Source: Escherichia phage FEC19
Length of the DNA: 64,000 bases
Sequence record: MH816966
Reading direction: 5' to 3' (one strand)
Shown piece after piece: positions 1 to 64,000 of this stretch. Made by a program: the position numbers and the translations under genes. The notes beneath the pieces were generated by a model that saw only the letters and a list, made by a program, of their open reading frames with translations, did not search any database and was not told where the DNA came from. The number at the start of each line of letters is the position of its first letter. Position 1 is the stretch's first letter.

Positions 1-2
1 CT

Positions 3-311
3 ATCGTTACTCGCTTTACCCTCGAAAACGCAACCGCCGAAGTCCAGGGCGTTACGCTTACTTACGGCGAAATTCTCGCGAAATTCTCCGGCGTTCGCTT
101 AGGCGAAGAAATTAACGACGCGACGGTAATCGAGCAACTCGCTGCTTCTCGCTTAGAGCGCGACGAAAACGGATTCTTCGAAGTCGATGCGGAATTAAAT
201 TTATGCGGTAAAACGGCGTTTATTAACGAGTTCGAACTCGCCGTTTTAGTCAATTACGATAGCAAAGCTTATGCCTTCGCCCTCGAATTAATCGAAGACG
301 ACGAAGAGTAA
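3..311 (+). CDS. hypothetical protein, 5'-truncated at window edge, acidic C-terminus
   Basis: Open frame from window start to TAA at 309-311; CG-rich codon style unlike the bulk of the window. Confidence 0.45.
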   Translation: MVTRFTLENATAEVQGVTLTYGEILAKFSGVRLGEEINDATVIEQLAASRLERDENGFFEVDAELNLCGKTAFINEFELAVLVNYDSKAYAFALELIEDDEE

Positions 312-391
312 GAGAGGATTTTTAGAGCGTCGTGCGCGGCGCTTTAATAAAATTCTTTCGCGCCTAGCGCCCTAACAAATAGGAGTTTATT

Positions 392-1018
392 ATGGTTAGC
401 TTAAATCGCTTTTCTACTAGCGGCGACGTTATCGCAACTAAGACCGCCGACCTCGTTGCATTTTATAATGCAAATTCCGGCTCTAAGCCGATTAAGAAAT
501 TTGCGGACCGGCGGACCGCCGAGACTCGCGTAATCGCGCTAATCGAGTCCTTAAACGCGCTCGATGAGCCGTCCAACGAATCGCCCATCCCCGACGCGAA
601 GTCGCGTGAGGAAGTGTCCAGCGATGTAAAAACGCATAAGGCGCGTGCGGTCGTTAAAAAGGCCGAGCCGACTCAGGAAGAACTCGACGCGATGACCGAC
701 GAAGAGTATGAAGCATTCGTTAAAAGCGGCCTAAACGATAGTGCAAATTGCGTAGTGCAAAATGGAACTCCTTCCCATCGCCGTTCGAATAGCGAAGGTA
801 TTGCAAAAAGTTGGGATAATAAGGAAGTGGCGCAAAAGCGTCTCACCCGTAACGGCGTCATGGTCGAGGGAGTAGGCGAGTTCAAATCGGTCCGCGTAGC
901 GTTCGCCGCGCTGGGATTACCGGATAGCAAGCACATTCGCTTCCGCATGAAACTTAAGGAAGCTGGACGCTTGAACTTTGAGTTCGGCAACAAGTCCTAC
1001 ACCTTCCAGATCATCTAA
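392..1018 (+). CDS. hypothetical protein
   Basis: 208-aa ORF with AGGAG RBS at 379-383; contains two ATAGTGCAAAT-type motif copies in frame. Confidence 0.5.
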   Translation: MVSLNRFSTSGDVIATKTADLVAFYNANSGSKPIKKFADRRTAETRVIALIESLNALDEPSNESPIPDAKSREEVSSDVKTHKARAVVKKAEPTQEELDAMTDEEYEAFVKSGLNDSANCVVQNGTPSHRRSNSEGIAKSWDNKEVAQKRLTRNGVMVEGVGEFKSVRVAFAALGLPDSKHIRFRMKLKEAGRLNFEFGNKSYTFQII

Positions 1019-1023
1019 TCGAA

Positions 1024-1046
1024 TGGCGGCCCTTCGGGGTCGCTTT
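1024..1046 (+). terminator. stem-loop (TTCG loop) followed by T-run, putative intrinsic terminator after ORF 392..1018
   Basis: ggcccttcggggtc hairpin then gcttttc. Confidence 0.45.
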
Positions 1047-1068
1047 TCATAGTGCAAATTGGTGGCTT

Positions 1069-1332
1069 ATGAATACGCTTATTCTTATCGCTACGTTGTC
1101 CATCGGAAGCGGTCGCACCTTATCCCTTTACGACCATAGTGCAAATTGCGTTTACCCAACGCGCGTTGCGGCGATAGTTAATAGTGCAAATCGAATGCTA
1201 TTCGAGACTTGTTGGCGGGTTGATAACGAGAAAGGACGCATCGTCTTAGGTTATAGTGCAAATCTGCTGGTGGAGTCGTTCGACTGGACGGCTGAAGGTC
1301 GTAAATTGTTACGTAAAGTGACTAAAAGATGA
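1069..1332 (+). CDS. questionable ORF overlapping the motif array (three in-frame copies encode H/N/Y-S-A-N)
   Basis: 87-aa ORF; the DNA-level identity of the repeats suggests the region may be non-coding. Confidence 0.2.
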   Translation: MNTLILIATLSIGSGRTLSLYDHSANCVYPTRVAAIVNSANRMLFETCWRVDNEKGRIVLGYSANLLVESFDWTAEGRKLLRKVTKR

Positions 1333-1391
1333 CTTATAATAATACACTTTCTAACGCGTTTATGGTTGCAACCTTCCCAGTCGTATTACCG

Positions 1392-1431
1392 ATGGCCCTA
1401 GAAGTGGAGAAAACGTGTTCTAGGGCCATTT
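1392..1431. terminator. perfect 10-bp inverted repeat hairpin (ggccctagaa / ttctagggcc) between converging units, T-run on plus side
   Basis: Inverted repeat read directly; followed by attttat. Confidence 0.5.
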
Positions 1432-1446
1432 TATAGTGCAAATTGG

Positions 1447-1920
1447 CTAGTGGCGGGAGAATTGCTCACCCTCTTTGGCCGCCTCTCCAAAATCCTTGTA
1501 GAAATCATCCATGGAACGGCCCATTTTACTATTGCCGTTTTCATCAATCATTGTGATGCCGTAGATGATATTCAGTTCACGAATGGCATTAAGCTTGGCT
1601 GACGCCGCGACTTCTGGATCACGCACAAGCTTCACTAAATTGTGGATGGAACTCTTTACGCTCCACAATTCTTTCAATGGCATCTCTTCCATACGCTTTT
1701 TGTAGCGCATCTTGTAGTACGGATTGCGCTGAGTGCAGAGGATTCGCTGGCCAGTGTAGTTATCGGTCGCAACCTCCATGCCAAATACTAGTGCAAAAGC
1801 TGCGCGCATGTCATGTCCCTGAATAACAAGGTCAATGAACTCATCGAATAACGCCTGATTATGCTCTGCAAATCGTGGGTCTTCAAAGTCTTCAGGCATT
1901 GCTACATAATCTTGACTCAT
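1447..1920 (-). CDS. hypothetical protein (start moved to internal Met MSQDYV)
   Basis: ORF 1447..2115 trimmed; sigma70-like promoter (TTGAAT / TGTATAAT) at ~1965-1995 lies inside the longer ORF. Confidence 0.5.
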   Translation of the reverse strand: MSQDYVAMPEDFEDPRFAEHNQALFDEFIDLVIQGHDMRAAFALVFGMEVATDNYTGQRILCTQRNPYYKMRYKKRMEEMPLKELWSVKSSIHNLVKLVRDPEVAASAKLNAIRELNIIYGITMIDENGNSKMGRSMDDFYKDFGEAAKEGEQFSRH

Positions 1921-2139
1921 AGTGCAAATCCCATAGTGCAAATTAATAGTGTGAATTATACAATGATTGAACATTATATTCAAGTGCAGATTGATGTTCA
2001 AATTGGCTGTAAACGTACATAAATCATAGTGCTGAATGAATATCGGACCGTGGTGCGTGGTGTACTGTTTGATACGTATAAAAGAAATCCATCCCTTTCG
2101 CCGCTTGTTATGCAAATCAATGACTTAGCCGCAGCTGGC

Positions 2140-2450
2140 TGGTTGAAGCGTATCATGACGTATCATCCGTATCGCCGCAAGTCTTTGTTTTTATTTATAT
2201 CTTACGGATAATACGTATAAATATAAGTTTAGTATAAGTATGAGGATGTAGAAAAAAATTAATTTAAATTAATTCAAAATGGAGTTAATTGTTTTTTTCA
2301 AAGTTGTATAAAGTATAGCGGCGACGCGTATCATCCGTATCATCCGTAAGATGTACCACTGAACCCAGTCGCGGCGCACCATAGAAGTGTGTGGAGTGAA
2401 CTACGGATAGGTCCAAATCTTACGTCATTATACGCTTAAATTCTATGCGT
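2140..2450. repeat. composite intergenic element copy 1: multiple TACGGATGA/TCATCCGTA 9-mers in both orientations, AT-rich palindromic core, GCGTATAATGACGTA box
   Basis: A ~45-bp block (ataaagtat.gcgg..acgcgtatcatccgtatcatccgtaagat) is near-identical to 54420-54468. Confidence 0.8.
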
Positions 2451-2720
2451 AAGGTTAGCCAGCTAACTATATCTCCTTTTTAATTTCAAGCGGCAATCCC
2501 AGAGACGGCGCAGCCTACAGGCCCACACACCACGGTACACGCCCCAAAACCTAGTGATTCCCTCTCCAATACCACAACACCACAGTACAATATTCTTCCA
2601 AATTCGCACACATATTCAAGACACAAAAATCACGTCACAATACTCACACCCCCACCATCCTCTAATAGATTTACACAAATCAATCGCTTTATCCGATAAT
2701 AAAGACTCACAAGCAACAAG

Positions 2721-2744
2721 CAAACAAAAAGGGCCAATCGGCCC
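2721..2744 (-). terminator. intrinsic terminator after gene 2763..3215
   Basis: gggccaatcggccc hairpin; minus strand reads hairpin then tttttgttt. Confidence 0.6.
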
Positions 2745-2762
2745 TCTTAACATTAATCACTA

Positions 2763-3215
2763 TTAAAATATAAAATTCTTCACTCCAAGCCTTTTAAATT
2801 CCTTCCTTATCATCATATTAAACTTCTTCAATTTAGTTTTATTCATCCTTAAAGGATTGTAAGTGAGTACCTCTTCTATTACTTCCTTACGCATCTTTGA
2901 GCGCATATTAGTTAAGTAATAATTCTTGAACATATTAATAAGGTGATTGGCTTCCAGCTTAAGCTCAATTACTTCTTCCGATTCATCAAGCTCAAGTAAT
3001 CCTTTTTGCGTAAGAATATCTCTTAATATATTCTGGCACTTCTTGCAATCACCTTTACCTAAAAGCGAATCGATATAATCGCCGCTGACGCGCTCATCAC
3101 CGAAATATGTTGCGCGACCGCAAAGGCTTTGCACTTCTCCTTCGTCAAAGTAATGCGCACGATGGCCCCACTTCGGTATGGCCCAACCAGCGGCGATAAG
3201 CTTGTTACCCATCAC
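2763..3215 (-). CDS. hypothetical early protein
   Basis: 150-aa ORF in tightly packed minus-strand operon. Confidence 0.5.
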   Translation of the reverse strand: MMGNKLIAAGWAIPKWGHRAHYFDEGEVQSLCGRATYFGDERVSGDYIDSLLGKGDCKKCQNILRDILTQKGLLELDESEEVIELKLEANHLINMFKNYYLTNMRSKMRKEVIEEVLTYNPLRMNKTKLKKFNMMIRKEFKRLGVKNFIF

Positions 3216-3637
3216 CCCTCCTTAACGACGCGATAAGCAATGATGTCGCTGCCCTTTAACGCGCCTATATGGCCCCAGTGAAGATGGTCAGAGAGTCTTG
3301 ACAGTACTTTATCTCCTCCATTGCGCAGCTTGTATTCAACCATCTTCCCAGGCACCGGATTATTGCCACCAAACCACACGGTCCACGCTTCCTCCTTCGG
3401 CGCATCAACGTCCACGCCTATAGTAGCAACAACGTCATGCAACTGCTTAACGAGCGCCGATGCATCACGGACCTGCGAGCGTAATGCAACCAACTCGCGT
3501 TGCGCTTCACTGTATTTCGCTTCCAGCGCGGCGTAGTCCTCATATGCAACAAAACGTCCTTCGTGACTTTCTGGAACAGGAGTGATGTCGAAATCTTCTG
3601 TCGCCACATCGTATGTCAGGTCATAACGTTGTATCAT
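3212..3637 (-). CDS. hypothetical early protein; C-terminal domain paralogous to 4841..5341
   Basis: Shared C-terminal W.GG.NPVPGK...IIAYRVV motif. Confidence 0.55.
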   Translation of the reverse strand: MIQRYDLTYDVATEDFDITPVPESHEGRFVAYEDYAALEAKYSEAQRELVALRSQVRDASALVKQLHDVVATIGVDVDAPKEEAWTVWFGGNNPVPGKMVEYKLRNGGDKVLSRLSDHLHWGHIGALKGSDIIAYRVVKEG

Positions 3638-3854
3638 TTAACTTCTCCAAAATTTCAATAGCGATTTGCGTTTGCTTCTCAAGAGCAAGACGCAACATGT
3701 CAATTTGCAAGTCACGATGGGCCAGTTCAGCAGCGATGTCCGCCTTGCTGTAAAGTCCTTCATGCGTCATGGCAAAGATGTGGCGCGTATAATAGCCGCC
3801 CTCGTCGAGTTGCTCGATGTCACGCTGCCCGACTGCGTATTGCTTATCGGTCAT
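3621..3854 (-). CDS. hypothetical early protein
   Basis: 77-aa ORF, operon packing. Confidence 0.4.
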   Translation of the reverse strand: MTDKQYAVGQRDIEQLDEGGYYTRHIFAMTHEGLYSKADIAAELAHRDLQIDMLRLALEKQTQIAIEILEKLNDTTL

Positions 3855-4183
3855 GATGCATCCTTAGTTGGATAGAATTTAGGGTTGTTCTTATAGAATG
3901 CCTTGAGCCATGCCTTTGCTTCGGCGATGCTGCTGAACTCTTCCTTGGAGAGTCCGGTGCGGTCCTCGCCTGCGACCTTGAAATGGATGCGCACCTTGAG
4001 CCGAAGGTTGGTTGCTCTCGCGTAGTGGCCTTCATAGCCGTCATGGTTGAGACTTACTATCGCGGCGAGCATCTCGCAATCTTCTTTATCGGGATTGCCG
4101 CTGTAACAAGTCGGCCAGCCGCGACGTTGGAATGACCTGTATTGGCCTGTTGGCTCAGGGTCCACGTACCATTTCAATTTCAT
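3851..4183 (-). CDS. hypothetical early protein
   Basis: 110-aa ORF, start overlaps upstream stop. Confidence 0.5.
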   Translation of the reverse strand: MKLKWYVDPEPTGQYRSFQRRGWPTCYSGNPDKEDCEMLAAIVSLNHDGYEGHYARATNLRLKVRIHFKVAGEDRTGLSKEEFSSIAEAKAWLKAFYKNNPKFYPTKDAS

Positions 4184-4503
4184 TCGAATTTCTCCGTTTC
4201 TTTAATGCACTGTAACACTTCTTCAAGGCCCACTTCAACTTGAACATCGCTGTGACGCATCTCATCAATGAAGTCATCTTCACAGCGTATCGGGTTGTGC
4301 ATCGTTAATATTTCAAATACCTTGACGTGACTTACCAAAGGCAGAAGGTGCTTCCTTACTAGTTTGATCAAAACATCGTGGGAGTCTTTGTCTTTTAATT
4401 CTGATTCAATATTGTTTTCTTCACAGAAAAGTGACACAATGTCGCCATCCATGAATCCGAACTTAGATGCAAGCGAACGCGCCTGCAAGTGAAGAGTTTT
4501 CAT
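4180..4503 (-). CDS. hypothetical early protein
   Basis: 107-aa ORF, overlapping start/stop with neighbours. Confidence 0.5.
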   Translation of the reverse strand: MKTLHLQARSLASKFGFMDGDIVSLFCEENNIESELKDKDSHDVLIKLVRKHLLPLVSHVKVFEILTMHNPIRCEDDFIDEMRHSDVQVEVGLEEVLQCIKETEKFE

Positions 4504-4841
4504 TTGACCTTCTCCAATTGGAATCTTGCTTCTGGAAAGCCTGCGACAAACATGTCACGGCCCTCGACATCACGCTTCACGAACCAACGCATTCCGCTGA
4601 CTACCGTGAAGACAATTTGCCTTCCATCAATAATAAGTCCTTTTGCCTCATAAAGCAAATAAGTCTGACCGACTTTGAAGCTTAACATATCCTTGCTTGT
4701 GCTGGTGCACTTGAGCCGCCACTGGGTGAGATTTGATTCGCTTGCTTCGATGTCAACAACCTTACCGCGCAGCGACGATGTGCGCTGAAGCTCTTGCATT
4801 TGCTCGTCGAACGTGAGTTCACGGCCTTCTTGCTCTTCCAT
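4500..4841 (-). CDS. hypothetical early protein
   Basis: 113-aa ORF. Confidence 0.5.
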   Translation of the reverse strand: MEEQEGRELTFDEQMQELQRTSSLRGKVVDIEASESNLTQWRLKCTSTSKDMLSFKVGQTYLLYEAKGLIIDGRQIVFTVVSGMRWFVKRDVEGRDMFVAGFPEARFQLEKVK

Positions 4842-5341
4842 TATTCCTCCACGACGCGATAAGCAATGATGTCATAAACGCTTCCGTTGTGCTGCCACAG
4901 CCATCCTTCTGAATTGGATGAATAAGAAGACTTCTCTTCATTCCTCCACATCAACATGACCTTCTTACCAGGCACCGGATTCTTGCCGCCAGCCCATTCA
5001 ATCCAACCTTCATGAGATTCTTCGGGCTTCTTCAAGTGCTCATGCTTCTCACCGATGTGGGCGACAGGTTGACGGCTTCCGTAATAGAATGCCAACGCAA
5101 CGTCGTAGGATGGATGGGTGTTGGATAAGCAAATGTCATCACACCAAAGCTCCATGGTGCGCGACTTAAGCGTCATCATATTAGTATACCACTCGATGGT
5201 GTAGTGGTCGTTAAGGTTGCCGACAATATAGAAGTTGCGGCAAAAGTGCGCAGCGTCATCCGACTTCTCGCGGCTATAGCTTCTGATTGCGCCTGCCTTT
5301 ACAGCCATTTCCAATACTGCTTCGAGTTGTTCGATTTTCAT
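4841..5341 (-). CDS. hypothetical early protein; C-terminal domain paralogous to 3212..3637
   Basis: C-terminus WAGGKNPVPGKKV...DIIAYRVVEE. Confidence 0.55.
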   Translation of the reverse strand: MKIEQLEAVLEMAVKAGAIRSYSREKSDDAAHFCRNFYIVGNLNDHYTIEWYTNMMTLKSRTMELWCDDICLSNTHPSYDVALAFYYGSRQPVAHIGEKHEHLKKPEESHEGWIEWAGGKNPVPGKKVMLMWRNEEKSSYSSNSEGWLWQHNGSVYDIIAYRVVEE

Positions 5342-5583
5342 TTCTTTACTCCTAGTTCAATTTGATAGCCGATTGACAATTCATTTTCGCCGATGTTGAA
5401 TGCATCAACGGGCTGCGACATCACCGCCTTTAAATATACCTTCTTGCGCCGCTTTGCCTTGTACAAACAACGGTCGCCGCTGCGGTTGTAGATGTTAAGC
5501 CAGGTGCGCTTACTGATCTTATAAGGCACATGCGGCTTGATGAATAATAAACGGGCCTTAAGATTGGATGTCATAGTATTCAC
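5338..5583 (-). CDS. hypothetical early protein (basic)
   Basis: 81-aa ORF. Confidence 0.4.
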   Translation of the reverse strand: MNTMTSNLKARLLFIKPHVPYKISKRTWLNIYNRSGDRCLYKAKRRKKVYLKAVMSQPVDAFNIGENELSIGYQIELGVKK

Positions 5584-5882
5584 TTCCCTCCAAACGTTGC
5601 AACACGGATGTCGCGACGCGAAAAAGTCAGAACAGTGTCAAGGCTGCCAGCACAGGTTATGAATATATCGTCTGCAACAAGGTCATACCCGCCGACGCAA
5701 AGAATAAATGTGTCATCGCTATTCTTTAATAGCATGATTGCTGCAACACCGTCCTTTTTATTCTTAAAGAAGAATACTGGCTCACCGCCTTCTTGCGTCT
5801 CCTTGAACTCTTTAATTGCACCACAGTTCACGGCTTCTTGCAAAGCATTCAAAACCTTTTTCTTCATTGCTTCGTTACTCAT
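5580..5882 (-). CDS. hypothetical early protein (start at internal Met MSNEAM)
   Basis: AAAGGAGA RBS 7 nt upstream of ATG at 5880-5882; the longer ORF would overlap the promoter. Confidence 0.5.
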   Translation of the reverse strand: MSNEAMKKKVLNALQEAVNCGAIKEFKETQEGGEPVFFFKNKKDGVAAIMLLKNSDDTFILCVGGYDLVADDIFITCAGSLDTVLTFSRRDIRVATFGGK

Positions 5883-5910
5883 AATCAATTCTCCTTTGCT
5901 TGATGAACTA

Positions 5911-5957
5911 AGTATAATACAGGCAAATAAAAAGGCAAGCATTTAGCTCACCTTTTT
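5911..5957 (-). promoter_or_regulatory. terminator-promoter cassette copy A: hairpin plus U-run after gene 5961..6221, overlapping sigma70-like promoter (TTGCCT-16-TATACT)
   Basis: 28-bp core aaaaggcaagcatttagctcaccttttt identical to 7470-7497. Confidence 0.6.
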
Positions 5958-5960
5958 GAA

Positions 5961-6221
5961 TTAAATATTCTTCGCCTCTTCGTGGAGGCCGACCGACCTT
6001 AGTTTTCGTCGCAAGTAAGCTTTCTTTTCACTCTCCCGCCCGGCTGGAGTCACGCGCCAGCGTAATGTGTTCTCCAGATTCTTGCGTCGGTTGTGCTTGT
6101 CGAGTAGCTCTACCAGTGCCTTTGCGTCGTCGAGTGTTAATGCCACGGGCCGCGACCCATTAACGGCTTGTCGAAGCTTCCGCGCGGCAACGGCTAACTT
6201 AGTCATCGGACCTTTGTTCAC
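5961..6221 (-). CDS. hypothetical early protein (basic)
   Basis: 86-aa ORF. Confidence 0.5.
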   Translation of the reverse strand: MNKGPMTKLAVAARKLRQAVNGSRPVALTLDDAKALVELLDKHNRRKNLENTLRWRVTPAGRESEKKAYLRRKLRSVGLHEEAKNI

Positions 6222-6613
6222 GGCAACTCCTTATTCATAGGCGTGATAGACAACACCTTTACGTCTGTGATGTCACGGTTGTATTCGCGCTTGATTTGTA
6301 GAATCTGGGATTGGATGCGCGCGATAAAGTGCCACGTGATGCCTTCCTTAACGTTAATCCAGGCCGCAAGCTGAATTGAATCGATTTCACTTCTCAATGT
6401 CATCGGTCTGTAAGCAGCACTTTGTGCACCATAAGCAGGCTGTGTATCGTAAGCTGAATACTTGAATGACACCAAGAACATTCTTTCTTCAAGCTGACTC
6501 TCGCTATTAGGATTCTTATCACAATTAGCCATGTGTCGCAAGAACTCTTCATGCGGAAGATGCATCACATCGTGACAATACGGACAACGTTTCATTCTCA
6601 TTTTACACCTCAT
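6218..6613 (-). CDS. hypothetical Cys/His zinc-finger-like protein, paralog of 6603..6887
   Basis: N-terminal CPYCHDVMHLPHEEFLRHMANC motif. Confidence 0.5.
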   Translation of the reverse strand: MRCKMRMKRCPYCHDVMHLPHEEFLRHMANCDKNPNSESQLEERMFLVSFKYSAYDTQPAYGAQSAAYRPMTLRSEIDSIQLAAWINVKEGITWHFIARIQSQILQIKREYNRDITDVKVLSITPMNKELP

Positions 6614-6887
6614 GCAAGAAAGACAAAGATTTGATGCAGACTATTTCTTTTCCAGATACTTCCTTTATTGTATCCAGCAGGCTTTCATACGCCTTTTTGG
6701 TGATCACCATTTCTTTCGTGGTAACGATTCCTGTTGCGCCTGAGCCGTCGTCTGCTTCCGCGTGATAATGATAATAGTAACGCGTCGAATTTTCAGGATT
6801 AGCTTCACAAACGTTAACGTGATGTAAATATTCTTCAACAGGAAGTCGCATAGTTAACAAGCAATGTGGGCAGCGTTGCACCTTCAT
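6603..6887 (-). CDS. hypothetical Cys/His zinc-finger-like protein, paralog of 6218..6613
   Basis: N-terminal RCPHCLLTMRLPVEEYLHHVNVCE motif. Confidence 0.5.
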   Translation of the reverse strand: MKVQRCPHCLLTMRLPVEEYLHHVNVCEANPENSTRYYYHYHAEADDGSGATGIVTTKEMVITKKAYESLLDTIKEVSGKEIVCIKSLSFLHEV

Positions 6888-7120
6888 TTTGCATACTCCA
6901 TAGCATATTGCTGCAGCTTAAACGCAGCCTTTTGTAATTGTTTGTGACGTTCAAATAACGTCTCACGCTTTTCAGCAGGGCAATCGGCGCGAAGCATTGT
7001 TATGGCAACGCTTGACATAGCATTCAATAAAAACTGAAAACGAGACACCATTCTCAGCTCATTACGCTTGTTGAAAGACAGCTTACCCAGCGCGGCATTC
7101 ATAATTGCACCTCGACACAC
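6884..7120 (-). CDS. hypothetical early protein
   Basis: 78-aa ORF. Confidence 0.4.
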   Translation of the reverse strand: MCRGAIMNAALGKLSFNKRNELRMVSRFQFLLNAMSSVAITMLRADCPAEKRETLFERHKQLQKAAFKLQQYAMEYAK

Positions 7121-7416
7121 GATTCACTAGCCTTGAATCCCCAGCCTTCCAGACCGACTTCGCCGCAGTAACGCGCCATTGCACGCTCATCCAAGAACCA
7201 ACCGTGATATTGCTCTATGTACTTTGGTTTTTCTGAATAACAGTGAATGACTCCGTCGTCATCAATGGCCACGTAACGCGTGCCAGGCGCGACTGGTACA
7301 ACTACGTTTGGGTGGACGATTGGCCAAGGCTTGATGTGTACGGCTGTGTCTAACTTAACGTTTGGCACCCTTGAAAGGTCTTTGTAAGCGCCCTCGTCCA
7401 TTCCTAAGTAAATCAT
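7099..7416 (-). CDS. hypothetical early protein
   Basis: 105-aa ORF immediately downstream of cassette copy B. Confidence 0.5.
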   Translation of the reverse strand: MIYLGMDEGAYKDLSRVPNVKLDTAVHIKPWPIVHPNVVVPVAPGTRYVAIDDDGVIHCYSEKPKYIEQYHGWFLDERAMARYCGEVGLEGWGFKASESCVEVQL

Positions 7417-7448
7417 AATTCACCTCGCTTGTTAGTCTTGATGAAAAG

Positions 7449-7497
7449 AGTATAAGTATTGATAAAAGAAAAGGCAAGCATTTAGCTCACCTTTTTG
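7449..7497 (-). promoter_or_regulatory. terminator-promoter cassette copy B (TTGCCT-17-TATACT)
   Basis: Same hairpin core as copy A, directly after stop of gene 7502..7834. Confidence 0.6.
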
Positions 7498-7501
7498 ATA
7501 T

Positions 7502-7834
7502 TCATTTTACATAGTGGAGTAGGTCAATCTCTATCTCGTGCCTTGTCCTTGTTATCTTTGTATCACCCGTCCTGTGGGAGACTTGATGGAAGAAAGAGTC
7601 TTTGTGAGCGCATCGTTCAAACATCACGCTGGCAAATCTGCAGCCGCATATTGCATCAAGCTTTGCTCCGTTAGACAAAAGGTTGAATGTCAATACAGTG
7701 TTATCCATCCTTGCATTTTGCTTGATGCAGGACTTTAAGAAGGCGTAAGAATCGGCAAATGATTTGTGCCTTTTACAAATATCTTTAACCTTTTCACGCT
7801 CATGCGCGGCGAGTATCTGATCACGTGTCATCAC
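7502..7834 (-). CDS. hypothetical early protein
   Basis: 110-aa ORF. Confidence 0.5.
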   Translation of the reverse strand: MMTRDQILAAHEREKVKDICKRHKSFADSYAFLKSCIKQNARMDNTVLTFNLLSNGAKLDAICGCRFASVMFERCAHKDSFFHQVSHRTGDTKITRTRHEIEIDLLHYVK

Positions 7835-8070
7835 TGCACCTCTGTTATTCCGGTAATGCGAACGATTACGGTGTCATCTAAATTGAACTGCTGCCGCGCG
7901 ACGCGCTTGATGTCGTCCTTAAGGTCCGCAATCAACTCCCTTGTTAACACTGTACGCTCTGAGACGTCATATTGAACGTCAAAGGTATACTCGCCATAAA
8001 ATACCGCGCCATTGGGAAGTTGTACGACATAGAATGCCATGTACATTGCATTGATATAATCTTCCATCAT
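7831..8070 (-). CDS. hypothetical early protein (start trimmed to MMEDY to remove overlap)
   Basis: ATGA-type overlap with upstream stop. Confidence 0.4.
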   Translation of the reverse strand: MMEDYINAMYMAFYVVQLPNGAVFYGEYTFDVQYDVSERTVLTRELIADLKDDIKRVARQQFNLDDTVIVRITGITEVQ

Positions 8071-8414
8071 ACATTCTCCACGGGTCGACGAATGAGTTTG
8101 CGTAATCCTTCGGGCCAGACCTTCTTGATGACGGCCTTTGCTGGGCTGGATGAAAGCTTCTTCAGCTTCAATAGGACACATCCTTCATCATCGTTCGGTT
8201 GCACCTGGATAACGACTCGCGCTTGTCGGTCGATGACCATGACATCCCCAATGCGAATGTCTTTTACCAACACGCCCATCTCCTTCGTGCCGGATACGCC
8301 ATTGATGTGATCAAAACCTTTTCGCAGCGGTTTCATTATTTCTTCTCCTGCCATTTCTCTGACACGCTTCTTAATCTCTGCGCCAAACAACACTTCGTCT
8401 TTAACATGAGCCAT
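8067..8414 (-). CDS. hypothetical early protein (start uncertain)
   Basis: ORF 8067..8492 trimmed to limit overlap with 8401..8880. Confidence 0.35.
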   Translation of the reverse strand: MAHVKDEVLFGAEIKKRVREMAGEEIMKPLRKGFDHINGVSGTKEMGVLVKDIRIGDVMVIDRQARVVIQVQPNDDEGCVLLKLKKLSSSPAKAVIKKVWPEGLRKLIRRPVENV

Positions 8415-8880
8415 GGTCGAGTACCTTATAGAATTTAGTGGTGAATCGCTCATCGCCATAGTAGCGATACTTGCCGCCGCCAGTGTTATCAAACCTTACC
8501 CATTGAATTAAAGTCTGGTCAGCGTCGTGCGACACGTAAATCACCCGGCCATTAACAGGAATTGCGCCCTCTTCCGCGTCCTTGCTTATGATTGAATCGC
8601 CGTTCTTGATGTCAAATATGTCAATCGGCTTAAGGCGCGGCTTTTTATCAACATAAGTTTGAATAGGAACTCTTACGCAACGTGATTGATGATGGACAAG
8701 TCTTTCAACATGCCTTTTGGTTGGCGGTAAAATCTCGAATGACTCAACGCCTGCAAACTCGCTGTCGATAAATTTATTTATTTTCATCCTTAATGGAATT
8801 GGGACGTTACATTGACTTGTTGCTGCTAAAATAATTGCTGCTTCTGTTTTACTTAACATTAAAGGGCGATGAATGATCAT
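8401..8880 (-). CDS. hypothetical early protein
   Basis: 159-aa ORF. Confidence 0.5.
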   Translation of the reverse strand: MIIHRPLMLSKTEAAIILAATSQCNVPIPLRMKINKFIDSEFAGVESFEILPPTKRHVERLVHHQSRCVRVPIQTYVDKKPRLKPIDIFDIKNGDSIISKDAEEGAIPVNGRVIYVSHDADQTLIQWVRFDNTGGGKYRYYGDERFTTKFYKVLDHGSC

Positions 8881-9038
8881 AATTAACCTCTGATTTGTGA
8901 CACAAAACGTTTATAATGTTCTTTGGCTAAGACGCGTGCGCGCTCTTTCGTATGGCCGCTGGCTTCAAGTACGCGACGAAGCTGCTTGATTGCGTCTGCT
9001 TTACTAACCTTGTTATCGTTAAACTGAAATTTATTCAT
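8881..9038 (-). CDS. small basic hypothetical protein (51 aa, not in ORF track)
   Basis: Fills the gap exactly, with start and stop overlapping the neighbouring genes. Confidence 0.35.
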
Positions 9039-9256
9039 GCTTCACAAGCCGCCTTAATTTGACGTGGAGTAACGATGACTACTTCACCAACCAGTGACTT
9101 GTCATCTTCTTTTACCGTATCGATTCGAACGCGATAGTGATTGCGACCGCGTGAATCAGTAAGGTATTGATCCAGCTCAAGGATGGTGCCTGCGCGCATA
9201 TTCTGTCCTGACATCCAACGGATACGGTCGCCAGCCTTAAGAGTTTTCTTTCTCAT
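9035..9256 (-). CDS. hypothetical early protein (start trimmed to MRKKTLK)
   Basis: Longer ORF would overlap 9264..9542. Confidence 0.4.
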   Translation of the reverse strand: MRKKTLKAGDRIRWMSGQNMRAGTILELDQYLTDSRGRNHYRVRIDTVKEDDKSLVGEVVIVTPRQIKAACEA

Positions 9257-9263
9257 CTTCAAC

Positions 9264-9542
9264 TCACTTATAGTATTTAAACATAGCCGCGCAAAAATCC
9301 TGCATGGCATTCTTAATTTGCTTCTTGAACAACGGGTCATGCATCGTTTCAACATTCGTCTTAATCCGAACGTGACCGATAACATCAAACGCAGTTGCTG
9401 GCATCGGCTCATAGATTTCATGATCGTTCAAGATTATATCTAGTCTTGACTCAGAAATCACGGGATAATTCTTTCCAGCAGTAAACTGGTCATCAATCGA
9501 TAACGTGCACTTGACAAAGAATACTTTGTATGTAGTAATCAT
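9264..9542 (-). CDS. hypothetical early protein
   Basis: 92-aa ORF. Confidence 0.45.
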   Translation of the reverse strand: MITTYKVFFVKCTLSIDDQFTAGKNYPVISESRLDIILNDHEIYEPMPATAFDVIGHVRIKTNVETMHDPLFKKQIKNAMQDFCAAMFKYYK

Positions 9543-9748
9543 AGTGAGTCCTTCGGGCCGCAGTAGCGCCCGTCCAGGTAGCGGTCGTATTGGATTAAAG
9601 CGAATGTTTTCAACGAAAGGTTACGGCGCTTAAACAGGTGACCAGTTGATGGATTCTGCTCGTGCGCCGTTGGATAAAGGCGTGTCAGGTAGTGGATGAG
9701 GACTTGTAAAGCTCTACGTTGCTTTGTTATTCTCCCTTGTGTATTCAT
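9539..9748 (-). CDS. hypothetical early protein (alternative: overlapping ORF 9714..9938)
   Basis: 69-aa ORF; ambiguous. Confidence 0.3.
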   Translation of the reverse strand: MNTQGRITKQRRALQVLIHYLTRLYPTAHEQNPSTGHLFKRRNLSLKTFALIQYDRYLDGRYCGPKDSL

Positions 9749-9977
9749 GGTTGAATCTACCCTCTGTCAATATCCGGTCGTGGATTACTATACCAGTACA
9801 GCGCAGGCGGTTGGCATTGCTTCGCGCCTTTGCTGCTTGATGAGGATTGAACAAGCCAAACAAACTAGCCTTAAAGGCAAACTGGTAATATTTGATTAAA
9901 GTACTAAGTGCTAACTCAATCCTGTCTAAATTAATCATAATATCACCTCGTCAGAAAAGCAAATATTTTGATGATAA

Positions 9978-10625
9978 TTATCCTGTGGCCTGCATATTGC
10001 GTACATACTTCTGCTCTAATGAATAGATGAAGTCGGCGACCGTCAATCCTTTTGTGTGCCACTCATACATTGTGTAGCCTGTATTCAGGAAATAGCCGCG
10101 CACCTTGTCCATTGCTTCAGCTTCCTCCATGGAAGCCATCAGCGCGGCGACGTTATCATAAGAAGGCACAAATCCCTTCTTGCGTAGCGCATTGCGCAAA
10201 TCTTTAGTTCTGAATCCAATCTTGCACAGGTCATCACGGCCCGTTGAAGATGCAACCTTCGGCAGTGCAAGGAACTCTTTGAGGAACATCGAGATGTTCA
10301 GGTCGCCTGCATCATCAAGCTTCTGGAGTCGGTTGCGACCGCGACCCTTGAATTCACTTGCACGAGGGTGAGCGCCAAAACAATGCGCCCCTTCCAATTT
10401 AGGGTCGATGATCATCAAATCTTTGCCTACGCGCAATTCAACGTAGTAAAGGTATGTCTCATCGACAAGCTTCGTGCGTTTACAGGTGATGGAGTCCTTA
10501 TCGTACCCAAAACCACGCAACACGGTTGAAATCATCCGGTTCATTTCTTCTCCATGAACGTCACTCTCTTTGTTCAGTTCACCGAGATGTTGAAAGAATT
10601 TAGCGATGTTGATTGCTTTATTCAT
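9978..10625 (-). CDS. hypothetical protein
   Basis: 215-aa ORF; stop overlaps start of upstream NTPase gene. Confidence 0.5.
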   Translation of the reverse strand: MNKAINIAKFFQHLGELNKESDVHGEEMNRMISTVLRGFGYDKDSITCKRTKLVDETYLYYVELRVGKDLMIIDPKLEGAHCFGAHPRASEFKGRGRNRLQKLDDAGDLNISMFLKEFLALPKVASSTGRDDLCKIGFRTKDLRNALRKKGFVPSYDNVAALMASMEEAEAMDKVRGYFLNTGYTMYEWHTKGLTVADFIYSLEQKYVRNMQATG

Positions 10626-12295
10626 CAGAATTCATCCTTATCTCTTCCTAAAGAACGTTTGCGTTCAATAACCTTCTTCAAGAATTCAATATCTTCAGGG
10701 TCAGACTCGTCGCGGATAAGATACGCTAAGATAGTCATCAAATCAGAAATGTATTCCCCTGCTTCATTCTTAATCAGCGGCGTAAAGTAACCACGCTGGT
10801 TGCGATAGGTTGCAGGCTCAAATCCAAGCTTCGACATGTGCGGCGCAAGGGTACGTGAGAAAGGCGACTTGCCGCACTTAGCTCTGAATCCCATAGCGAT
10901 TGCACCACTGGTGATGTGCCAGCGTCCGCTGTGATGTCGGTCATAAGGCGCGGTGATGACGACTTCAACAAGGTCGTTGTCGACCATCTCGTCACGGATA
11001 ACGCCGCGAGCGCGTTCCATTTCGTTCTTGCTGAACTCAGTAAGCATACGAGATGTCTCACCGACAAAGGCGTTATAACCTGCTTCGCCGTGCTTCTCCA
11101 TCCACGCAGCGCACTCAGCCATCAGCTGCCAAACGTCTTCTTTCAAAGTTGAAAGGTCAGCTTGGAAGTCTTTAGACCAGTTCGGTTGCCCGTCCTTGTC
11201 GGCGAGTTGGCCAACAAAGATAGGATACACACGACGGTTGCCTGTATCGTCACGTTGCATGCCTGCGTATTCGTTGCCGTCCATGATAGCAATCCACTGG
11301 CGTGGTTTAACCTGCGTGTCTTCAAATTTGAAGTCCAGGTCATCTTCCGTCTTAGTCAGGAATGCTTTCATGTTTTCGATGTCGGCCTTTTTAAAGCCTG
11401 TCATCTCACCAACGTTCGCGATAATTGAGCGACCCGTAATAGCTCGCAAGAACGGGTTGAAGTTCTGCGCGGCCAAGTTCAACGGAATCGGTGTTGCGTG
11501 GCGGTCGTTCATAATAGCTTCGCAAAGTAGCTTACTAAAATAACTCTTCCCTGCGTTCTGGCCGCCGATGAGCGCAATGGAGATTGGCGCTTGACAGCCA
11601 GGGTTGGTCAGGCGGTTATAGAGCGATAGCCAAAAATACACACCGATTTGTCGGTTTAACTCTGTATCGAACGGTCGGAATAGCTCGATAAGGTATTTCT
11701 CGATGCGCGCAGTGCCGTCCCATTCAGGAAGCTTCTTGTAGAAGAAGTCCATCAGGTCGTCGCGCTGATAACGCATGGCCCATTCCTTATAGGATTGAGC
11801 GACCTGACGTGAGTTTGGGTTGGACAGACCTGCTGCGTCGACAGCGGCAACTATCTCTGTGACTTCCAATGTACGGTCGGTGAATGTTTCGCCGCGATGG
11901 TCGACTAAGCGTCCACGAAAAGTATCTTTGTGAGGGAATGGGACAATGCCGCTTCCCTTATCAAACAACGCGTCGAAAACCGCATAACGGTTCATGTCAC
12001 TCGTCCGGTCCGCCTGAAGAACAAAATCATCTTTCGTCGGTTTGTAGTGAGGGAACTTGATTACCTGAAGTGAGGCGAGCAAACGTGCTCTTTCAACCAA
12101 GTCTTCTTCGCCGTAGCACTCCATGCGCTCTGCATCTTTCTCAACAGCCTTATGCTGGAGGCTGATTTTAGCTCTGGTGCCTTGCTGCTCTGCCGCTTGC
12201 ATCTCTTCTGACACACCAGCGTCTTGAATTTCGTCAAAGATTGCACCAAATTCATCACCTGTATCCTCTGGAAGATTGTCATGTTCAATTGACAT
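10625..12295 (-). CDS. VirE/D5-like P-loop NTPase, putative replication helicase
   Basis: Walker A IALIGGQNAGKSYFSKLL; size and layout like phage/plasmid primase-associated helicases. Confidence 0.6.
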   Translation of the reverse strand: MSIEHDNLPEDTGDEFGAIFDEIQDAGVSEEMQAAEQQGTRAKISLQHKAVEKDAERMECYGEEDLVERARLLASLQVIKFPHYKPTKDDFVLQADRTSDMNRYAVFDALFDKGSGIVPFPHKDTFRGRLVDHRGETFTDRTLEVTEIVAAVDAAGLSNPNSRQVAQSYKEWAMRYQRDDLMDFFYKKLPEWDGTARIEKYLIELFRPFDTELNRQIGVYFWLSLYNRLTNPGCQAPISIALIGGQNAGKSYFSKLLCEAIMNDRHATPIPLNLAAQNFNPFLRAITGRSIIANVGEMTGFKKADIENMKAFLTKTEDDLDFKFEDTQVKPRQWIAIMDGNEYAGMQRDDTGNRRVYPIFVGQLADKDGQPNWSKDFQADLSTLKEDVWQLMAECAAWMEKHGEAGYNAFVGETSRMLTEFSKNEMERARGVIRDEMVDNDLVEVVITAPYDRHHSGRWHITSGAIAMGFRAKCGKSPFSRTLAPHMSKLGFEPATYRNQRGYFTPLIKNEAGEYISDLMTILAYLIRDESDPEDIEFLKKVIERKRSLGRDKDEF

Positions 12296-12349
12296 TTAAT
12301 CCTCCTGATACGGCTTTGTTATATTGTTGCATGGATATATCCTTTCAGG

Positions 12350-12381
12350 GTGCGGTAAATAAACGCCAGAAATCTGGCGTT
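12350..12381 (-). terminator. hairpin (aacgccag / ctggcgtt) with modest U-run
   Basis: Perfect 8-bp inverted repeat with aaat loop. Confidence 0.4.
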
Positions 12382-12431
12382 GTATATTAATATAGTAAAA
12401 CTCAGTTTAAAGCAATATAACTGGTGAACTA

Positions 12432-12722
12432 TCAGCAAGGAAATTGGTCAGCGTATGCCTTTCTCAATTTGTTTACTGACTGAACAGAATGAAGGTATTG
12501 GCAATCGGTGAAGATGCGGCGCAAACAATCCATAGAAGACAGGTCATCGTTAGTAACCACCAGAATCTCTTCCGAAGGGCAACCAGCTTCTTTGGCAATC
12601 TCATTAAGATTTGAGCCATTAATTTCTTCAACACGTTTCACCTCATCGATACCGTAAACATCAACGGCAACTTCGATGTCGTCATCGCTGATATTCTCAC
12701 CATAAAGAATTACAATATTCAT
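12432..12722 (-). CDS. hypothetical early protein (acidic)
   Basis: 96-aa ORF. Confidence 0.5.
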   Translation of the reverse strand: MNIVILYGENISDDDIEVAVDVYGIDEVKRVEEINGSNLNEIAKEAGCPSEEILVVTNDDLSSMDCLRRIFTDCQYLHSVQSVNKLRKAYADQFPC

Positions 12723-12823
12723 TTACTCACCCCTGCCAAATAATGTGCCATATCCAATACATATAATAGCCCCAGGATGATAACAAGGGAAATGATTAAT
12801 GTGTATTTCTTTACGGCTTTCAT
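12719..12823 (-). CDS. small hydrophobic peptide (34 aa, one predicted TM), not in ORF track
   Basis: MKAVKKYTLIISLVIILGLLYVL...; stop overlaps next start. Confidence 0.3.
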   Translation of the reverse strand: MKAVKKYTLIISLVIILGLLYVLDMAHYLAGVSK

Positions 12824-12841
12824 ATGTATCTATACCTAAAT

Positions 12842-13105
12842 TTACTGTTGAGGATCACCGATGGAGTCTGTCGCATCCCATTCAACGCGTGCTGTACGTT
12901 CTGCTGGTGGACAACCTTCTCCGGCGTAAAGCTCCACCACACCTTCGTGAGAGCAGCACTGGCACTCTACAAGGTCGCCGTCCTCCCAGGCACCTTCTTC
13001 TGCATTGCGATGCTGCCGCACCTTGATCACATCGCTTGCACAGTTAGGACAAGTCGAAAGACTGCTTGTGACGTTCCAAACGAACTCGTTGCGGAAAGCA
13101 CCCAT
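12842..13105 (-). CDS. hypothetical zinc-ribbon protein (CPNC...CQCC)
   Basis: Start trimmed to MGAFRNEF to abut upstream stop. Confidence 0.45.
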   Translation of the reverse strand: MGAFRNEFVWNVTSSLSTCPNCASDVIKVRQHRNAEEGAWEDGDLVECQCCSHEGVVELYAGEGCPPAERTARVEWDATDSIGDPQQ

Positions 13106-13106
13106 G

Positions 13107-13397
13107 CTACACCTCTTGATCTCGCTGTTGTTGAATCGCGGCTGCAGCTTCTTCAAAATTGACGGGCTCAACGGTAAATGTCGCGCTGACAGTGAAGTTG
13201 TTAATCGTCAGCAAAGTATTGAAACGCTCTGCATTCAGATTCATCGCCACGTGCGTCGACACATTAAGGATTGCACCAACGACTTCTTCCACCGCATAGC
13301 CTTTAAACAGAGGAAGAATTTCATTGACAAGCTTCAGCTCGTTCTCCACGCGAAGTTTTTGTGCTTCTTCAGTGGTCATCATTTTTGGTTCGTTCAT
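13107..13397 (-). CDS. hypothetical early protein
   Basis: 96-aa ORF. Confidence 0.5.
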   Translation of the reverse strand: MNEPKMMTTEEAQKLRVENELKLVNEILPLFKGYAVEEVVGAILNVSTHVAMNLNAERFNTLLTINNFTVSATFTVEPVNFEEAAAAIQQQRDQEV

Positions 13398-13399
13398 TT

Positions 13400-13546
13400 T
13401 TATTCCTTAACAAATTCAGAGTAGTGTTTGGCCGCAGCCGATTGGTGGTGAGCCATGACACCTTCAAGGGTGGGAAGCTCTACGTGCTTAGGTTCTAACG
13501 AATTTAACAGACCTTCAAGCTCGATGTTCAATTCTTCGCTTTGCAT
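13400..13546 (-). CDS. small hypothetical protein (48 aa, not in ORF track)
   Basis: GAGGTGA RBS upstream of ATG at 13544-13546. Confidence 0.35.
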   Translation of the reverse strand: MQSEELNIELEGLLNSLEPKHVELPTLEGVMAHHQSAAAKHYSEFVKE

Positions 13547-13604
13547 AAATCACCTCTGCTTCAGTTCATAAAATGATTATAGTTGCTAGAAAAATAAAAG
13601 CAAA

Positions 13605-14687
13605 CTATTTTATGCCACCTGCGCGACGATTTATCATATCAAGTTGATTCTCAATATAAGGCATGACTACTGCTTCAACAAAAGCGGTCCAGCCTTTCTT
13701 GCCTTCACCTTTCCGGTGACAGTCGTGAGCGCAACCGAAAACGAATTCATGTTCAGCGCCAGGGATTGGGCCTCGAAAATAAGCGCCGTATGGGTCGCCG
13801 TTGGTGTGCTCTTCACCCCAAGGACAGATGATGCGGCATTTACCTGACATGTTTTCAACCACATCGCCATCGGACCCTTCGCCCATCTTATTGCGCGCAA
13901 GGATTTGCTGGGCTATTTTATACCAAACAGCATCATATTTGTATTCGTCAACGTCGATTTGAATTTCACGCTTTTGCGGCATAACGACGTGGAAACCGAA
14001 GGCTTGGCAAATCTCTTCGATTGTGTAGCGCAAGGAATAGTCTGCATGGACAAGTCGGCAGCGGAACGGGTCGCCGTTCTCATCGACATATTTATAGGGG
14101 CCGTCGTGAGTCACACGCTTGTTGTTGATGCACCCAGGAACACGGCCCACGCGCGTCACGTCTTTAATCGTGTTGTCGCCGCCCTTCTTGAGTACCATGT
14201 TTACGAAAGACCCAAGGAATGCTTTGAACTGAATAAGATGGTCAATCGGTTCTTTAAAGAAGTACCACAGCTGATGGTTGTTCGGCGAAGTCTCGACGAT
14301 GACGGTTGGTTTTAGGCGCTCGAAAAAGAATTCCAAATCTAAATCGCCCTTTGACCCTTTACCGTGCCCAATGTCGTCGACCATCATCGCCATGCCATGA
14401 CCAAAGGCCGATTCCGTGCGCCAGTATCGCATCTCGCCTGTCTTTGGGTTGGGAGACTTACGCATTGAACTTATGCAGGCGTAACCGTTCTGATGTTGCA
14501 TCAGCGGCTTGCCAAGCTTCCAAGGCTTAGGCCAGAAGCTGCTGTTAATCTTTTTGCCGCGCTCGTCAGTCTGCACTGTTGCTTCAGGCGCAAACACGGT
14601 CATGACGCGTTCATCTTCTGGAATGCCTCTTTGGAGTTCCGTCAAAAACTCTTCGATTATTTTTGCTTCTTCTCTTAAACTAGCCAT
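13605..14687 (-). CDS. archaeo-eukaryotic-type primase (prim-pol-like) with C-terminal Cys/His zinc motif
   Basis: Ordered AEP-like motifs: MVDDIG (DxD), TSPNNHQLWYFF (sGxGxH-like), KDVTRV; C-terminal CPWGEEH...CAHDCH. Confidence 0.55.
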   Translation of the reverse strand: MASLREEAKIIEEFLTELQRGIPEDERVMTVFAPEATVQTDERGKKINSSFWPKPWKLGKPLMQHQNGYACISSMRKSPNPKTGEMRYWRTESAFGHGMAMMVDDIGHGKGSKGDLDLEFFFERLKPTVIVETSPNNHQLWYFFKEPIDHLIQFKAFLGSFVNMVLKKGGDNTIKDVTRVGRVPGCINNKRVTHDGPYKYVDENGDPFRCRLVHADYSLRYTIEEICQAFGFHVVMPQKREIQIDVDEYKYDAVWYKIAQQILARNKMGEGSDGDVVENMSGKCRIICPWGEEHTNGDPYGAYFRGPIPGAEHEFVFGCAHDCHRKGEGKKGWTAFVEAVVMPYIENQLDMINRRAGGIK

Positions 14688-14716
14688 CTTTCTTTCCTTC
14701 GGTGATCAATACCTGC

Positions 14717-14744
14717 AGTATAATATTGAGTGATACAAAGTCAA
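14717..14744 (-). promoter_or_regulatory. sigma70-like promoter (TTGACT-16-TATACT) for the primase operon
   Basis: Read from reverse complement upstream of ATG 14687. Confidence 0.5.
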
Positions 14745-14780
14745 CAATATTTACCATTTAGTTCACAATTTCGATTTACT

Positions 14781-14809
14781 TTGCTTTATACTATATCTGC
14801 AATTATACT
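14781..14809 (+). promoter_or_regulatory. sigma70-like promoter (TTGCTT-17-TATACT) for the plus-strand replication block
   Basis: Divergent from the minus-strand promoter in the same gap. Confidence 0.5.
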
Positions 14810-14847
14810 ATCAGAAAATATTTCCGCACTAACAAAGGTCGCCTGAA

Positions 14848-15174
14848 ATGAACGAAAAAGATACGAAGCAACGCGAACGTGCAACACACGTCGGCATCGT
14901 TGAGTCCTTCCTTAATACAAGACTGAATTCAAGTCTTACAATTATGCGATTCCTGGGTCAACCAGACAGAATCAAATTCATCTTTGCCGCAAATCCGGTA
15001 TCGCTTTACATCCCTGTTGAATCCATGGCGTACCTGGTGCGCGACGAGCAAGGGTGGAAGATACCAAACACGACTGTTTTCTTCAGCCACGTTGACGGTG
15101 AGATGTTTGAACGAAAAGAAGATTGCCATTTTATTCCAGTATATCTGGACCTTGAAAGCGTAGTGGAGTTATAA
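14848..15174 (+). CDS. hypothetical protein, first gene of plus-strand block
   Basis: 108-aa ORF; stop overlaps helicase start. Confidence 0.45.
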   Translation: MNEKDTKQRERATHVGIVESFLNTRLNSSLTIMRFLGQPDRIKFIFAANPVSLYIPVESMAYLVRDEQGWKIPNTTVFFSHVDGEMFERKEDCHFIPVYLDLESVVEL

Positions 15175-16358
15175 TGAACATTCCAGAATTTAATAATGAG
15201 CCAGTGATTCAGTTCAACGCGCAACAGATTGATGCCATCGAAAAGGCCGTTGCATGGTACAAGCGATTGCAGGACGGTAAAACGACGAAGCGCGTGTTTT
15301 TCATCGCTGGCTATGCAGGAACAGGTAAAACCTCTATTGCGCGTGAGATTGTGCGCCGTTGTGTCGGTGAGTACGGTGCCATTTATATTGCGCCGACCGG
15401 AAAGGCCGCCAGCCGATTGAAGCAGAAAGGGTGTCGTGGCGCGAAGACCCTTCACCAGTTCATCTATAACGTGCGCGGCGTAAATGACGACAATGAGCCA
15501 ATATTTTCGAGAAAGTCAAAGCTGGACGAAAAGCCGCATCTTGTAGTCCTTGATGAAGCTTCAATGGTTGGCGAGTGGGATACAGAGCGCCTTCTTGATC
15601 ACCGCATCCCTGTGCTGGCATTAGGCGACATTGGACAAGTCCCTCCAGTAAAAGCCGCCGCCTACTTTACTGAAGATGCCGTTGACGTCCTGTTAACCGA
15701 AATCATGCGGCAGGGGAAAGAGTCCAACATAATCCGCGCTTCCTTCTTCGTGCGACAGGGCAACCGACTTCCTCCGCGTGAATACGATGACGTAAAGGTG
15801 TTGGCTGAATCGCCGCGCGTTACCGCGCTGAAGAAATTCATGGGCGAAGATGATCAAATTATTTGTTCATATAATAGCACTAAAGATAAATGGAATTCAT
15901 TATTGCGACAAGTGAGCGGACGTATAACGCCAATGCCAGGAATCGGCGAGAAAGTTATTTGCACATTCAACCAACACGGGCCAGGATTCTGTAATGGCGA
16001 GCAAGGGATTGTTATTAGTTATGAGCCAGTGCCGGACTTTGAAAGGGATGAAGACGAGTCTAATGAAATCATGTATGTCAATTTGCGCTCGCTTACCGAT
16101 GGCAAGGATATAAAGGTTAAGATCAATCCTCTTTCCTTCTCTACTGATCAGGAAGTGCGCAAAGAGGCTCAACGCGCTGTTGGAGGTATGGACTATGGCT
16201 ATGTCATAACGGTGCACAAATCGCAAGGCAGCGAGTGGGACAATGTGTGCGTGCTGGAAGAAATCTTGCGCGGCGTTCCGTATGCCAAGATGATGTACAC
16301 AGCCATCACCCGCGCTAAGAAGAATCTGACCGTGTACCGTGATTTGAAAGCGCGTTAA
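15174..16358 (+). CDS. SF1 DNA helicase (RecD/Dda-like)
   Basis: GYAGTGKT Walker A, VVLDEASMV motif II, C-terminal ITVHKSQGSEWDNV. Confidence 0.8.
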   Translation: MNIPEFNNEPVIQFNAQQIDAIEKAVAWYKRLQDGKTTKRVFFIAGYAGTGKTSIAREIVRRCVGEYGAIYIAPTGKAASRLKQKGCRGAKTLHQFIYNVRGVNDDNEPIFSRKSKLDEKPHLVVLDEASMVGEWDTERLLDHRIPVLALGDIGQVPPVKAAAYFTEDAVDVLLTEIMRQGKESNIIRASFFVRQGNRLPPREYDDVKVLAESPRVTALKKFMGEDDQIICSYNSTKDKWNSLLRQVSGRITPMPGIGEKVICTFNQHGPGFCNGEQGIVISYEPVPDFERDEDESNEIMYVNLRSLTDGKDIKVKINPLSFSTDQEVRKEAQRAVGGMDYGYVITVHKSQGSEWDNVCVLEEILRGVPYAKMMYTAITRAKKNLTVYRDLKAR

Positions 16359-16517
16359 TGTTGACGTAAATTTACGAAAAATAAAACTGAAAATCAGTTT
16401 AATTAAAGTGGCATCGCCGCCAGAGTTTTTAGTTGCTACTGGCGGCGACTGAAGGCATAATTAAGTTATCCCAAACGGGGAATATAAAATAAACTAATTT
16501 ATTTAAGGACTGTGAAT

Positions 16518-17357
16518 ATGGCCGAAGCAATCAAAGTATTATCTAAAGAAGAAAAACAAGCAGCTGCAGCAGAACGTCGTCGCGTGGCTGAAGAAAAACG
16601 CCTGGCTAAAAAGAAAGAAGCCGAAGAAAAACGCCAGAAGCGTGAGCAGGAAAAACAAGCCAAGCGTGAAGAAGCTGCGCTGAAACGCAAGCAGGCTGCT
16701 GATGAGAAGGCTCAGAAGCGTGCTGAAGAAGCAGCGAAGAAAGCCAAAGAGCGTGCAGAAAAGGCTGCTGCTAAGAAAGCAGAGCGTGAAGCCGCTAAAG
16801 CAGCAAAAGAAATCGAAAAGGCAAAGGCTAAAGAAGAAGCCAAGCGCCTGAAAGCTGAACAAGCTGCTGCTAAGAAAGCAGAGCGTGATCAAGCCCGTGC
16901 TGCAGCGAAGGCCGAAAAAGAGAAGGCCAAAGAAGAAGCTAAAGCGAAACGCAAGGCAGAGCGTGAAGCTGCTAAGATTGCGGCTAAAGAAGCTGCAGAA
17001 AAGCAGAAAGAACAGCGTAAGAAAGAAGCTGAAGAACGTCGCAAAGCCATCGCAGAACGTAAGGCTGCTAAAAAGGCAAACGGTCAGCGTCGTGCAAAAG
17101 CAACCCACTTCATCTACACTGGCAATGGCCTGAGCCAGCCGCAAGAGCATTCCACCCGTGGACGCGTTCTGGCGGCGATCAAAGAAGGCGAAGTTGGCGT
17201 GGCGCAGTCTATCGATGAGCTGGGCGAAAAAGTTAAAGATCAACTGTTTGGCGCTTCCGTTCGCTCCTACCTGAGCAAGCTGGAAGAGATGGGCCACATC
17301 GAGTTTGTCGATGTTGAATCCAACGAAGATGCCGAAGACGGTGATCAAGCGGAATAA
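16518..17357 (+). CDS. K/A/E-rich low-complexity charged-repeat protein with small globular C-terminal domain
   Basis: ~200 aa of AEEKR/AKKAER-type repeats; ATG at 16518 preferred over GTG at 16512 (AAGGA RBS). Confidence 0.55.
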   Translation: MAEAIKVLSKEEKQAAAAERRRVAEEKRLAKKKEAEEKRQKREQEKQAKREEAALKRKQAADEKAQKRAEEAAKKAKERAEKAAAKKAEREAAKAAKEIEKAKAKEEAKRLKAEQAAAKKAERDQARAAAKAEKEKAKEEAKAKRKAEREAAKIAAKEAAEKQKEQRKKEAEERRKAIAERKAAKKANGQRRAKATHFIYTGNGLSQPQEHSTRGRVLAAIKEGEVGVAQSIDELGEKVKDQLFGASVRSYLSKLEEMGHIEFVDVESNEDAEDGDQAE

Positions 17358-17384
17358 CCTTAGGACGGTTATGCAGCGGTAATT

Positions 17385-17411
17385 GACCCACACTTGTTGT
17401 GGGTCTTTTTT
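17385..17411 (+). terminator. intrinsic terminator
   Basis: gacccaca / tgtgggtc stem followed by tttttt. Confidence 0.7.
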
Positions 17412-17489
17412 CATCTGTACTAAATAAAATGACTTGTTGCTGTAAAATAATTTAGCTATTATACTTCTCATATCACCCACAAAGGACAA

Positions 17490-18485
17490 ATGAACATGAA
17501 ACAACCTGTAATGATTATCGGCGGCGGACTGGCAGGACTTATCACCGCGTGTCACTTCCCGAACTCTGTTGTGTACGAAGCAGGGGAACGAGCGCAACAG
17601 CACAAGGCGCTGCTACGCTTTCGCAGCGAAGAAGTAAGCCGTATTACCGGAATCCCTTTTAAGGCCGTGACAGTTGACAAGGCTGTGTATTTTCGCGGCA
17701 ACTACTATCACGACCATTGCCCAATCAACCTTGCCAATATGTATTCCATGAAGGTCACCAATCAATTTGGCAGCCGTTCAATCATGAAGCTTAAGACTGC
17801 AACGCGTTATATTGCGCCTGATGACTTTTATGATCAGCTTGTCGACAAACTGGGTGACCGCATATTCTTTGATACTCCGGTTGATACTCTTTGCGGCTAT
17901 AGCGAGACGCCAATCATCAACACGTCGCCGCTGCCAGTAATGATGAAGCTTGCTGGGATTGATCAAAAGCTTGATTTCTCATTTGATAAAGCAAACATTC
18001 GCGTTTACCGCTTTAAGATTAAACGTAAGTGTGATTTGTATCAGACAATTTACTTCCCTGACTACTCCGTCAGAACTTACCGCGCATCAATTACTGGTGA
18101 CACGCTTATCATTGAAACAATTCCTTTGGTCAGCGTGAGTGAAGCTGCAGTTGAAGCCGCTGGCGGCATCACTCGTTACCGTGACATGAAGCTGCGCGCA
18201 GAAGTCGACGAAGTGTTGACAGCCTTTGGCCTCTCATGGAGTGACATTGCTCTTGAAGAAGTTGAAAAGGTCGACCAGAAATATGGCAAGATTGTCGACA
18301 TTCCGAAAGACTTGCGACACGCCCTACTCCTGCAGCTGACTATGGATTTGAACGTGTTCAGTGTCGGTCGATTTGCTACCTGGCGCAACATTTTGCTTGA
18401 TGACGTTGCCCATGACCTTGTTGAAGTTGAAAAACTCATCAAAGCAAATAACTATCAAAAATTTGCTTATATTGCTAATAAATAA
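17490..18485 (+). CDS. FAD/NAD(P)-binding Rossmann-fold oxidoreductase
   Basis: N-terminal VMIIGGGLAGLITA (GxGxxG) followed by acidic residue. Confidence 0.55.
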   Translation: MNMKQPVMIIGGGLAGLITACHFPNSVVYEAGERAQQHKALLRFRSEEVSRITGIPFKAVTVDKAVYFRGNYYHDHCPINLANMYSMKVTNQFGSRSIMKLKTATRYIAPDDFYDQLVDKLGDRIFFDTPVDTLCGYSETPIINTSPLPVMMKLAGIDQKLDFSFDKANIRVYRFKIKRKCDLYQTIYFPDYSVRTYRASITGDTLIIETIPLVSVSEAAVEAAGGITRYRDMKLRAEVDEVLTAFGLSWSDIALEEVEKVDQKYGKIVDIPKDLRHALLLQLTMDLNVFSVGRFATWRNILLDDVAHDLVEVEKLIKANNYQKFAYIANK

Positions 18486-18550
18486 TTTGCTTTCTGCTTC
18501 AATGGGCGTATACTTTAATCATTGAAGCAGAACTCATAGAGGAAACGAAA

Positions 18551-18997
18551 ATGAAACGAATCACTGGAATCGCGCTTGCCGCTACTGCTATTCTCGGCAC
18601 CATGTATATGGAAGCGACTGAAGCTGCCATCCGTACTTCCGATTCAATCGCTGTTTACGATTGCGAAGCGATGGACGGCAAGACCTCAGCAACGACTGGT
18701 GCAAAGATTACCACTTACATCGGTGTGAACGAGCAAGAAGGTCTGAATATTCAGATTCAAGGATTCACAGGGAAAGGTACCAACCGTACTCCGTGGATGC
18801 AACGTTTCACTTTCGTCCAACCTCGTTCAACTGGCGACTTTATCAATCTGATTGGTGAAAACCGTTCTGGTGCAGAAATCTTTACATCAATGAGTTCTAA
18901 TAATGAACCAAAGAAAAGTTTTCAGTTGCTTTATAACGCACAATTCGTTTATCATTGCACCTTCTCTGGTGATCAGCAACTAGTGAATTACCGTTAA
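18551..18997 (+). CDS. hypothetical protein with N-terminal signal-peptide-like segment
   Basis: MKRITGIALAATAILGTMYMEA; preceded by 11-bp perfect inverted repeat flanking TATACT. Confidence 0.45.
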   Translation: MKRITGIALAATAILGTMYMEATEAAIRTSDSIAVYDCEAMDGKTSATTGAKITTYIGVNEQEGLNIQIQGFTGKGTNRTPWMQRFTFVQPRSTGDFINLIGENRSGAEIFTSMSSNNEPKKSFQLLYNAQFVYHCTFSGDQQLVNYR

Positions 18998-19010
18998 TAG
19001 GATAATTAAA

Positions 19011-19841
19011 ATGAAAGTTGAATTAATTCGATACACCCAAGATGCACTTGACCTTTTGCTGGAAACAAAGAACACGCGCATGACTGGTAAGCCTGTCTCT
19101 GAGATGACGGAATCAGAGAAGCAAGAGCATTGGCGCTACATGCTTGATACAATCAAGTCGCCTTTTGACTTTGTGGACTATATCTTTGACATCACCGATG
19201 TTTCAAAGAATATGACCCATCAGATGGTGCGCACACGCACAGGCGCATATCAAGAACGCACCAGCCGCGCTCAGGAGTCGTCTGCATTTGATGCGATTCG
19301 TCCGAAGGCATTCTCACACCAAAATCCAGAGTTGATTGATCAATGTGAAGCATTTGGGACTGATGAAGAGCACCAGTCTTTACTTCAAAAGCAATACTTA
19401 GCAGAGAAGTGGGATGATGCGATGGCGACTATCGATGTTTTGTATCAAGAGCTTCGCGCGGCTGGCGCAGAGATTCAAGATGCACGTGCCGTGTTGCCTT
19501 CTAATATGCAAACGCATATCATGGCAAAGTTCAACTTGCGCACGCTGCAACAGATGGCGTCAAACCGCTTGTGCACGCGCACTCAAGGCGAGTATCAAGA
19601 AGTATTCCGCGCGATGGTTGCTGAAGTCCTCAAGGTGCACCCGTGGGCAAATCCATTATTACAGCCGCAATGCATCGGTATGGGTAAATGCGCGTTTCCT
19701 CGTCATGGCAAAGCCCATTGCCCTTGGTATCGTGATTGGATGGATACCACGGCACAGCAAGAAGAGTTGCGCATCCAGTTTTGGAGTGCGATGCCAATCA
19801 CCAACAATCCAGTTGCTAAAGATGGAGTATCAAAAGGATGA
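19011..19841 (+). CDS. ThyX-like protein (flavin-dependent thymidylate synthase family), divergent
   Basis: Segment DITDVSKNMTHQMVRTRTGAYQERTSR resembles the ThyX RHR-x7/8-S region but with RTR; Cys/His-containing C-terminal extension. Confidence 0.5.
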   Translation: MKVELIRYTQDALDLLLETKNTRMTGKPVSEMTESEKQEHWRYMLDTIKSPFDFVDYIFDITDVSKNMTHQMVRTRTGAYQERTSRAQESSAFDAIRPKAFSHQNPELIDQCEAFGTDEEHQSLLQKQYLAEKWDDAMATIDVLYQELRAAGAEIQDARAVLPSNMQTHIMAKFNLRTLQQMASNRLCTRTQGEYQEVFRAMVAEVLKVHPWANPLLQPQCIGMGKCAFPRHGKAHCPWYRDWMDTTAQQEELRIQFWSAMPITNNPVAKDGVSKG

Positions 19842-20710
19842 GCATTAAAAACAGCGAAATCTTAAACGTATTCGACCTTGACGGAACGCTGTTTGATGAC
19901 CGTTGGCGCTTAGACCGCATCAAGGTGGCAGGTCCGTTGTCAGACTATGATGACTATCACAGCGGTATTGGTTATGATCAGTTCTATCCTCACATTGCAT
20001 CAGCAGTAGAGTCGGCATCTCTTCGCGGTGAGGCGGTTGAATATTGGACTGCAAGGCCAGAAAAATACAGACAAGTGACTTTTGAACGTCTGGATAATGT
20101 TTTTCCTTTTGATGAATTTACAATCAAGATGAGAGACTATGGCGACAAACGTCCATCAACTATTATGAAATCTGCATGGCTATCGCACGCATTGCGGCAC
20201 GGCGATTATCGAATCATCAATGTATTCGACGACCGACAAGACGTACTCGCGCGGATGCAAGATGAAGCATTGTATTATAATTCCGTTGCTCAAAATAAAA
20301 TCGCTTTTACATTTAATCTTTGCAAGGCAGGTGAAGTGGTGCAACAATTAGCAATTGATCCAAGCGCAACAGGGCAAGAAGAGACTAAGGCTGTGGAAGT
20401 TGAACAATCTCCGGCAACTGCCGCCGATATTCTTGATGCAATGGCAGCAACCTTCCGTGAGCGCAACGCTGTCTATGGTGATAACGCTGTGATGGTAGGT
20501 CAGGTTATGCAAGTGCTTTTCCCTAATGGCGTGACGTTGAAAACGCCGGAAGACTACCACATGTGGCATCTGTTCGAGCTTAAGATTGTCAAGCTTACAC
20601 GCTTCGCAATCAGCGGCCTGAAGCACGAAGACTCTATACACGATGATGGTGTTTACAGCGCCATGTGTGAACGTCTTGTTAACGCCCATAATATTAATTT
20701 CAATAAATAG
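19838..20710 (+). CDS. HAD-superfamily phosphatase with additional C-terminal domain
   Basis: VFDLDGTLFDD (DxDGT) and NVFDDRQD motifs; ~130-aa C-terminal region of unknown function. Confidence 0.55.
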   Translation: MSIKNSEILNVFDLDGTLFDDRWRLDRIKVAGPLSDYDDYHSGIGYDQFYPHIASAVESASLRGEAVEYWTARPEKYRQVTFERLDNVFPFDEFTIKMRDYGDKRPSTIMKSAWLSHALRHGDYRIINVFDDRQDVLARMQDEALYYNSVAQNKIAFTFNLCKAGEVVQQLAIDPSATGQEETKAVEVEQSPATAADILDAMAATFRERNAVYGDNAVMVGQVMQVLFPNGVTLKTPEDYHMWHLFELKIVKLTRFAISGLKHEDSIHDDGVYSAMCERLVNAHNINFNK

Positions 20711-20775
20711 TTTACTTGTGCGTTTCGATGAGTTATATTTATCTCATCGAAACGAAGTCCAAAAAGGATAAATAA

Positions 20776-21459
20776 ATGAAAAAAGTAATTGTTGTAACTG
20801 GCTGCAATTCCGGTCTTGGTAAATCCATTTTTGACACCCTTGGCGCTTACGGTCATGAAGTTGTCGGTATTGATTTGGAGAACGGCTATGACATCCGTAA
20901 CGCGAAACAGATGAAAGAGCTTCTCTCTCAATACGACGTAGAAGGCTTGATCAACTGCGCTGGCGTCAACTCCAACAACTGGTTCGAAGATGTTAACTAC
21001 GAAGAGTTCAATCGCGTTATGCACACCAACGCCTTCTCTTTCGTCAACACGACTCAGGCCGCGCTGAAAAGTCTTATCGACAACAAAGGTTTTGTGATCA
21101 ATATCGTTTCTAACGCTGCGCATATTCCTATGACGTCCAGCTTGTGTTATAATGCTTCCAAGGCTGCTGCGCTCATGATTAGCAAGCAGATGGCTCACGA
21201 GCTTACGCCTAAATACGGGATCACGGTATTCTCTATTAGTCCTAACAAGCTACGTGGTACTGGCATGTCCAAACAAATTGAAGATGCTGTTTGCGCGACT
21301 CGCGGCTGGACTCCTGAGTATGCTGCTGAATACCAGAAAAAGGCGTTGATGAATGGATTGGAGACTGAGCCGCAAGTAATTGCTGACTTCATTCGCCATA
21401 TCTTAATTACGGGCGCATGGCGCTTTATGTCTGGTACTGATATTCCATTTGGGAAATAA
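20776..21459 (+). CDS. short-chain dehydrogenase/reductase (SDR)
   Basis: VTGCNSGLGKS cofactor motif and YNASK catalytic motif. Confidence 0.8.
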   Translation: MKKVIVVTGCNSGLGKSIFDTLGAYGHEVVGIDLENGYDIRNAKQMKELLSQYDVEGLINCAGVNSNNWFEDVNYEEFNRVMHTNAFSFVNTTQAALKSLIDNKGFVINIVSNAAHIPMTSSLCYNASKAAALMISKQMAHELTPKYGITVFSISPNKLRGTGMSKQIEDAVCATRGWTPEYAAEYQKKALMNGLETEPQVIADFIRHILITGAWRFMSGTDIPFGK

Positions 21460-21462
21460 ATC

Positions 21463-21633
21463 ATGACTATCAAAGTTGTTGTAGAAGTGATTGGCGACGT
21501 GGCAGAAGTGAAGATTGATCAAGAAGGCGTTGGATTTGAAGTAATAAGAATCGAAAACGCAAAGATTAACCACGAGCGCGTCGGTTCAATTGAGACTTAT
21601 TCCATAGAAGGCAACACAGTAATTAATCAATAA
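21463..21633 (+). CDS. small hypothetical protein (56 aa, not in ORF track)
   Basis: Fills gap between SDR and VOC genes; weak RBS. Confidence 0.3.
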   Translation: MTIKVVVEVIGDVAEVKIDQEGVGFEVIRIENAKINHERVGSIETYSIEGNTVINQ

Positions 21634-21653
21634 TATTTAATTAAGGAAACAAA

Positions 21654-22205
21654 ATGCCACATTTTAAAATTGAACAAATCGCCCTGTCAATTCCAGATGC
21701 TCAGCGCGCACAGGATTTTCTGGCTAAAATCGGCCTGACAGAATGGTTCCATGATCATGTTGTTGCTACTGGTCGCGTATTTGAAGCTGATGACTTTAAA
21801 GGTCAGCGCGGCGATTGCACCAACGAAGCTGACTTGCGCTTCAACTATCAAGCTGGCAACGGCACCGATGGCGGCGCTGGTAAGCCTCTTGAACTTGAAA
21901 TTCTTGACTACACGAAAGGCCGCAACTGGATTAACGAAAACATCGAATACATCGATGCACATGACAATCAGGTTAGCCATCTTGGTATGCACGTGACTGC
22001 CGCTGAACTTGCTGAATGGCGCAAGTTCTTTAAAGAAGAAGGCATTCAGGTTGCGCAGGAAGTTGTGACCGACTCTCACACCAACCCAAACATTGCTGGT
22101 CAGCGTCGTTACAACTATGTGATCTTTGATACGCGTGAAATCATTGGTGTCGACCTTAAGTTCATCGTGCGGTTGAATCAAGACGGTACTCCGTACACTG
22201 TATAA
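21654..22205 (+). CDS. VOC-fold (glyoxalase/dioxygenase-like) protein, putative
   Basis: Two beta-alpha-beta-like modules with His residues (HFKIEQIALSIPD, SHLGMHV); weak. Confidence 0.4.
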   Translation: MPHFKIEQIALSIPDAQRAQDFLAKIGLTEWFHDHVVATGRVFEADDFKGQRGDCTNEADLRFNYQAGNGTDGGAGKPLELEILDYTKGRNWINENIEYIDAHDNQVSHLGMHVTAAELAEWRKFFKEEGIQVAQEVVTDSHTNPNIAGQRRYNYVIFDTREIIGVDLKFIVRLNQDGTPYTV

Positions 22206-22221
22206 CGAATCGTGAATCTGT

Positions 22222-22247
22222 GGCCGTCCTAATGGGCGGCCTTTTTG
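22222..22247 (+). terminator. intrinsic terminator
   Basis: ggccgtcc taat gggcggcc then ttttt. Confidence 0.6.
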
Positions 22248-22259
22248 TAGGAGGCCAAT

Positions 22260-22802
22260 GTGTTATTTCTCCCTTATGACTTCGAAACAACCGGATTAAC
22301 CGTGCACCCGAAAGCGCCGCTTGGAATGCAGCCGCGCCCTATTGAATTTGCAGGCCTGTTGACGGATGGAAAAGAGATTCTTGAAACTTTCGAGTTCATA
22401 ATTAATCCTGAAATTGTGATTGAAGAAATCATCACAAAGATTACCGGATTAACCAATGAAGACCTTGAGTGCAATCCACCCTTTATTCATTTCGTTCCGC
22501 AACTAAAAGACATCTTCAAGAAGACTGATGCCACTATCGCGCACAACCATGCGTTCGATAAGAACATCCTTGATTATGCATTGCAGCGCGAAGGTCTTAC
22601 ACTTGGTGATGTTAATTTTCCAGAAATAAACATTTGTACAGTCGAGCAAACCTTGCCTATTTTTGGCCGAAGAGTTAAGCTTCAAGAGCTGTATGAATTA
22701 TATTTCGGAAAATATGAACAGAAGCACCGTGCATTAGACGACGTAATATTACTGCACAAAGTCTGCCAACAAATTGGCGTATATGACATCTGGAGTAAAT
22801 AA
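22260..22802 (+). CDS. dnaQ: DnaQ-like 3'-5' proofreading exonuclease
   Basis: Exo I YDFETTG, Exo II AHNHAFD, Exo III HRALDD; GTG start with strong GGAGG RBS. Confidence 0.8.
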   Translation: MLFLPYDFETTGLTVHPKAPLGMQPRPIEFAGLLTDGKEILETFEFIINPEIVIEEIITKITGLTNEDLECNPPFIHFVPQLKDIFKKTDATIAHNHAFDKNILDYALQREGLTLGDVNFPEINICTVEQTLPIFGRRVKLQELYELYFGKYEQKHRALDDVILLHKVCQQIGVYDIWSK

Positions 22803-25699
22803 TGTTTCCACAATTGAGAGTTCGCAGCGGTTACACGTTCAAAGAAGTATATGGACGGCATCCTGAAATTATAGCACGGCTCAAAGAGTTGGGCTGCGAA
22901 GTCGCGGCATTAGTTGATAACAATACATGGGGTCACGTTCGCTGGGAAAAGGAATGCCAGAAAAATGATATTAAGCCTATGTTCGGCATGGAGATTCCAA
23001 TCATCGACCCTGATGCGGACCCGAAAAAGGGATTCAAACCGAAGGCTTGGATATTGGCGCTTGACCTGAAATCCTTTTACAATGCGACCACGCTTGCAAC
23101 ACAGCGCGGCGGATTGACCCGTGCAGAGTTCGGGGCGCTGGATGGCGTCGTTAAATTCTGTGGCGGTGCCGTGGAGCTGCTGCGGCCAGAGGACTACGAT
23201 TATATAGACGTCAACCCATCATCGTTCCTTTTGGCCAAGCGCCAGGTATTGGCTCACCGCAGCAACGGAAGGCCGCTGGTTTTAACCGGATACAACCACA
23301 TGCCTTCACCTGAGCACGTTGACTTTGCTTATGCTTGGGAAGTGCGCGACACGGTTAAGCCGCACTGCATCGTTGACGCGGAAGACTTGCGCAAACAGCT
23401 TAAAGGAATCCTGACCGAAGATGAGTTGAATCAAGCAACGGCCAATGCGGTTGATATTGCAAACGGAATCGTTGGGCTTGACCTGAAGCTGCGCAAGGCA
23501 CCGATTATCCACCTTGCTGGTGACATGGTAAAGCTTGCTCGTGAGGGGATGGAGTACCGCCTCAAAGCAGGTCACATCAAAGAATGGACGCAGGAATATG
23601 AGGACCGATTCAACGAAGAGATTCACCAGATTCAGCTGAAAGATTTCGACTCATACTTTCTGGTGGTAGCGGACCTTGTACGATTTGCAAAAACAAAAAT
23701 GCTCGTCGGACCCGCTCGCGGCTCATCGGCTGGTTCACTGGTTTGTTATTGCCTCGGCATCACGGAAGTTGACCCAATCCCGTATAAGCTGCTATTTGCC
23801 CGATTCATCGACGTAAGCCGCGCCGACCTCCCTGATATTGATATTGACTTTGAGGACACCAAACGCTATATGGTGTTTGATTACCTCAAAGAAAAATACG
23901 GCGAAATGAACGTTGCAAAGCTTGGAAACATCAACACGCTTAAGGCCAACTCAGTAATGGCTCAGGTTGGTAAGAAGTTCAACATTGGATATCACGAAAC
24001 GGCCAACATTAAAAACGCATTGCTTGAATACTCATCCGGTGACGCCCGTTATGGTCACGGTCTGGAGGATACCTTTGCAACAACGACCACGGGCCAAGAG
24101 TTCGTGGCGAAATATCCTGACGCCGCGCGATGCATGGGTGACCTTGAGATTCACCCTTCTCACACTGGCGTTCATGCAGCGGGAATCATTGTGTGTAATG
24201 ACCCAATCTCTGATTACTGTACTGTAACGGCGGAAGGGATTGCGCAAATTGATAAGCCTGACAGCGAATACCTTAACCTTTTGAAGCTTGATGCGTTGGG
24301 CCTTCGTACCCTCGGCATCATTTCTGATACTGGCGTGATAGATGCTGAAACGCTGTACGGAATCAAGCTTGATGATCAAAGCGTCCTTGACATCCTTAAC
24401 GAAAACAAAATGTCAGGCATCTTCCAGTTTGAAGGTGACGCTGTACGCTCAGTAACCAACTTTGTGCACGTTGATAACTTTAACAAAATCGATAACCTGA
24501 CAGCACTTGGTCGACCTGGCCCGTTGTCATCCGGTATGGCCCAAAAATACATCGAACGCGCGGCAGGACGTGCGCCGATTGAGTACGACGTGCCGCAGCT
24601 TGAGCCGTACTTAAAAGAGACTTACGGCGTGTTCCTTTACCAAGAGCAAATCATGGCCGTGGTTAAAGAGATTGGTTCATTTGACTGGGCGAAAACATCA
24701 GCCGTGCGTAAGGCGATGTCAGGTCGTAAGGGTGAGGAATACTTTAACAAGCTTGGCGAAGACTTCGTTGCAGGCGCAATAAATAACGGCGTACCGGAAG
24801 CGGATGCAAGAAAGCTTTGGCAGGCGATGGCGACGTTCGGGTCATGGGGCTTTAACAAGTCACACTCCGTGTCATACGCGGTCGTAACCTACTGGACCTT
24901 GTGGCTTAAACGACACTACCCGTTGGAATTTGCCGCTGCTTGCTTACGCGCTGCTAAGGACGAAGACCAGACGATTGCGATATTACGTGAACTTGCGAAG
25001 GAAGGCGTGGATTATGTGCCAATCGACCCTGATCACTCTTCAATGAACTGGACCATCGCTAACGGAAAGCTAATCGGCGGCATCATGAACGCTAAAGGGT
25101 ACGGAATGGTGAAGGCGATGAAGTACATCGAAGCACGTGAAGCCGGAACCTTAACGCAAAAGCAGAAGGATGCATTGGCCAATGCTGAAGTCAAATACGG
25201 CGACCTTACAGAGATGCACACCAAGTTCGGCTGGGCATATAATGACCCATATCTTATTGGCGTCACTTCCGGCGCTTCAATACGCCAGATGAAGGAAGTA
25301 GGCGATGATGAGCGTGCAATAGTAATCGGCAAACTGACCAAGAAAGTGCTGGCAGACGAGAACGAAGCAACACGCATCCGTAAACGTCTTGAGCGCGGCA
25401 TTTACACAAAGCACGGCAAACTTAAAAAGGGTCTTCAAGCTGATGGTCGCTACGCAGAGTTTGACCAGTATGGAAACAAGCTTGAAACTCAATTCATCGA
25501 CCTTATGTGCAAGGACGATTCGACCGACTCGCCAATGCGCTTCAGGATTCGCCCAGAGAAGTTCCAGAAATACGGGAAGTACATTGCAGAGAACGTCGGG
25601 AACGGTGCATTCTTCCTGATGAAAGGCCGCAAGCTTGAAGGTATTGATATGTTCATCGTCGACGTTATCAAACAGGTGTATCCAGATGGCAACAAATAA
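22802..25699 (+). CDS. dnaE: DNA polymerase III alpha-like (DnaE family, PHP N-terminus)
   Basis: N-terminal LRVRSGYTF PHP-like start, PDIDIDFED catalytic aspartates, LLKLDALGLRTL motif; 965 aa. Confidence 0.85.
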   Translation: MFPQLRVRSGYTFKEVYGRHPEIIARLKELGCEVAALVDNNTWGHVRWEKECQKNDIKPMFGMEIPIIDPDADPKKGFKPKAWILALDLKSFYNATTLATQRGGLTRAEFGALDGVVKFCGGAVELLRPEDYDYIDVNPSSFLLAKRQVLAHRSNGRPLVLTGYNHMPSPEHVDFAYAWEVRDTVKPHCIVDAEDLRKQLKGILTEDELNQATANAVDIANGIVGLDLKLRKAPIIHLAGDMVKLAREGMEYRLKAGHIKEWTQEYEDRFNEEIHQIQLKDFDSYFLVVADLVRFAKTKMLVGPARGSSAGSLVCYCLGITEVDPIPYKLLFARFIDVSRADLPDIDIDFEDTKRYMVFDYLKEKYGEMNVAKLGNINTLKANSVMAQVGKKFNIGYHETANIKNALLEYSSGDARYGHGLEDTFATTTTGQEFVAKYPDAARCMGDLEIHPSHTGVHAAGIIVCNDPISDYCTVTAEGIAQIDKPDSEYLNLLKLDALGLRTLGIISDTGVIDAETLYGIKLDDQSVLDILNENKMSGIFQFEGDAVRSVTNFVHVDNFNKIDNLTALGRPGPLSSGMAQKYIERAAGRAPIEYDVPQLEPYLKETYGVFLYQEQIMAVVKEIGSFDWAKTSAVRKAMSGRKGEEYFNKLGEDFVAGAINNGVPEADARKLWQAMATFGSWGFNKSHSVSYAVVTYWTLWLKRHYPLEFAAACLRAAKDEDQTIAILRELAKEGVDYVPIDPDHSSMNWTIANGKLIGGIMNAKGYGMVKAMKYIEAREAGTLTQKQKDALANAEVKYGDLTEMHTKFGWAYNDPYLIGVTSGASIRQMKEVGDDERAIVIGKLTKKVLADENEATRIRKRLERGIYTKHGKLKKGLQADGRYAEFDQYGNKLETQFIDLMCKDDSTDSPMRFRIRPEKFQKYGKYIAENVGNGAFFLMKGRKLEGIDMFIVDVIKQVYPDGNK

Positions 25700-26108
25700 C
25701 CGCGAGCAAAAATACATATTCGTTCCTTTGAAGAAGCATTCAGAATCAATATTGAAGCTTCAACGAATCGAATCGATGACTGGTGATGGCGTGCCGGACG
25801 TAATCGGCACCAACCGGAAAGGTCGCGGCTTTTGGCTTGAAATGAAGTTCTTTGAATCGTGGCCTGCAAGGGCCACCACTGCACCTTTCAGAAATGCATT
25901 TGAGAAAGGTCAGTGCAGCTTTCTTTCTTCGTGGAATGATTGGAAATACCCATCATTTGTTTTGCTTAAAGTCGATTCTGAGAAGATGTTTTATTTAGTC
26001 CACCCTTCGATTGAATTAAAGCGTTATAATATTGCAGACGTTCAACGTGAGATAATCGTGAAGGGAACTATTCACCACATCATTAAGTATTTAGAGGAAT
26101 TGTCATGA
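25686..26108 (+). CDS. VRR-NUC / PD-(D/E)xK-type nuclease, putative
   Basis: PDVIG...GRGFWLEMK arrangement; start at ATG overlapping dnaE stop. Confidence 0.5.
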   Translation: MATNNREQKYIFVPLKKHSESILKLQRIESMTGDGVPDVIGTNRKGRGFWLEMKFFESWPARATTAPFRNAFEKGQCSFLSSWNDWKYPSFVLLKVDSEKMFYLVHPSIELKRYNIADVQREIIVKGTIHHIIKYLEELS

Positions 26109-27628
26109 AAACACAAGGGATGCGCCACCAGCTTCTGGCGCTTGATAAAGCAGGCCGCAGAAAATACTTTGCCTATTTCATGGAACAGGGTCTTGGTAAA
26201 ACTTGGACCGCTTTGGCAGAGTTTGAAAAGCACTTCACCGCTGGCGCGTTCGATGCCATGGTAGTCATCGCTCCAAACGGTGTCCACTCAAACTGGATTC
26301 GTCGTGAAGCGCCAGAGCACCTTTCCATCAAGTGGATTGGGCACTACTGGCGCGGCAACGATAAGATGAAAACTAAAAAGGGCAAGGCGCTTTGGGAGAA
26401 GATGTTTGCTGATCACTACCCCGAAGGCGAAGTGCCTGCGCGCATCTTCTCATTCAACATCGATACTGTCAACACACCAGTCGGTTATCAACACATCGAG
26501 TCGGTCTTGAAGAAGTACCGCTGCCTGATGATCATCGACGAATCAACGCGCATCAAGAATAACACAGCCAAACGCTCCATCAAGGTTGTGGAATTGGGAC
26601 GGCTGGCAAAGGCCCGTCGAATCCTTTCTGGCACGCCGTTGCCGCGCTCGCCTGCGGATATTTACATGCAATACCACTTCCTTGAAGCAGGATTGCTCGG
26701 CACCAAATCATTCCGTGCCTTTAACTCTGAATTTACAGTGCTGCTTGAAGCGCACGACCCAGAGATGCAAGCCATCCTCAAGAAAATCGGCGGCAATGGC
26801 TATGGGATTCCGCAAGTGCCGCGCAAAGACCAGTTTGGCCGACCGATGTACAAGAACCTTGACAAGCTTATCCGGCTGATGGAACCGCACTATTTTCGTG
26901 CAACAAAAGCAGAATACTTGCCTGACCTTCCAGAGAAGGTGTACAAGTTTATTGACTTCGAGTTGTCGCCTAAACAACGCGATGTTTACGATGAACTCAA
27001 GAATGAGTACAACTATTTGATGGAATACAAGGGCGAAGAAGAAAACGTCAAGTTTGAGATGATCGCGTCGCGCACTAAGATGAAGCAGGTGACATCCGGC
27101 TTTGTTAAGGTGTATGATGAGATGGTCTACATGGAAGACAACCCACGATTCACGGCCTTTAAGGATTATGTGGAAGGTGTGCTGGAAGATGACCCAGAGC
27201 GCAAATTCATCGTTTGGGCCATCTTTAAGGAAGAGATGAACCAGATTAAGGACTGGCTTGAGTCTGAAGGCGTGGTCACTGGTGTATACAATGGTGAAAC
27301 GTCCAAAGAGCAGCGAGAGTTCTTAATTGATGACTTCCAGAAGAATACAGTCGAGAACGGCGGAACGCAAGTCTTGGTTTGCCACGCTGCAGCGGCAGGC
27401 ATCGGCATCACTCTTACCGCCGCTGACTTGGCAATTTATTATTCTTGCAACTACGACAACGAGCTGCGCAAACAATCCGAAGACCGAAATCACCGCATCG
27501 GCACCAAATCAAGCGTGTTGTATGTTGATTTTATTGGTGTTGATACCATCGACGAAGAAATTCAGCGTTCACTCAGTATGAAGTCAATGCTTGCTGATCA
27601 CATCCTCGACGGCAAAAAGATGAATTAA
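26105..27628 (+). CDS. SNF2-family helicase/ATPase
   Basis: GLGKTWTAL motif I, MIIDESTRIKN motif II, C-terminal helicase region. Confidence 0.8.
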   Translation: MKTQGMRHQLLALDKAGRRKYFAYFMEQGLGKTWTALAEFEKHFTAGAFDAMVVIAPNGVHSNWIRREAPEHLSIKWIGHYWRGNDKMKTKKGKALWEKMFADHYPEGEVPARIFSFNIDTVNTPVGYQHIESVLKKYRCLMIIDESTRIKNNTAKRSIKVVELGRLAKARRILSGTPLPRSPADIYMQYHFLEAGLLGTKSFRAFNSEFTVLLEAHDPEMQAILKKIGGNGYGIPQVPRKDQFGRPMYKNLDKLIRLMEPHYFRATKAEYLPDLPEKVYKFIDFELSPKQRDVYDELKNEYNYLMEYKGEEENVKFEMIASRTKMKQVTSGFVKVYDEMVYMEDNPRFTAFKDYVEGVLEDDPERKFIVWAIFKEEMNQIKDWLESEGVVTGVYNGETSKEQREFLIDDFQKNTVENGGTQVLVCHAAAAGIGITLTAADLAIYYSCNYDNELRKQSEDRNHRIGTKSSVLYVDFIGVDTIDEEIQRSLSMKSMLADHILDGKKMN

Positions 27629-27702
27629 TATCAAAAATAATTTGACTTGTCACGGAAGATGAGTCATAATTACTTCATCGAAACGAAATAGAGGAATACA
27701 AA

Positions 27703-27966
27703 ATGGTACGCATCCTTGAACGTTACAAAAATGAAGCTACTGGCGCAATCGCGTTCAAACGTCTTTTGGTCAAAGAAATTGACGGTATGTTCCGCGTTGT
27801 AAAAGAGTTTGATTATGGCAACGGTGCTGGGGTGAATACCGTAATTATGCCTGGCATCAAGGCATATAAGACTTTAAAAGGCGCTGAGAAGGCTTTGGCG
27901 GCTTGGAAACCTGAACGTTATCAAATGACCCGTGTTGAAGGGCTAATGCAAGAAGGTAAAATATGA
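27703..27966 (+). CDS. hypothetical protein
   Basis: 87-aa ORF with promoter-like TTGACT-18-ATAATT upstream. Confidence 0.45.
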   Translation: MVRILERYKNEATGAIAFKRLLVKEIDGMFRVVKEFDYGNGAGVNTVIMPGIKAYKTLKGAEKALAAWKPERYQMTRVEGLMQEGKI

Positions 27967-28520
27967 GCAATATTAATTGGGAAGATGATTTGCCGCAGGT
28001 TGCTCCTGAGAGCATTCAGGAGCGTCTTGCGCGCTTAGTATCTGAATTGGCAGAGCGCCAAGAAGCTTTGACAGAGCTTGAAGATGAAGCTGATATGCAA
28101 AAGCAGCGCATCAGTGAAATCAAAACTGTTCTGCTTCCTGGCGTTATGGATGAGCTTGGCGTGTCCGAAATCAAGCTTGAAGACAAGACCAAAATCAAGG
28201 TCGAGTCAAAAGTAAACGCTTCAATCAAGAAAGAAAATGAATTGAAGGTATTCGATTGGCTTGTCAACAATGGTTACGGCGGCTTGATCAAGTCCAGCGT
28301 CACGGCTGAGTTCGGTCGCGAAGAAATCGAGCAAGCGCAAGAGATTGTTGCCGCGCTGCGTGAAGATGGTGTTGAAGCCACGTTGAAACAAGGCGTTCAT
28401 TCTGCTACACTGAAGTCGTTTGTAAAAGAACAGCTGGAAGCGGGCAATCCAGTTAGTGAAGATATTAGCGTTTTTGAATACAAAGAAGCTAAAATAACCT
28501 TGCCTAAAAGCAAAAAGTAA
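27963..28520 (+). CDS. hypothetical acidic coiled-coil protein
   Basis: 185-aa ORF. Confidence 0.45.
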   Translation: MSNINWEDDLPQVAPESIQERLARLVSELAERQEALTELEDEADMQKQRISEIKTVLLPGVMDELGVSEIKLEDKTKIKVESKVNASIKKENELKVFDWLVNNGYGGLIKSSVTAEFGREEIEQAQEIVAALREDGVEATLKQGVHSATLKSFVKEQLEAGNPVSEDISVFEYKEAKITLPKSKK

Positions 28521-28579
28521 TTTAACCTTTATCTTGAAATCAGGTTGCCACGAAACTTGATACTATAGGAAAATATCAA

Positions 28580-29440
28580 ATGTCTAAGAAAGAAACCACC
28601 GAAGTTGCAGTGAAAAACACCCAGATGTCCGCTATGGCTGATTTTGTCGACATGACCGATTTTGGCGCTGGTTTTGAAGGTGCCGATGCCGATGCGTATG
28701 CCATTCCTTTTATCGTCGTACTGCAGAAGATGTCTCCTATGGTCGACGAAGATGATCCAAAACACGTTCCTGGCGCAAAGGCTGGCATGCTTTACAACAC
28801 CGTTACTGGTGAGTTGTATGACGGCAAGAAAGGCGTGCAGATCATCCCTTGCGCATTCAAACGCACCTTCATTCTTTGGGGCGGTCGCGAGTCCGACGAT
28901 AAAGGCTTTAAAGGTGAATTCACCAAAGAGCACGTTGATGCAGAAGTCGCGGCAGGCCGCGCTGTTGAGATCAACGGTAAGGTATTCGTGCCGGACGAAA
29001 ACGGCAAGGTGCACGAGAAGAAATCTCCTTACTACGCAGATACACGCAACCACTTCGTAATTCTGTTGAACGAAGAAACTGGTGAATTTGGTAGCGCAAT
29101 GCTGTCTCTGACTTCTTCCATGATCAAGCCGTCTCGCATGCTGATGACCGCTCTGCAGCAGAAGAAAGTTCAGACTCCGCAGGGTCTGAAAACGCCGCCG
29201 ACCTTTATGAACATCGTTCGCATGGGTACTGCATCCCAGTCCAAAGACGGCAACACCTGGTCTGTTCTGAAGTTTGAGCTGGAAGGTCTGGTGCAGGACA
29301 AAGGCCTGTACGAAGTCGCCAAGGCATTCCACAACGACGTAGTGGGCGGTAACGTTAACATCGACCGCAGCAAGCAGGAAGAAGCAAGCGGTGCCGCTGG
29401 TCCTGTCAATGAAACTCCTACCGACGCAGAAGAGTTTTAA
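28580..29440 (+). CDS. putative single-stranded DNA-binding protein
   Basis: Acidic C-terminal tail ending ...TDAEEF, reminiscent of SSB tails; position in replication block. Confidence 0.35.
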   Translation: MSKKETTEVAVKNTQMSAMADFVDMTDFGAGFEGADADAYAIPFIVVLQKMSPMVDEDDPKHVPGAKAGMLYNTVTGELYDGKKGVQIIPCAFKRTFILWGGRESDDKGFKGEFTKEHVDAEVAAGRAVEINGKVFVPDENGKVHEKKSPYYADTRNHFVILLNEETGEFGSAMLSLTSSMIKPSRMLMTALQQKKVQTPQGLKTPPTFMNIVRMGTASQSKDGNTWSVLKFELEGLVQDKGLYEVAKAFHNDVVGGNVNIDRSKQEEASGAAGPVNETPTDAEEF

Positions 29441-29459
29441 TCGACAATCAAATCAACAA

Positions 29460-29485
29460 GGCTGCCGATTGGCGGCCTTTTATTT
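29460..29485 (+). terminator. intrinsic terminator
   Basis: ggctgcc gatt ggcggcc then ttttatttat. Confidence 0.55.
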
Positions 29486-29497
29486 ATCTGGTGCATC

Positions 29498-30016
29498 ATG
29501 ATAGAAAGAATTGTACCGCTCTTGAAGATTCTGGCCCTTGTTGGCGCGTTTGCCGCTGGATCATACGTTGAAGACCTGCAGCAAACCAACGCATCACTGG
29601 CCAAGGATAATCAATATCTGACATCGCTTAATGAGCGTAAGGACAAGATAAATGCACTCGAAGAGCAAATTGCATCTTTACAGGTTGAATCGGCATCGGC
29701 ATATGAGAAAGGTCGCCAGGAAGCGCAACTGGTTGCTGATGACACTATTGCTCGTTACAAGTCTGGGAATATCAAGTTGCGCGCGCAACTCAGCTGCTCC
29801 CGTGAGTTACTCAGGAGTATGCCCGACTCTGCGACCACTGGACGCCTCTCTATCCCAGAAGGAAACTGTGGACTATCAGAAGAAGATGTCAGTTTTCTTG
29901 TTCAGTTCGCCGCAGAAACAAATCGATTAAAAGAGAAAGTTAATAGCTTGATTGATACTTATAATCAGGCTAAAATAAAAATCGATCAATTCAATGCATC
30001 AAAGGAAAATAAATGA
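29498..30016 (+). CDS. Rz-like i-spanin, putative
   Basis: N-terminal TM segment, coiled-coil periplasmic region, NIKLRAQLSC resembling the Rz RRRLHIKAVC region. Confidence 0.45.
   Translation: MIERIVPLLKILALVGAFAAGSYVEDLQQTNASLAKDNQYLTSLNERKDKINALEEQIASLQVESASAYEKGRQEAQLVADDTIARYKSGNIKLRAQLSCSRELLRSMPDSATTGRLSIPEGNCGLSEEDVSFLVQFAAETNRLKEKVNSLIDTYNQAKIKIDQFNASKENK
29739..29930 (+). CDS. Rz1-like o-spanin embedded in +1 frame of the Rz-like gene, putative
   Basis: MTLLLVTSLGISSC lipobox-like signal then short Pro-containing mature part with second Cys. Confidence 0.4.
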   Translation: MTLLLVTSLGISSCARNSAAPVSYSGVCPTLRPLDASLSQKETVDYQKKMSVFLFSSPQKQID

Positions 30017-30636
30017 AACAGATTTATGCAAACATTCGCCAGTGGGCTTCTGACCGTAACATCATCCAAGGTTGCGACCTTAAGGACCAATACCCGAAGC
30101 TTATCAGCGAGTTCGGGGAGTTAACCGACCACGTTGATCAACTCCATGACCTTGTGTTCTTCGACCCTGAAATTGGATATACAGAGCAAGCCATCTGTGA
30201 CTTGCAGGCAGCAATTAAGGACGACATCGGCGATTGCCTTGTTGTGTTGACCATCCTGGCGGCGCAAAACGGTACTGAAATCGAAAACATTAATGGCGGC
30301 GGTTGTGCTGATAAAGGCGCTCACCCTCATTCATTCATCCTTCGCCTGGCAAAGACCCTTGGACGGCTTGGTGATGCTATTGCTAAGAATCAGACCATGG
30401 ATATTGACGTCACCATCATGGCCGCAGTCGATTACCTTTCCGGCGTAGCTCATGATTATGGCCTTCGCTTATCCGACTGTGCGCAAGCGGCCTACGAAGA
30501 CATCAAGGACCGCAAAGGTGTCATGTACAACGGAACGTTCATCAAATCTACTGATCCAGCTTATGAGCACTCCTGCAAAATGGTAAAGAAGCTGGAACTT
30601 GAAGACCGTGTGATCAGAGAAGTTACAGGACAATAA
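30013..30636 (+). CDS. mazG: MazG-like nucleotide pyrophosphohydrolase
   Basis: LISEFGELTDHV and DDIGDCLVVLTILA resemble MazG EExxE / metal-binding helices. Confidence 0.55.
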   Translation: MKQIYANIRQWASDRNIIQGCDLKDQYPKLISEFGELTDHVDQLHDLVFFDPEIGYTEQAICDLQAAIKDDIGDCLVVLTILAAQNGTEIENINGGGCADKGAHPHSFILRLAKTLGRLGDAIAKNQTMDIDVTIMAAVDYLSGVAHDYGLRLSDCAQAAYEDIKDRKGVMYNGTFIKSTDPAYEHSCKMVKKLELEDRVIREVTGQ

Positions 30637-30638
30637 TT

Positions 30639-31601
30639 ATGACAGCATTAAAACCAATGAAGGGTTGCCAACGTAAGCAGATTATCGAGCGCGGCGAGGA
30701 CGTGCCGCTGCCTTGCGGACTGTCATTCAAGGTCGATGGCATACGTGCAATGGCGTATGACAACTTGCCAATGGGCACTTCCGGCATGCCGTTGCGCAAC
30801 GTTCAAATCAAAAAAGAGTTCCTCTTTTTGGGTGAACTAATTCACGGACTTGATGGAGAGCTAATCGACGGCAATCCAAATGATAAGAACGTCATGCAAC
30901 AGGCCTATACTGCATGCATGAATACTGATGCAATCACTAACTTTACATGGTGGGTGTTTGATGACTTCAGCGACCCTGATCTGCCTTTTGAAAAGCGTTA
31001 TGCAAACTATCGAGCTAGAGTTGCTGAGGTCAATCAGCATCTCATCAACCATGGTCGACGCCCATTCCTTCGCGCTCTCGAATATCGAAACATCGAAAAT
31101 ATGGAACAGTACGCGGCGATGCAAATCGAAGCAGACCAGCTTGGATATGAAGGCTTGTATGGCAAGTCTTGGACGGGCAAATACAAGCATGGCCGCGCGA
31201 CGCCGAAGTCACGTGATGTGTGGAAGGACAAGCCGTGGACGGATGAAGAAGGATTGATCATAGACTTCGTTGAGATGATGGAGAACAACAACGAAGCATT
31301 CATTGACGAATTGGGTCGCACCAAGCGTTCAAAAGAGGCTGAAGGTTTAGTTGCAAAAGGATACCTTGGCTCATTCGTAGTCGTCAATCCGAAATATGTG
31401 GATGAGAAAGGTGAAATGATTCCTTTCCGCGTATCCGCTGGTTCAATGCCTATGGCAGAGAGAAAAATGCTTTGGGAGAATCGCGAGAACTATCGCGATA
31501 AATATCTAACGTATAAATTCTTTAACTTCGGCATTGTTGATGTGCCGCGCTCTGCTTTGTATAAATGCTTCCGTGATATTACCGATATGGAGTATTTTTA
31601 A
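30639..31601 (+). CDS. ATP-dependent DNA ligase
   Basis: Motif I FKVDGIRA (KxDG), DGELI, EGLYGK downstream. Confidence 0.7.
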   Translation: MTALKPMKGCQRKQIIERGEDVPLPCGLSFKVDGIRAMAYDNLPMGTSGMPLRNVQIKKEFLFLGELIHGLDGELIDGNPNDKNVMQQAYTACMNTDAITNFTWWVFDDFSDPDLPFEKRYANYRARVAEVNQHLINHGRRPFLRALEYRNIENMEQYAAMQIEADQLGYEGLYGKSWTGKYKHGRATPKSRDVWKDKPWTDEEGLIIDFVEMMENNNEAFIDELGRTKRSKEAEGLVAKGYLGSFVVVNPKYVDEKGEMIPFRVSAGSMPMAERKMLWENRENYRDKYLTYKFFNFGIVDVPRSALYKCFRDITDMEYF

Positions 31602-31676
31602 GACACTAGATAAATAATTGGTGCGGATAATCTATCGCGTTGTTTTATAGAATTTAATATACAGTGTATACATAAA

Positions 31677-31701
31677 GCCGGAAATCTCCGGCTTTTCTTT
31701 T
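31677..31701 (+). terminator. intrinsic terminator after ligase
   Basis: gccgga aatc tccggc then ttttctttt. Confidence 0.65.
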
Positions 31702-31777
31702 ATTTACCTTTCGCCTTATTTACTTTCAAAACCTTCGGCCTATACTATTAATATTCGTAATCAAAAGGTGAATTATA

Positions 31778-32320
31778 ATGAAATCGAAAACTTTAAAGAT
31801 TGTTTTGATCACCATCATGGCTATGCTGACAGTCTTGTTCTTCACCAAAAGTGCAGCGGCTGAAAGTATGTTTACGCCGCCAAATAGTAATGCCAAAGTG
31901 TTAACGAGATATTTTAACAACGGCCAATCGTTCGAATTTTGCTGGAACAAATATGATGTGATAAAGGAAAGGTTTGATAAGGAAAAGATGTGCGTAATGA
32001 ATGATCGCGGTCGCCAAGTCGTTTCGTTTGTGTTCGGAATGTCAATTGCAAAAGTTGATGCCGCTGAAATCGTTGTCAGGTATAATACATTGGACAGCGG
32101 CCTTGTCGACAAGACATACCCTGTTGCAGTAGACAGCAGGACAGGCGGCGCACTCATACTCACTCCAGAAGATAAATCAGATGTCGTTAACATGCTCATC
32201 AACAGCAAAGACGTAATCGTGTTTTATCATGTTGAAGGCGTATCAGACTACCAAATGGCCTACTATCCACTGCCCTTAAGAGATGCTTCAGGTAATGTTA
32301 AGACACAGGATGTGCGTTGA
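31778..32320 (+). CDS. secreted/periplasmic hypothetical protein (signal peptide)
   Basis: MKSKTLKIVLITIMAMLTVLFFTKSAAAE. Confidence 0.5.
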   Translation: MKSKTLKIVLITIMAMLTVLFFTKSAAAESMFTPPNSNAKVLTRYFNNGQSFEFCWNKYDVIKERFDKEKMCVMNDRGRQVVSFVFGMSIAKVDAAEIVVRYNTLDSGLVDKTYPVAVDSRTGGALILTPEDKSDVVNMLINSKDVIVFYHVEGVSDYQMAYYPLPLRDASGNVKTQDVR

Positions 32321-32547
32321 CATGGGTGGTAGTTATGCAGAAAGATTTGGAAGAAAACAAAAGGCTGAAAAAGGCTTTGACGTCTCAAATCTTGTCCCTG
32401 TTGGTAAAGCTTATTGGGGAGTCAATTAGCAACAAGGTGGCACGGGCCGCGATTGTTGGCGTGATTGGCATGGCGGGGTATTACTTCGACTTGCCAGACA
32501 TTGATACAAGTTCCGCGCCGCCAGTCCAGGTTGAAGCCGTGAAATAA
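32317..32547 (+). CDS. small membrane protein (one TM), possible holin or lysis/exclusion factor
   Basis: AAIVGVIGMAGYYF hydrophobic segment; adjacent to endolysin. Confidence 0.35.
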   Translation: MTWVVVMQKDLEENKRLKKALTSQILSLLVKLIGESISNKVARAAIVGVIGMAGYYFDLPDIDTSSAPPVQVEAVK

Positions 32548-32551
32548 ACAA

Positions 32552-32571
32552 AGGCCCATATGGGCCTTTTT
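32552..32571. terminator. bidirectional intrinsic terminator between converging blocks
   Basis: aggccca ta tgggcct flanked by A-run and T-run. Confidence 0.65.
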
Positions 32572-32572
32572 C

Positions 32573-33217
32573 TTACATAACTGCTAGTGCATCCTTGTAA
32601 CGCTTCCGTCGCAAATCCCCATGGTTAGCCGTATTCGGCGCGGCCCCGTTAATCCGCTTCACGGTCGAATCAAATGCACCCGCATCGGCAAGTGGAATGC
32701 AACCGCTGTTCTTGAAGAACCACGCTGCGCTGTCAGCGATGTATTTCGGCTCAGTCAAAATGTCAGGGTTATTCAAGGCGTCATACCCTGATTGCTTTGA
32801 ATACTCTGCATAGTTATCCTTTCCAGTCAGCTGAATGGCACCACGGCCACGGTACTTCCAACCGTCGCCAGATGCTACCGAACCATTTCCCATTCGGTTT
32901 GCATATGTATTATTGGCGATTTCCATTGGTTTACGGGCAATCGACAACGCCAAGGAGTTTGGTGCGCCACCGAAACGACCGCTGACGCTGTAACGGCTAG
33001 GCCACGTGTTGGCAAGACCCTGTGCAGAGTAGTTGAGATTTTCCACAAATGTTCTCAAGCTGCCTGTCTCTACTCCTACGTTTGCAAGGAATGCCGCGAT
33101 GGCATTCTTGCTTTTGATTCCGTAGTGCTCACAAGCCTGCTTGAAAGGGTCCACCCATTTCTCTGCGACATCCATGCTGCATCCGGTCCCTTTAGATATT
33201 ACGTTTGCATTAATCAT
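32573..33217 (-). CDS. endolysin, glycoside hydrolase family 19-like
   Basis: AIAAFLANVGVETGSL and GRGAIQLTG motifs typical of GH19 lysins. Confidence 0.75.
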   Translation of the reverse strand: MINANVISKGTGCSMDVAEKWVDPFKQACEHYGIKSKNAIAAFLANVGVETGSLRTFVENLNYSAQGLANTWPSRYSVSGRFGGAPNSLALSIARKPMEIANNTYANRMGNGSVASGDGWKYRGRGAIQLTGKDNYAEYSKQSGYDALNNPDILTEPKYIADSAAWFFKNSGCIPLADAGAFDSTVKRINGAAPNTANHGDLRRKRYKDALAVM

Positions 33218-33225
33218 AAATCACC

Positions 33226-35013
33226 TTATGCGCTTCTGTACCAGCCGTTCAAGACGACATATCGCGGCAGAGTTGAAACAGCCGTTGGGACGGACTGCCC
33301 TGCATCGCCAGTGTTACCGACCACATCGTGAGTGTGAGCGGGGAGGGTATATCCATGGCTGTGATTGCCAGCGTAATTTATATTCAACCCATGAGTGTGT
33401 GACCCAGAAGATTGAATATTGTGAACGTGGTTGCCGTTAGTTGAGGTGTTGTATTTATAGTTGTCCCAGTCGCCGCCCTTTCGACTTCCGAAGTTGTTGT
33501 GCGTCCCATCATACACGCCATACCGCGCATCATTCGTATTTGCTTCACCCCAGCTACTGTCATGGTGGTGGTTGCCTGCTGAATCCATTCCGTGCACGTG
33601 AGCACCGTTTTGACTGGTATCGCCTGTGTGGTTATGGTTGCCTGCGTCTCCAGTGGTATTGGACCATGGACCACTCTGTCGCGTAGTTATGTTCACGCTG
33701 TGATTGTGCAGAGGAAGCATGGCGGCGGTAAGAGTAACAGAGTCTGCACCTCCAGTGTCAAGACCGTTTCTTGCCGTGCCAGACGTCCTGATGACCATGT
33801 TATCAGGCAACCTGGTCCATACCTGACCGTAAGCGCCCAGTTTAGTATTTGGGTTAGTGCCATTAGTCAAGAATCGAGTCTCACCGACTTCGAATACATC
33901 ACCCATAGTTATCAACTTCGCGGCCAAAGCATCGAGTTGGCGCTTTGTGACAAACTGTTGCGGCTCACTAGCATCGACACCGATTTGCGCCGCGCCGAAT
34001 GCTTGAAGAAGACGCCAAACGGTGCCGTCATAAATAATAGTAAAAGGAAGAAGACCGACGATGGACCCTGCTGGCAGCTCGCCGCCGTCGAATCCAAGGA
34101 CTGCAACTTTGTTTGCACCAATGGTCACGGTAACAGGTCCGGTGGTCGTTACATCATTGACAATTGTCAGGCGACTACCTGCTGACGGAGGCCATGAATA
34201 ACCTGCTGGAACGGTAAGGATTATATCTTGTGCGCCTTTACCTGATGCAAGATTCGGCGTTCCAATTTGCACGTCTTGAACAGTTGCATTTTGAATCCAA
34301 GCACTCCAAGCGCCAGACGTATAAGAGCGGGTGAAAACATATCCGTTCATTGACGTGTATTGTTGCAGGGCGAAAGTCTGCGCATTAACCTGCCAAGCGC
34401 AAACCTGGAGACGACCTGCAACCTTCGTCGCACCAACCGCGTTCGGGATGTTAGAGCAGAGAGCGGCGACTGCGTCAGATTGAATAACAATAGTTGTGGA
34501 AGTCGTGATATTATCAAAGTCCACAAAGTTTGAAATCAGTCCGCGAACAAAATACGGGTTTTGCGCATCGCCGCCAGCAGGCATAGGAATATATTTTCGC
34601 GCTTCGCTAGGCAGCGTCAATTCCTGCCAAGATTCCGTTTCGCCGTTAGCTGGGACTGCGCTGGTGTTGCCGTCAACCACGCTCTGGAAAATGCGCCATT
34701 CAGGCGCTGAAGGGGTGCCAGAGTTGCTTACAACGATGGCATTTTTCGGGTATCCATCTGGCTTCAAGTCAGACGAGAAATACTGTTGAGCGCCGTGGTC
34801 CTGGATGAACATAAGGTTGTCGGTGATCAGATTCAGCAACCAGTTCATCGACTCACGTTCAACTGCTTTCGCGGCGACGTTTCCGGCTTCCAGCGCAAGT
34901 GCATAGTCAGGGGTGTAGCCGCGCTGGAAGTTCACATAACCGCTTGGACTTGCATCCGGCACCACGGATACATCACCGCTTTGCGCGAAAGGTCTGTTAA
35001 TAAGTGTTGGCAT
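33226..35013 (-). CDS. tail fiber protein with C-terminal His-rich HxH repeats
   Basis: N-terminal fiber-like region; C-terminus with many HxH/HNH triplets; GAGGA RBS before trimmed start. Confidence 0.7.
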   Translation of the reverse strand: MPTLINRPFAQSGDVSVVPDASPSGYVNFQRGYTPDYALALEAGNVAAKAVERESMNWLLNLITDNLMFIQDHGAQQYFSSDLKPDGYPKNAIVVSNSGTPSAPEWRIFQSVVDGNTSAVPANGETESWQELTLPSEARKYIPMPAGGDAQNPYFVRGLISNFVDFDNITTSTTIVIQSDAVAALCSNIPNAVGATKVAGRLQVCAWQVNAQTFALQQYTSMNGYVFTRSYTSGAWSAWIQNATVQDVQIGTPNLASGKGAQDIILTVPAGYSWPPSAGSRLTIVNDVTTTGPVTVTIGANKVAVLGFDGGELPAGSIVGLLPFTIIYDGTVWRLLQAFGAAQIGVDASEPQQFVTKRQLDALAAKLITMGDVFEVGETRFLTNGTNPNTKLGAYGQVWTRLPDNMVIRTSGTARNGLDTGGADSVTLTAAMLPLHNHSVNITTRQSGPWSNTTGDAGNHNHTGDTSQNGAHVHGMDSAGNHHHDSSWGEANTNDARYGVYDGTHNNFGSRKGGDWDNYKYNTSTNGNHVHNIQSSGSHTHGLNINYAGNHSHGYTLPAHTHDVVGNTGDAGQSVPTAVSTLPRYVVLNGWYRSA

Positions 35014-35023
35014 TGCCGTTCCT

Positions 35024-37762
35024 CTACACGATGTATTTAATTTTTGATAAAAGGGTTGATGCCCAATCACCAGTTAAGTCAGTTATGTTCATGCTTGAAA
35101 CATAACCACCAGCAGCACTTCTCGGAAAGTTTACTGTTGCTACAACATCACCATTAGAAGCAATCAATTGAATTCCAGTGGCAAGTGATCCTGGGTTTTT
35201 GATGTATATAGAAGTCGCAGTTTTCTTTGCGAAATCTTCGCTTGTTGAAATTGCAAGCGCATTCATCGTACTACCAGACACAAGCATCAAGCTTAAAATA
35301 TCAAGTTCAAGAGTCGTACCAACTTCGGTCGGCAAGTCTTTCCCTGATATCAAACCGATGCTGATGCCGCCTGTCGATCCATCCCAGGTAGAGCCTTCAA
35401 CAATCTCAGCGGCAAGGTCAATTTCGATACGTTGCAAATCACCTGCGCCTATGTTGTAGAATTTAGGGATATAGCCACCCATCCCATCCGGTACAGTTAC
35501 AAAAAGTTTTTGACCGTTAACCGTGTTGTTTTTGACTATTGCGATAAACGACAAAGGGCCAGTCAGGGTGCCAGTGTATTTAGTAGCAAGTACAGCGCGT
35601 GCATAACCGGACGCTGGCACAGTCCCTATTGTAGCGGAAAGCTTGAATGATGGGAACTGGTTGGGCACACCGCTGATTGGCGTCGCTGTGACAGTGTTTA
35701 CGCCATCCTCAATGATATTGCCAAAAGATGTACCGTCGTTTGGCTGTGTGTAGCGCCAATAGTTAGTGATTGCCGTGCGTGGTATTTCACGACCAAAGTC
35801 ATCTCTTGATGCTTTTGAGATTGAATAGTCGTTGACAAGCGCGCCGTCGACGACCTGGTTCACACCTTTCAAAGATTCAAGCTGGCGTATCACACCGTTG
35901 AAGTTGTTCAGCGGCCACTCGTTAATGCCGCCAACTCTGATGATACCGTCAGTGTTAATCCACGCAACACCTTCCGTTTCAAATCCTACGCGCGTGTCTG
36001 TTATGTCGCTGACAGTCAAATCGATATCAGATAAGTCTGCGACTTCTTGGTAAAGCTGCCATCGTATTCCGGCATTTGCTGGCAAGAATCCTTCATTCCT
36101 GTCGCCAACTAGCGTCTTAAAGTTGTCAGACAGGTTGTTGGCGAAATAAGGTCCGATGACGTATTCCATGTAATAGTCGGCGGTCGGAGGCGGCGGTACT
36201 CCATCCAGCCTGCTAACGTTCCATGAGCGTCTGATTCCATCAGTCTCTGCAATCAGCGTGGCGTTCCCTGGGTACGGGTAGCCGCCGATTGAGCCAGAGT
36301 ATGCAAGTGATGAGCCAGGTTGCATGAATGACTCGCCAACTACACCGTTTCTTGTCGTCAGCGGTCCGTTTGCACAGGAGATGTTATTGAGCGTTCCCGC
36401 CGTTACAGACAGGATTGCTGTTCCGTCAGAAGGAGGGTTTTGCGTTCCATAAAAATAAGGCTCAGGCCCATTTGGATTCTGAACAGGGTCGCAGACGCAA
36501 ATCGAGTATCCAAACAAAAGGGCATCAGACCCTTCAGGCAATTCACGAGTTTGAGTTGATCCAGCGGCAGTCGCCTTCAACTCTATTGAAAAGCTGGTAC
36601 TTACTCCAGAAGCAGCGGTTGCCGTCTGCTCTACAATCCAGATTCGATACCAATCGCCGCCAATTGCTTTTATGCCACCACGGTTTGATTCCCTTCTTAC
36701 TCCATCGAATTTGCCTTTGATGAAATAGCTCAATGACGGGTCCAAGTTGAACTGGCCAGTGACGGGGTCAAACAGCTTTCCATTACTCGATGCATCACTA
36801 TTCTCTGTAACAGAAACAGAAGCGACGTTTTCAGAAAGCACCTTTATGTAGAAGCTATAGCAAACGTTGACGCCAGCCTGCGAAGGAAGCGAAATTGATT
36901 TGGCACTTGGATTATTGGCCAAAGAATACACAGGCTCACCGCTTGAAGCCGTCTTGATGACCCTTACTGCGTTGGCAAAATTCTCTATGGCCTCGCCTGG
37001 GTAATCGCCACACAACTGCCCATAGTAATCAGGCCCACCATACTGTCTGGTATCGCCGCCGACAAGCCCTGCGCCGGAACCATTTCCCCATGAGTACCAA
37101 TCTGGGTGCGCCATCCGTGACACGGTGCCTGACACTCCGCTGATGGTCAGCCCGGCGTTGTTGCCATGGCTTAAAAGTATCTGCTTATAATCATGCTGAA
37201 TCTCAGTTGACCCCTGCCAGTCGTACAGAAGGAATGAGCCATTGGTTGATTCAGACGAAGACACCGCGCCTTGAGTATTGTCGGTCACATATGCGTAGCG
37301 TGATGAAGAGTAATCCCAAGACTCTCCACGGTTGAAAATCCACTTAAGCATGCGGTTGATACTTTCGATGCGGCCATCACTTGTAAGCGTCAGATAACGA
37401 AGCTTAAGAAGTATGCGCGCTTCTTCGATATTCTTTACAACCTTCCCGCCAGCACCAAAGAAGTTGCCGCCGATGTTGTCCGCACCTTCAAAGTTGTCGC
37501 GCGTCGGTCCAAACGCCCAGTTGTGCTCATAATTGCTTAAGTCCACAAAGTCTCTTGGTATGCAAAGAATGTCGCACCAAATATAAATTCCCATTGCATC
37601 ACAAGTGTCAATGTTAAAAATGTTATTGTACCAGTCAGTCCAAAACTGATCTTGGTATCTTTCATACCAGTCACTTTTCTTTTGCACCAAAGATGTAATG
37701 TTTGGTGCATTGTTCTGCATCCACTTAAGGTTTTGCAACAGGTTTGTGTCAAACTTTTGCAT
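35024..37762 (-). CDS. large tail/baseplate-associated structural protein
   Basis: 912-aa ORF within tail module. Confidence 0.5.
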   Translation of the reverse strand: MQKFDTNLLQNLKWMQNNAPNITSLVQKKSDWYERYQDQFWTDWYNNIFNIDTCDAMGIYIWCDILCIPRDFVDLSNYEHNWAFGPTRDNFEGADNIGGNFFGAGGKVVKNIEEARILLKLRYLTLTSDGRIESINRMLKWIFNRGESWDYSSSRYAYVTDNTQGAVSSSESTNGSFLLYDWQGSTEIQHDYKQILLSHGNNAGLTISGVSGTVSRMAHPDWYSWGNGSGAGLVGGDTRQYGGPDYYGQLCGDYPGEAIENFANAVRVIKTASSGEPVYSLANNPSAKSISLPSQAGVNVCYSFYIKVLSENVASVSVTENSDASSNGKLFDPVTGQFNLDPSLSYFIKGKFDGVRRESNRGGIKAIGGDWYRIWIVEQTATAASGVSTSFSIELKATAAGSTQTRELPEGSDALLFGYSICVCDPVQNPNGPEPYFYGTQNPPSDGTAILSVTAGTLNNISCANGPLTTRNGVVGESFMQPGSSLAYSGSIGGYPYPGNATLIAETDGIRRSWNVSRLDGVPPPPTADYYMEYVIGPYFANNLSDNFKTLVGDRNEGFLPANAGIRWQLYQEVADLSDIDLTVSDITDTRVGFETEGVAWINTDGIIRVGGINEWPLNNFNGVIRQLESLKGVNQVVDGALVNDYSISKASRDDFGREIPRTAITNYWRYTQPNDGTSFGNIIEDGVNTVTATPISGVPNQFPSFKLSATIGTVPASGYARAVLATKYTGTLTGPLSFIAIVKNNTVNGQKLFVTVPDGMGGYIPKFYNIGAGDLQRIEIDLAAEIVEGSTWDGSTGGISIGLISGKDLPTEVGTTLELDILSLMLVSGSTMNALAISTSEDFAKKTATSIYIKNPGSLATGIQLIASNGDVVATVNFPRSAAGGYVSSMNITDLTGDWASTLLSKIKYIV

Positions 37763-37768
37763 AGTTCC

Positions 37769-39040
37769 TCACACAAATTTAACGTTGATGAAGCCGCGCA
37801 TAGTATTCGCCTTATCCCAAGGGTTGGCAATCCACTCGCTGCCGTAATCGGATGGATAATTTGGCGCTGCCTGTCCGCTTTTTACTGCTGCAATTTTGCA
37901 ATCTTTAATGTACAGACCTGGATACTCGCAAGACACTGCTGAAGCAATCTCAAAAGAAGATTGAGATTGGCCCACTGCATATCCTTGCTCGCCGTTAAAA
38001 TTTCCATTACCGTAATTCAACACAGCGGCAATAATGGATTCGGCATCGGCGGTTGCGGTGCCTCTTACAACAGTAATATCGACATACAAGTCATATATGA
38101 CAGCAGTGTTGAACTTTACGAAATAAGACAGTTGCGATTCTTCGTCGACAACTTCTATTCCATCAGGCGAGTTGACTGGATCACCCTGGTTGGTAGCACC
38201 AAAGTCCCACGGCTGGCCGCCCATCTTTGCCTTGAAAATAGTCTCAGCAAAAACTTGCTTATCGAACGTTCCGCTTGCGCACACCCAGACACCGTTAGGC
38301 GTTGAAAAGGTGATGCCGCGCACCGTTCCAGGCAATCCCGTGTCGTTCTCCACGACCATCACCGATTCCACGCCGTCGACCGACATGGCGCGAGCGCGAA
38401 TAGCACCAAGCGATGCAATTCCCTGCTGGTAAAGGCGCTTAACGCGAGCGGCCTTTAACGCTCCGTCGCCCATGTATTGTGTTCCTGGCACGGTCGTCGT
38501 TTCCGACGTTGAATAAGTTCTTGACCATCCGATGACGTCATAACCTTGCACCACTGTGAACTCTTCATCAGGTGCAACAGTGAATGATCCATAGTCTTTT
38601 GACGCAAGAGTCATATTGCTTGTCTTGCCAGTCGAAGCGATTTGAACGTCTTCCAGCACATACCAGTATGTACCATTTGAATCAGTAAGAAGACTTCCAG
38701 CAGGAATTTCCAGCAGCGGCGTTCCCTCTGCAGTCACACCTTTCAGCATCGTGCTTACGTTTTTTGTGCGCTCGATACCAAGAAACGCCGCGATTGCATC
38801 AAGATATACTCCATATGAGTAGTTAGGGTTGATGAGACTTCCCAATTCGGCATTGTTCTTCATCACTGAAGTTCTTGCCAACGTCTCTGTTGCGATTAGC
38901 GTGCCTTGCGGCGTCGAAGCATCAACATCAAGCCCGACCCCTAAAGACTCAATCCATTCACCTTGAACATCAGCCAATAAATCTGCCGTGTCAATGGTGA
39001 TCACACCAGTACTTACTATGTAAGAATATTGTGCACTCAT
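37769..39040 (-). CDS. baseplate protein (gpJ-like?), putative
   Basis: 423-aa ORF in baseplate position. Confidence 0.4.
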   Translation of the reverse strand: MSAQYSYIVSTGVITIDTADLLADVQGEWIESLGVGLDVDASTPQGTLIATETLARTSVMKNNAELGSLINPNYSYGVYLDAIAAFLGIERTKNVSTMLKGVTAEGTPLLEIPAGSLLTDSNGTYWYVLEDVQIASTGKTSNMTLASKDYGSFTVAPDEEFTVVQGYDVIGWSRTYSTSETTTVPGTQYMGDGALKAARVKRLYQQGIASLGAIRARAMSVDGVESVMVVENDTGLPGTVRGITFSTPNGVWVCASGTFDKQVFAETIFKAKMGGQPWDFGATNQGDPVNSPDGIEVVDEESQLSYFVKFNTAVIYDLYVDITVVRGTATADAESIIAAVLNYGNGNFNGEQGYAVGQSQSSFEIASAVSCEYPGLYIKDCKIAAVKSGQAAPNYPSDYGSEWIANPWDKANTMRGFINVKFV

Positions 39041-39765
39041 TCTATCATATTCCCAGTTCTGTTTCCAGGCCCGTTACCGATATGCCCGTGAGTGGATACA
39101 TCAATGCCGCCGACCGTTGTGCCAGTCGGAAGCGTTGCCGTCGTTCCTTCTTTGCCTTCTATCCCACCATTGAATGTTGCTTTTCCATTTACTATCAATT
39201 GTTGATCGATAGTGGTTATCGGGGTCTTGACGTTTACTCCAGCAGACGCAGTTATGTTTATTGAGTCATCGCTTAGTGCAATTCTCACAGCGCCGCTGAG
39301 GGATTGAATTACCATTGACCCCGCATCCTCTCCGCTTATGGTGTATTTTCGGAATACATCCGGTATGAACAGTCCATCAGCGAAAGTTTTTACACGGCCA
39401 TTGGTAGGCGCGGTCGGCTTCAATTCTTCAAGGAATGTCGACAACTCGCGGTCGCCAGCGAATATCCAGCCCAAGTCGCCTTCCTTCAAAGGGAAGTTGA
39501 TCACGAATCCGCCGCCGCCGATTGCCAGTACCGGAATTGACACCAAAGGTTGACGCTCCACTGGCTTATCATCAAGACTTACGAAATGAATAACAGGTTT
39601 TATGACTGCTAAATTTTTCTTGCGGTCATAAGATATTACTTGCGCAGGAATCATGCCATCAGTGGTATACTTGCCACGGTCCAGCATTCCCTGAAGCGCG
39701 GCAAACATACTTGATTTGTCAGTTTGGTTGGGGCTTGTAAGTTGGGTTAACTTTTCTGCCATCAT
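39037..39765 (-). CDS. tail/baseplate structural protein
   Basis: AGGAG RBS before trimmed start MMAEKL. Confidence 0.45.
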   Translation of the reverse strand: MMAEKLTQLTSPNQTDKSSMFAALQGMLDRGKYTTDGMIPAQVISYDRKKNLAVIKPVIHFVSLDDKPVERQPLVSIPVLAIGGGGFVINFPLKEGDLGWIFAGDRELSTFLEELKPTAPTNGRVKTFADGLFIPDVFRKYTISGEDAGSMVIQSLSGAVRIALSDDSINITASAGVNVKTPITTIDQQLIVNGKATFNGGIEGKEGTTATLPTGTTVGGIDVSTHGHIGNGPGNRTGNMIE

Positions 39766-39822
39766 AGACTCCTTATATCTGATCAACAAATTATAATCTA
39801 TAAGGAGTCTATAAGCAATATT

Positions 39823-40344
39823 TTAGCGATTTGACTTTGATTCTTTAATGGCAGCTTCGTTTGAGTAGGCTTCATTAAGTGATTTTGCTATTAAACCATC
39901 AAACATGGCAAATGCATCACGCAGTGAATAGTATTCTTCCAACTCCTTTAAAGATGCAAGGCCGTTATTTATTAGACTTGCAACCATTGGCTCAAGATAA
40001 TTAGGCTCTACTGTCGGTGCATCAGCCAAGAATCTATTTGGAATTTTGGTGCTTTTCCAATCGCTAAGGAATCCAAAGTTGTGCTTTTTAACGGCTTCCA
40101 TCAATACTTTCAACACAAGATTAGGCGGCAAGTGATTAGGAATACTTTTCACTTCCTCACTAATTACTTTTTCAGAATTAAGCCTTACTTTGGACCCGTC
40201 ATATTTGATCACATAACATTCACTCAATAATTCAAGTGGAGTTAATATACTTATGTCATCCACCATTTCAAATGCATCTATTGCGCTAAATTGATGAATT
40301 TCATAAGTCACGCCAAACAAGTCGATTATTTTATTCTTTCTCAT
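39823..40344 (-). CDS. tail module hypothetical protein
   Basis: 173-aa ORF. Confidence 0.45.
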   Translation of the reverse strand: MRKNKIIDLFGVTYEIHQFSAIDAFEMVDDISILTPLELLSECYVIKYDGSKVRLNSEKVISEEVKSIPNHLPPNLVLKVLMEAVKKHNFGFLSDWKSTKIPNRFLADAPTVEPNYLEPMVASLINNGLASLKELEEYYSLRDAFAMFDGLIAKSLNEAYSNEAAIKESKSNR

Positions 40345-40346
40345 AT

Positions 40347-41219
40347 TTATGCCGATGGTGCAACGCCGCCCGTCACCGTAAATATATCATCACGACTCGC
40401 TAAATCATATTCAAGTTGCATGATGACAAATGTGGTGTCGTTCAAGCTTGGGTTTAAGACTGATTTGAATTTAACACCTTGTGCAAGCTTCAAATCTGCG
40501 TTATACATACAAGTGAAGTCTGCACCCCACTCGTTCCACATCGGTATTCCGACAAATTCCTCAATGACTGTAATCTGGTCTGGATTTAGAATTTTGTCTT
40601 TATCCTTAACAATTAACGTATCGTCATCAATGTATGCCGCGATGGAGTTGCGTTGATAGTTCTGGATCTCAAGCAGCAGCGCAGCAGCAACATATGTCGT
40701 TCTTCCTGGATTCACAAGGCGCTGATTATTAATCGACGTGTCGCAAATAACAGTATCGATGTCCATTTGTTTTGCAGACCATTCCACGAACTCTTTGAAA
40801 GTCGGGTTGGATGGCGCAGCTTGAGTTATGAACTTCGTTCTGTTTATTTGGTTGGTGTAACAAGTGATTCTGATGACTATATTCGGCGGCGGCGCTGTTA
40901 TCTCAACTGTCGTCACCTGTCCCTTGTATACCAAGTTGCTGCTGATTACGTTTCCCTCTCTGTATCCAGCTTCAATAGTCACGTTGACGTAGTTCGCCGC
41001 CAGCTGACCTTGATCACGCAGACGTTTGTTGAATGCCGTGAAGTTGGAAAGCAGGTACTCTCTCAAGTACCCTGTTAATCCTGCGACTTCAATCGTGGCC
41101 TTATTCTGAACGGAAAGTGCTGCCTTTTTGATTCGGCATCTAAGCATCAATCCTTCATCAAGCACTTGGCTTGTGCCATCCGGCATAAATAAGGTGACTT
41201 TAAGGATTCTCTTTTTCAA
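40347..41219 (-). CDS. tail structural protein immediately after tape measure
   Basis: 290-aa ORF. Confidence 0.45.
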   Translation of the reverse strand: MKKRILKVTLFMPDGTSQVLDEGLMLRCRIKKAALSVQNKATIEVAGLTGYLREYLLSNFTAFNKRLRDQGQLAANYVNVTIEAGYREGNVISSNLVYKGQVTTVEITAPPPNIVIRITCYTNQINRTKFITQAAPSNPTFKEFVEWSAKQMDIDTVICDTSINNQRLVNPGRTTYVAAALLLEIQNYQRNSIAAYIDDDTLIVKDKDKILNPDQITVIEEFVGIPMWNEWGADFTCMYNADLKLAQGVKFKSVLNPSLNDTTFVIMQLEYDLASRDDIFTVTGGVAPSA

Positions 41220-41223
41220 ATTA

Positions 41224-43404
41224 TCACCACTTCAAAGGTGTAGCAGTAAGGTTGTTTATGTCGTTGATATCATCTTGTTCAAGCACACGCTTAGTCTCAA
41301 TCGCCGTGCTTCTTGGGTCTTGAGCGCCGTTGACGTTGATGACAACGTTTTTCTGACCCATAGTGATATCACGCCCACCAGGTCGACTATTCGCGGAAAG
41401 GTCACTGCCGTATTTCTGGAATGCCTCAAGCTGAAATGCCGCAAGACGAGCATTCTTCATCGCTTCGGCCTGAATGTTCGGTCTTACACCTGGAGTTGAA
41501 GCCAGCTGCATGTTTTTAATATAATCCCTTTGCGTTCCAAGTTTAAGGTAAGTTTGAGCAAAGTCAATATCACCTTTGTTTACTTGTCCTTGCATCAGCT
41601 GCTCAACTGGCACGTTGAGGTATCCTGCAATAGCTTCTTGCAGCTGTCTGTATTGCACCGTTTGGCGGGATTGTCCCTGTACTGGAGCGTAGCTGCCTTT
41701 TGGCGCTTCTACTCCGCTACCGCTAAGCACTGGAGTAACTGGTGCACCTTGCGGCGCTCCCGTGGCGTATTCTCCATTCGCCTGTCGTTCGAGAGCGGCC
41801 ATTACCTTGCCAGGGTATGCACGGGTGTTCTTTCCCCATCCGCTGCGGTCATATCCGCCGTGATACATAGTCAGCGCAAGATTCCAATCGCCATTAGCAG
41901 CGGTGAAATATTCCTTGAGAAGTTGAGCGCCGCCCATAATGTTTTGTCTAGGGTCGTTGCCGTCTGTGATGCCAAGACCCTTGAAGTTGGAAGGCATTAT
42001 TTGCATCAGTCCGGTCGCGCCTGCTCCGCTTACGGCATTAGGGTTGAATCCAGATTCGACTTCTGTGACGGCCTTCATCATCGCAACAGGTATTCCATAA
42101 CGCTTGGAGGCTTCCTCATAGATTGAGTCGTAAGCGGTCGGATTGCCTGACCCCAAGTTATTGCCTACGGTCGCACCAGTACTTAGTGCTGGTGTTCCAG
42201 GTATGGCGGATTGGCCTGCGCTTCGTCCTATCTCACCAGCCCATGCAGCCCACGCTTGTCGCTCATCAATGACTCCAGCAAAGGTTGAAACGGCGCTTGA
42301 AAACAGGTTTATATCGCGAGTGAAAAGTGCTTGCGCAGAACGTTGTTCAGCCGCGTTTTGCTCCTGGTTCCTCTGGCGTTTCACATCGCCGTCGGCCATC
42401 TGCGTGATCCATCTATCAACGGCACGCTCGTGACGCTCGTTAACAGCCGCTTGTTTATCAAACGGGTGTTTCAAGTCAGCGATGAAATTGTCGACAAATT
42501 CAGACCATCCATCAGACATTCTTTGGAACATCATCTGGAATCCTTCGACTGTATCGGCAGTCTTGCTGACAAGCGTCGAGAATGCCGGCATCACGTTCTC
42601 GCCGATTACCAGTTCAATGCGTCGCCAGTCTTCTTGAATTTGGCCCATGCTGTTTCGTATCGTTTCAAGTGCGGCCTGCTGTCTTTGCAGCTTCGCGGTT
42701 TCTTCGTCGCTTATACGGGTGCTTTCTTTGACTGATTGATTTCGCTCACGAAGCGCACGGACTTCATCAGCGGTAAAACCTGCCAGAGCACCAATAGCAC
42801 GAGCGGTTTGCTCATTTACACTTCTCAGCTTTGTGCCAATTTCATCAAGCAGCTGGTTTGTGTCTTTTATGCCGCCGTTACTGTTGAAAGGACTGGTTCC
42901 CATCTTGTTAAGCAACAAGTTGTCCTTGTTCATAACATCTGGGTTGGTGTATGCGTTGAATGCGAGATTAGAAGCCTTGCTGATCAAATCCCTTGACCCT
43001 TGCGCACCAAGAACTCCGCCTGAACTCTCATTCAATTGTCGCTGTAATTGCTCCACGCCAATTGGTGAAAGTCCTGCTTCAAATCCCAGCTTCCTTTGCG
43101 CTTCGTATTCTTTTCGAACATCAACAATGGATTTGACGACGACAGCCAATCCTGCGACAACAGGAACGAGCGCGGCAAAGCGATAAGTAAGCCGCGCAAG
43201 GATTCCGTCAATAGACCCCAGTTCAGCTGTGAGAGGCTTCAGCTCACCAAACACATCTTTGAATGCTCCGGTGAAGTCTTTACCAGCGGCCTTTGCCTTT
43301 TTGTTTGTCTGATCAACCTTATCTTGCAATTGCTCAAGACGATTGATGGACTCTTTCAAGTCCACCGTATATTGAAGAACAAATTTTTCTAATGAGTCAG
43401 ACAC
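41224..43404 (-). CDS. tape measure protein with lytic transglycosylase (SLT-like) domain
   Basis: Coiled-coil N-terminal part, hydrophobic segment, TEVESGFNPNAVSGAGATGLMQIMP motif. Confidence 0.7.
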   Translation of the reverse strand: MSDSLEKFVLQYTVDLKESINRLEQLQDKVDQTNKKAKAAGKDFTGAFKDVFGELKPLTAELGSIDGILARLTYRFAALVPVVAGLAVVVKSIVDVRKEYEAQRKLGFEAGLSPIGVEQLQRQLNESSGGVLGAQGSRDLISKASNLAFNAYTNPDVMNKDNLLLNKMGTSPFNSNGGIKDTNQLLDEIGTKLRSVNEQTARAIGALAGFTADEVRALRERNQSVKESTRISDEETAKLQRQQAALETIRNSMGQIQEDWRRIELVIGENVMPAFSTLVSKTADTVEGFQMMFQRMSDGWSEFVDNFIADLKHPFDKQAAVNERHERAVDRWITQMADGDVKRQRNQEQNAAEQRSAQALFTRDINLFSSAVSTFAGVIDERQAWAAWAGEIGRSAGQSAIPGTPALSTGATVGNNLGSGNPTAYDSIYEEASKRYGIPVAMMKAVTEVESGFNPNAVSGAGATGLMQIMPSNFKGLGITDGNDPRQNIMGGAQLLKEYFTAANGDWNLALTMYHGGYDRSGWGKNTRAYPGKVMAALERQANGEYATGAPQGAPVTPVLSGSGVEAPKGSYAPVQGQSRQTVQYRQLQEAIAGYLNVPVEQLMQGQVNKGDIDFAQTYLKLGTQRDYIKNMQLASTPGVRPNIQAEAMKNARLAAFQLEAFQKYGSDLSANSRPGGRDITMGQKNVVINVNGAQDPRSTAIETKRVLEQDDINDINNLTATPLKW

Positions 43405-43407
43405 AGT

Positions 43408-43824
43408 TTACCCCTTGTTTGGAGTCTCGCCGCTGAGGAATGGCGCGATTAATCGCATCGATTCGCCAATAAATGCTGCAGCCATTTCGCCGCCAGCTTG
43501 TTCCCAGTATCCTTCACGTTCAGCGTGAGTCTCTGGGTTGATTCCGTTTTCCATCAACACTGCTTCGAAAACCAATTTCAAGTTTTCCCAGTCGCCAAGA
43601 TGGTTGTCAATAAGTGCGCCAGTGCTCAGCGGAATTTCTTGCCCGACATCAAGTTCAACCTTTGCAAAGCTTAACACTTCCATTGTGTATTCTGAACGGA
43701 ATGCAGGGTCTTTTGACATTGCAAATTCGATGAATCGGCGCTGTATGTTCCAACCTTCCATCGCAGTCATTTTGCTGATTTTAATTTCTACTTTACGACC
43801 AGTTTGTTTATTGGTGATCTTCAT
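43408..43824 (-). CDS. tail assembly protein, putative
   Basis: 138-aa ORF directly upstream of tape measure. Confidence 0.4.
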   Translation of the reverse strand: MKITNKQTGRKVEIKISKMTAMEGWNIQRRFIEFAMSKDPAFRSEYTMEVLSFAKVELDVGQEIPLSTGALIDNHLGDWENLKLVFEAVLMENGINPETHAEREGYWEQAGGEMAAAFIGESMRLIAPFLSGETPNKG

Positions 43825-43825
43825 T

Positions 43826-44386
43826 TTATATTCCTACTGTTGATTTTATTTTATTATATAACGAACTCACAGTTGTAGTCAAACTGACTGGCTCTTTAAT
43901 AGCCACGCCATTTGACGATTCATCTGCGGACTGTTTAGGGTCAAAGCTTCCTTGAATACTAAATGACGTCTGTTCAAATGTTATTACAATTGAGACTCCA
44001 TTCAGGTTTTCTTCTGACTGAGTTATTTCGACATCAGACATCGACATTTTGCTTGCAATTATGCTTCGAGAAGTTATTGAAAATGTGACTTCATCATTGT
44101 CGAATGTATTAATTATGTTTTCAATAGTCGATTGGTCGTTGCAAATTACGTTTAGCGCCATGTGCGCTGGCATTATTACTTTTGCCGCCTGTAGATTGCT
44201 TACTGAGGATGTACTTGATACTTCCACCACCTGCATCGCCGTTCCAGCAATTGGAAATTGAGTAGTTTCTGCTGGTGATGTTATTTCTGCAGACACTGGA
44301 GAAAGCCTTGTCCAGACAGGAAGCCCTGTCGACTCATTCGTTATGGTCAGAGATTGACCAGAAAGCAGAATCGAAACAAAGTCCAT
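43826..44386 (-). CDS. tail module hypothetical protein
   Basis: 186-aa ORF. Confidence 0.45.
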   Translation of the reverse strand: MDFVSILLSGQSLTITNESTGLPVWTRLSPVSAEITSPAETTQFPIAGTAMQVVEVSSTSSVSNLQAAKVIMPAHMALNVICNDQSTIENIINTFDNDEVTFSITSRSIIASKMSMSDVEITQSEENLNGVSIVITFEQTSFSIQGSFDPKQSADESSNGVAIKEPVSLTTTVSSLYNKIKSTVGI

Positions 44387-44919
44387 CAGAACATCCCCTT
44401 GATGCCATTCATCACCTTTGTTGCAACGCCAGTGACGCTGGCAGTAGTCTCTTTTATATAAGCGATGCCGCGCTCAATGACAGTGGAGTCGGCTGCTTGC
44501 GCTGTTTGAATAGACACATCCTGCTGTGTTAATATCTCGTGGAAGACCAGTTGTATGGGTTGTGAAGTTATATTGTCAGCATCTTGGCTGAGATTGTTAT
44601 TTTGCAGCACCATACGTTCAAATATTAGCCCACGAGAATTTATTGTGTATATAGTGGACCTATTTTGCAGCATCTTTGCGATTGCTTCGGACGCGCTTTT
44701 TGTCTGTGCTATTACAGTCACAGTCAATATTCTAGGCATTTTGACCCTGCCATCGACAATATAGCTTCCATCCTCCCTTTGGTTCTTGAATATCTTTGCT
44801 TGGAGTCTTATTTTAACGTTAACAATCGCCCAACCAAGCGTTGACACTTCCCCAAGGTTGAAGCTTCTTATTGTGAAGCTTCTGTTGGAAAGACTATATG
44901 ACAATAAATCGATAGCCAT
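44386..44919 (-). CDS. tail module hypothetical protein
   Basis: 177-aa ORF. Confidence 0.45.
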   Translation of the reverse strand: MAIDLLSYSLSNRSFTIRSFNLGEVSTLGWAIVNVKIRLQAKIFKNQREDGSYIVDGRVKMPRILTVTVIAQTKSASEAIAKMLQNRSTIYTINSRGLIFERMVLQNNNLSQDADNITSQPIQLVFHEILTQQDVSIQTAQAADSTVIERGIAYIKETTASVTGVATKVMNGIKGMF

Positions 44920-45416
44920 TAAATTGACCCCAATATACTCTGCACCACGCCTTTTGCAATTTGTGATGTGCTCTGTGCGCCGCCGTAGCTGGCAAACACG
45001 AATGTGTATCTGTTTGTCTTACGACGACCGGATTGCTCAATGGAGTCGCCAAGCGGACCGCTGATGATGGTCCCGTTCGAAAATGCTACTCTGCCGCCAT
45101 CAGGATATGTAATAAGCATTGATGTGACATCCTGTATAGGAAGCCACTTGAATCCGCCTTTACGAGCGGAAAGCAAAAGCTTTAGATTTATGTCGTCTTC
45201 AGTGTTTGGGATCACTGCAATGGATACGCGAACGACGGCGGCCTTGTCATAAATACAAATGCCGCCGTCATAAGTAAGTTGATAGCCTACTGATTCAACT
45301 TCCTCAATAATTAGCGAATCCTGGTCATCAGACAAAGAACTGATATTCAGCCCAACAGGAAAAGATTGGAGAGCGACAATTCTAATGCTTGTGCCAAATC
45401 CACTAATATTGACCAT
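44919..45416 (-). CDS. tail tube-like protein, paralog of 46367..46834
   Basis: N-terminus MVNISGFGTSIRIVA. Confidence 0.45.
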   Translation of the reverse strand: MVNISGFGTSIRIVALQSFPVGLNISSLSDDQDSLIIEEVESVGYQLTYDGGICIYDKAAVVRVSIAVIPNTEDDINLKLLLSARKGGFKWLPIQDVTSMLITYPDGGRVAFSNGTIISGPLGDSIEQSGRRKTNRYTFVFASYGGAQSTSQIAKGVVQSILGSI

Positions 45417-45418
45417 GT

Positions 45419-45685
45419 TTACTCCGCAGATGCAGATTTAACTGCTGCAAGAATTTCATCCTTATAAGAAAGACCTTTGATGTCAATCTCATGTTCCTTT
45501 GCATAAGCCTTCAATTCAGAGACGCTCATTGAATCAAAATCAACTTTCGATTCCACTGCCTTCTCTTCAACCTGTTCTTTCTTCTCCGCAACAGGGTTTG
45601 AAGTCTTTTTGAATAATTCCGATGCGTCTTCAAATTTTTCGCCAAATTTCATGACGCCATTAGCAAAATGAATTACTTGTGCCAT
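45419..45685 (-). CDS. tail module hypothetical protein
   Basis: 88-aa ORF. Confidence 0.45.
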   Translation of the reverse strand: MAQVIHFANGVMKFGEKFEDASELFKKTSNPVAEKKEQVEEKAVESKVDFDSMSVSELKAYAKEHEIDIKGLSYKDEILAAVKSASAE

Positions 45686-46041
45686 TATTGATTACTCACC
45701 TTTATACGTTCGCCATAAATAGTCACCACTTCAGCGGTGAATCCAAGAATACCGTTTTGGATGGTGACAGTCAATGAGTCGATTCCGGCAACGTCTGCTT
45801 TCTTCAGAATAGCATCTGCAATCGACTTTCTCGCACCGTCTTCATCAACGGGCGATTTGAAAACAGTGCCTAAATAATCGACTCCGTTTTCAACATCGTA
45901 CAAGTCTTCACCAAGTCGCATTTGATGCGCTGCCTTGATAACTTGTACCATGGCCTTTTCTCCTGACAGAATATTCAAATTTCTTCCATCAGGCAGAAAC
46001 AGGTCGTTGTTATCATTAACTTCAATCGTTAGAGTTGTCAA
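45685..46041 (-). CDS. tail module hypothetical protein
   Basis: 118-aa ORF. Confidence 0.45.
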   Translation of the reverse strand: MTTLTIEVNDNNDLFLPDGRNLNILSGEKAMVQVIKAAHQMRLGEDLYDVENGVDYLGTVFKSPVDEDGARKSIADAILKKADVAGIDSLTVTIQNGILGFTAEVVTIYGERIKVSNQ

Positions 46042-46367
46042 ATTGCAAACTCCGCTTCAGCAGTTTTCTGGAATTCAGCCAACTCAGATTCTGACATGTA
46101 ATATAAATTACAGCCGCCAGAGTTAAAATTCTCATAATCGGGTGTGCTGTCAAAAATAAAATTGCCGTACCCAATCATGAGATATTTATAAGGCACCATT
46201 GGTATACCACCAAAACAACGTACCCCCTGAATCAACAATTCGCCATTGCGGTAAACATCTGCGCACATGTGCTCAATTGCGGCGAATATGTGCAGCTGCC
46301 AATAAGCACCGTCAACGTTAAAGCTGATATTCTGGTTAGGTACGCTGTCAAGTGGTATTTGATACAT
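46038..46367 (-). CDS. tail module hypothetical protein
   Basis: 109-aa ORF. Confidence 0.45.
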   Translation of the reverse strand: MYQIPLDSVPNQNISFNVDGAYWQLHIFAAIEHMCADVYRNGELLIQGVRCFGGIPMVPYKYLMIGYGNFIFDSTPDYENFNSGGCNLYYMSESELAEFQKTAEAEFAI

Positions 46368-46834
46368 TATAAAATCTCTTGGTTGCTCACGCCAGTTTTG
46401 ACTACGTTCTCAAACTTAAAGCGATATTGACGTGTTTTTACACGACCCTGAGACTGGATGCCAGGAATTACTGAGCCAGTCGTCAAAGTGCCCTTGTTCA
46501 GTGTAATGACCATGCCAGAAGGGTAGGTCAGAATAAGGGTGATCACGTCTTTCGCAGAGTTCTTTCGCTTGCCTACACGGTTAGCCGCTGCCAGAACATC
46601 TAAGTTCACATCGCTTTCAGAAGTAGGGATGATGTTGACGCCTACTTCAAGAGGGTTGGCACGGTTCCATACTACCAGGTCACCGTTCAATCCCATTGCT
46701 GCTTCAGAGATTTGAAGATCAGGCGCGTCAATCGGATCAGCATCATCTGCGAAATCAGAAAGAGTTACACCATTTGGAAAAGTGTTTGATGCCACTAAAC
46801 GAATCGAAGCGCCAAAACCGGAAACGTTAATCAT
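46367..46834 (-). CDS. tail tube-like protein
   Basis: N-terminus MINVSGFGASIRLVA; follows large tail protein. Confidence 0.45.
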   Translation of the reverse strand: MINVSGFGASIRLVASNTFPNGVTLSDFADDADPIDAPDLQISEAAMGLNGDLVVWNRANPLEVGVNIIPTSESDVNLDVLAAANRVGKRKNSAKDVITLILTYPSGMVITLNKGTLTTGSVIPGIQSQGRVKTRQYRFKFENVVKTGVSNQEIL

Positions 46835-46881
46835 TACAGATTCCTCTCAGAGAGATGGCCGCCAGTTACGGCGGCAATTAT

Positions 46882-48420
46882 TTAGATAAGAACGTCACGA
46901 CCTTCAACGCGACGCACAGCATCATCTTTAGAGTAGATTAGCGTGTATGTTGCATAGTATTCGGTGCGCCCATCGGAAGTGGTTTCAGTATCAAAATCTA
47001 CAGTCAGCCAGTAACCGATAGTTTCAACCTGCCGCCAAGCAGTGTTGTCACCGGAAGTTTGCGTGATGTATTGTTTCTGAATCTCAGTCAGCGCCTTGCC
47101 AACAGAGATGGTGCCGTTCACTTTTGCGTTATCCACAGCAACCTGAATCATGGCTTGCACAGTCGCTTTCCCTTCTTCGTTAGCAGGGACGCGACCAAGA
47201 TTCAAGAACATGCTGAACAGCTGAGATGTAATAGCAGACTTGAGCCACATTTCGTTGGCATAAGTGTTCATATCAACTGCTGCTGTTGACCCGCCCATCA
47301 ATACGCCGCGCTGGAAGAATGCCAAGGTTTGTCCGGCCTGCTGAGTAGCACCGATGTAGTTCGCACGGTTTTGATCAGCAGTATCTGCGCGAGAGTCAGT
47401 TGAAACAGTCACGTTGCGAGTATCAAACTGATAATACATGTAGTTTTGAGTCGCATTCACAGTATTATAGTTTGTTGCCGCGAGGATTTCAGCAGGTGCT
47501 TGGTCGATGTAATCGTTGGCAAGGTTAGTTGCGCGAATCATCATGCCAACGCCTGAGTACCCTTTCAGAGCGGTGTAGTATGACCCGATATTAGCGAACG
47601 AAGTCGAGAATAAATACATGTACATATTATTCTGCGAATGAGTCCACGCTGCCACAGCGGTAATCTCTTCCAGAGTTCGGTCTGCTCCAGCGAAAAGGAA
47701 TGAGCCGAAGTTGTTGGAGATTTCCACAGATGCTGCGATTGCTTCTACCGGACTTGAAACGCCCTGGCCTGCAACGGTTACGGTGCCAGTGGTGGTCCAA
47801 CCCAACGCTTGAGACGGGTCGGTCGGTTGGCCTGTGACGTTGATAGACAGGTTGCCTGCACCAGCGGTAGACGGTGCTGCTTCCAGCGTGAACTGCTGAG
47901 TATTAGCATTCCAATACACTTCTGCATCAGCAAGTGCAGGCACCGATGTGCCACCTTCTGCTGCAAATTTAGTATTGATTGCCGTTTCCAGAAGTTCAGC
48001 AACATTTGCCAGACTTGTCGCTGCTGAAAGGTTAATTGCGTCAGTCAGGTAGTCTGTGCCATCGTAAGTGATGCTTAAGATAGCGCCAGTGAATGCCTGA
48101 AACGTAGCAAGCACTTTAGGCTCAGTATCACCGATTACCATTGCTGGAATCGCAGTCGACACAATACGCGAGAAGCTGATCGAATCAGGCGAGTTAATTT
48201 GCTTGCTGATGAATCCAAAATATAATGCTGCGCGCTTATATTCTTCGGAAGAATAACCGAAATATGATCCAACAGCATCAGCCGTTGAAAATTCTGCTAC
48301 AATGCCAGGCGGCAGAACTGTATTAGAAGTCATGACGCGAAGAGACAGTTTGCGAACTGCAACAGCCGCGCCTGCTCCGACCCCTGATACAATTTTAATA
48401 TAACGAGATTGACTGATCAC
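46882..48420 (-). CDS. major tail structural protein (sheath-like?)
   Basis: 512 aa, immediately upstream of tube-like gene; no motif confirmed. Confidence 0.4.
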   Translation of the reverse strand: MISQSRYIKIVSGVGAGAAVAVRKLSLRVMTSNTVLPPGIVAEFSTADAVGSYFGYSSEEYKRAALYFGFISKQINSPDSISFSRIVSTAIPAMVIGDTEPKVLATFQAFTGAILSITYDGTDYLTDAINLSAATSLANVAELLETAINTKFAAEGGTSVPALADAEVYWNANTQQFTLEAAPSTAGAGNLSINVTGQPTDPSQALGWTTTGTVTVAGQGVSSPVEAIAASVEISNNFGSFLFAGADRTLEEITAVAAWTHSQNNMYMYLFSTSFANIGSYYTALKGYSGVGMMIRATNLANDYIDQAPAEILAATNYNTVNATQNYMYYQFDTRNVTVSTDSRADTADQNRANYIGATQQAGQTLAFFQRGVLMGGSTAAVDMNTYANEMWLKSAITSQLFSMFLNLGRVPANEEGKATVQAMIQVAVDNAKVNGTISVGKALTEIQKQYITQTSGDNTAWRQVETIGYWLTVDFDTETTSDGRTEYYATYTLIYSKDDAVRRVEGRDVLI

Positions 48421-48432
48421 GTCGGTGTCCTC

Positions 48433-48918
48433 TTATTTAATGACTTGGCTGTTGACAGATTGCCACATAAGACTGCTGTGGATTAAAGGCTTGTCGAATC
48501 CCTTCACACGTACAGTATATCTGGCGTTTCTTTGCCACGGTCCGTTTTTAATTGATTCGACAATCTTTGCTTCCATCGCAAGCCCAATTTGACCCAATGC
48601 CTGTCTAGCGTCTATTTTACCGGAAAAAATCTTTTTAGCAATTTTATTCTCTATTTCACTGCGCTCACTAACGAATAATTCATAGGCATATCTCATGAAT
48701 GGTCTGGGTGGCACTTCTACCCTGACTGGGCCTTGTCCAAAGTTCAAAACGGCTATGTGACCAAATTCGTTAAGCCGCGCGACTTCTGAAACCAACATTC
48801 CTTCTCCACCAGTTTCTGAAGGGTATCTGGTAGAATCAAACCATCCCGCCTCGACAGTAAGACCCTTCATAGATTGAAGCGCCTTAATCTGTTTTTCTAT
48901 CATTTTTGATTTTGTCAT
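48433..48918 (-). CDS. head-tail joining / tail completion protein, putative
   Basis: Position; start trimmed to MTKSKM. Confidence 0.4.
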   Translation of the reverse strand: MTKSKMIEKQIKALQSMKGLTVEAGWFDSTRYPSETGGEGMLVSEVARLNEFGHIAVLNFGQGPVRVEVPPRPFMRYAYELFVSERSEIENKIAKKIFSGKIDARQALGQIGLAMEAKIVESIKNGPWQRNARYTVRVKGFDKPLIHSSLMWQSVNSQVIK

Positions 48919-48919
48919 A

Positions 48920-49501
48920 TTACACCGGAACGTCACCCAAATCATTATTAACAGCTCTTGCCACTGCAGGAGTATCAATTGAAATTGCGTTTCTGTGAAG
49001 TATTACCAAATCAAAAGAAGGGAATGATTCAAATTGCGACATATCATCATAAAACTTTTCATTATTATTCATGTCGATTCGATATACTGAGGCCTGATGC
49101 TTTTTGAACCAATCTCTCAGATTAGCTTTATGAGTTATGAATCTTGCCAAATAAGTCAATACGTCATTAGCAGTAGGCTTTTCTGGGTCACCAGGGACTT
49201 CTGGAAATAAGCCACTAATTTGAAAACGTGTTGCGTATATCTGATCTTCAATATCTTTAAATTTGCCGTTTACAAATTGAGACTCATCATTGACAAATTC
49301 ACTTTTCCTCATGGACCATCCAAACGGAACTGAGAATAAAAGGTTAAACCAAATTTGGTCACCAGTCGGAATGCCCTGTTGAGTCGGTTGATACTTTTTC
49401 TGGACCGGAACAGCAGAAAGGTCTGCACGACTATACGCCGCCAGACCTTCTTCAATTCGCGTTGCCAGCATGTCAATCAGGTCGACATCTGTCATATACA
49501 C
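48920..49501 (-). CDS. head-tail connector region hypothetical protein
   Basis: 193-aa ORF. Confidence 0.45.
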   Translation of the reverse strand: MYMTDVDLIDMLATRIEEGLAAYSRADLSAVPVQKKYQPTQQGIPTGDQIWFNLLFSVPFGWSMRKSEFVNDESQFVNGKFKDIEDQIYATRFQISGLFPEVPGDPEKPTANDVLTYLARFITHKANLRDWFKKHQASVYRIDMNNNEKFYDDMSQFESFPSFDLVILHRNAISIDTPAVARAVNNDLGDVPV

Positions 49502-49502
49502 C

Positions 49503-49889
49503 TCAAGTAGACACTGGAAAGCTTTGTTTTATTTCCACGGCAAGGCAAGTCGTCCAACCATCTTGGTCAAACCATGTCGTTTCATCTTCCATTTTATACG
49601 TTTTCCCACCAAACACAAAATAGTCGCCGGAAGCGTCGCGGTCAAGGTCAACAATGTCTTTGTCTACCCAGATTTTGACATAGTTCTTTTGAAGCTCCAA
49701 TCCAAGCTCGACGTATTGATTTCGAAGAACAGCCTGCACCGAAGCAAGTAGCGTGATTGGTTCTTCATAAGTGGTAACGTAGTTGCGCATTTTATCAAGA
49801 GTGCGCCCCTTGTACATGTAATATTGAATCGGTTGGCGACCGATGACCTTTGTCGCAACTCGATATAAGTTTACGCCAGGAATCCTCAC
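49503..49889 (-). CDS. head-tail connector region hypothetical protein
   Basis: 128-aa ORF. Confidence 0.45.
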   Translation of the reverse strand: MRIPGVNLYRVATKVIGRQPIQYYMYKGRTLDKMRNYVTTYEEPITLLASVQAVLRNQYVELGLELQKNYVKIWVDKDIVDLDRDASGDYFVFGGKTYKMEDETTWFDQDGWTTCLAVEIKQSFPVST

Positions 49890-50350
49890 CAGAATACCCC
49901 ACCAATTTTACGAAATCCTTCGCGCTCTGGAAGACCGCCAAACGACAAGCCGCCGACAGCCAGTGCTTGCAGAAGCGCCCAAAGCGCCATGCCATAAGGA
50001 GTACTTGAAAGCCAGTATTCCCAACCATCACTTGCAGGCGGCGCTACCTTATTCACGGTGATGTCACCGATTGTTGCACCAGTCACGAAGCCGCCTTGTT
50101 CAACTCCGTCACCAGAAGACACAGACACCTGTTGGTCTGTGGCTATGCATAAAAGATGAGCCGTCATATATTCCAATGCCAGCTCCAATTTACTGCCATT
50201 TAAAACACGACAAGGACTGTCTTGTGATTCAATAAATTCACATGCCATGTCATAGAAAACTTGAAGCGTTGTGTCAGGGAATTTTACCTGATCAGCAAAC
50301 TGTGGAAATTTTATTCTGAACTTTTCGTAATCTAATGACATGGCATTCAC
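49886..50350 (-). CDS. head-tail connector region hypothetical protein
   Basis: 154-aa ORF. Confidence 0.45.
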   Translation of the reverse strand: MNAMSLDYEKFRIKFPQFADQVKFPDTTLQVFYDMACEFIESQDSPCRVLNGSKLELALEYMTAHLLCIATDQQVSVSSGDGVEQGGFVTGATIGDITVNKVAPPASDGWEYWLSSTPYGMALWALLQALAVGGLSFGGLPEREGFRKIGGVFW

Positions 50351-50355
50351 CTTAT

Positions 50356-50820
50356 TTAAACGCGGAACAAATCATCTTCTTGTTCGCCGCTCAATTTAAC
50401 CTTGATGCGCTTGTCAGCCGTCTCACGCGTCATAGGTGCGAACGGGTCATCTGACATGCCGCGCACTTCTTTAGCGACAGCTTTATGATTGCCAACGATG
50501 TCGTGGTTAACCACTTTAACCAGACCTTTTTCAAGGTGCTGCTTGAATACGTGATGATCTTTTAAATGTTCAAAATCAGCATCGCTTACAACGGTGACGA
50601 TTCCTTCAGGAGTCCACAAAGGTGCACCATCAGCGCCTTTTGCCATTTCACCAAAGCCGGAAGTTGCCGAAGTAAGACCAGCACCGCCCTTGATCAGAAT
50701 CTGTTTGCGAATATTTGGAAGAGCGCCTGAACCAGCTTTTGCATTCGGGTTTTCTTTCACTTCCGTATAGAAAGTGTAGTTGACTGACATAGACATAGTT
50801 GAAACGATGTATTTTGGCAT
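50356..50820 (-). CDS. structural hypothetical protein
   Basis: 154-aa ORF. Confidence 0.45.
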   Translation of the reverse strand: MPKYIVSTMSMSVNYTFYTEVKENPNAKAGSGALPNIRKQILIKGGAGLTSATSGFGEMAKGADGAPLWTPEGIVTVVSDADFEHLKDHHVFKQHLEKGLVKVVNHDIVGNHKAVAKEVRGMSDDPFAPMTRETADKRIKVKLSGEQEDDLFRV

Positions 50821-50880
50821 TTTGTAGTCCTATTTATATAAGCCTCAGATAAGCCCCTACAGCCCTTGAGGTCTATTGAT

Positions 50881-50910
50881 ATGGGGCGAAGCCTTTCGAC
50901 CACGCCCCAT
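50881..50910. other. strong stem-loop (atggggcg / cgccccat) just downstream of capsid gene
   Basis: Perfect 8-bp inverted repeat; U-run only on plus side. Confidence 0.4.
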
Positions 50911-50935
50911 GTGTTTTACTGTGTAATCACAGCAA

Positions 50936-52075
50936 TTAGATACCAGTCATACGGACGACTGCGAAAGGACGCTTGAGCAGAACGCCTGCTGTTGCGTTTG
51001 CGTAGTCTTCAACGTAGCTCTTAGCACGTTTCTCAACGCCCAGAGTCATGAACTTAGTCTGAACCAGCTGGCTGAATACGGAACCATCGTCGCTTGAACC
51101 ATCAATTGAGGAATCGATGTGATCAGCGTACAGATATGCCACGTTCAGGAAAGTCGGGTCACTGCCAAGTGCGCCGTTGAGTTCCGGTGCAGATTTGATC
51201 TTCATCTTCGGATAAGTCTGGGTGATCCAGTCACGTACAGAAATACCGAAGTCGGTGGTGTTTGACAGCCAATCAATAGAGTTGGTCGGCAGCGCCAGAG
51301 TCATATCAACCTTCTCTGGATCAATCTGGTCCTGAGAGTTGACACGGATTTGACGAACCATCAAACGGATGTCTGCAGTCACCTGTTGGAAGGTCGCAGT
51401 AGCCCAGCCGGAAGTGGTGTTTGAAGTCATCGCCGCTGGCAGGTTTGGATCATTCAGGAAGCCGAACGTGCGGTTGTTCCCGTTGTACCAGCCATAGAAG
51501 CCGATTGCGTTACGCATGATTTCCAGAGATACAGCAGCCTGCTGGCGCTTGGTCTCTGCGGAGTTCAGACGCATCGCAGACGCGCGACCTTCTTCCAGCA
51601 TGCCGACTGCCATGCCCATTTCACCACGAACGATGGAGCGGCGTTCAAAGTTTACGTTCCAGCTTGCCAGAGGAATAGAGGTGAAATCACCATATTCAAC
51701 TGCGGTGCCAGCTGGTTCAACGATACCCTGAACGATTTCCGCATCTTCCCACTGACCAACGGTGTCAATACCAACCAGCTCATCGATTTTACGAGCGGCG
51801 GTCATGATTTTGACGAAGCCAGGCAGCCACTGTTGCAGGAATTGCAGCGGGGTCGGGATTGATGGCGTGGTCTGCGGCGCAGTAAACGCGGCGTCACCTA
51901 CGCGGAAAGCGCCTGCACGGTTTAAGTGCTCAATCTGATCACGCACAATCGCGGAATCAAACACAATACCGATACGAGCAAGCTGGGAAACAGCCGCGTC
52001 GGTTACGGATTGCATATCAAAAGGACGCACCTTGCTCGCTGGGAGGCGAGAGTGTGTTTGGCTAATGCGAGTCAT
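50936..52075 (-). CDS. major capsid protein, putative
   Basis: 379 aa, position after protease/scaffold, followed by stem-loop. Confidence 0.6.
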
Positions 52076-52089
52076 TATTCACCTGCCTA

Positions 52090-52707
52090 TTAACGAGTCA
52101 ATTGTACAATGGTATAAGTGGAAGACTGGACGCTTGGGCCGGAAAGGGCAATAGTCGTCGGGTCAATCACAATACCGCCTGGGATGGCAACCATGCCAGT
52201 TGGCAATGAGCCAGTATAGGCGATAATTGCACCAATAGGCAAGTTGTTCGGGTTGTTACCGCTGGAAATGCCTTTAGGTACATAAGCAAGCAGGTCGCCA
52301 TAGTTAAGCGTCTGCGGACTGGTGCTTGGGTTGAATACTTCAACTACGAGGCCCGTGCACATATCATAGAACTCGCCTTCGCTATATTGAGGCAGAACCA
52401 TGCTGGCACCCAAAGGGCCAGTAGAGTTGCCATACAGCGCGTAACGCTTGCTATTGCCGAGGATGCCGTAGTAGTTAGTGCCGCCCAGCTCAACTTCAAA
52501 GTCCTGCGCGCCCAAAGTTTTGGTTTGACCAGTACCCATTAAGGATACGTCAGTCTTAAAACCGAACACACGGCTGATGGCGTTTACGTTTGCGCCTTCG
52601 TTAGCGTTGGCAATTCGGCCTGGCTTCCCACGCTGTGGGCCGTCGCGAACGATGTCGCCAGGAAAGCCAGTTGTATATTGACGGCCTACACTAGTTTGGA
52701 AAGTCAT
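52090..52707 (-). CDS. capsid-associated structural protein
   Basis: Start trimmed to MTFQTS; lies between scaffold and capsid genes. Confidence 0.45.
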   Translation of the reverse strand: MTFQTSVGRQYTTGFPGDIVRDGPQRGKPGRIANANEGANVNAISRVFGFKTDVSLMGTGQTKTLGAQDFEVELGGTNYYGILGNSKRYALYGNSTGPLGASMVLPQYSEGEFYDMCTGLVVEVFNPSTSPQTLNYGDLLAYVPKGISSGNNPNNLPIGAIIAYTGSLPTGMVAIPGGIVIDPTTIALSGPSVQSSTYTIVQLTR

Positions 52708-52709
52708 GT

Positions 52710-54128
52710 TTATTCCCCTTTCAACCAAGCTTCAAACGCTTCGTCAGTTGCTGCAGAATCCGCAGCGGCCTTTTGTTTTGCGACTACACGCTGTTTTTGA
52801 CCGTGTTCAACGCCGCGCAGATAATTATCCACCACGTCAAACTCAGCACCATCAACGCACTTCAAGCCTAACTTTTTAGCGCCATATTTCGCTACGGACT
52901 TGGAGTCCATAGTTGCATGATCAAAGGCACCAACAACTTTAGACAGGCGCTGGTAGAGGCTATTCTTACGAGCAGAATCAGCGTAGAAAGCAGCAACTGC
53001 TGAATCAGATGCCATTGAGTGTTCCCCTTTTGCTGGACCTGGCGACGCTTTCGCCGCTTTTGTCGGTTTGTCATCTTTTTCGACCGAAGCCCCCTTTACG
53101 TTGCTGTTTTGCAGGCCGCTAACCACATCTTCAGCTTTGTCGCAAGGTGATACATCTTCAGCCTTGACTTCAACTTCTTCGTCTTTGACTTCGGCTTCAA
53201 CTTCTTCTTCATCACCTACCGCGCCACCTTTCAGTTTTGCAATAAGTGCTTCGATTTGGCTGATCAGTTGCGGAAGCTCGCCGCCAGCGTGAGATTCAGT
53301 TTCAACTTCAAACTTCTCTTCACCTTCTGGAGTCTCTTCAGCTTCTGCTTTGACTTCTGGATCAACCATCACTTCTTCACGTTCTTCGGTTGAATCCTTC
53401 TCTTCTGCTTTCACTTCAACTTCGTCCTGATGAGCAGCTTCGGTGCTCTCTTCATTCAGAAATTGTTCGAGCGCAGGGATCAGTGACTTCAGCTGTTCAA
53501 CAGCATTATCACGCGCTTTACCTTTTAACGGTTTTGGCATGTCTAAATCCTCGTTGGATGGTGTTACAGTCGTCAAACAAAGATGGTCAAAGCAACGACC
53601 ATCCAGCACCCGTGCACCTGGTACTCGACCAACGTCCACGAGAGCAATGTGGTTGCCGCGAAGAGTTGTCTGTACCACTTCATACGGCTGCCCGTCAAAC
53701 TCTCCAGACTGTATGATGAATTCACAGTCATAGCCCAAAGACAAGTCAACCTTTCCAGAATCGATGGCTTTCTTCAGACGACGGCTAAAAACTTTAAGGT
53801 CGCCGCGCATCCATGGCTTGTCATAATAAACATTGCCAGTTAGAACGCCATCAACGCCATACTCTTCGGGTGCTGTGTTATCCTCATCACCTTCGAATCC
53901 AGAAAGCATTTCGTGATTGTCGATGAAAGGGATATTTTTGAATGAATCTATCGCTTCGGGGTCTTTCACCGCTGACTCTGGGCGATAAACTTTTACGATG
54001 CGATTCGGATCACCATCAAGTCCAACCTGACCTGCAGAATAATCAAAAATGCCAAATGACGAAATGGGACAACCCACAATCGTCAAGAATCCATTTTTGT
54101 CAATTTCGCGTGCCGTTTGCATTCGCAT
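52710..54128 (-). CDS. prohead protease-like N-terminal domain fused to acidic scaffold-like region
   Basis: Long E/K/V-rich acidic repeats (EVEAEVKDEEVEVKAED) after a ~200-aa N-terminal domain. Confidence 0.5.
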   Translation of the reverse strand: MRMQTAREIDKNGFLTIVGCPISSFGIFDYSAGQVGLDGDPNRIVKVYRPESAVKDPEAIDSFKNIPFIDNHEMLSGFEGDEDNTAPEEYGVDGVLTGNVYYDKPWMRGDLKVFSRRLKKAIDSGKVDLSLGYDCEFIIQSGEFDGQPYEVVQTTLRGNHIALVDVGRVPGARVLDGRCFDHLCLTTVTPSNEDLDMPKPLKGKARDNAVEQLKSLIPALEQFLNEESTEAAHQDEVEVKAEEKDSTEEREEVMVDPEVKAEAEETPEGEEKFEVETESHAGGELPQLISQIEALIAKLKGGAVGDEEEVEAEVKDEEVEVKAEDVSPCDKAEDVVSGLQNSNVKGASVEKDDKPTKAAKASPGPAKGEHSMASDSAVAAFYADSARKNSLYQRLSKVVGAFDHATMDSKSVAKYGAKKLGLKCVDGAEFDVVDNYLRGVEHGQKQRVVAKQKAAADSAATDEAFEAWLKGE

Positions 54129-54151
54129 CCACCCTCAAATAAGTATTGTGT

Positions 54152-54180
54152 ATTATATCTAATGAAAAAAACTTAGGCAA
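54152..54180 (-). promoter_or_regulatory. sigma70-like promoter (TTGCCT-17-TATAAT) for capsid operon
   Basis: Read from reverse complement; GAGGGTGG RBS before ATG 54128. Confidence 0.55.
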
Positions 54181-54224
54181 ACAATAATTATGGTTTGAAT
54201 ATGTATAACAACCGATATAGCCGC

Positions 54225-54530
54225 GCCTTAATTAGTGTGATACGGATGATACGGATAAAATGAGGCGTATTTTTATCCGTATCGGTGTATAAGCCGCGCT
54301 ATCACTGGTGTGCTACGGATGATACGGATGATACGGATACTTTTCATATATAAGAGTTTATAAAAAAAATAAAATTAAATTAGATATATAATTTTAAATT
54401 AATTTATTTGAATTCCTATAAAGTATCGCGGCAACGCGTATCATCCGTATCATCCGTAAGATTCTTTTGAAAACAACTACTTACTTGATACGGATGATAC
54501 GTCATTATACGCGTAAAATCCTGCGGCAAT
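54225..54530. repeat. composite intergenic element copy 2 (TACGGATGA 9-mers, 13-bp perfect inverted repeat, AT-rich core, GCGTATAATGACGTA box)
   Basis: Homologous to 2140-2450; triple tandem tacggatga at ~54282-54308. Confidence 0.8.
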
Positions 54531-54545
54531 CCATTGCCAGGCGAT

Positions 54546-54683
54546 TCAGTGAATATTAAAAAGCACTCCAGCAACTAAAACGCCAATCAGCATCGAGTCG
54601 TAAACAGCCCATTTCCAAGAAAGCAAAGAGTTGCAATTAATATTTCGCACTTTAACGTAACGTGACTGAATAATCTTTTGCAT
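54546..54683 (-). CDS. small membrane protein (45 aa, C-terminal TM), not in ORF track
   Basis: AAGAGGA RBS; MQKIIQSRYVKV...MLIGVLVAGVLFNIH. Confidence 0.35.
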   Translation of the reverse strand: MQKIIQSRYVKVRNINCNSLLSWKWAVYDSMLIGVLVAGVLFNIH

Positions 54684-54693
54684 AACTTCCTCT

Positions 54694-55614
54694 TTAGTTC
54701 AACTTAATTGCGGTGATCTGTCCGTAAACGGTAGATGTCAATGCGTCTGTGCATTGATAGTTTAGATACACATTGCCAGGCGCGGCAAGAGTAATTATCT
54801 TTGTTGGAATATTGCCGCCGAAACGACCTGCAGCCCGAATGCCAGCAGACATCGTGAATGCATCATCCGTAATATCTGAATTACTTGTTGACAATTTTAC
54901 TGTAATTCCGGTATTCGCTTGAACTCCTTCTGTTGCGACAGTCAACTGACTTGCTGTCACAAGCCATTTCCCTGCAGGCAGGTTTAATGTTGCCAGATTC
55001 ACCAGAGTTGTCGGAGGATTGCTTACACTATTGCTTGTGTTTTGCACATTGCTTGCAGCAGCATTAAGAACTCCAGAACCATCAATTGATAGTGTCGTTC
55101 CTACTTTTACGCCACCCAAGGTTGATGCTGATGCAATCGGTAACGAGTATTGAGTAACACTAATTGTACCGTCACCTGCAACACTTATGCCACTTCCTAT
55201 CTTGACACCGCCGAGAACAGAAGCCGTTGCCGCTGGTAACGTGTATTGGTTGCCGCTGGATTTGACTACCTTAACGGCGACAGCATTCTTGGACCCTCCA
55301 GACTCCATGCCTATAATCACCGCTTCTCCAAAAGCGATGGTGATTGTAGATGCAGTTAAACCAGTCTGCACGTCTGTTATGTTCATTTTGGGAACTGAAA
55401 GTGTCAGATTCGGCTTGCTGGTAGAATCGCCATCATTACCGATCATAAAGAATTGACCAACTGAATTGTATCCAGACGCCAATGGCGGACTCAATGGAAC
55501 AATCAGGTTTTTATCGGATGTAAATTCTGAAACAATCGCCAAACCGTTAGCATATACAGCAGGCAATACTGGCGTTTGTCCAGATAGAGGAAACGTGCTG
55601 ATTGGTATCGTCAT
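54694..55614 (-). CDS. fiber-like structural protein with internal tandem repeat
   Basis: Repeat YTLPAATASVLGGVKIGSGISVAGDGTISV / YSLPIASASTLGGVKVGTTLSIDGSGVLNA. Confidence 0.5.
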   Translation of the reverse strand: MTIPISTFPLSGQTPVLPAVYANGLAIVSEFTSDKNLIVPLSPPLASGYNSVGQFFMIGNDGDSTSKPNLTLSVPKMNITDVQTGLTASTITIAFGEAVIIGMESGGSKNAVAVKVVKSSGNQYTLPAATASVLGGVKIGSGISVAGDGTISVTQYSLPIASASTLGGVKVGTTLSIDGSGVLNAAASNVQNTSNSVSNPPTTLVNLATLNLPAGKWLVTASQLTVATEGVQANTGITVKLSTSNSDITDDAFTMSAGIRAAGRFGGNIPTKIITLAAPGNVYLNYQCTDALTSTVYGQITAIKLN

Positions 55615-55621
55615 AATGACC

Positions 55622-56473
55622 TCAAATGATTGGTATTTTTCTGCACTTGCAGTGTATTGCCCATCCAGGAGGACCGATGTCACCCTTTTTGAACTTCAAT
55701 TCGCCGCCAACTTCCCATAGGCGCTTGTCATCAAGTTTAAATCTCATTCCGTCGACGTGTTCATGAGAGATTCGCGGCTCCTTTCCTGCTCCTGAGTGCG
55801 CCCATTCAAATTCTTCAACTCCATTCTGGCGCATTCTTTCATCGCTCAGAACGCAATACAATTTGCTTGTCTGGTCTTTGGCGATTAAGTCGACTCTCTT
55901 TGCAGAGAAGTGTTTTACGTTTCGCAGCGCCGCCTGAATGCCTGACGTGCCTTGCTGGGCTGGGTCGGGCGAAGTCAGTGAAAGCATAACTGCTTCGTAC
56001 ACTCTGTTGTGAATATCCTCGCCAACCTTGGTCACTAGAGTCGTGTTGAACGTCTCGCTTGTTCTAAGAGTGTTCTCAACGAATTTGTTATATGTGGCCT
56101 TTGGCGCTTCTATGCCTGCGGACTTAAGGCTGGCGAATGTAGCAGAAGTGGCACCCTTTTCGACCGACTTGATAAAATCAGCGGCAATCTTCGACCCAAC
56201 ACGCGCAAACGCCTTTGCCCATTTCAGCTGCAGACGTTTCATAAGAGTTTGGAATGTTGAATCAGCAGAGTCTTGCGCAAAGAACTTCTGCACCTGCTTC
56301 TTTTCAAGCCATTCTGAAATGCCTGCCTGATAGTCATCAATCATCGCATAGCAAAGACCTTTCATCTCACGACGGTAGGCCATCGCAATAGCGTTTGATG
56401 GGATTATCGGACTGCCGCGCCCGATTCTATCGGGTGAGCGGCGTTCACGTTTTTTCGAAGCTTTAAAAGCCAT
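55622..56473 (-). CDS. head morphogenesis protein, MuF/SPP1 gp7-like
   Basis: C-terminal EEFEWAHSGAGKEPRISHEHVDG motif; start trimmed to MAFKAS. Confidence 0.7.
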   Translation of the reverse strand: MAFKASKKRERRSPDRIGRGSPIIPSNAIAMAYRREMKGLCYAMIDDYQAGISEWLEKKQVQKFFAQDSADSTFQTLMKRLQLKWAKAFARVGSKIAADFIKSVEKGATSATFASLKSAGIEAPKATYNKFVENTLRTSETFNTTLVTKVGEDIHNRVYEAVMLSLTSPDPAQQGTSGIQAALRNVKHFSAKRVDLIAKDQTSKLYCVLSDERMRQNGVEEFEWAHSGAGKEPRISHEHVDGMRFKLDDKRLWEVGGELKFKKGDIGPPGWAIHCKCRKIPII

Positions 56474-56474
56474 A

Positions 56475-58850
56475 TCAACCTTGCTTCGGTGAATTAGTAG
56501 GATTATTGAGTGCTCCGTATGCTTGAGAGCAATCACCCTTCAACCACTCTTTGAATGAGTTCACATCTAATTCGTGGATTGAGTCGAATCCGTTCCAACC
56601 GTTACCAAATGATGCCTGATAAGCTTCTTTTGCTTCTTCTGCTGAATCGAATCCAAGCATGCACTTGTGTTCATCGAACTCGCCAGAGTAGTTATCGTTT
56701 TGGTTCACGATAAAGACCTTCGGCGACTTCAGATTTGTGCCAACAAAGCAGTCGACTTCATCGCCGTCCGCGCCCTTGGTGCCTTTGATGAATCCGTAGT
56801 GGTGCGGCATCTTGACTGCCCATTCACCGTCAAGGCTGTTTCCTCTACGGATGCTGTTGCGAGGATTCTCAATCCCAAGAATCAGCCCATGCAACTTCAT
56901 CTTAGGTAATGATGCTGCGTCCATCTTTCCAACGTTGTGTCGTAAGTTGACGACATTACCTTTGACGCTTGGAAGGGTAGACGGTTGCACCGACCGTGAA
57001 TCTTTTTGAGGGTCAAAATCCACATCCTGACCTTCTTTCAGGTAGTAATCCGCAATACCCTCCAGACCTTCTTTCAACTGCGTTAGGACATCAACCTGAT
57101 GGCTTGATTCATCGTCGGTATCGTCCATGTTGATTTCGACAGGCGCTCTGTCAGGGTTTTCCGCCAACTCACCGCGCGCGGCACCTTCTGGCATAATGCC
57201 TGTTTCACTGTAGAACTGGCCGCCCATCTTAACGACATCAGCTTTCGCCTGTTCAATATCGGCCTTACCTTGTAGGACTTCACCAGCAGACTTGCCAAGC
57301 AATGCCATATTCTCTGGAGACATCCCTGGTGTTTCTTCTGCCGCATCTTCCGGCAGACGGTTGTAGCCGCTGTTTTTGTCGTCTTTGATGCGGTCGCGCT
57401 CTTCATCAGGAGAAATGACGCCAGCATCAATAAGAGTTTTGCCAGTGTTGGCTCGCTTATCATTGATTTCTGCAAGTTGAGTAGCAGTAAGTGAGCCAAC
57501 TGGTTCCCATGCAACCTTAACATCGACATCCACCCCTTCTGATTTGAGAAGGATTTTGTAATGGCGGTCGAGAATTTTTGTCAGGTCATGCTGCTGGCAC
57601 GTTTCCAACTCTTCGTGATAGCTGACCATCTCGAATTCACCAGTGGCGTTAAAGCCTTTTGGCGAAGTCCCAAGCAGTTTGGTCGACGGAACTTTTGCGA
57701 TTGCGGCCACCAGCTGGTACTGGTTCATGATGATGCTGTCGAAGTCTGACAAGTTGATATCAAACTGGTCCATCTCTTCTTTTTGGCCAAGCACTTTGAC
57801 TGCATAGTTGTCGCGGTACTTGATCCACATCATCAGACGTTCTGCAAAAGACCGCTCATTGGCAATCGCCTTGTCAACGTCGGTCCGCAGCGTGGTTGTA
57901 CGCTTGGACATCGCCAGCAATGGCGCTTCGTTAGCGGTACGTTCAGCGGCATAGATGCGTTCATAAATCTGCTGAGTCAGAGGAATGCCGCCGTAAATAT
58001 AAGTTGGCTTGAGAATATCAGCTGGCTCATCATTGCGCAAGATGATGAGGTGACTTCGATGATAACGTTGTCCACTGATCACCCAGTATTCTGGATCATA
58101 GAAGTGCTGTGATGCAGGGTCGGCGGTGTTTTCAGACGTCAAAAATGGCATCATCCAATAAGGGTCGACCTGAATGATTCCCTTATAAGACCCCTTTGTC
58201 ACACCATCAATGTTAAAAGGCTTGCTGTAATATTCTGGGTCATCGCTACGCACATCAAATATGATGACGCGGATACCAAAAATATTTTTGAATCGTTCGG
58301 CTTCAACTAAGTGCTCTTTGATATTAAATTCTTTATCAATTTGCTTTAGGCGTTCGCTTGCCTGTACTGACAATTCTGACTCAGAACTGGATTTGACTTC
58401 CCATCCTTTACGGACCGCATCGCGGCCTACCATGGAACAAGCCTTGTTCACCAGCCAGTGCTGCGCGATGATGGCGCAAGCTTGATATCCGATAAATGAT
58501 TGCGATAAGTACCAGTTTTGCAACTGAATAGGTACTGTGTATGGGTTGACTTGCCCTTCTGAACTGATGTTCTTTAAGGCATTATCCATAACTTTTTTGG
58601 ATACTGTTGCGGAATCGACTGAGCGACCTTTTATGATTGCAACACCATCGCCATTAATATCAGGCTCATATAAAGGGAAGTCATCAACCGTTTTAAAGGT
58701 CGGTCGATTGCTTTCAGTCTTTTCCCAGCGTTGACCGCTGCCGCGCCTTTCAAGGCGTTCAAACGGTGCCAATGGGTCGCCTGGCGGCATCTCCGCTGGT
58801 TCGGCTTCTGGTTGCGTCTTCTCCCAGAGTTTTATGCCAAGAATTTTCAT
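56475..58850 (-). CDS. portal protein with C-terminal extension
   Basis: 792 aa between terminase and MuF; AGGTGG RBS before trimmed start MKILGIK. Confidence 0.65.
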   Translation of the reverse strand: MKILGIKLWEKTQPEAEPAEMPPGDPLAPFERLERRGSGQRWEKTESNRPTFKTVDDFPLYEPDINGDGVAIIKGRSVDSATVSKKVMDNALKNISSEGQVNPYTVPIQLQNWYLSQSFIGYQACAIIAQHWLVNKACSMVGRDAVRKGWEVKSSSESELSVQASERLKQIDKEFNIKEHLVEAERFKNIFGIRVIIFDVRSDDPEYYSKPFNIDGVTKGSYKGIIQVDPYWMMPFLTSENTADPASQHFYDPEYWVISGQRYHRSHLIILRNDEPADILKPTYIYGGIPLTQQIYERIYAAERTANEAPLLAMSKRTTTLRTDVDKAIANERSFAERLMMWIKYRDNYAVKVLGQKEEMDQFDINLSDFDSIIMNQYQLVAAIAKVPSTKLLGTSPKGFNATGEFEMVSYHEELETCQQHDLTKILDRHYKILLKSEGVDVDVKVAWEPVGSLTATQLAEINDKRANTGKTLIDAGVISPDEERDRIKDDKNSGYNRLPEDAAEETPGMSPENMALLGKSAGEVLQGKADIEQAKADVVKMGGQFYSETGIMPEGAARGELAENPDRAPVEINMDDTDDESSHQVDVLTQLKEGLEGIADYYLKEGQDVDFDPQKDSRSVQPSTLPSVKGNVVNLRHNVGKMDAASLPKMKLHGLILGIENPRNSIRRGNSLDGEWAVKMPHHYGFIKGTKGADGDEVDCFVGTNLKSPKVFIVNQNDNYSGEFDEHKCMLGFDSAEEAKEAYQASFGNGWNGFDSIHELDVNSFKEWLKGDCSQAYGALNNPTNSPKQG

Positions 58851-58956
58851 TGTTAACGCCACCTGACAGTGAAAGGGAATCAATCTATATTATAAATATT
58901 CATGTGTTTGTAAGCAAATGATATGTATGGTGATCATAAATAGTTCATAAAATATT

Positions 58957-58985
58957 TTGCTTTTGTATCATTTTGAGTTATATTT
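58957..58985 (+). promoter_or_regulatory. sigma70-like promoter (TTGCTT-17-TATATT) for opposite-strand cassette
   Basis: AT-rich gap; AAAGGAGA RBS before ATG 59013. Confidence 0.45.
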
Positions 58986-59012
58986 TAGTTAACCAAACGA
59001 AAGGAGATTGAA

Positions 59013-59429
59013 ATGAGCACAACAATTGTATTTGTCGTCCTACACAACGGCGAAGTCGTTAACGTATGCGAATATGAAGAACTGGCAAAGGCCACTGCTG
59101 CGCGATACGAAGGTGCTACTATTGACCCGTGGATTTTAGATGCGCGCAACGTCTTGCAGGCGACTTTGGATGAGTGGCTGTTGGGTCGCAAAGTCTATCC
59201 AGTAGACGACATCGACTCAATTCAAGGTGAAACAGTATATTTTGAAGATGAATGCGTTCGCGGCATCGGCAAATTTATGGGATTGTGCCCATCTTCATCC
59301 AAAAATAAATTTTATCGTATTCAAGTTGAAGAAAACGATATGTTTGACAAAGTTACGCGCTCGATTGTTCCTGACGGCGGCACTCCAATCTTTATGGCAG
59401 AATCAGACATCAAGGGGATCATCAAATGA
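59013..59429 (+). CDS. hypothetical protein in opposite-strand cassette
   Basis: 138-aa ORF with strong RBS. Confidence 0.5.
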   Translation: MSTTIVFVVLHNGEVVNVCEYEELAKATAARYEGATIDPWILDARNVLQATLDEWLLGRKVYPVDDIDSIQGETVYFEDECVRGIGKFMGLCPSSSKNKFYRIQVEENDMFDKVTRSIVPDGGTPIFMAESDIKGIIK

Positions 59430-59665
59430 GAACGTTAACCGAACTCGATGTTTTGAAAGACGTTGCAGCCGCGCTGGGCGTAGAATTATCCGAAAAGGCG
59501 ACACTAGGTGCTTTGCGTCGGGATTTACTCGAAGCTGTTGACCGCAACGATTTTGACCGTAAGTGTATGCAAAAGAAGATTCGGCAGGCGGTGAGAGCGG
59601 GTAAGCGATTCCGTGCCAGGTCGTTTGCCGCAAGAAAGCTTGACCTTCAGCACGGAATGCTTTGA
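59426..59665 (+). CDS. hypothetical basic protein in opposite-strand cassette
   Basis: 79-aa ORF; start overlaps upstream stop. Confidence 0.45.
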   Translation: MRTLTELDVLKDVAAALGVELSEKATLGALRRDLLEAVDRNDFDRKCMQKKIRQAVRAGKRFRARSFAARKLDLQHGML

Positions 59666-59668
59666 TTG

Positions 59669-61129
59669 TTAAAGGTTAGAGAAGAAGCCGGATGCTGCAA
59701 CGATTGGTTTCATCAATGCCATGATTGCTGCGTCCGCTTTGTTAGGTGATTTGACTCCACGCTTTGCCATATCCTTTTTGGATTCAACTTTGAACTTGCC
59801 AAGAACAGACGTATCTTTGCGCGGCGCTGACATCTCAAAAAGAAACGTCTCAATCTCTTCAGTAGTCCAAGCTGGAATCCCAAGTTCCGGTATACCATCG
59901 GTGTCGATTGAAATCAATTCATCAGTCGGATATACGGCTTGCCCAGTTGCATATTCGTATGTCTTTCTGAATCTCTCTGCAATTTCAGTCCACTTTTGCG
60001 CTTTTATGTTTGCGAAATGGTCTTTATTGAGTATTTCAACGTGTGGTAGCTCAAGAAAAACGTCATCAGGATCATCAACAGACCCTTGCGCGTTGAACGC
60101 ATTAAATTCGATTCTTGGAAATGATGGATTTTCATGTATTGCATACTCGTTTAGTTCATCAAACTTTGAACCAGCAAAAGCGCCGACACCGATGGCGTCA
60201 TAAGTTATGGAAGCGCCGAATGTAAGCGCATCTTTCCAAACTCCGCTTGCCGATTTCAACAATTCATCTTCCAGGCCTTCCCACGTCTTGATGCCGCGCA
60301 ATACGTTTCCTGTGACGAATGCAGTGGCGTTAAGGTCGTCGCCATCGTCCGCTACGTCAAAGCCTATACGGTTAGACCCTGACAAACTCCAGCCCAGCGT
60401 TGGGTGCTTGTGGAGATTAAGCGCGGCCTTAACGAATGCGCGGTTGATTACAGATTTGTCGCCGCCAGTCTTCGGCACGCCGCCATAAACGTGCTCTGCC
60501 TTTTTCGGGTCACGCTCGTACATGCCTGCAATAACGTCCAACATTGTTTGCGACAAGAATGGATTATCTTGCCAGTTTATCTTTTTAACAATTGCATTCT
60601 TCGGCGGTCGCATAACAAAGTTTTGATATACGAAATCGGCCTCTTCATCAGGGTTAAAGATGATCCATATTTCGGACCCTTCTTTACGTATTGTCGGCTC
60701 AATAATGTCCCACTGTTCTTCAGTAAGCGCGTGCGCTTCTTCCAGCCAAAGAACATCAACGCCTTCTGTTGATTTGATTTCATCAACGTTACGTGCGATA
60801 CCATAAAATAGAAATTCAGATTTAGTTCTTTTGTGTTCGATAGAGTTCTTTAATAAATTGAACTCATCTTTAAAATCAGAAATCTCTATTTTGTCTTTTA
60901 ATAGTGTATATACAGATTCAGAAATCTTGTTCTGGAATTGTCGAACGCAAAGGAATTTTAATTTGAAGTTTGCCGCCAAATAAATAGCAAAACCAGCGGC
61001 ATCGTGCGATTTGGAAGATGCACGACCGCCGTATATTACTTTGTATCGCGCTTTTGTCTTCCAGACTTCTTTTAAAGCAGGATTCAACTGGTACATGAAT
61101 TTCCAATTATGTGTTAATATTTTATTCAT
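59669..61129 (-). CDS. terL: terminase large subunit
   Basis: Walker A YKVIYGGRASSKS; acidic nuclease-like C-terminal half. Confidence 0.85.
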   Translation of the reverse strand: MNKILTHNWKFMYQLNPALKEVWKTKARYKVIYGGRASSKSHDAAGFAIYLAANFKLKFLCVRQFQNKISESVYTLLKDKIEISDFKDEFNLLKNSIEHKRTKSEFLFYGIARNVDEIKSTEGVDVLWLEEAHALTEEQWDIIEPTIRKEGSEIWIIFNPDEEADFVYQNFVMRPPKNAIVKKINWQDNPFLSQTMLDVIAGMYERDPKKAEHVYGGVPKTGGDKSVINRAFVKAALNLHKHPTLGWSLSGSNRIGFDVADDGDDLNATAFVTGNVLRGIKTWEGLEDELLKSASGVWKDALTFGASITYDAIGVGAFAGSKFDELNEYAIHENPSFPRIEFNAFNAQGSVDDPDDVFLELPHVEILNKDHFANIKAQKWTEIAERFRKTYEYATGQAVYPTDELISIDTDGIPELGIPAWTTEEIETFLFEMSAPRKDTSVLGKFKVESKKDMAKRGVKSPNKADAAIMALMKPIVAASGFFSNL

Positions 61130-61205
61130 ATTATAGTTTGCTTGTACAAGCTATATCAAGTAAAATTATGATTCCAGCTTAGTAGTGGATAAAGGGTGAT
61201 CTTTC

Positions 61206-61232
61206 GGCCAGATTTTTTCTGGCCATTTTTTT
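61206..61232 (+). terminator. stem-loop with T-run (ggccagattttttctggcc attttttt)
   Basis: Inverted repeat read directly; orientation uncertain. Confidence 0.35.
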
Positions 61233-61252
61233 GATTAAAATTCACAAAAAGT

Positions 61253-61280
61253 TTGCCTTTCTGAAACTCTGCGTTATAAT
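61253..61280 (+). promoter_or_regulatory. sigma70-like promoter (TTGCCT-16-TATAAT) for right-end plus-strand genes
   Basis: Consensus -10 and near-consensus -35. Confidence 0.55.
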
Positions 61281-61306
61281 CATATTAACTCAAAACCGGA
61301 GGTAAT

Positions 61307-61522
61307 ATGAAACTCATCGACCGTGCCATCAAAGCCATAGATAACCATTCCACAGCTATTGCATTTGTAATGGGATTCTGTTTTACTGCTGCGTTTGGCG
61401 ACGTTCACACATTCAAGTCTGTCATCTTGTGCTGGTCTATCTGGTCCCTCATTTCTCTGGTTTTGATTCTTCCGATGACGTGGCTTATCCTTACTTGTCT
61501 GGAATCTCAAGGTGAAGACTGA
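61307..61522 (+). CDS. small membrane protein (two hydrophobic segments), holin candidate
   Basis: 71 aa with two hydrophobic stretches. Confidence 0.4.
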   Translation: MKLIDRAIKAIDNHSTAIAFVMGFCFTAAFGDVHTFKSVILCWSIWSLISLVLILPMTWLILTCLESQGED

Positions 61523-61743
61523 TGAGACTATCAATCAAAGAGCGGGCAAAACGTCCCAAAAGGAGTGAGCCAAAAGCGAAATATACATGCGTAGGCGGTC
61601 CATTCGACGGTCAAGCGATGTGGCTTTCAAAATCTAATCCATCGACGGTTGAGTTTAGCCTTCATGGAATGCGCGGCAGATACCTGCTAAACAGAGAAAC
61701 AATCGGCAGCACATTTGTGGAGTGGAAAGAAAATGGCAAGTGA
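61522..61743 (+). CDS. hypothetical basic protein
   Basis: 73-aa ORF. Confidence 0.4.
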   Translation: MRLSIKERAKRPKRSEPKAKYTCVGGPFDGQAMWLSKSNPSTVEFSLHGMRGRYLLNRETIGSTFVEWKENGK

Positions 61744-61966
61744 ATTAACTTTAAAAGTACCAAAAGAAGTGCTAGATAAGGCATATGCAGATTCTGTAAA
61801 AGAATTGGCCGTGGTGCTTGGGATTGAAAATGAATTTAACGTTCAATTGCAATTCCTTAAGGACACGCTTCAAATTAAAGAGAATAGAGAGGCTGGAAGC
61901 GGTGCGCCTTTAGCTCTGGCAATCCTCTATACAGGTCTGATTTTGCAATCTGGAGACGAACTGTGA
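61733..61966 (+). CDS. hypothetical protein (start uncertain)
   Basis: ORF 61715..61966, internal ATG preferred. Confidence 0.3.
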   Translation: MASELTLKVPKEVLDKAYADSVKELAVVLGIENEFNVQLQFLKDTLQIKENREAGSGAPLALAILYTGLILQSGDEL

Positions 61967-62162
61967 ATCGTTGGTGCAGTTGGAAGTTGAAACGTCTTGC
62001 CTGGGCCAATGCCGCCAATTCTGCTGGCCCAATCACCGCTGGCGTTGGGTCGGTATGGGATGGCGAAGGCCGTTGGGACTCGCTGTGTGGTACGCGCCTA
62101 TTCTTTCGCGTAAAATAATTATCACCCTTCCCACTTCGGGAAGGGAATTTAAAGAGGTTATC

Positions 62163-62504
62163 ATGAACAACACTTTATCACAACTGCTAATCTGGACTAT
62201 CGCCGCTATCATCGGCACCGTCATTATGATGTCAAGCGCAAAGGCGCAAACTGATATTTGCGGCAGACTTATTTCTGAGAATGGCGAGATTTATTATGGC
62301 AACTCAAAAGGCGATTATATATCACCTGAAGTTTGCGCTCAGAAGAAGGCGGAAATGCAAAAGCAGTATCATGAAGATCAATCCATATCTCAGGCCGCGC
62401 TGATTGAATTAAGTATATCAGCCATCATCTTTCTGATCGTTTTTATGCTCATTATTAAACCAAATAATGACAGCAACCGTCATATTCCTCTCAAAAGAAA
62501 TTAA
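62163..62504 (+). CDS. membrane protein with N-terminal signal/TM and C-terminal TM
   Basis: AAAGAGG RBS 5 nt before ATG; hydrophobic segments at both ends. Confidence 0.4.
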   Translation: MNNTLSQLLIWTIAAIIGTVIMMSSAKAQTDICGRLISENGEIYYGNSKGDYISPEVCAQKKAEMQKQYHEDQSISQAALIELSISAIIFLIVFMLIIKPNNDSNRHIPLKRN

Positions 62505-62542
62505 GGCTATAATACGGTTGTCGACAAAACGAGGACCGTAAA

Positions 62543-64000
62543 ATGCCAAGGCTAATATTCAAAAACAACTTTGAGGTCGCGCTTGCTCAGCCAACGACGA
62601 CTTCAGACACCACAATTACAATCCGCTCAGGGTCGGGCTTTCCGACCTTGGCCGCAAACGAGCGTGTAGTGGCGACAATCGTCGACGCTGCAACAGGCCT
62701 CCAATTCGAAATCATCACAGTAACAGCCGTCGTTGGTGATGTCCTGACCGTTCAGCGTGCACAGGAAGGGACTGCAGCGCGTGCATGGGCGGCTGGCGAC
62801 ATGCTTTCCATTCGAACAACTGCTGCGACTTTGACGGGTACTGTCCGAAACTTTGGCGTAATTCCTAATGGAGTAAACCTTAACGCGCTGAACGGAAGCT
62901 GGTTCGGGCAGTATTACCAACTGGCTGATTCTGGGGCATCAATATCACTCAACTATCCTGTCGCACAAGCGGGAATACTTGAAGTTTTACAAACGGGAGT
63001 TTCAACGAACGGATGTGTTCAGCGATACACACCTTACAACACTAACACTGTATACCAGAGGCTGTATAATGCCATCACATCAACTTGGTCTGATTGGGTT
63101 CAAGTTTATAATACGCAAAGCGTTATACCAGTCGCAAATGGCGGTACAGGACAAACGACCATCCAAGGGATGAAGTCTGCTTTTGGATTCGGAACGGTCG
63201 CTGATCAAAACATTGTTCCCACTTCAATGGGCGGTACGGGATCAGCAGACAATGCGCAGGCATGGCTTAACATTCGTCCACAAGGGTCGACTCCGCTGGC
63301 TGGCGACCCTGTGAATGATTATGATGCCGCAACTAAGCGTTGGGTTGAGAACTTAGTAAATACTGGCACCGTTGGCCCAAGCATGAACGGTGTTATGAAC
63401 TATGGCGTCGGTGACTTCCACTTACGCGACAGTCGTGCTTATATTCAACCATATGAAGTCGTTGCTGATGGGCAGTTGTTAAACCGCGCTGACTGGCCTG
63501 AACTTTGGGCGTATGCGCAAATGCTTTCTCCTATTGCTGATGCCGACTGGCTTGCTGACCCAGCGAAACGCGGCAAGTATTCACTTGGTAATGGCACAAC
63601 GACATTCCGTGTACCAGACAGAAATGGTGTCCAGACCGGTTCCATACAAGCCTTATTTGGCAGGGGTGACGGCGGTAATTCATCGGCCAACGGAGTCGTT
63701 TCTGAGTCAGGTGCACCAAATATAACTTACTCCGCGCCGCACACAATGGTCACGTTGGCTTCTGCGCCAAGTCAGGTGGCGACTAATGGCGCTTTTCAGT
63801 CGATCACTTCTGGGGACTCTCCAGCAGCAGCAGGTTCTGGTTCAAGATTCATACAAACAAACTTTGACGCTTCTCGATCAAGCCCTGTATACGGAAGATC
63901 AGCAGCGGAAATCGTTCCGCGTAACTTTGTTGGCGTTTGGGTGATTCGTGCATCGGGTGGCTTTGTTGCCGCGAATACGACTTGGAGCGTTATTAATGGT
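62543..64000 (+). CDS. tail fiber protein with tail-collar-like domain, 3'-truncated at window edge
   Basis: Own translation: VANGGTGQTT, PTSMGGTGSADNAQAWLNIRP, DYDAATKRWVEN, LLNRADWPELWAYA...GNGTTFRVPDRNG. Confidence 0.65.
   Translation, partial: MPRLIFKNNFEVALAQPTTTSDTTITIRSGSGFPTLAANERVVATIVDAATGLQFEIITVTAVVGDVLTVQRAQEGTAARAWAAGDMLSIRTTAATLTGTVRNFGVIPNGVNLNALNGSWFGQYYQLADSGASISLNYPVAQAGILEVLQTGVSTNGCVQRYTPYNTNTVYQRLYNAITSTWSDWVQVYNTQSVIPVANGGTGQTTIQGMKSAFGFGTVADQNIVPTSMGGTGSADNAQAWLNIRPQGSTPLAGDPVNDYDAATKRWVENLVNTGTVGPSMNGVMNYGVGDFHLRDSRAYIQPYEVVADGQLLNRADWPELWAYAQMLSPIADADWLADPAKRGKYSLGNGTTTFRVPDRNGVQTGSIQALFGRGDGGNSSANGVVSESGAPNITYSAPHTMVTLASAPSQVATNGAFQSITSGDSPAAAGSGSRFIQTNFDASRSSPVYGRSAAEIVPRNFVGVWVIRASGGFVAANTTWSVING

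What the first reader, a model, noticed from the sequence alone, without database searches (positions are those of the whole stretch)
54130..54540. Copy 2 of the iteron element sits directly upstream of the capsid-operon promoter
A near-consensus promoter (TTGCCT-17-TATAAT, ~54152-54180) drives the protease/scaffold and capsid genes. The iteron element starts ~50 bp upstream of it and contains a perfect 13-bp inverted repeat (gatacggataaaa ... ttttatccgtatc, ~54248-54282). That placement is typical of activator or repressor sites that time late gene expression.
Basis: partly seen in the sequence, partly recalled or inferred. Interest (0 to 1): 0.6.

Follow-up and report, generated by a model that had tools for sequence, protein, structure and literature searches.

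The report
Second replication-origin-like iteron element in phage
The repeats upstream of the capsid-operon promoter are real. They look most like a second replication origin of this E. coli phage, a twin of the element where the phage DNA is cut for packaging, rather than an on/off switch for late genes.

Summary
The window is a Wifcevirus (ECML-117/WFH-like E. coli myovirus, about 68 kb, 3.7-kb terminal repeat). All genes near the finding are on the minus strand.

**Observation: confirmed.**
- TTGCCT-17-TATAAT lies at 54180-54152 (minus), 24 nt before the prohead protease gene.
- GATACGGAT occurs 9 times in the window against 0.26 expected.
- The 13-bp inverted repeat is exact.
- A perfect 22-bp inverted repeat of iterons flanks a 101-nt centre containing the window's lowest-GC 100 nt (16% GC).

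**What it most likely is.** Short tandem iterons point in opposite directions around an AT-rich core. This is the layout of SaPI-type origins. The phage encodes a full-length structural homologue of the SaPI1 Rep1 initiator-helicase, plus a RepB-like primase.

**Comparative evidence.**
- Four lineages (Wifcevirus, Myosmarvirus, Pbunavirus, one metagenomic) each carry two such elements with their own iterons. One lies upstream of terS and one upstream of the protease.
- The terS-side copy holds the packaging cut or terminal-repeat boundary (window 2280|2281).
- That copy alone carries a 22-mer box and a cut-site motif, both absent from copy 2.

**Verdict.** Copy 2 is probably a second origin (confidence 0.55), not a late-gene operator. 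No function has been tested.

The parts
54152..54180 (-). Sigma-70-like promoter TTGCCT-17-TATAAT of the protease-scaffold-capsid operon
   Evidence: The -10 block is conserved in MyoSmar and PA8P1, and TAATTATTGTT just upstream of the -35 hexamer is shared with PA8P1.
52710..54128 (-). Prohead protease/scaffold gene (472 aa), the first gene downstream of the element
   Evidence: Annotated as head maturation protease in Bas99, MyoSmar and PA8P1.
54239..54283 (.). Iteron cluster A: two direct GATACGGAT units plus one inverted unit; contains the perfect 13-bp inverted repeat 54248-54260 / 54271-54283
54219..54338 (+). Two composite direct repeats (AGCCGCGC box, 13 nt, then iterons) starting at 54219 and 54292. 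The second runs into iteron cluster B (54312-54338, three tandem units).
   Evidence: families D1 and D2.
54339..54433 (.). AT-rich centre, overlapping the lowest-GC 100 nt of the window (16% GC, 54321-54420); candidate DNA-unwinding region
   Evidence: Nearly invariant in 9 Wifcevirus genomes.
54417..54462 (-). Block of 46 nt that differs at only 2 positions from copy 1 (2308-2353). It contains TATAAAGTAT, a CGCGGC box (54427-54432) and iteron cluster C (54434-54460, three units inverted relative to cluster B).
   Evidence: Phage Bas101 lacks exactly one 9-bp unit here.
54487..54513 (+). Iteron cluster D: GATACGGAT, GATACGTCA, TTATACGCG
54520..54538 (.). Distal GC box CCTGCGGCAATCC with the small hairpin GGCAATCCATTGCC; end of the element
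   Evidence: A related box, GCCGCGAGGCTTTAAC, is present in the PA8P1 protease-side element.
2060..2450 (.). Copy 1, the terS-side paralogue, with the same iteron / AT / iteron layout
2280..2281 (.). Physical genome end, i.e. boundary of the 3.7-kb direct terminal repeat, inside the AT-rich centre of copy 1. The repeat extends towards lower window coordinates.
   Evidence: Five records opened at the terminal repeat (WFH, WFC, Ro157lw, SP13, Mansfield) start at this base. The Mansfield boundary was predicted by PhageTerm.
2364..2385 (-). Unique 22-mer TCTATGGTGCGCCGCGACTGGG, found only in the terS-side copy and identical in MyoSmar; candidate terminase recognition box
   Evidence: It falls in the 34-nt gap of copy 2 in the copy 1 / copy 2 alignment.
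1450..1923 (-). Small terminase gene (157 aa)
   Evidence: E = 9e-33 to PDB 7UXE, the phage E217 small terminase. The Mansfield record annotates its orthologue as small terminase.
10625..12295 (-). VapE-like SF3 helicase, candidate iteron-binding initiator
   Evidence: Pfam PF05272. E = 4e-11 to 7PDS, SaPI1 Rep1. AlphaFold model with pLDDT 86. Foldseek best hit 7PDS at E = 6e-16 over about 480 columns.
13605..14687 (-). RepB-like primase
   Evidence: Pfam PF16793, E = 1.6e-36.

Best explanation
The 54219-54538 element is a replication-origin-type module. Tandem 9-bp iterons (GATACGGAT) sit in opposite orientation on the two sides of a roughly 100-bp AT-rich core.

**Inferred mechanism.**
- The phage's own SaPI-Rep1-like SF3 initiator-helicase (window 10625-12295) binds the iterons through its variable C-terminal winged-helix region.
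- It loads one hexamer on each side and melts the AT-rich core.
- The RepB-like primase (13605-14687) then primes DNA synthesis.

**Relation to copy 1.** The genome carries two such modules.
- The terS-side module (copy 1) also carries terminase-specific signals: a unique 22-mer box and a conserved cut-site motif. It is where the packaging cut and terminal-repeat boundary are made.
- Copy 2 lacks those signals and would act only as an origin. It could be a second origin, as with SPP1 oriL/oriR, or a partner site, as with P4 ori/crr.

**Relation to the promoter.** The strong sigma-70-like promoter beside each copy fires away from the core. It may help open the core rather than be controlled by it.

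**Shown versus inferred.** Shown here: the anatomy, the paired lineage-specific iterons, the terminus at copy 1 and the homology of the helicase. Inferred: who binds the iterons, and any replication function.
For: 1. **Architecture.** Three iterons on each flank form a perfect 22-bp inverted repeat around the AT-rich core, which overlaps the lowest-GC 100 nt of the window. There are 10 units with up to 2 mismatches, or 12 counted in register.
2. **Match to the SaPI origin.** As described in PMC9371898, that origin has 6-12 short iterons, an AT-rich centre, at least two iterons per side pointing in opposite directions, and two Rep hexamers that self-load.
3. **Cognate protein by sequence and fold.** The phage encodes a VapE-like protein with phmmer E = 4e-11 to 7PDS, SaPI1 Rep1. 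The AlphaFold model (pLDDT 86) has 7PDS as its best PDB match by nine orders of magnitude, aligned over nearly the whole target.
4. **Cognate protein: specificity region and primase.** Residues 436-505 of the model form a helix/strand/helix/helix/hairpin, i.e. winged-helix-like. The C-terminal region is the variable part of a 46-sequence alignment. A separate primase gene lies upstream, as pri-rep does in SaPIs.
5. **Position next to the helicase gene.** In MyoSmar, Pbunavirus and a metagenomic lineage, the terS-side copy lies directly downstream of this helicase gene.
6. **Paired lineage-specific iterons.** Within a genome the two copies share 37-50 9-mers in the three-genus comparison and 30-70 among the paired IMG/VR contigs. 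Between lineages they share about 2-15, and up to 29 between Wifcevirus and Myosmarvirus. The iterons are GATACGGAT, TACTTTTCG, GGTAATTT and GATAGTTG. This is the pattern expected for a fast-evolving specificity domain.
7. **Modularity.** The 22-mer box and the motif TTAACTCC|ATTTTGAA occur only in the terS-side copy. They are conserved across genera or in a 75%-identity relative.
8. **Purifying selection.** Positions 54100-54420 are almost invariant in 9 genomes whose flanking genes differ by up to about 6%. One genome lost exactly one 9-bp unit.
Against: - There is no experimental evidence of replication initiation at either copy in any of these phages.
- Cumulative GC skew follows transcription direction and shows nothing at either copy. 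A Pbunavirus paper places its skew minima inside the replication genes instead.
- Copy 2 is not next to the helicase gene. In Wifcevirus even copy 1 is 8 kb away from it and stays with terS, which also fits a terminase-linked role.
- The iterons have a period of 8-9 bp, against 5-6 bp in SaPIs.
- The terminase cut falls inside the terS-side copy in three genera. The iterons could therefore be small-terminase sites, as the hexamers of P1 pac are.
- The homology covers the helicase. It does not establish the DNA specificity of its C-terminal domain.
Confidence: 0.55

Rival explanations
1. Copy 2 is a non-cutting paralogue of the packaging (pac) site. The small terminase binds the iterons at both copies. 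At copy 1 this positions the large terminase for the cut. At copy 2 it serves another purpose, for example feedback control of protease/scaffold/capsid expression or sequestration of terminase.
For: - The cut or terminal-repeat boundary lies between the distal iterons and the AT-rich core, or inside it, in Wifcevirus, MyoSmar and Pbunavirus JG024, 29-45 nt from the distal iteron cluster.
- The terS gene is the immediate neighbour of copy 1 in all lineages. It stays with the element in Wifcevirus even though the helicase gene is 8 kb away.
- The P1 pac site has the same plan, short repeats on both sides of a central cut (own knowledge, Sternberg and Coulby 1987).
- Both copies precede promoters of morphogenesis genes.
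Against: - The features that track the cut, the 22-mer box and the cut-site motif, are separate from the iterons and are missing from copy 2.
- No record or published terminus maps to copy 2.
- A second terminase-loading site in a phage with exact terminal repeats has no obvious benefit. Yet copy 2 is better conserved than copy 1: 93.6-99.6% identity over window 54100-54600, against 91-98% for copy 1.
- Small terminases of Wifcevirus and MyoSmar are only 35% identical yet share an identical 22-mer and different iterons. This fits box = terminase and iterons = another protein.
Confidence: 0.22
2. The iterons are operator or activator sites for a phage-encoded (or host) transcription factor that times the protease/capsid promoter, and likewise the terS promoter.
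For: - Both copies lie upstream of near-consensus sigma-70-like promoters that drive packaging and head genes, and this layout is conserved in four lineages.
- Contiguous short repeats in direct and inverted arrays resemble the binding arrays of ribbon-helix-helix repressors (own knowledge).
- Pbunavirus 14-1 is thought to use extra phage factors for some of its promoters.
Against: - The iterons do not overlap the promoter. The nearest cluster is centred about 120 bp upstream of the expected transcription start, and the element extends to nearly 400 bp upstream of it.
- The AT-rich core and the 22-bp inverted repeat have no role in this model, yet they are nearly invariant.
- No candidate regulator was found next to either copy.
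- The sister element is a DNA cut site.
- Homologous sigma-70 promoters of phage 14-1 are active without phage factors in reporter assays. Their identity with this promoter is not established.
Confidence: 0.13
3. Copy 2 is a functionless relic of a duplication of the pac/ori region, or a recombination hot spot kept similar to copy 1 by gene conversion.
For: - The two copies share a block of 46 nt that differs at only 2 positions, which could reflect gene conversion.
- One metagenomic assembly breaks exactly at this repeat.
Against: - The position upstream of the protease gene is conserved in four lineages that share little nucleotide identity.
- Each lineage keeps symmetric iteron arrays in that copy.
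- The element is close to invariant within the genus.
Confidence: 0.04

Closest known systems
SaPI/PICI replication origin with its Rep (SF3) initiator-helicase, e.g. the SaPI1 Rep1 origin
   Same: - Short tandem iterons split into two sets that point in opposite directions around an AT-rich centre, with about 6-12 units in total.
- The same genome encodes a Rep1-like helicase with a C-terminal winged-helix-like domain, and a separate primase.
- In three related phage lineages one copy lies directly downstream of the helicase gene.
   Different: - The iteron period is 8-9 bp rather than 5-6 bp.
- There are two copies per genome.
- The host genome is a virulent 68-kb myovirus rather than a satellite.
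- Copy 2 lies inside the head-gene cluster, far from the helicase gene.
- The other copy doubles as the packaging cut site.
- Binding and replication have not been tested.
Phage P1 pac site (also SPP1 pacL/pacC/pacR)
   Same: Clusters of short repeats flank the region where terminase cuts. This holds for the sister copy 1, where the terminus lies in the centre. The P1 and SPP1 details are from own knowledge.
   Different: - Copy 2 has no mapped terminus.
- It lacks the 22-mer box and the cut-site motif.
- It is not next to terS.
- P1 uses Dam-methylated hexamers, and there is no GATC in either copy here.
Two-site iteron systems: SPP1 oriL/oriR (G38P) and P4 ori/crr (alpha primase-helicase)
   Same: Two distant elements in one phage genome carry the same initiator-binding repeats next to AT-rich DNA, and one of them lies outside the replication module (own knowledge).
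   Different: - The initiator families differ.
- The SPP1 and P4 repeats are not arranged as a symmetric palindrome.
- Neither coincides with a terminal-repeat boundary.
Plasmid iteron origins (RepA, pi or TrfA type)
   Same: Repeated initiator sites lie next to an AT-rich unwinding region.
   Different: [quoted passage not shown]
- Here the units are 9 bp and symmetric.
- No DnaA-box match better than one mismatch to TTWTNCACA is shared by the two copies.

Membership tests
SaPI-type (SF3 Rep) replication origin | Short tandem iterons on both sides of an AT-rich centre | tested here: met
   Clusters A and B (54239-54338) and clusters C and D (54434-54513) flank an AT-rich core overlapping the window's lowest-GC 100 nt (16%).
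SaPI-type (SF3 Rep) replication origin | At least two iterons on each side pointing in opposite directions; 6-12 in all | tested here: met
   A perfect 22-nt inverted repeat covers two full units plus part of a third on each side. There are 10 units with up to 2 mismatches, or 12 counted in register. The criterion is taken from PMC9371898.
SaPI-type (SF3 Rep) replication origin | The genome encodes a Rep-type SF3 helicase with a C-terminal winged-helix domain, plus a primase | tested here: met
   For window 10625-12295: PF05272, E = 4e-11 to 7PDS Rep1, Foldseek E = 6e-16 over about 480 columns, and a winged-helix-like fold at residues 436-505. A RepB-like primase lies at 13605-14687.
SaPI-type (SF3 Rep) replication origin | [quoted passage not shown] | tested here: not met
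   Copy 2 is about 42 kb from the helicase gene, and copy 1 is 8 kb from it. The feature is met only by the terS-side copy of MyoSmar, Pbunavirus and the IMG/VR lineage 3300044683_000172.
SaPI-type (SF3 Rep) replication origin | Rep binds the iterons specifically and the element supports Rep-dependent replication | not testable with these tools
   This needs gel-shift or footprinting assays and a plasmid or marker-frequency replication assay.
Terminase packaging site (pac, or terminal-repeat boundary) | A virion DNA end maps to the site | tested here: not met
   All five records opened at the terminal repeat start at window 2280|2281 in copy 1, and none starts at copy 2. The JG024 read starts map to the terS-side element. 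Raw reads were not available to look for a minor peak.
Terminase packaging site (pac, or terminal-repeat boundary) | Presence of the conserved sequence elements that accompany the cut (22-mer box, TTAACTCC|ATTTTGAA) | tested here: not met
   Both are unique to copy 1.
Terminase packaging site (pac, or terminal-repeat boundary) | Adjacent to, or inside, the small terminase gene | tested here: not met
   terS lies at 1450-1923. The neighbours of copy 2 are a 45-aa ORF, the head-fibre gene and the protease gene.
Promoter operator or activator site | Binding sites overlap the promoter or lie within about 100 bp upstream of the transcription start | tested here: inconclusive
   The nearest iteron edge is 58 bp upstream of the -35 hexamer, and the centre of cluster A is about 120 bp from the expected start. 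No transcription start has been mapped experimentally.
Promoter operator or activator site | The same sites occur at other co-regulated promoters | tested here: met
   The only other iteron cluster lies upstream of the terS promoters.
Promoter operator or activator site | A cognate regulator is identified | not tested
   The neighbouring small ORFs have no DNA-binding Pfam hit. No wider search was made.
Plasmid-type iteron origin | Direct iterons of 17-22 bp, with DnaA boxes | tested here: not met
   The units are 9 bp and arranged symmetrically. No consensus DnaA box or IHF site is shared by the two copies.

The most novel reading that the evidence does not exclude
In this phage group the replication origin and the packaging start could be one and the same machine.

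- The Rep-like helicase bound to the iterons would open or re-replicate the DNA at the terS-side element.
- That event would create the substrate that terminase cuts, which would define the left boundary of the 3.7-kb terminal repeat and duplicate it.
- The protease-side twin would cooperate with it, either by looping as in P4 ori/crr or as the second fork source.

If true, this would give a concrete and testable mechanism for how long exact terminal repeats are generated.
Probability: 0.15. Interest if true: 0.8.

Novelty: new variant of a known kind. Interest (0 to 1): 0.55.

Why it matters
**Practical value.**
- Wifcevirus and its Pbunavirus relatives are used or proposed for phage therapy and biocontrol, and they replicate unusually fast. 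Their origins and packaging signals have not been defined in the papers I could search.
- A mapped origin and pac module would help genome rebooting and engineering, for example in deciding where not to insert or split fragments.
- It would also explain assembly breaks at this repeat.

**Biological value.**
- An origin-like module coincides with the terminal-repeat boundary in three genera.
- A conserved non-cutting twin is also present.
- Together these offer a way to study how long direct terminal repeats are made, a question that is still poorly understood outside T7.

Tried and rejected
- **Rfam.** A scan of 53900-54800 at E <= 1 returned only sub-threshold hairpin-type hits that reflect the palindrome. 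There is no evidence for an RNA gene.
- **Host-factor sites.** There is one IHF consensus site in copy 1 only. Neither copy has a good DnaA box or a GATC site, so this was not informative.
- **Cumulative GC and AT skew.** It turns at about 14 kb and 31 kb with gene orientation, not at either element. It cannot locate an origin here.
- **The 22-mer as a phage-specific promoter.** I tested whether it is one of the 'CTGGG' promoters reported for Pbunavirus 14-1. It is unique in the window apart from one degenerate neighbour, so it is not a recurrent promoter motif. The supplementary start-site tables of that paper were not available.
- **Helical phasing of the cut.** I considered a fixed phasing between the box and the cut. 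The distances are about 83, 74 and 68 nt, and the termini carry a +/- 5 nt uncertainty, so I dropped the idea.
- **The 52-aa ORF at 54416-54574 (minus).** Its translation is an iteron artefact (TDDTDDT) with a TTG start. I treated it as non-coding.
- **Co-variation to identify the iteron binder.** All four lineages differ in their iterons, their small terminase and the helicase C-terminus at once, so this could not discriminate.
- **Papers not held.** The E217 terminase paper and the 2009 PB1-like comparative paper could not be read.

Full report
**Context.** The window is 93-99% identical over 52-56 kb to the Wifcevirus records listed (ECML-117, WFH, WFC, Mansfield and the BASEL phages Bas98-100). 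A 28th record, a Pantoea phage, matched at 60-80% identity. These are E. coli and Shigella myoviruses of about 68 kb and distant relatives of the Pseudomonas Pbunavirus group. Around the finding, all genes are on the minus strand:
- portal gene, 56475-58883;
- MuF-like gene, 55622-56536;
- head fibre gene, 54694-55683;
- a 45-aa ORF, 54546-54683;
- a 417-bp non-coding gap, 54129-54545;
- prohead protease/scaffold gene, 52710-54128;
- a 212-aa structural gene;
- major capsid gene, 50936-52075.

**Observation.**
- The promoter TTGCCT-17-TATAAT lies at 54180-54152 on the minus strand.
- GATACGGAT has 9 exact copies in the window against 0.26 expected. Seven are at 54239-54495 and two at 2165 and 2333.
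- The 13-bp inverted repeat is perfect.
Three tandem units at 54312-54338 and three inverted units at 54434-54460 form a perfect 22-bp inverted repeat around 101 nt of AT-rich DNA.
- That AT-rich centre contains the lowest-GC 100 nt of the window, at 16%. The centre of copy 1 is second, at 18%.
- As single-stranded DNA, 54300-54470 folds at -34 kcal/mol with z = -7.7.
- Two more clusters, at 54239-54283 and 54487-54513, bring the count to 10 units with up to 2 mismatches, or 12 counted in register.

**The sister copy is the genome end.** Copy 1 (about 2060-2450) aligns with copy 2 in the same orientation and shares its plan, including a 46-nt block that differs at only 2 positions.
- The WFH record carries a 3,701-bp direct terminal repeat, and its first base lies in the AT-rich centre of copy 1.
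- Five records opened at the repeat start at the same base, window 2280|2281. They are WFH and WFC (Korf et al.), Ro157lw, SP13 and Mansfield (PhageTerm).
- The gene immediately downstream (1450-1923, minus) is the small terminase, with E = 9e-33 to the E217 small terminase structure 7UXE.
- No iteron cluster exists anywhere else in the genome, including at the other boundary of the repeat.

**The two-copy layout is old.**
- Serratia phage MyoSmar shares only about 17% nucleotide identity with ECML-117. It has a 470-bp gap upstream of its protease gene with its own repeats (TACTTTTCGTTTT) around an AT-rich centre.
- MyoSmar has a second such element beside its small-terminase homologue. Its PhageTerm repeat boundary (3559|3560) falls inside that element.
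- Pbunavirus PA8P1 and JG024 likewise have two elements, with GGTAATTT-type repeats.
- In JG024, 36 of 161 long nanopore reads start at 59,376 +/- 5, the proposed pac site. This maps between the distal repeats and the AT-rich centre of the terS-side element. PB1-type records such as PA8P1 start 2 nt away.
- A fourth, metagenomic lineage (IMG/VR 3300044683_000172) has GATAGTTG repeats in both places.
- Within a genome the two copies share 37-50 9-mers in the three-genus comparison and 30-70 among the paired IMG/VR contigs. Between lineages they share about 2-15, and up to 29 between Wifcevirus and Myosmarvirus.
- The same protein therefore very probably reads both copies, and its specificity changes from lineage to lineage.

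**What differs between the copies.** Two features occur only in the terS-side copy.
- The first is a unique 22-mer, TCTATGGTGCGCCGCGACTGGG (2364-2385, minus). It is identical in MyoSmar, although the small terminases are only 35% identical.
- The second is the sequence around the cut, TTAACTCC|ATTTTGAA. It is preserved in a relative whose helicase is 75% identical and whose iterons have drifted to GATACGT.
- Copy 2 has a 34-nt gap where the 22-mer would be, and it lacks the cut motif.
- The cut lies 68-83 nt from the box in the three genera.
- I therefore read the terS-side element as a shared iteron/AT module plus terminase-specific signals, and copy 2 as the shared module alone.

**Who reads the iterons.** The SaPI origin is described as follows (PMC9371898):
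- 6-12 short iterons directly downstream of rep;
- an AT-rich centre;
- at least two iterons per side pointing in opposite directions;
- two Rep hexamers that self-load, one on each side.

This is the anatomy seen here, and the phage has the matching proteins.
- It encodes a 556-aa VapE-like protein (10625-12295) with E = 4e-11 to 7PDS, which is SaPI1 Rep1 bound to DNA.
- An AlphaFold model built from a 46-sequence alignment (pLDDT 86) has 7PDS as its best PDB match, with E = 6e-16, about 480 aligned columns and a TM-score of 0.61 on the target. The next family scores 3e-7.
- Residues 436-505 form a winged-helix-like unit. The C-terminal part is the poorly conserved part of the family.
- A RepB-like primase is encoded upstream.
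- In MyoSmar, Pbunavirus and the metagenomic lineage, the terS-side element lies directly after this helicase gene and its terminator. In Wifcevirus, about 8 kb of small ORFs have been inserted between them.

**Selection.** In nine Wifcevirus genomes, copy 2 is nearly invariant from 54100 to 54420, including the AT-rich core. The flanking genes differ by up to about 6%. Bas101 has lost exactly one 9-bp unit.

**Promoter.** The -10 block (G/T)ATATAATACA is conserved before the protease gene in three genera, and TAATTATTGTT next to the -35 hexamer is shared with Pbunavirus. The promoter is therefore probably real. Sigma-70-type promoters of Pbunavirus 14-1 are active without phage factors. The iterons do not overlap the promoter. 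Because each copy has a strong promoter firing away from the AT-rich core, transcription may help to open the core. This last point is inference only.

**Verdict.**
- Best reading: an origin-type module, probably a second origin (0.55).
- Rivals: a small-terminase platform without cutting (0.22), a transcriptional operator (0.13), a relic (0.04).
- Nothing here shows function. The decisive experiments are binding assays, marker-frequency sequencing and a plasmid replication test.
- I found no description of these elements in the papers available to me on Wifcevirus, MyoSmar or Pbunavirus.

Noticed in passing
whole window: The hexamer CGCGGC is about three times over-represented on both strands: 95 hits against 33.2 +/- 5.9 in dinucleotide-preserving shuffles. 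It is also the core of the GC boxes that flank the iteron elements in all four lineages. The cause is unknown; it could be codon usage, or a modification or nicking motif.
   Followed up: partly
window 2480-2700: This is a strand-asymmetric non-coding tract, 69% A+C on the plus strand. It is the only 150-nt stretch in the window with G+T below 27%. Similar tracts lie beside the terS-side element in MyoSmar, JG024 and the metagenomic lineage, although on different sides of it. One also lies at the other terminal-repeat boundary of MyoSmar.
   Followed up: partly
window 2364-2385 (minus); L013 3634-3656: The 22-mer TCTATGGTGCGCCGCGACTGGG is identical between this E. coli phage and Serratia phage MyoSmar, despite about 17% genome-wide nucleotide identity. 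MyoSmar also has an inverted partner copy on the other side of its element.
   Followed up: partly
window 1450-1923 (minus): The small terminase gene is annotated as 'hypothetical protein' in most Wifcevirus records. Only Mansfield names it. It lies inside the terminal repeat, about 58 kb from the large terminase gene in the window (16.4 kb across the circular map), and is preceded by two overlapping near-consensus promoters at 2001-1955.
   Followed up: yes
L019 (IMG/VR 3300045988_152943), end of contig: A 68.5-kb metagenomic Wifcevirus contig ends exactly at iteron cluster C of copy 2. The block shared by the two copies probably breaks short-read assemblies.
   Followed up: no
L020 (Bas101), equivalent of window 54437-54445: One genome lacks exactly one 9-bp iteron unit. 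This is copy-number variation of the tandem repeat inside an otherwise invariant element.
   Followed up: no
L096 14560-15220 (Logan SRR26188688 contig, 72.5 kb): This is an undescribed relative whose helicase is 75% identical to the window's. It has the same gene order, but its iterons have shifted to GATACGT while the cut-site motif is kept.
   Followed up: partly
window 54546-54683 (minus): A 45-aa ORF just upstream of the element is conserved in position in MyoSmar and Pbunavirus. The vB_Eco4M-7 record notes a transmembrane segment in it. Its function is unknown.
   Followed up: no

What the first reader, a model, noticed from the sequence alone, without database searches (positions are those of the whole stretch)
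58890..59669. Opposite-strand two-gene cassette between portal and terminase
Two plus-strand genes (59013..59429 and 59426..59665) with their own AT-rich promoter and strong RBS interrupt the minus-strand terminase-portal arrangement, which is normally contiguous. Inserted, independently transcribed cassettes in structural modules are typical morons and often encode anti-defence, exclusion or toxin-antitoxin functions. Neither protein has a motif I can recognise.
Basis: partly seen in the sequence, partly recalled or inferred. Interest (0 to 1): 0.6.

Follow-up and report, generated by a model that had tools for sequence, protein, structure and literature searches.

The report
Conserved two-gene unit between terminase and portal
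The two opposite-strand genes are real and independently transcribed, but they are what is left of an old block of small non-structural genes that all PB1-like phages carry between terminase and portal, not a recent insertion, and their function remains unknown.

Summary
The window is a Wifcevirus, an E. coli myovirus related to Pseudomonas phage PB1. The two plus-strand ORFs exist exactly as described (59013..59429, 138 aa; 59426..59665, 79 aa). Both are under strong purifying selection (dN/dS 0.09 and 0.05). They have a sigma70-like promoter conserved in position across genera, a good ribosome-binding site, and a conserved hairpin with a U-rich tail at the 3' end.

They are not a variable insert. 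Both genes are in all 27 Wifcevirus records, and their GC content matches the genome. The same slot holds opposite-strand genes in Pantoea phage Kyle (5), four metagenomic relatives (4-7), Erwinia phage TropicalSun (8) and PB1/14-1 (13).

ORF1 belongs to the PB1 gp17 family (phrog_5124) and, wherever it occurs, is the first gene diverging from portal. ORF2 belongs to a narrow family found in the same block of the enterobacterial relatives. Wifcevirus looks like a deletion derivative that kept only these two genes.

Neither gene is the small terminase, whose homologue (E217 TerS, PDB 7UXE) lies at 1447..1920. Neither product was detected in virion mass spectrometry. No domain, defence or fold library gives a function. 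ORF1 is acidic with an SH3/Tudor-like barrel; ORF2 is a basic four-helix protein.

Best reading: early-block-type, non-structural accessory proteins. This is an ordinary finding of modest interest.

The parts
58851..59012 (.). AT-rich intergenic control region between portal and ORF1, holding back-to-back divergent promoters
   Evidence: GC is 28%. Identity is 98-100% among 9 Wifcevirus sequences, higher than either flank.
58957..58984 (+). Predicted sigma70-like promoter of the cassette (-35 TTGCTT 58957..58962, 16-nt spacer, -10 TATATT 58979..58984; transcription start near 58991)
   Evidence: My own scan found it. The same position holds a sigma70-like match in Kyle, L006, L007 and PB1, with L007 scoring 11/12 (TTGACT-16-TATAAT). 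Alignment A4 shows a conserved TTTGcTTT..TTCCAttt.TGAG.TATAaT. Its -35 matches only 3/6, so the tool's stricter scan did not list it. This is a prediction, not mapped.
58889..58917 (-). Predicted sigma70-like promoter of the portal operon (-35 TTGCTT 58917..58912, -10 TATAAT 58894..58889)
   Evidence: a TATAAT -10 sits at an equivalent position in all six lineages scanned. The PB1 and 14-1 records annotate a sigma70 promoter there.
59000..59006 (+). Ribosome-binding site AAAGGAG of ORF1
   Evidence: Read directly from the sequence. The Mansfield record annotates a ribosome-binding site at the equivalent position.
59013..59429 (+). ORF1: 138 aa, 15.5 kDa, pI 4.55. Member of the PB1 gp17 / phrog_5124 family. 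N-terminal beta-beta-alpha-beta unit plus a C-terminal SH3/Sm/Tudor-like barrel.
59426..59665 (+). ORF2: 79 aa, 9.0 kDa, pI 10.3. Four-helix protein with an invariant Cys47 and an Arg/Lys-rich C-terminal part. Its start overlaps the ORF1 stop (ATGA).
   Evidence: ORF. dN/dS is 0.05. Homologues occur in the same block of Kyle, L006, L007, L019 and L020. AlphaFold2 gives pLDDT 79.8. No PDB fold or sequence match.
59603..59672 (+). Long hairpin (59603..59662, about -26 kcal/mol) inside the ORF2 3' end, followed by a U-rich run (UUUGAUUGUU) that spans both stop codons. Candidate terminator or 3'-end element of the cassette.
   Evidence: Fold. The arms are invariant in 9 Wifceviruses while the loop varies: 0/12 against 4/7 synonymous sites changed, Fisher p = 0.009. 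No such hairpin exists at the end of the ORF2 homologue in L019, where that gene is not terminal. PB1 and TropicalSun have canonical terminators at the same junction. The tool's consensus scan did not call it, and the z-score against shuffles is only -1.9.
59669..61129 (-). Large terminase (context). Convergent with ORF2, with the two stop codons 3 nt apart. An alternative start at 61096 lies behind an 11/12 sigma70-like promoter at 61159..61130.
56475..58850 (-). Portal protein with a C-terminal InPase domain (context). Divergent from ORF1.
1447..1920 (-). Small terminase homologue (context). It shows that the cassette does not encode TerS.
   Evidence: PB1 gp79 matches the E217 TerS of PDB 7UXE at E 2.8e-121. 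tblastn of PB1 gp79 hits window 1480..1917 at 39% identity, E 1.8e-35. The start codon was placed from the translation.

Best explanation
ORF1 and ORF2 form a small autonomous operon. It has a predicted host sigma70-type promoter, a ribosome-binding site, two translationally coupled genes and a 3' hairpin with a U-rich tail. The operon is the minimal surviving version of the block of small opposite-strand genes that PB1-like myoviruses carry between the large terminase and the portal.

In the enterobacterial relatives the order is: ORF1 family, trypsin-like lipoprotein, ORF2 family, one or two further small genes, then a DUF2786/DUF7168 protein. Wifcevirus appears to have deleted everything except the ORF1-family and ORF2-family genes.

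Inferred mechanism, not shown: both are cytoplasmic, non-structural proteins of the early accessory gene block. ORF1 is acidic, with an N-terminal beta-alpha unit and an SH3/Tudor/KOW-like barrel, and probably acts as a protein-binding adaptor on a conserved host or phage partner. ORF2 is a basic helical protein with an Arg/Lys-rich tail and probably binds nucleic acid. The hairpin at the ORF2 stop probably ends the cassette transcript, which would keep it from reading antisense into the convergent terminase gene.

The exact function, whether host takeover, transcription control or anti-defence, is not determined.
For: Shown:
- Real coding genes under purifying selection.
- Present in all 27 Wifcevirus records and in a more diverged Wifcevirus-like contig.
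- ORF1 belongs to the PB1/14-1 gp17 family. Pairwise E-values are 2e-8 and 9e-11. The phrog_5124 match is E 5.7e-5, and all 8 aligned members hit that family.
- ORF1-family genes are always the first gene diverging from portal, in 7 lineages.
- ORF2-family genes lie in the same block of 5 enterobacterial relatives, with a fixed gene order.
- The promoter position is conserved across lineages.
- The hairpin arms are invariant at synonymous sites. Relatives have canonical terminators at the same junction.
- GC content is typical of the genome.
- Mass spectrometry of vB_Eco4M-7 and ECML-117 preparations found the portal protein but not the ORF1 or ORF2 homologues _35 and _34 (PMC7048862).
- In Pbunavirus this block is treated as the 'early genome region'. 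It includes 14-1 gp12, an RNA-polymerase alpha-subunit binder, and the YIP peptide (PMC8085984; PMC10914365).
- pI is 4.55 for ORF1 and 10.34 for ORF2. Confident models show an SH3-like barrel and a helical bundle.
Against: - Expression timing in Wifcevirus has not been measured. The portal operon also has a sigma70-like promoter, so promoter type does not prove early expression.
- The promoter's -35 matches only 3/6 and is a prediction.
- The hairpin is not a canonical terminator, was missed by the consensus scan, and has a modest z-score of -1.9.
- ORF1 is absent from Myosmarvirus and BcepF1. ORF2 is absent from those and from Pbunavirus. Neither is therefore a universal core function.
- Binding of nucleic acid by ORF2, or of a protein by ORF1, is inferred from charge and fold class only.
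Confidence: 0.55

Rival explanations
1. Anti-defence or superinfection-exclusion moron. The cassette would be an accessory unit acquired to counter host immunity or exclude competitors.
For: - It is an independent opposite-strand unit in a slot whose content differs between genera.
- Neighbouring genes of this block in relatives include lipoprotein or membrane proteins, and one is annotated as putative superinfection immunity.
- Wifceviruses are sensitive to E. coli K-12 cryptic prophages, so host immunity matters for them.
- The anti-defence function as such cannot be excluded with the libraries available.
Against: - Both genes are fixed in all 27 Wifceviruses.
- GC content is typical of the genome.
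- ORF1 synteny reaches back to Pseudomonas phages.
- PADLOC, Pfam and PHROG gave no hit to any defence or anti-defence family.
- Both proteins lack signal peptides or membrane segments by inspection of the sequences.
- The strong purifying selection is unlike typical arms-race genes.
Confidence: 0.2
2. Packaging or head-assembly accessory factors. Examples would be a second small-terminase-like DNA-recognition protein (ORF2) or a portal/terminase cofactor (ORF1), kept between TerL and portal for that reason.
For: - The location between TerL and portal is conserved, and ORF1 is always adjacent to portal.
- ORF2 is basic and helical, as are DNA-recognition domains.
- The control region shared with portal is very well conserved.
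Against: - The genuine TerS homologue (E217 type, PDB 7UXE) is at 1447..1920.
- ORF1 and ORF2 have no sequence match to any PDB terminase.
- TropicalSun (TerL 66% identical) and BcepF1 (TerL 58.6% identical), which also have an equivalent portal gene, lack both families. PB1 lacks ORF2.
- Neither product was detected in virion preparations.
- The genes are on the opposite strand from all morphogenesis genes.
Confidence: 0.1
3. Toxin-antitoxin-like pair. An acidic and a basic protein, translationally coupled, would form an addiction, abortive or regulatory module.
For: - The ATGA overlap implies coupled translation.
- The charges are opposite: pI 4.55 and 10.34.
- The sizes are small.
Against: - In all five enterobacterial relatives the two families are separated by a trypsin-like lipoprotein gene or its remnant.
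- PB1 has ORF1 without ORF2.
- A recombination breakpoint at 59354..59393 combines ORF1 and ORF2 alleles from different subgroups.
- Pfam, NCBIfam and PADLOC give no toxin or antitoxin family hit.
- The phage is virulent, which gives no obvious role for addiction.
Confidence: 0.05
4. The act of convergent transcription matters more than the proteins. The cassette would act mainly as an antisense or transcription-interference switch on the terminase gene.
For: - ORF2 and TerL converge with only 3 nt between their stop codons, and the consensus scan found no canonical terminator.
- In Kyle, L006, L007 and L020 the last block gene overlaps the TerL 3' end by 4 nt; in L019 the overlap is 12 nt.
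Against: - Both ORFs are under strong purifying selection at the protein level, so the proteins matter.
- A conserved hairpin plus U-rich run sits exactly at the junction. PB1 and TropicalSun have canonical terminators there. Both point to insulation rather than read-through.
Confidence: 0.05

Closest known systems
PB1 gp17 / 14-1 gp17 (ORF16), PHROG family phrog_5124, function unknown
   Same: - ORF1 matches the family profile (E 5.7e-5) and PB1 gp17 pairwise (E 2e-8) over its full length.
- The size is similar: 138 against 133 aa.
- The position is the same: first gene diverging from the portal gene, behind a sigma70-like promoter.
   Different: - Identity is only about 24-27%.
- In PB1 the gene heads a 13-gene block; here it heads a 2-gene block.
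- No function is known for the family, so membership explains ancestry but not mechanism.
The 'early genome region' of Pbunavirus between terminase and portal (14-1 gp04-gp17, including the RNA-polymerase alpha-subunit binder gp12 and the YfiN-interacting peptide YIP)
   Same: - It occupies the same slot and orientation relative to TerL and portal, and consists of small genes of mostly unknown function.
- The literature treats it as an early host-interaction region (PMC8085984; PMC10914365).
   Different: - Wifcevirus keeps 2 genes instead of 13-14.
- It has no homologue of gp12, of YIP, or of the DUF2786 protein (PB1 gp09).
- ORF2 has no Pbunavirus counterpart.
Phage morons (independently transcribed accessory units inserted between conserved genes, as defined in lambdoid and HK97-like phages)
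   Same: It has its own promoter and 3' hairpin, lies on the opposite strand inside the packaging/head module, and sits in a slot that varies between genera.
   Different: It is not variably present among close relatives, not compositionally distinct, anciently syntenic, and found in a virulent phage.
Small terminase of Pbunavirus E217 (PDB 7UXE)
   Same: ORF2 is small and basic, and it lies next to TerL.
   Different: There is no sequence similarity. ORF2 is 9 kDa against 21 kDa. The true homologue is encoded about 58 kb away at 1447..1920, as in E217 (PMC9611059).

Membership tests
phrog_5124 / PB1 gp17 family (ORF1) | Significant full-length sequence match to the family profile and its members | tested here: met
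   phrog_5124 E 5.7e-5 over residues 4-136. PB1 gp17 E 2e-8 and Kyle gp028 E 9e-11 in pairwise BLASTP. All 8 aligned members hit phrog_5124. A profile built from A1 recovers the PB1 and 14-1 genes at E 5e-40 and 2e-32.
phrog_5124 / PB1 gp17 family (ORF1) | Conserved genomic position: first gene of the opposite-strand block, diverging from portal | tested here: met
   Seen in Wifcevirus, Kyle, L006, L007, L019, L020, PB1 and 14-1.
ORF2 family (no name; 73-83 aa basic helical proteins of enterobacterial PB1-like phages) | Sequence similarity together with location in the same block | tested here: met
   BLASTP E 2e-8 to 4e-6 against the Kyle, L006 and L007 proteins. L019 is 67% identical at E 3e-38. 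Alignment A3 shows invariant V13, A15, L17, E23, L35, C47, R63 and A68. A profile search of 5.8 billion proteins finds only 5 clusters.
Small terminase subunit (TerS) | Homology to a known TerS, or being the only candidate in the genome | tested here: not met
   No PDB sequence hit for ORF1 or ORF2, alone or as profiles. A clear E217-type TerS homologue lies elsewhere, at window 1447..1920.
Small terminase subunit (TerS) | Conserved wherever the cognate TerL is conserved | tested here: not met
   TropicalSun (TerL 66% identical) and BcepF1 (58.6%) lack both families. PB1 (about 63%) lacks ORF2.
Moron | Own promoter and terminator, transcribed independently of the surrounding operon | tested here: met
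   Opposite strand; promoter conserved in position; conserved 3' hairpin with U-rich tail. All are predictions from sequence and comparison, with no transcript data.
Moron | Present in some and absent from other closely related phages | tested here: not met
   Present in 27 of 27 Wifcevirus records and in a diverged Wifcevirus-like contig. Content varies only between genera.
Moron | Nucleotide composition different from the host phage genome | tested here: not met
   GC is 44.4% for ORF1 and 50.8% for ORF2, against 46.3% for the window, 42.6% for TerL and 47.5% for portal.
Type II toxin-antitoxin pair | The two genes are kept adjacent and co-inherited, and at least one matches a known toxin or antitoxin family | tested here: not met
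   The families are separated by another gene in all five enterobacterial relatives. ORF1 occurs without ORF2 in PB1. No Pfam, NCBIfam or PADLOC match.
Known anti-phage defence proteins (PADLOC-DB) | Profile match | tested here: not met
   No families at E <= 1 for either protein.
Known anti-defence proteins (Acr, Ocr, Tad, Gad, Acb and others) | Homology or fold match to a characterised inhibitor | not testable with these tools
   No dedicated anti-defence library was available. Pfam, PHROGs, PDB and BFVD gave nothing pointing that way.
SH3-like / Tudor / KOW / Sm barrel fold (ORF1, C-terminal half) | Structural superposition with small beta-barrel domains | tested here: met
HeH / SAP / Rho_N DNA-binding motif (ORF2, N-terminal half) | Profile match, or fold match to helix-extended loop-helix domains | tested here: inconclusive
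   The model shows helix 6-17, loop, helix 27-40. No Pfam SAP, HeH or Rho_N hit appears even at E <= 5, and no Foldseek PDB match has E < 2. The resemblance is my reading of the sequence only.

The most novel reading that the evidence does not exclude
ORF1 and ORF2 are the irreducible core of the PB1-like early block. On this reading ORF1, conserved from Pseudomonas to E. coli phages with a Tudor/KOW-like barrel, would be a new family of phage adaptors that dock onto a conserved host machine such as RNA polymerase, Rho or NusG. ORF2 would be a new small nucleic-acid-binding partner. Together they would contribute to the unusually fast takeover reported for Wifcevirus.
Probability: 0.1. Interest if true: 0.6.

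Novelty: new member of a known kind. Interest (0 to 1): 0.25.

Why it matters
The result corrects a tempting over-reading. The opposite-strand pair is not a freshly inserted moron. It is the reduced form of a block of small opposite-strand genes found in every PB1-like relative examined except BcepF1.

The comparison yields three practical points:
- The small terminase of Wifcevirus is identified about 58 kb from TerL, so the cassette is not a packaging component.
- The 2-gene Wifcevirus block is a natural minimal version of the 13-gene Pbunavirus block. This makes ORF1 (PB1 gp17 family) and ORF2 the first candidates to test for the block's retained function, in a phage group that now grows on engineered E. 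coli K-12 and can be rebuilt synthetically.
- The 162-bp divergent promoter region and the junction hairpin are compact, conserved control elements that can be tested directly.

Pbunaviruses are widely used in phage therapy, so any function assigned to the gp17 family would carry over to them.

Tried and rejected
- **Small terminase idea:** rejected. TerS was found elsewhere, and the PDB sequence searches for ORF1 and ORF2 were empty or non-significant.
- **Domain libraries:** Pfam, NCBIfam and PADLOC scans of both proteins and of all family members gave only sub-threshold noise: Ubiquitin_TPR1 0.02, JIP_LZII 0.09, WGR 0.11, CarD_TRCF_RID 0.18, RodZ 0.079.
- **phrog_2130 hit of ORF2 (E 0.0035):** seen only for the two Wifcevirus sequences, not for other family members. 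I treated it as chance.
- **Exhaustive HMMER of ORF1 against 1.84 billion representatives:** only 4 true relatives, plus one spurious repeat protein, P0014.
- **IMG/VR scans with P0012 and P0015:** no loci.
- **Rfam scan of 58500..61400:** no RNA family.
- **Antisense read-through into TerL:** I considered this first because the consensus scan found no terminator. I downgraded it after finding the conserved hairpin plus U-rich tail.
- **Repeated early-promoter motif in the window:** no hits, but my pattern had a spacing error relative to the window's own copy, so this is uninformative.
- **Gabija paper on Pbunavirus:** it concerns orf54 (a Gam-like protein), not this block.
- **14-1 ONT-cappable-seq supplements:** the promoter, terminator and transcription-unit tables are not held as text. 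I could not check the mapped transcription start for gp17.
Full report
**Identity of the window.** The 3.2-kb region around the finding is 93-97% identical to 27 phage records of the genus Wifcevirus. These are E. coli/Shigella myoviruses such as vB_EcoM_WFC, WFH, ECML-117, vB_Eco4M-7, Mansfield and BASEL Bas98-101. The terminase is about 70% identical at the nucleotide level to Pantoea phage Kyle, with weaker matches to about 300 Pseudomonas PB1-like phages. The BASEL paper describes Wifcevirus as distant relatives of Pbunavirus.

**Check of the observation.** The two plus-strand ORFs are at exactly the stated coordinates: 59013..59429 (138 aa) and 59426..59665 (79 aa). They overlap in ATGA. 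They lie between the portal gene (Phage_portal_3 E 3.7e-88, with a C-terminal InPase domain) and the large terminase (Terminase_3 E 3.2e-37), both on the minus strand.

They are genuine genes. Over 9 Wifcevirus sequences dN/dS is 0.09 for ORF1 and 0.05 for ORF2, compared with 0.013 for TerL. The shifted frames of the ORF1 DNA give 1.5 and 3.5. Independent GenBank annotations call both CDSs, always as hypothetical proteins. AAAGGAG lies 6 nt before the ORF1 ATG.

**Control elements.** The portal-ORF1 intergenic region (58851..59012) has 28% GC. It is the best-conserved part of the locus: 98-100% identity in the genus, and 97.7% even in a relative whose ORF1 is only 80% identical.

My scan finds TTGCTT-N16-TATATT (58957..58984) pointing to ORF1 and TTGCTT-N17-TATAAT (58917..58889) pointing to portal. 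Sigma70-like matches occupy the same positions in Kyle, in two metagenomic relatives (L006, L007) and in PB1. The -10 ends 26-32 nt before the ORF1-family ATG in all five. A TATAAT lies 23-38 nt before the portal ATG in all six lineages scanned. Alignment A4 shows the shared TTTGcTTT..TTCCAttt.TGAG.TATAaT block. The PB1 and 14-1 records annotate the portal promoter. These are predictions; the tool's stricter scan did not list the ORF1 promoter because its -35 matches only 3/6.

**The 3' end.** The ORF2 and TerL stop codons are 3 nt apart, and the consensus scan finds no terminator. Folding shows a 60-nt hairpin (59603..59662, about -26 kcal/mol) inside the ORF2 3' end, followed by UUUGAUUGUU. 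Several points bear on its role:
- In 9 Wifceviruses the arms are invariant while the loop and the stop codon vary. By my count, 0 of 12 synonymous positions changed in the arms against 4 of 7 in the loop (Fisher p = 0.009).
- The closest non-Wifcevirus ORF2 homologue (L019, 67% identical) is not the last gene of its block and has no such hairpin.
- PB1 and Erwinia phage TropicalSun have canonical GC-stem/U-run terminators at the block-TerL junction.

I read the hairpin as the cassette's terminator or 3'-end element, with moderate confidence. Its z-score against shuffles is only -1.9.

**Is it an insertion?** Both genes are present in all 27 Wifcevirus records, at 93.5-99.3% (ORF1) and 93.7-100% (ORF2) amino-acid identity. 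They are also in a more diverged contig, where the ORF1 product P0007 is 84% identical. GC content is 44% and 51%, close to the window's 46%.

The same slot is occupied by opposite-strand genes in every PB1-like relative examined except one:
- Kyle: 5 genes.
- Metagenomic L006: 6; L007: 7; L019: 4; L020: 5.
- TropicalSun: 8.
- PB1 and 14-1: 13-14.

Only Burkholderia phage BcepF1 (TerL 58.6% identical) has TerL, two small same-strand genes and portal all co-directional. The interruption is therefore the norm in this group and may be derived relative to a BcepF1-like arrangement. It is not an event in this phage.

**Ancestry of the two genes.** ORF1 is a homologue of PB1 gp17 (E 2e-8) and Kyle gp028 (E 9e-11). 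It matches phrog_5124, the PB1 gp17 family, as do all eight aligned members. Wherever it occurs, it is the first gene diverging from portal.

ORF2 looked like a genus orphan in BLAST-type searches. However, it has homologues of 73-79 aa inside the same block of Kyle, L006, L007, L019 and L020. A profile search of 5.8 billion proteins finds only five clusters.

The enterobacterial relatives share this order: ORF1 family, trypsin-like lipoprotein (a 45-aa remnant in L006), ORF2 family, an optional protein of about 100 aa and one of about 170 aa, then DUF2786/DUF7168 (the PB1 gp09 family) ending against TerL. Wifcevirus keeps only the ORF1- and ORF2-family genes, now joined by ATGA. It looks like a deletion derivative of this arrangement.

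Profile searches of six-frame translations find no ORF1 family in TropicalSun or BcepF1. They find no ORF2 family in PB1, 14-1, TropicalSun or BcepF1.

**What they are not.**
- **Small terminase.** PB1 gp79 is the E217 small terminase (PDB 7UXE, E 2.8e-121). Its homologue in the window lies at 1447..1920 on the minus strand (39% identity, E 1.8e-35). That is about 58 kb from TerL, as reported for E217 (PMC9611059).
- **Virion components.** Mass spectrometry of vB_Eco4M-7 and ECML-117 preparations detected the portal and many structural proteins. It did not detect the ORF1 and ORF2 homologues vB_Eco4M-7_35 and _34, nor their ECML-117 counterparts.
- **Known defence or toxin families.** PADLOC, NCBIfam and Pfam give nothing significant.
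- **Toxin-antitoxin pair.** This is unlikely for three reasons. The families are not adjacent in relatives. PB1 has ORF1 alone. A recombination breakpoint at 59354..59393 joins a WFH-type ORF1 to a WFC-type ORF2 and TerL in this very genome.
- **RNA families.** Rfam finds no RNA family in 58500..61400.

ORF2 (9.0 kDa, pI 10.3) is predicted as four helices (pLDDT 79.8 from a single sequence). It has an invariant Cys47 and an Arg/Lys-rich C-terminal part. It has no fold or sequence match in the PDB. A helix-extended loop-helix (SAP/HeH-like) reading of its N-terminus is my impression only and is not supported by profiles.

**Most likely mechanism.** Shown: an autonomous, conserved two-gene operon that is the minimal form of the PB1-like opposite-strand block, and whose products were not detected in virions.

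Inferred: expression from the host sigma70 holoenzyme. Also inferred, by analogy with the Pbunavirus 'early genome region' that occupies the same slot, is a role early in infection. That region contains the RNA-polymerase alpha-subunit binder 14-1 gp12 and the YfiN-interacting peptide (PMC8085984; PMC10914365).

Also inferred: ORF1 acts as an acidic protein-binding adaptor and ORF2 as a small nucleic-acid-binding protein, with the junction hairpin insulating TerL from antisense transcription. I give 0.55 to this overall package. The gene, operon and ancestry parts are near certain; the molecular roles are weak.

Rivals:
- Anti-defence or exclusion accessory: 0.2.
- Packaging or assembly cofactor: 0.1.
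- Toxin-antitoxin-like pair: 0.05.
- Transcription-interference switch: 0.05.

**Novelty and verdict.** Both genes are already annotated as hypothetical proteins in about 30 public genomes. One belongs to an existing PHROG family. The architecture is the lineage norm. The finding is best filed as a new member of a known kind: phage accessory genes of unknown function in a variable slot.

The useful additions are the synteny argument, the location of the small terminase, the recognition that ORF2 is not an orphan, the deletion-derivative model, and two testable control elements. Interest is 0.25. The most novel reading still open is that the PB1 gp17 family is a conserved adaptor to a core host machine such as RNA polymerase or Rho, with ORF2 as its nucleic-acid-binding partner. 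I give that about 0.1 probability, and it would merit about 0.6 if true.

Noticed in passing
window 1447..1920 (-): A homologue of the Pbunavirus E217 small terminase (PDB 7UXE), 39% identical to PB1 gp79. It is encoded about 58 kb from the large terminase, as reported for E217. The Wifcevirus annotations I viewed do not name a small terminase near TerL.
   Followed up: yes
window 59354..59393: A recombination breakpoint lies inside the 3' end of ORF1. Left of it (portal, intergenic region, most of ORF1) the window matches WFH/Ro157lw-type phages. Right of it (ORF2, TerL) it matches WFC/TH32-type phages. A second small WFC-type patch lies at 58395..58524 in portal.
   Followed up: partly
window 56475..58850 (-): The portal protein carries a C-terminal InPase domain (PF18823, E 8e-46, residues 660-782). 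The same domain occurs in PHROG families annotated as DarB-like antirestriction, endolysin and large virion proteins. The fusion is also called in relatives L004, L007 and L019.
   Followed up: no
window 59669..61160 (-): TerL is a lone minus-strand gene flanked by plus-strand genes on both sides. It has its own strong sigma70-like promoter (TTGATA-18-TATAAT, 11/12, 61159..61130). That promoter's -10 abuts the upstream ATG (61129), which favours the downstream start at 61096 used in the Mansfield and Bas99 annotations. GenBank records disagree on the start codon.
   Followed up: partly
window 61206..61233 (+): A canonical terminator-like hairpin (GGCCAGATTTTTTCTGGCC followed by a T-run) lies in the TerL upstream intergenic region. 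It is followed by a sigma70-like promoter (61253..61280) for the rightward small genes.
   Followed up: no
L019 7243..7310: In the closest non-Wifcevirus relative, the spacer before the DUF2786 gene repeats the same promoter/leader motif seen before ORF1 (TTTGCTTTACTTTTTCCAT...TATACTTTAGTTATCCAAAC...). This suggests a shared class of promoters within the block. My pattern search for further copies in the window was flawed by a spacing error.
   Followed up: partly
L018 (Burkholderia phage BcepF1) 12367..14315: BcepF1 has TerL, two small same-strand genes and portal all co-directional. The opposite-strand block is therefore missing from the most distant relative examined.
   Followed up: partly
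L017 (Erwinia phage TropicalSun) 4901..5242: The annotated gp9 (113 aa, GTG start, 3 nt from the portal start) looks like a doubtful gene call. This phage has the DUF2786, ~100-aa and ~170-aa block families but no ORF1 or ORF2 family member.
   Followed up: partly
P0008 (metagenomic contig, 17.9 kb): This is a 156-aa variant of ORF1, identical to it up to residue ~96. It then continues in the +1 frame that corresponds to window ORF 59227..59541. It is probably a sequencing or assembly frameshift.
   Followed up: no
window 58919..58938: A short inverted repeat (ATGAT-N10-ATCAT, including TGATCA) lies between the two divergent -35 boxes. Part of it (GTAAGCAAATGATATGTAT) is also conserved in L006. 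It could be an operator.
   Followed up: no

What the first reader, a model, noticed from the sequence alone, without database searches (positions are those of the whole stretch)
61253..64000. Second, separately transcribed tail fiber with collar domain plus membrane-protein genes at the right end
Outside the main tail module and on the opposite strand, a promoter drives four small genes (two encoding membrane proteins) followed by a tail fiber with a tail-collar-like domain (GNGTTFRVPDRNG). A second receptor-binding protein with its own regulation suggests an accessory host-range module; the membrane proteins could be holin or exclusion factors.
Basis: partly seen in the sequence, partly recalled or inferred. 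Interest (0 to 1): 0.45.

Follow-up and report, generated by a model that had tools for sequence, protein, structure and literature searches.

The report
Known second tail fibre of Wifcevirus
The right end of the window carries the first two thirds of the second, host-range-determining tail fibre gene that has already been described for this group of E. coli phages (genus Wifcevirus), preceded by five small conserved genes of unknown function, so the finding is real but essentially ordinary.

Summary
The window is a Wifcevirus-type E. coli myovirus.

The fibre is the ortholog of the published "T-shaped" Wifcevirus fibre (PMC11990801). That fibre has an N-terminal baseplate anchor, a T4 Gp12-like receptor-binding domain, and a T5-like second domain with a self-cleaving chaperone. 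Published work found the ortholog abundant in phage preparations and linked Wifcevirus infection to O157 or O16 O-antigen.

The quoted motif lies in the Gp12-like domain. It misses Pfam's Collar threshold, but homologues and a fold search support the resemblance.

The small genes are intact and under purifying selection. The two membrane proteins are restricted to this genus, hit no holin or defence family, and do not co-vary with the fibre tip.

One new lead: the 38-nt fibre leader is almost invariant. It folds so that read-through RNA hides the ribosome-binding site, and a TATAAT box could start transcripts that expose it. This is untested.

Verdict: already known, low interest.

The parts
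61206..61233 (+). G+C hairpin GGCCAGA-loop-TCTGGCC followed by T7 (terminator-like), between the terminase start and the small-gene promoter
   Evidence: Found by the scan. Conserved in all genomes aligned. In phages that carry an optional 231-nt gene it lies upstream of that gene. Annotated as 'terminator' in the WFH record.
61253..61280 (+). Sigma-70-like promoter TTGCCT-16-TATAAT, 26 nt upstream of the first small gene
   Evidence: Hexamers 0/12 variable against 17/61 variable neighbouring positions in 15 genomes. Also identical in the divergent metagenomic lineage L017-L020. Not tested experimentally.
61307..61522 (+). g71: 71-aa hydrophobic membrane protein, restricted to this genus
   Evidence: Hydrophobic segments. 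Only 2 clusters found in 5.8 billion proteins. 94-99% identical in 12 relatives. 25 synonymous against 7 non-synonymous codon variants. No family hit.
61522..61743 (+). g73: 73-aa basic soluble protein, PHROG 12090 (function unknown)
   Evidence: E = 1.4e-27. Intact in all 13 genomes, 25 synonymous / 13 non-synonymous variants.
61733..61966 (+). g77: 77-aa protein, the least constrained of the five
   Evidence: 72-100% identity in relatives. 50 synonymous / 43 non-synonymous variants. No family hit.
   Evidence: GTG start and 51 codons conserved in 13/13 genomes, 22 synonymous / 7 non-synonymous variants. Annotated in the Bas98-101, ECML-117 and Mansfield records.
62125..62145 (+). Conserved stem-loop CCCUUCCC-5 nt-GGGAAGGG between g51 and g113, with no U-run after it
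   Evidence: dG -15.5 kcal/mol, z = -2.4. In 15 genomes the stem is 0/16 variable while the loop is 5/5 variable. Function unknown.
62163..62504 (+). g113: 113-aa protein with a signal-like N-terminal hydrophobic segment, a ~55-aa two-Cys middle part, a C-terminal transmembrane segment and a basic tail; restricted to this genus
   Evidence: 27 phage records, all Wifcevirus-like, at 95-99% identity. A full HMMER scan of 1.84 billion representatives found only its own cluster plus a spurious ankyrin-repeat hit. 42 synonymous / 10 non-synonymous variants.
62505..62542 (+). Near-invariant fibre leader: TATAAT(A) at 62508-62514, hairpin 62513-62540 that pairs the Shine-Dalgarno GAGGA (62531-62535)
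   Evidence: 2/38 variable sites in 15 genomes (P = 6e-4 against other intergenic DNA, 3e-8 against third codon positions). dG -14.2 kcal/mol, z = -4.1, 0/200 shuffles fold as well. SD unpaired probability about 0 in read-through RNA, 0.4-0.6 in RNA starting at 62519-62521.
62543..64000 (+). 5' two thirds (486 codons) of the T-shaped lateral tail fibre. Anchor aa 1-100 (62543-62842); knob aa 101-195 (62843-63127); Gp12-like RBD1 from about aa 227 (63221-64000), including the collar-like motif at 63587-63628
59669..61129 (-). Large terminase gene (context), divergent from the fibre unit; the true start is probably 61096
   Evidence: Bas100 annotates 1428 nt. A TTGATA-18-TATAAT promoter-like site at 61159..61130 abuts the upstream ATG.
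33226..35070 (-). The other, conserved tail fibre in the main tail module (context)
   Evidence: PHROG 5717 / 4277 tail proteins. Corresponds by position to the Bas100 'tail protein' next to the endolysin. Described as the conserved Gp37-like fibre in PMC11990801.

Best explanation
The region is the start of the accessory receptor-binding unit of a Wifcevirus-type E. coli myovirus. It diverges from the large terminase gene. A conserved sigma-70-like promoter is followed by five small conserved genes of unknown function, and then by the gene for the genus's second, 'T-shaped' lateral tail fibre.

Shown here or in published work:
- The fibre protein has an almost invariant N-terminal domain, a knob domain that is exchanged between phages, and a Gp12/collar-like receptor-binding domain with a hypervariable tip.
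- In full-length orthologs this is followed by a second, highly variable T5-like receptor-binding domain and a C-terminal intramolecular chaperone.
- The ortholog is made in large amounts.
- Wifcevirus infection depends on O-antigen.

Inferred:
- Trimers dock on the baseplate through the N-terminal domain and bind O-antigen through one or both receptor-binding domains. They thereby set host range, while the conserved fibre of the tail module plays a more mechanical role.
- The tip of this window's RBD1 is of the type found in Bas98-101, the phages that depend on O16 O-antigen.
- The five small proteins are most likely non-structural accessory proteins. They are not needed to fold the fibre, which carries its own chaperone.
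For: Identity of the phage and locus:
- 86-93% nucleotide identity and full synteny with Bas98-101, vB_Eco4M-7, ECML-117 and WFH/WFC.

Fibre:
- PHROG 6921, E = 1.8e-157.
- Full-length orthologs are 763-785 aa; a C-terminal Peptidase_S74 domain was shown for vB_Eco4M-7 and is on record for metagenomic orthologs.
- Domain-wise identity to relatives: anchor 91-98%, knob 46-83%, core 90-99%, RBD1 tip 96-97% to Bas98-101 but 35-44% to all others.
- Residues 227-486 match DT57C LtfA (E = 2.5e-115), residues 4-106 match the N-terminus of the 8jov fibre, and residues 102-190 match the R2 pyocin knob.

Published evidence:
- Two fibres in Wifcevirus, a T-shaped dual-RBD architecture, and O16 dependence of Bas98-101 (PMC11990801).
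- vB_Eco4M-7 gp27 had the top mass-spectrometry score, with 34 peptides and 80% coverage (PMC7048862).
- O157-antigen dependence of vB_Eco4M-7, and a viable C-terminally tagged gp27 (PMC11074155).

Unit boundaries:
- Conserved promoter.
- Terminator-like hairpin directly after the fibre stop in Bas100.

Acquired module:
- Pbunavirus Pa204 has only small genes, and no fibre gene, in the cluster divergent from terL.
Against: - The last ~290 codons (RBD2 and the chaperone domain) are outside the window, and no exact source genome was recovered. Completeness here is inferred from orthologs.
- Pfam Collar is below its threshold.
- No experiment assigns O-antigen binding to this fibre rather than the other one, or to RBD1 rather than RBD2. 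The BASEL authors say so themselves.
- Promoter, terminator and operon structure are sequence predictions only.
Confidence: 0.88

Rival explanations
1. The small membrane proteins (g71, g113) are the phage's missing holin/antiholin, so the unit would be a lysis-plus-fibre cassette.
For: No holin is annotated in the Bas100 genome, although an endolysin and spanins are. g71 and g113 are among the few credible small membrane proteins in the window. g113 has a basic C-terminal tail.
Against: - No Pfam, NCBIfam or PHROG holin family is matched.
- The endolysin (32573-33217) and the spanin (29498-30016) are 28-32 kb away.
- g71 ends in an acidic tail, not a basic one.
- The ~55-aa middle part of g113 is atypical for two-TMD holins.
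- Other candidates exist: a 45-aa TM protein at 54546-54683 and a 180-aa protein at 31778-32320 next to the endolysin.
Confidence: 0.1
2. The five small genes are early accessory genes for host takeover, superinfection exclusion or anti-defence, expressed from the host-type promoter. They are functionally unrelated to the fibre that follows them.
For: - Sigma-70-like promoter.
- In Pbunavirus the equivalent position holds a cluster of small genes without a fibre.
- The proteins are tiny, mostly genus-restricted and under purifying selection.
- The orthologs of four of them (gp28-31; the g51 ortholog is not annotated in that record) were not listed in mass spectrometry of the phage preparation.
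- Their size and membrane topology recall T4 Imm and Sp (my own knowledge, not tested).
Against: - No homology to any known exclusion, takeover or defence-related family.
- g113 has no lipobox, so it is not of the T5 Llp or Cor type.
- g113 does not co-vary with the receptor-binding tip, which argues against a receptor-specific exclusion factor.
- The timing of expression is unknown.
Confidence: 0.3
3. The small proteins are assembly chaperones or minor virion components of the second fibre.
For: They lie immediately upstream in the same orientation, and the arrangement is strictly conserved in 17 genomes.
Against: - The fibre carries its own intramolecular chaperone domain in the orthologs tested.
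- gp28-31 were not detected by mass spectrometry, whereas the fibre, the downstream gp26 and the optional gp32 were.
- Two of the five are integral membrane proteins.
- They stay the same while the receptor-binding domains are exchanged.
Confidence: 0.07
4. The fibre ORF is a truncated or decaying pseudogene.
For: Only that the ORF has no stop codon inside the window.
Against: - 486 codons are open up to the window edge.
- Every ortholog examined is a complete ORF of 763-791 aa.
- From aa 186 to 486 it is 99% identical to the 777-aa L027 fibre.
- The ortholog is abundantly expressed.
Confidence: 0.02

Closest known systems
T-shaped dual-RBD tail fibre of Wifcevirus (ManiWeber/Bas99 'Gp114'; Bas98-101; vB_Eco4M-7 gp27), PMC11990801
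   Same: - Same locus, divergent from terL and behind the same five small genes.
- Same length class.
- 88-90% amino-acid identity over the 486 residues seen.
- Same conserved N-terminal anchor and the same Gp12-like RBD1; the tip is 96-97% identical to Bas98-101.
   Different: - The knob domain (aa 101-195) is a different allele: 83% identical to vB_Eco4M-7 but only 52-59% to Bas98-101. This fibre is therefore a new mosaic.
- RBD2 and the chaperone domain cannot be seen in the window.
- The paper's gene number (Gp114) does not match the GenBank locus tag of the 777-aa fibre (Bas99_0109).
LtfA lateral tail fibre of T5-like phage DT57C (PDB 8hqz chain d; PMC10713586) and the IrisVonRoten (Bas32) fibre
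   Same: Residues 227-486 align with LtfA residues 533-801 at E = 2.5e-115. There is also about 72% nucleotide identity to the IrisVonRoten fibre. This is the same exchangeable receptor-binding module, used by siphoviruses whose lateral fibres are essential for growth on O-antigen-producing strains.
   Different: - The attachment differs. LtfA inserts into an LtfC collar ring on a non-contractile tail. Here the N-terminal domain resembles the N-terminus of the 8jov fibre, and the BASEL authors propose direct attachment to the baseplate.
- The matching part of LtfA is not resolved in the solved structure.
T4 Gp12 short tail fibre receptor-binding/collar domain (Pfam PF07484; PDB 5lye, 1ocy)
   Same: - The FRVPD-type motif aligns with the end of the Collar profile.
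- Homologues of the region carry PF07484.
   Different: - Sequence identity is only 12-13%.
- The Pfam score is below the gathering threshold.
- Here the domain lies in the middle of the fibre and is followed by a second RBD, instead of forming the distal tip.
Translational control of T4 gene e (lysozyme) by alternative 5' ends (McPheeters et al. 1986; cited from my own knowledge, not read here)
   Same: - A hairpin pairs the Shine-Dalgarno sequence in RNA that reads through from upstream.
- A -10-like box is placed so that transcripts starting 7 nt downstream lack the 5' arm of the hairpin.
   Different: - Nothing here is demonstrated.
- There is no recognisable -35 element.
- The phage's late-promoter type is unknown.
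- The gene concerned encodes a fibre, not a lysis enzyme.

Membership tests
Wifcevirus T-shaped dual-RBD tail fibre (PMC11990801) | [quoted passage not shown] | tested here: met
   Residues 1-100 are 91-98% identical in 12 orthologs. They match the N-terminus of the PDB 8jov fibre, E = 2.4e-7.
Wifcevirus T-shaped dual-RBD tail fibre (PMC11990801) | Gp12-like RBD1 with a variable tip | tested here: met
   [not shown]
Wifcevirus T-shaped dual-RBD tail fibre (PMC11990801) | T5-like RBD2 followed by a C-terminal intramolecular chaperone (Peptidase_S74) | not testable with these tools
   These parts lie beyond the window end. Peptidase_S74 was shown for the vB_Eco4M-7 ortholog and is on record for metagenomic orthologs; the full-length orthologs align through this region. 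The exact source genome was not recovered.
Wifcevirus T-shaped dual-RBD tail fibre (PMC11990801) | Encoded outside the tail module, divergent from terL, downstream of the conserved small genes | tested here: met
   Synteny with 12 GenBank phages and with metagenomic contigs.
Pfam Collar (PF07484, phage tail collar domain) | Score at or above the gathering threshold (24 bits) | tested here: not met
   13.3 bits, E = 0.081, covering only profile positions 38-54 of 57. Six more distant homologues of the region do carry PF07484, so the relationship is likely but the formal criterion fails.
Holins | Match to a known holin family model | tested here: not met
   No holin family found for g71 or g113 in Pfam, PHROGs or NCBIfam.
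Holins | Small protein with at least one transmembrane segment and a charged C-terminal tail | tested here: inconclusive
   Both have hydrophobic segments. g113 has a basic tail; g71 has an acidic one. These features are not specific to holins.
Holins | Genetic linkage to the endolysin or spanin genes | tested here: not met
   Endolysin at 32573-33217 and spanin at 29498-30016, 28-32 kb away.
Receptor-linked superinfection exclusion proteins (T5 Llp / Cor type) | Lipoprotein signal with a lipobox cysteine, encoded next to the receptor-binding protein and matched to its receptor | tested here: not met
   g113 lies next to the fibre gene, but its signal-like segment has no cysteine (translation). 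It also stays 96-99% identical while the fibre tip changes.
T4 gene e-type control by alternative transcript 5' ends | Stable hairpin that occludes the ribosome-binding site in read-through RNA | tested here: met
   dG -14.2 kcal/mol, z = -4.1. SD unpaired probability is about 0 in 91-161-nt contexts. This is a computed fold only.
T4 gene e-type control by alternative transcript 5' ends | Active promoter that starts transcripts inside the hairpin | not testable with these tools
   TATAAT at 62508-62513 is invariant and TATAATA is enriched fourfold in the window. There is no -35 element and there are no transcript data.

The most novel reading that the evidence does not exclude
The fibre gene may be under two-layer control like T4 gene e.

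- RNA that reads through from the upstream sigma-70-type promoter, across the five small genes, would carry a hairpin (62513-62540) that hides the fibre's ribosome-binding site.
- A promoter consisting of a -10 box only (TATAAT(A), 62508-62514) would start transcripts at about 62520, inside the hairpin. These would expose the site, so the fibre would be made only when that promoter fires.

This would explain three things: how a structural gene can sit in an early-type gene cluster; why the 38-nt leader is nearly invariant (2 variable sites in 15 genomes); and why TATAATA is fourfold enriched and lies just upstream of the portal, terminase, protease and fibre genes.
Probability: 0.2. Interest if true: 0.45.

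Novelty: already known. Interest (0 to 1): 0.2.

Why it matters
The fibre probably decides which E. coli O-serotypes this phage can infect. Wifcevirus phages are used for O157 detection and biocontrol, so knowing which modules are exchangeable (knob, RBD1 tip, RBD2) is practically useful. All of this is already in the literature for the genus.

This window adds three things:
- another mosaic allele of the fibre;
- evidence that the five small upstream genes are real and constrained, and that the two tested (g71, g113) are restricted to this genus;
- a testable idea for how fibre synthesis could be timed.

None of these changes current understanding.

Tried and rejected
- Holin or defence identity of the small proteins. 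Pfam, PHROGs, NCBIfam and PADLOC gave nothing above noise.
- Remote homologues of g113. A full HMMER scan of 1.84 billion representatives found only its own cluster. The one extra hit is a eukaryote-like ankyrin-repeat protein matched six times, which I judged spurious.
- Remote homologues of g71. Two clusters only, both from Wifcevirus-like contigs.
- Co-variation of g113 with the receptor-binding tip, as a test of receptor-linked exclusion. None was found.
- Formal Pfam Collar membership. Below threshold.
- Similarity of the N-terminal anchor to the other fibre (614 aa) or to the 912-aa tail protein. None, so the two fibres do not share an attachment domain.
- Recovering the source genome to complete the fibre, using an exact-protein look-up with g77. 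Eight contigs were read and none is identical. The best matches are L022 (98.6% over the first 3.9 kb) and L027 (94.6% over all 5 kb).
- Identifying the phage behind PDB 8jov in the paper library. No relevant paper was found.
- A paper that mentions phage Mansfield together with holins turned out to be about a Pantoea phage and was irrelevant.
- Covariation support for the two hairpins. This is not possible because the stems never vary.
- In one search the codon phases for g77 and g51 were set wrongly. Those two rows should be ignored; the conclusion rests on g71, g73, g113 and the fibre.
Full report
WHAT IS THERE

The window is a circularly permuted piece of a genome of about 68 kb belonging to a Wifcevirus-type E. 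coli myovirus.
- The finding region has 86-93% nucleotide identity to Bas98-101, vB_Eco4M-7, ECML-117, WFH and WFC.
- The replication region is up to 96% identical to WFH and Ro157lw.
- No record or contig examined is identical to the window.

The large terminase gene lies on the - strand at 59669-61129. Its real start is probably 61096, as annotated in Bas100.

Diverging from it on the + strand are, in order:
- a G+C hairpin with a T7 run (61206-61233);
- a promoter-like site TTGCCT-16-TATAAT (61253-61280);
- five small ORFs: g71 (61307-61522), g73 (61522-61743), g77 (61733-61966), g51 (61963-62118, GTG start) and g113 (62163-62504);
- a fibre ORF that starts at ATG 62543 and is still open at the window end after 486 codons.

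The main tail module is on the opposite strand. It includes the other fibre (33226-35070) and a GH19 endolysin (32573-33217).

IS IT MORE THAN CHANCE?

The promoter match alone is not: the scan found 12 sites against 9.1 expected. But in 15 aligned genomes both hexamers are invariant, while 17 of the 61 surrounding positions vary; by my calculation (44/61)^12, P is about 0.02. The site is also unchanged in a more divergent metagenomic lineage whose g71 is only 76% identical.

All five small ORFs are intact in 13 of 13 genomes, and their variation is concentrated at third codon positions. Synonymous against non-synonymous codon variants are 25/7, 25/13, 50/43, 22/7 and 42/10, in gene order; the ratios are far worse in the other two frames. 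So there are five real genes, not four.

Two of them encode membrane proteins.
- g71 has hydrophobic stretches consistent with 2-3 transmembrane segments by eye; the scan itself scored one segment.
- g113 has a signal-like N-terminal hydrophobic segment, a middle part of about 55 aa with two cysteines, a C-terminal transmembrane segment and a basic tail.

THE FIBRE

It matches PHROG 6921 'tail fiber protein' with E = 1.8e-157. Full-length orthologs at the same locus are 763-785 aa. A C-terminal Peptidase_S74 intramolecular chaperone was shown for vB_Eco4M-7 and is on record for metagenomic orthologs.

Alignment of 12 orthologs shows a clear modular pattern:
- Residues 1-100 are almost invariant (91-98% identical to the window).
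- Residues 101-195 are variable (46-83%).
- Residues 196-370 are conserved (90-99%).
- Residues 371-460 are hypervariable: 96-97% identical to Bas98-101 but only 35-44% to all others.
- The part beyond the window is the most variable of all.

Sequence matches to solved structures name the modules:
- Residues 4-106 match the N-terminus of a 439-aa fibre present in 18 chains in PDB 8jov.
- Residues 102-190 match the R2 pyocin fibre knob (6ct8).
- Residues 227-486 match residues 533-801 of LtfA of the T5-like phage DT57C (E = 2.5e-115). That part of LtfA is not resolved in the deposited structure.

It lies in this domain and aligns with the end of the Pfam Collar profile, but at 13.3 bits against a cutoff of 24. 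More distant homologues of the region do carry PF07484. 'Collar-like' is therefore fair as a resemblance, but it is not a formal Pfam membership.

WHAT IS ALREADY KNOWN

The BASEL completion paper (PMC11990801) describes exactly this situation. Wifcevirus phages have two fibres.
- One is a conserved Gp37-like fibre in the tail locus, proposed to have a mechanical role.
- The other is a second, 'T-shaped' fibre. It has an N-terminal anchor for direct baseplate attachment, a Gp12-like RBD1, a T5-like RBD2 and an intramolecular chaperone. Both RBDs are variable and horizontally exchanged with Tequintavirus and Gordonclarkvirinae fibres.

Further points from that paper:
- Bas98-101 depend completely on O16-type O-antigen.
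- They are blocked by GtrABS glucosylation of that antigen.
- The authors state that they cannot say which RBD is responsible.

For vB_Eco4M-7, the ortholog gp27 was the highest-scoring protein in mass spectrometry of the phage preparation, with 34 peptides and 80% coverage (PMC7048862). That phage needs the O157 antigen, and it tolerates a C-terminal tag on gp27 (PMC11074155).

WHAT THE COMPARISON ADDS

(i) The fibre here is a new mosaic.
- Its knob is closest to vB_Eco4M-7 (83%).
- Its RBD1 tip is of the Bas98-101 type.
- A metagenomic contig (L027) has the same sequence from residue 186 onwards (99%) but a different knob, so the knob is an independent exchange unit.

(ii) By synteny, the fibre looks like an acquired gene. 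In Pbunavirus Pa204, whose terL is 64% identical, the cluster divergent from terL contains only small genes.

(iii) In Bas100 a terminator-like hairpin follows the fibre stop codon directly. This fits a unit of promoter, five small genes, fibre and terminator.

THE SMALL PROTEINS

- g71 and g113 are restricted to this genus. g71 has two clusters among 5.8 billion proteins. g113 is found in 27 phage records, all Wifcevirus-like, and in one cluster of 1.84 billion representatives.
- g73 belongs to PHROG 12090, of unknown function.
- None of the five matches a holin, exclusion or defence family.
- g113 remains 96-99% identical while the fibre tip is replaced. This argues against a factor matched to a particular receptor.
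- The orthologs gp28-31 of vB_Eco4M-7 were not among the proteins detected by mass spectrometry, whereas the fibre, the downstream gp26 and the optional gp32 were. The g51 ortholog is not annotated in that record, so nothing can be said about it from that dataset.
- No holin is annotated in Bas100, so a lysis role cannot be excluded. But the lysis genes are 28-32 kb away, and other membrane-protein candidates exist.

My ranking of the possibilities is: non-structural accessory (early-type) proteins first, holin second, assembly factors last.

A LEAD NOT IN THE LITERATURE I READ

The 38-nt leader between g113 and the fibre (62505-62542) has only 2 variable sites in 15 genomes. This compares with 27% variable sites in the other two intergenic stretches (P = 6e-4) and about 46% at third codon positions (P = 3e-8).

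The leader contains TATAAT(A) at 62508-62514. It folds into a hairpin at 62513-62540 (dG -14.2 kcal/mol, z = -4.1, 0 of 200 shuffles fold as well) that pairs the Shine-Dalgarno GAGGA.
- In read-through RNA the SD bases are paired with probability about 1.
- In RNA starting at 62519-62521, seven nucleotides after the -10 box, the mean unpaired probability rises to 0.4-0.6.

TATAATA occurs 17 times in the window against 4.4 +/- 2.2 expected. Copies lie just upstream of the portal, terminase, head-protease and fibre genes.

This resembles the arrangement known for T4 gene e (my own knowledge). It would let a structural gene sit inside an early-type cluster. It is a model only: the stems never vary, so covariation cannot be tested, there is no -35 element, and there are no transcript data.

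A second stem-loop (62125-62145) between g51 and g113 has invariant stems (0 of 16 positions variable) and a fully variable loop (5 of 5), with no U-run after it. Its role is unknown.

VERDICT

The speculation about the membrane proteins is unsupported. Novelty: already known (a new mosaic allele of a known fibre). Interest is low.

Noticed in passing
window 54219-54501: A ~420-bp non-coding gap in the head module, between a 45-aa TM ORF and the head protease gene. It holds at least ten copies of the 9-mer GATACGGAT in both orientations, including 22-nt perfect inverted arms, around a very A+T-rich core. The arrangement is iteron-like and might be a replication origin or a packaging site.
   Followed up: partly
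window 59013-59665: Two + strand genes (138 and 79 aa) form an island inside the - strand packaging/head operon, between the portal and terminase genes. Only 3 nt separate the second gene's stop from the terminase stop, so transcripts of either strand must run antisense into the other. The island is conserved in all relatives.
   Followed up: no
window 61130-61233: A terminator-like hairpin with T7 on the + strand lies only ~75 nt from the terminase start, with no + strand gene before it. In phages that carry the optional 231-nt gene the hairpin lies upstream of that gene, not after it. It may end antisense read-through across terL, or belong to a ~50-nt RNA started at the weak TGTACA-18-TATGAT site (61143-61172).
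   Followed up: partly
window 61233-61240 (indel site): A clean ~260-bp indel. vB_Eco4M-7, Bas100, Bas101, ECML-117, Mansfield and TH32 carry an extra 76-aa gene (gp32 in vB_Eco4M-7, detected by mass spectrometry) between the T-run and the promoter. This window, Bas98, Bas99, SP13, WFH, Ro157lw and EC150 lack it.
   Followed up: partly
window 61096-61159: The best sigma-70-like site in the region (TTGATA-18-TATAAT, 11/12, - strand, 61159..61130) abuts the ATG at 61129. The terminase gene therefore more likely starts at ATG 61096, as annotated in Bas100.
   Followed up: partly
whole window: The heptamer TATAATA occurs 17 times against 4.4 +/- 2.2 expected from first-order Markov simulations. 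Copies lie just upstream of the portal (58894), terminase (61135), head protease (54157), the 43824 gene (43858) and the fibre (62508). It may be a -10-type element of a phage promoter class.
   Followed up: partly
window 29498-33217 and 54546-54683: No holin is annotated in the closest curated genome. The spanin genes lie among replication genes, about 2.5 kb from the endolysin. Other small membrane-protein candidates are a 180-aa protein with an N-terminal hydrophobic segment (31778-32320), convergent with the endolysin, and a 45-aa TM protein in the head module.
   Followed up: partly
L005 (PQ850618.1, Bas99) 1448-3781: The BASEL paper calls the T-shaped fibre of ManiWeber 'Gp114' and the conserved fibre 'Gp32'. 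In the GenBank record the 777-aa fibre is Bas99_0109, and Bas99_0114 is the 71-aa membrane protein. The numbering of the paper and the record differ.
   Followed up: no
L001 11123-11410 (vB_Eco4M-7 gp26; beyond the window end): The 95-aa protein encoded directly downstream of the fibre was detected by mass spectrometry with 62% coverage. It could be a fibre-associated or virion protein. Its gene lies in the ~4 kb missing from this window.
   Followed up: no
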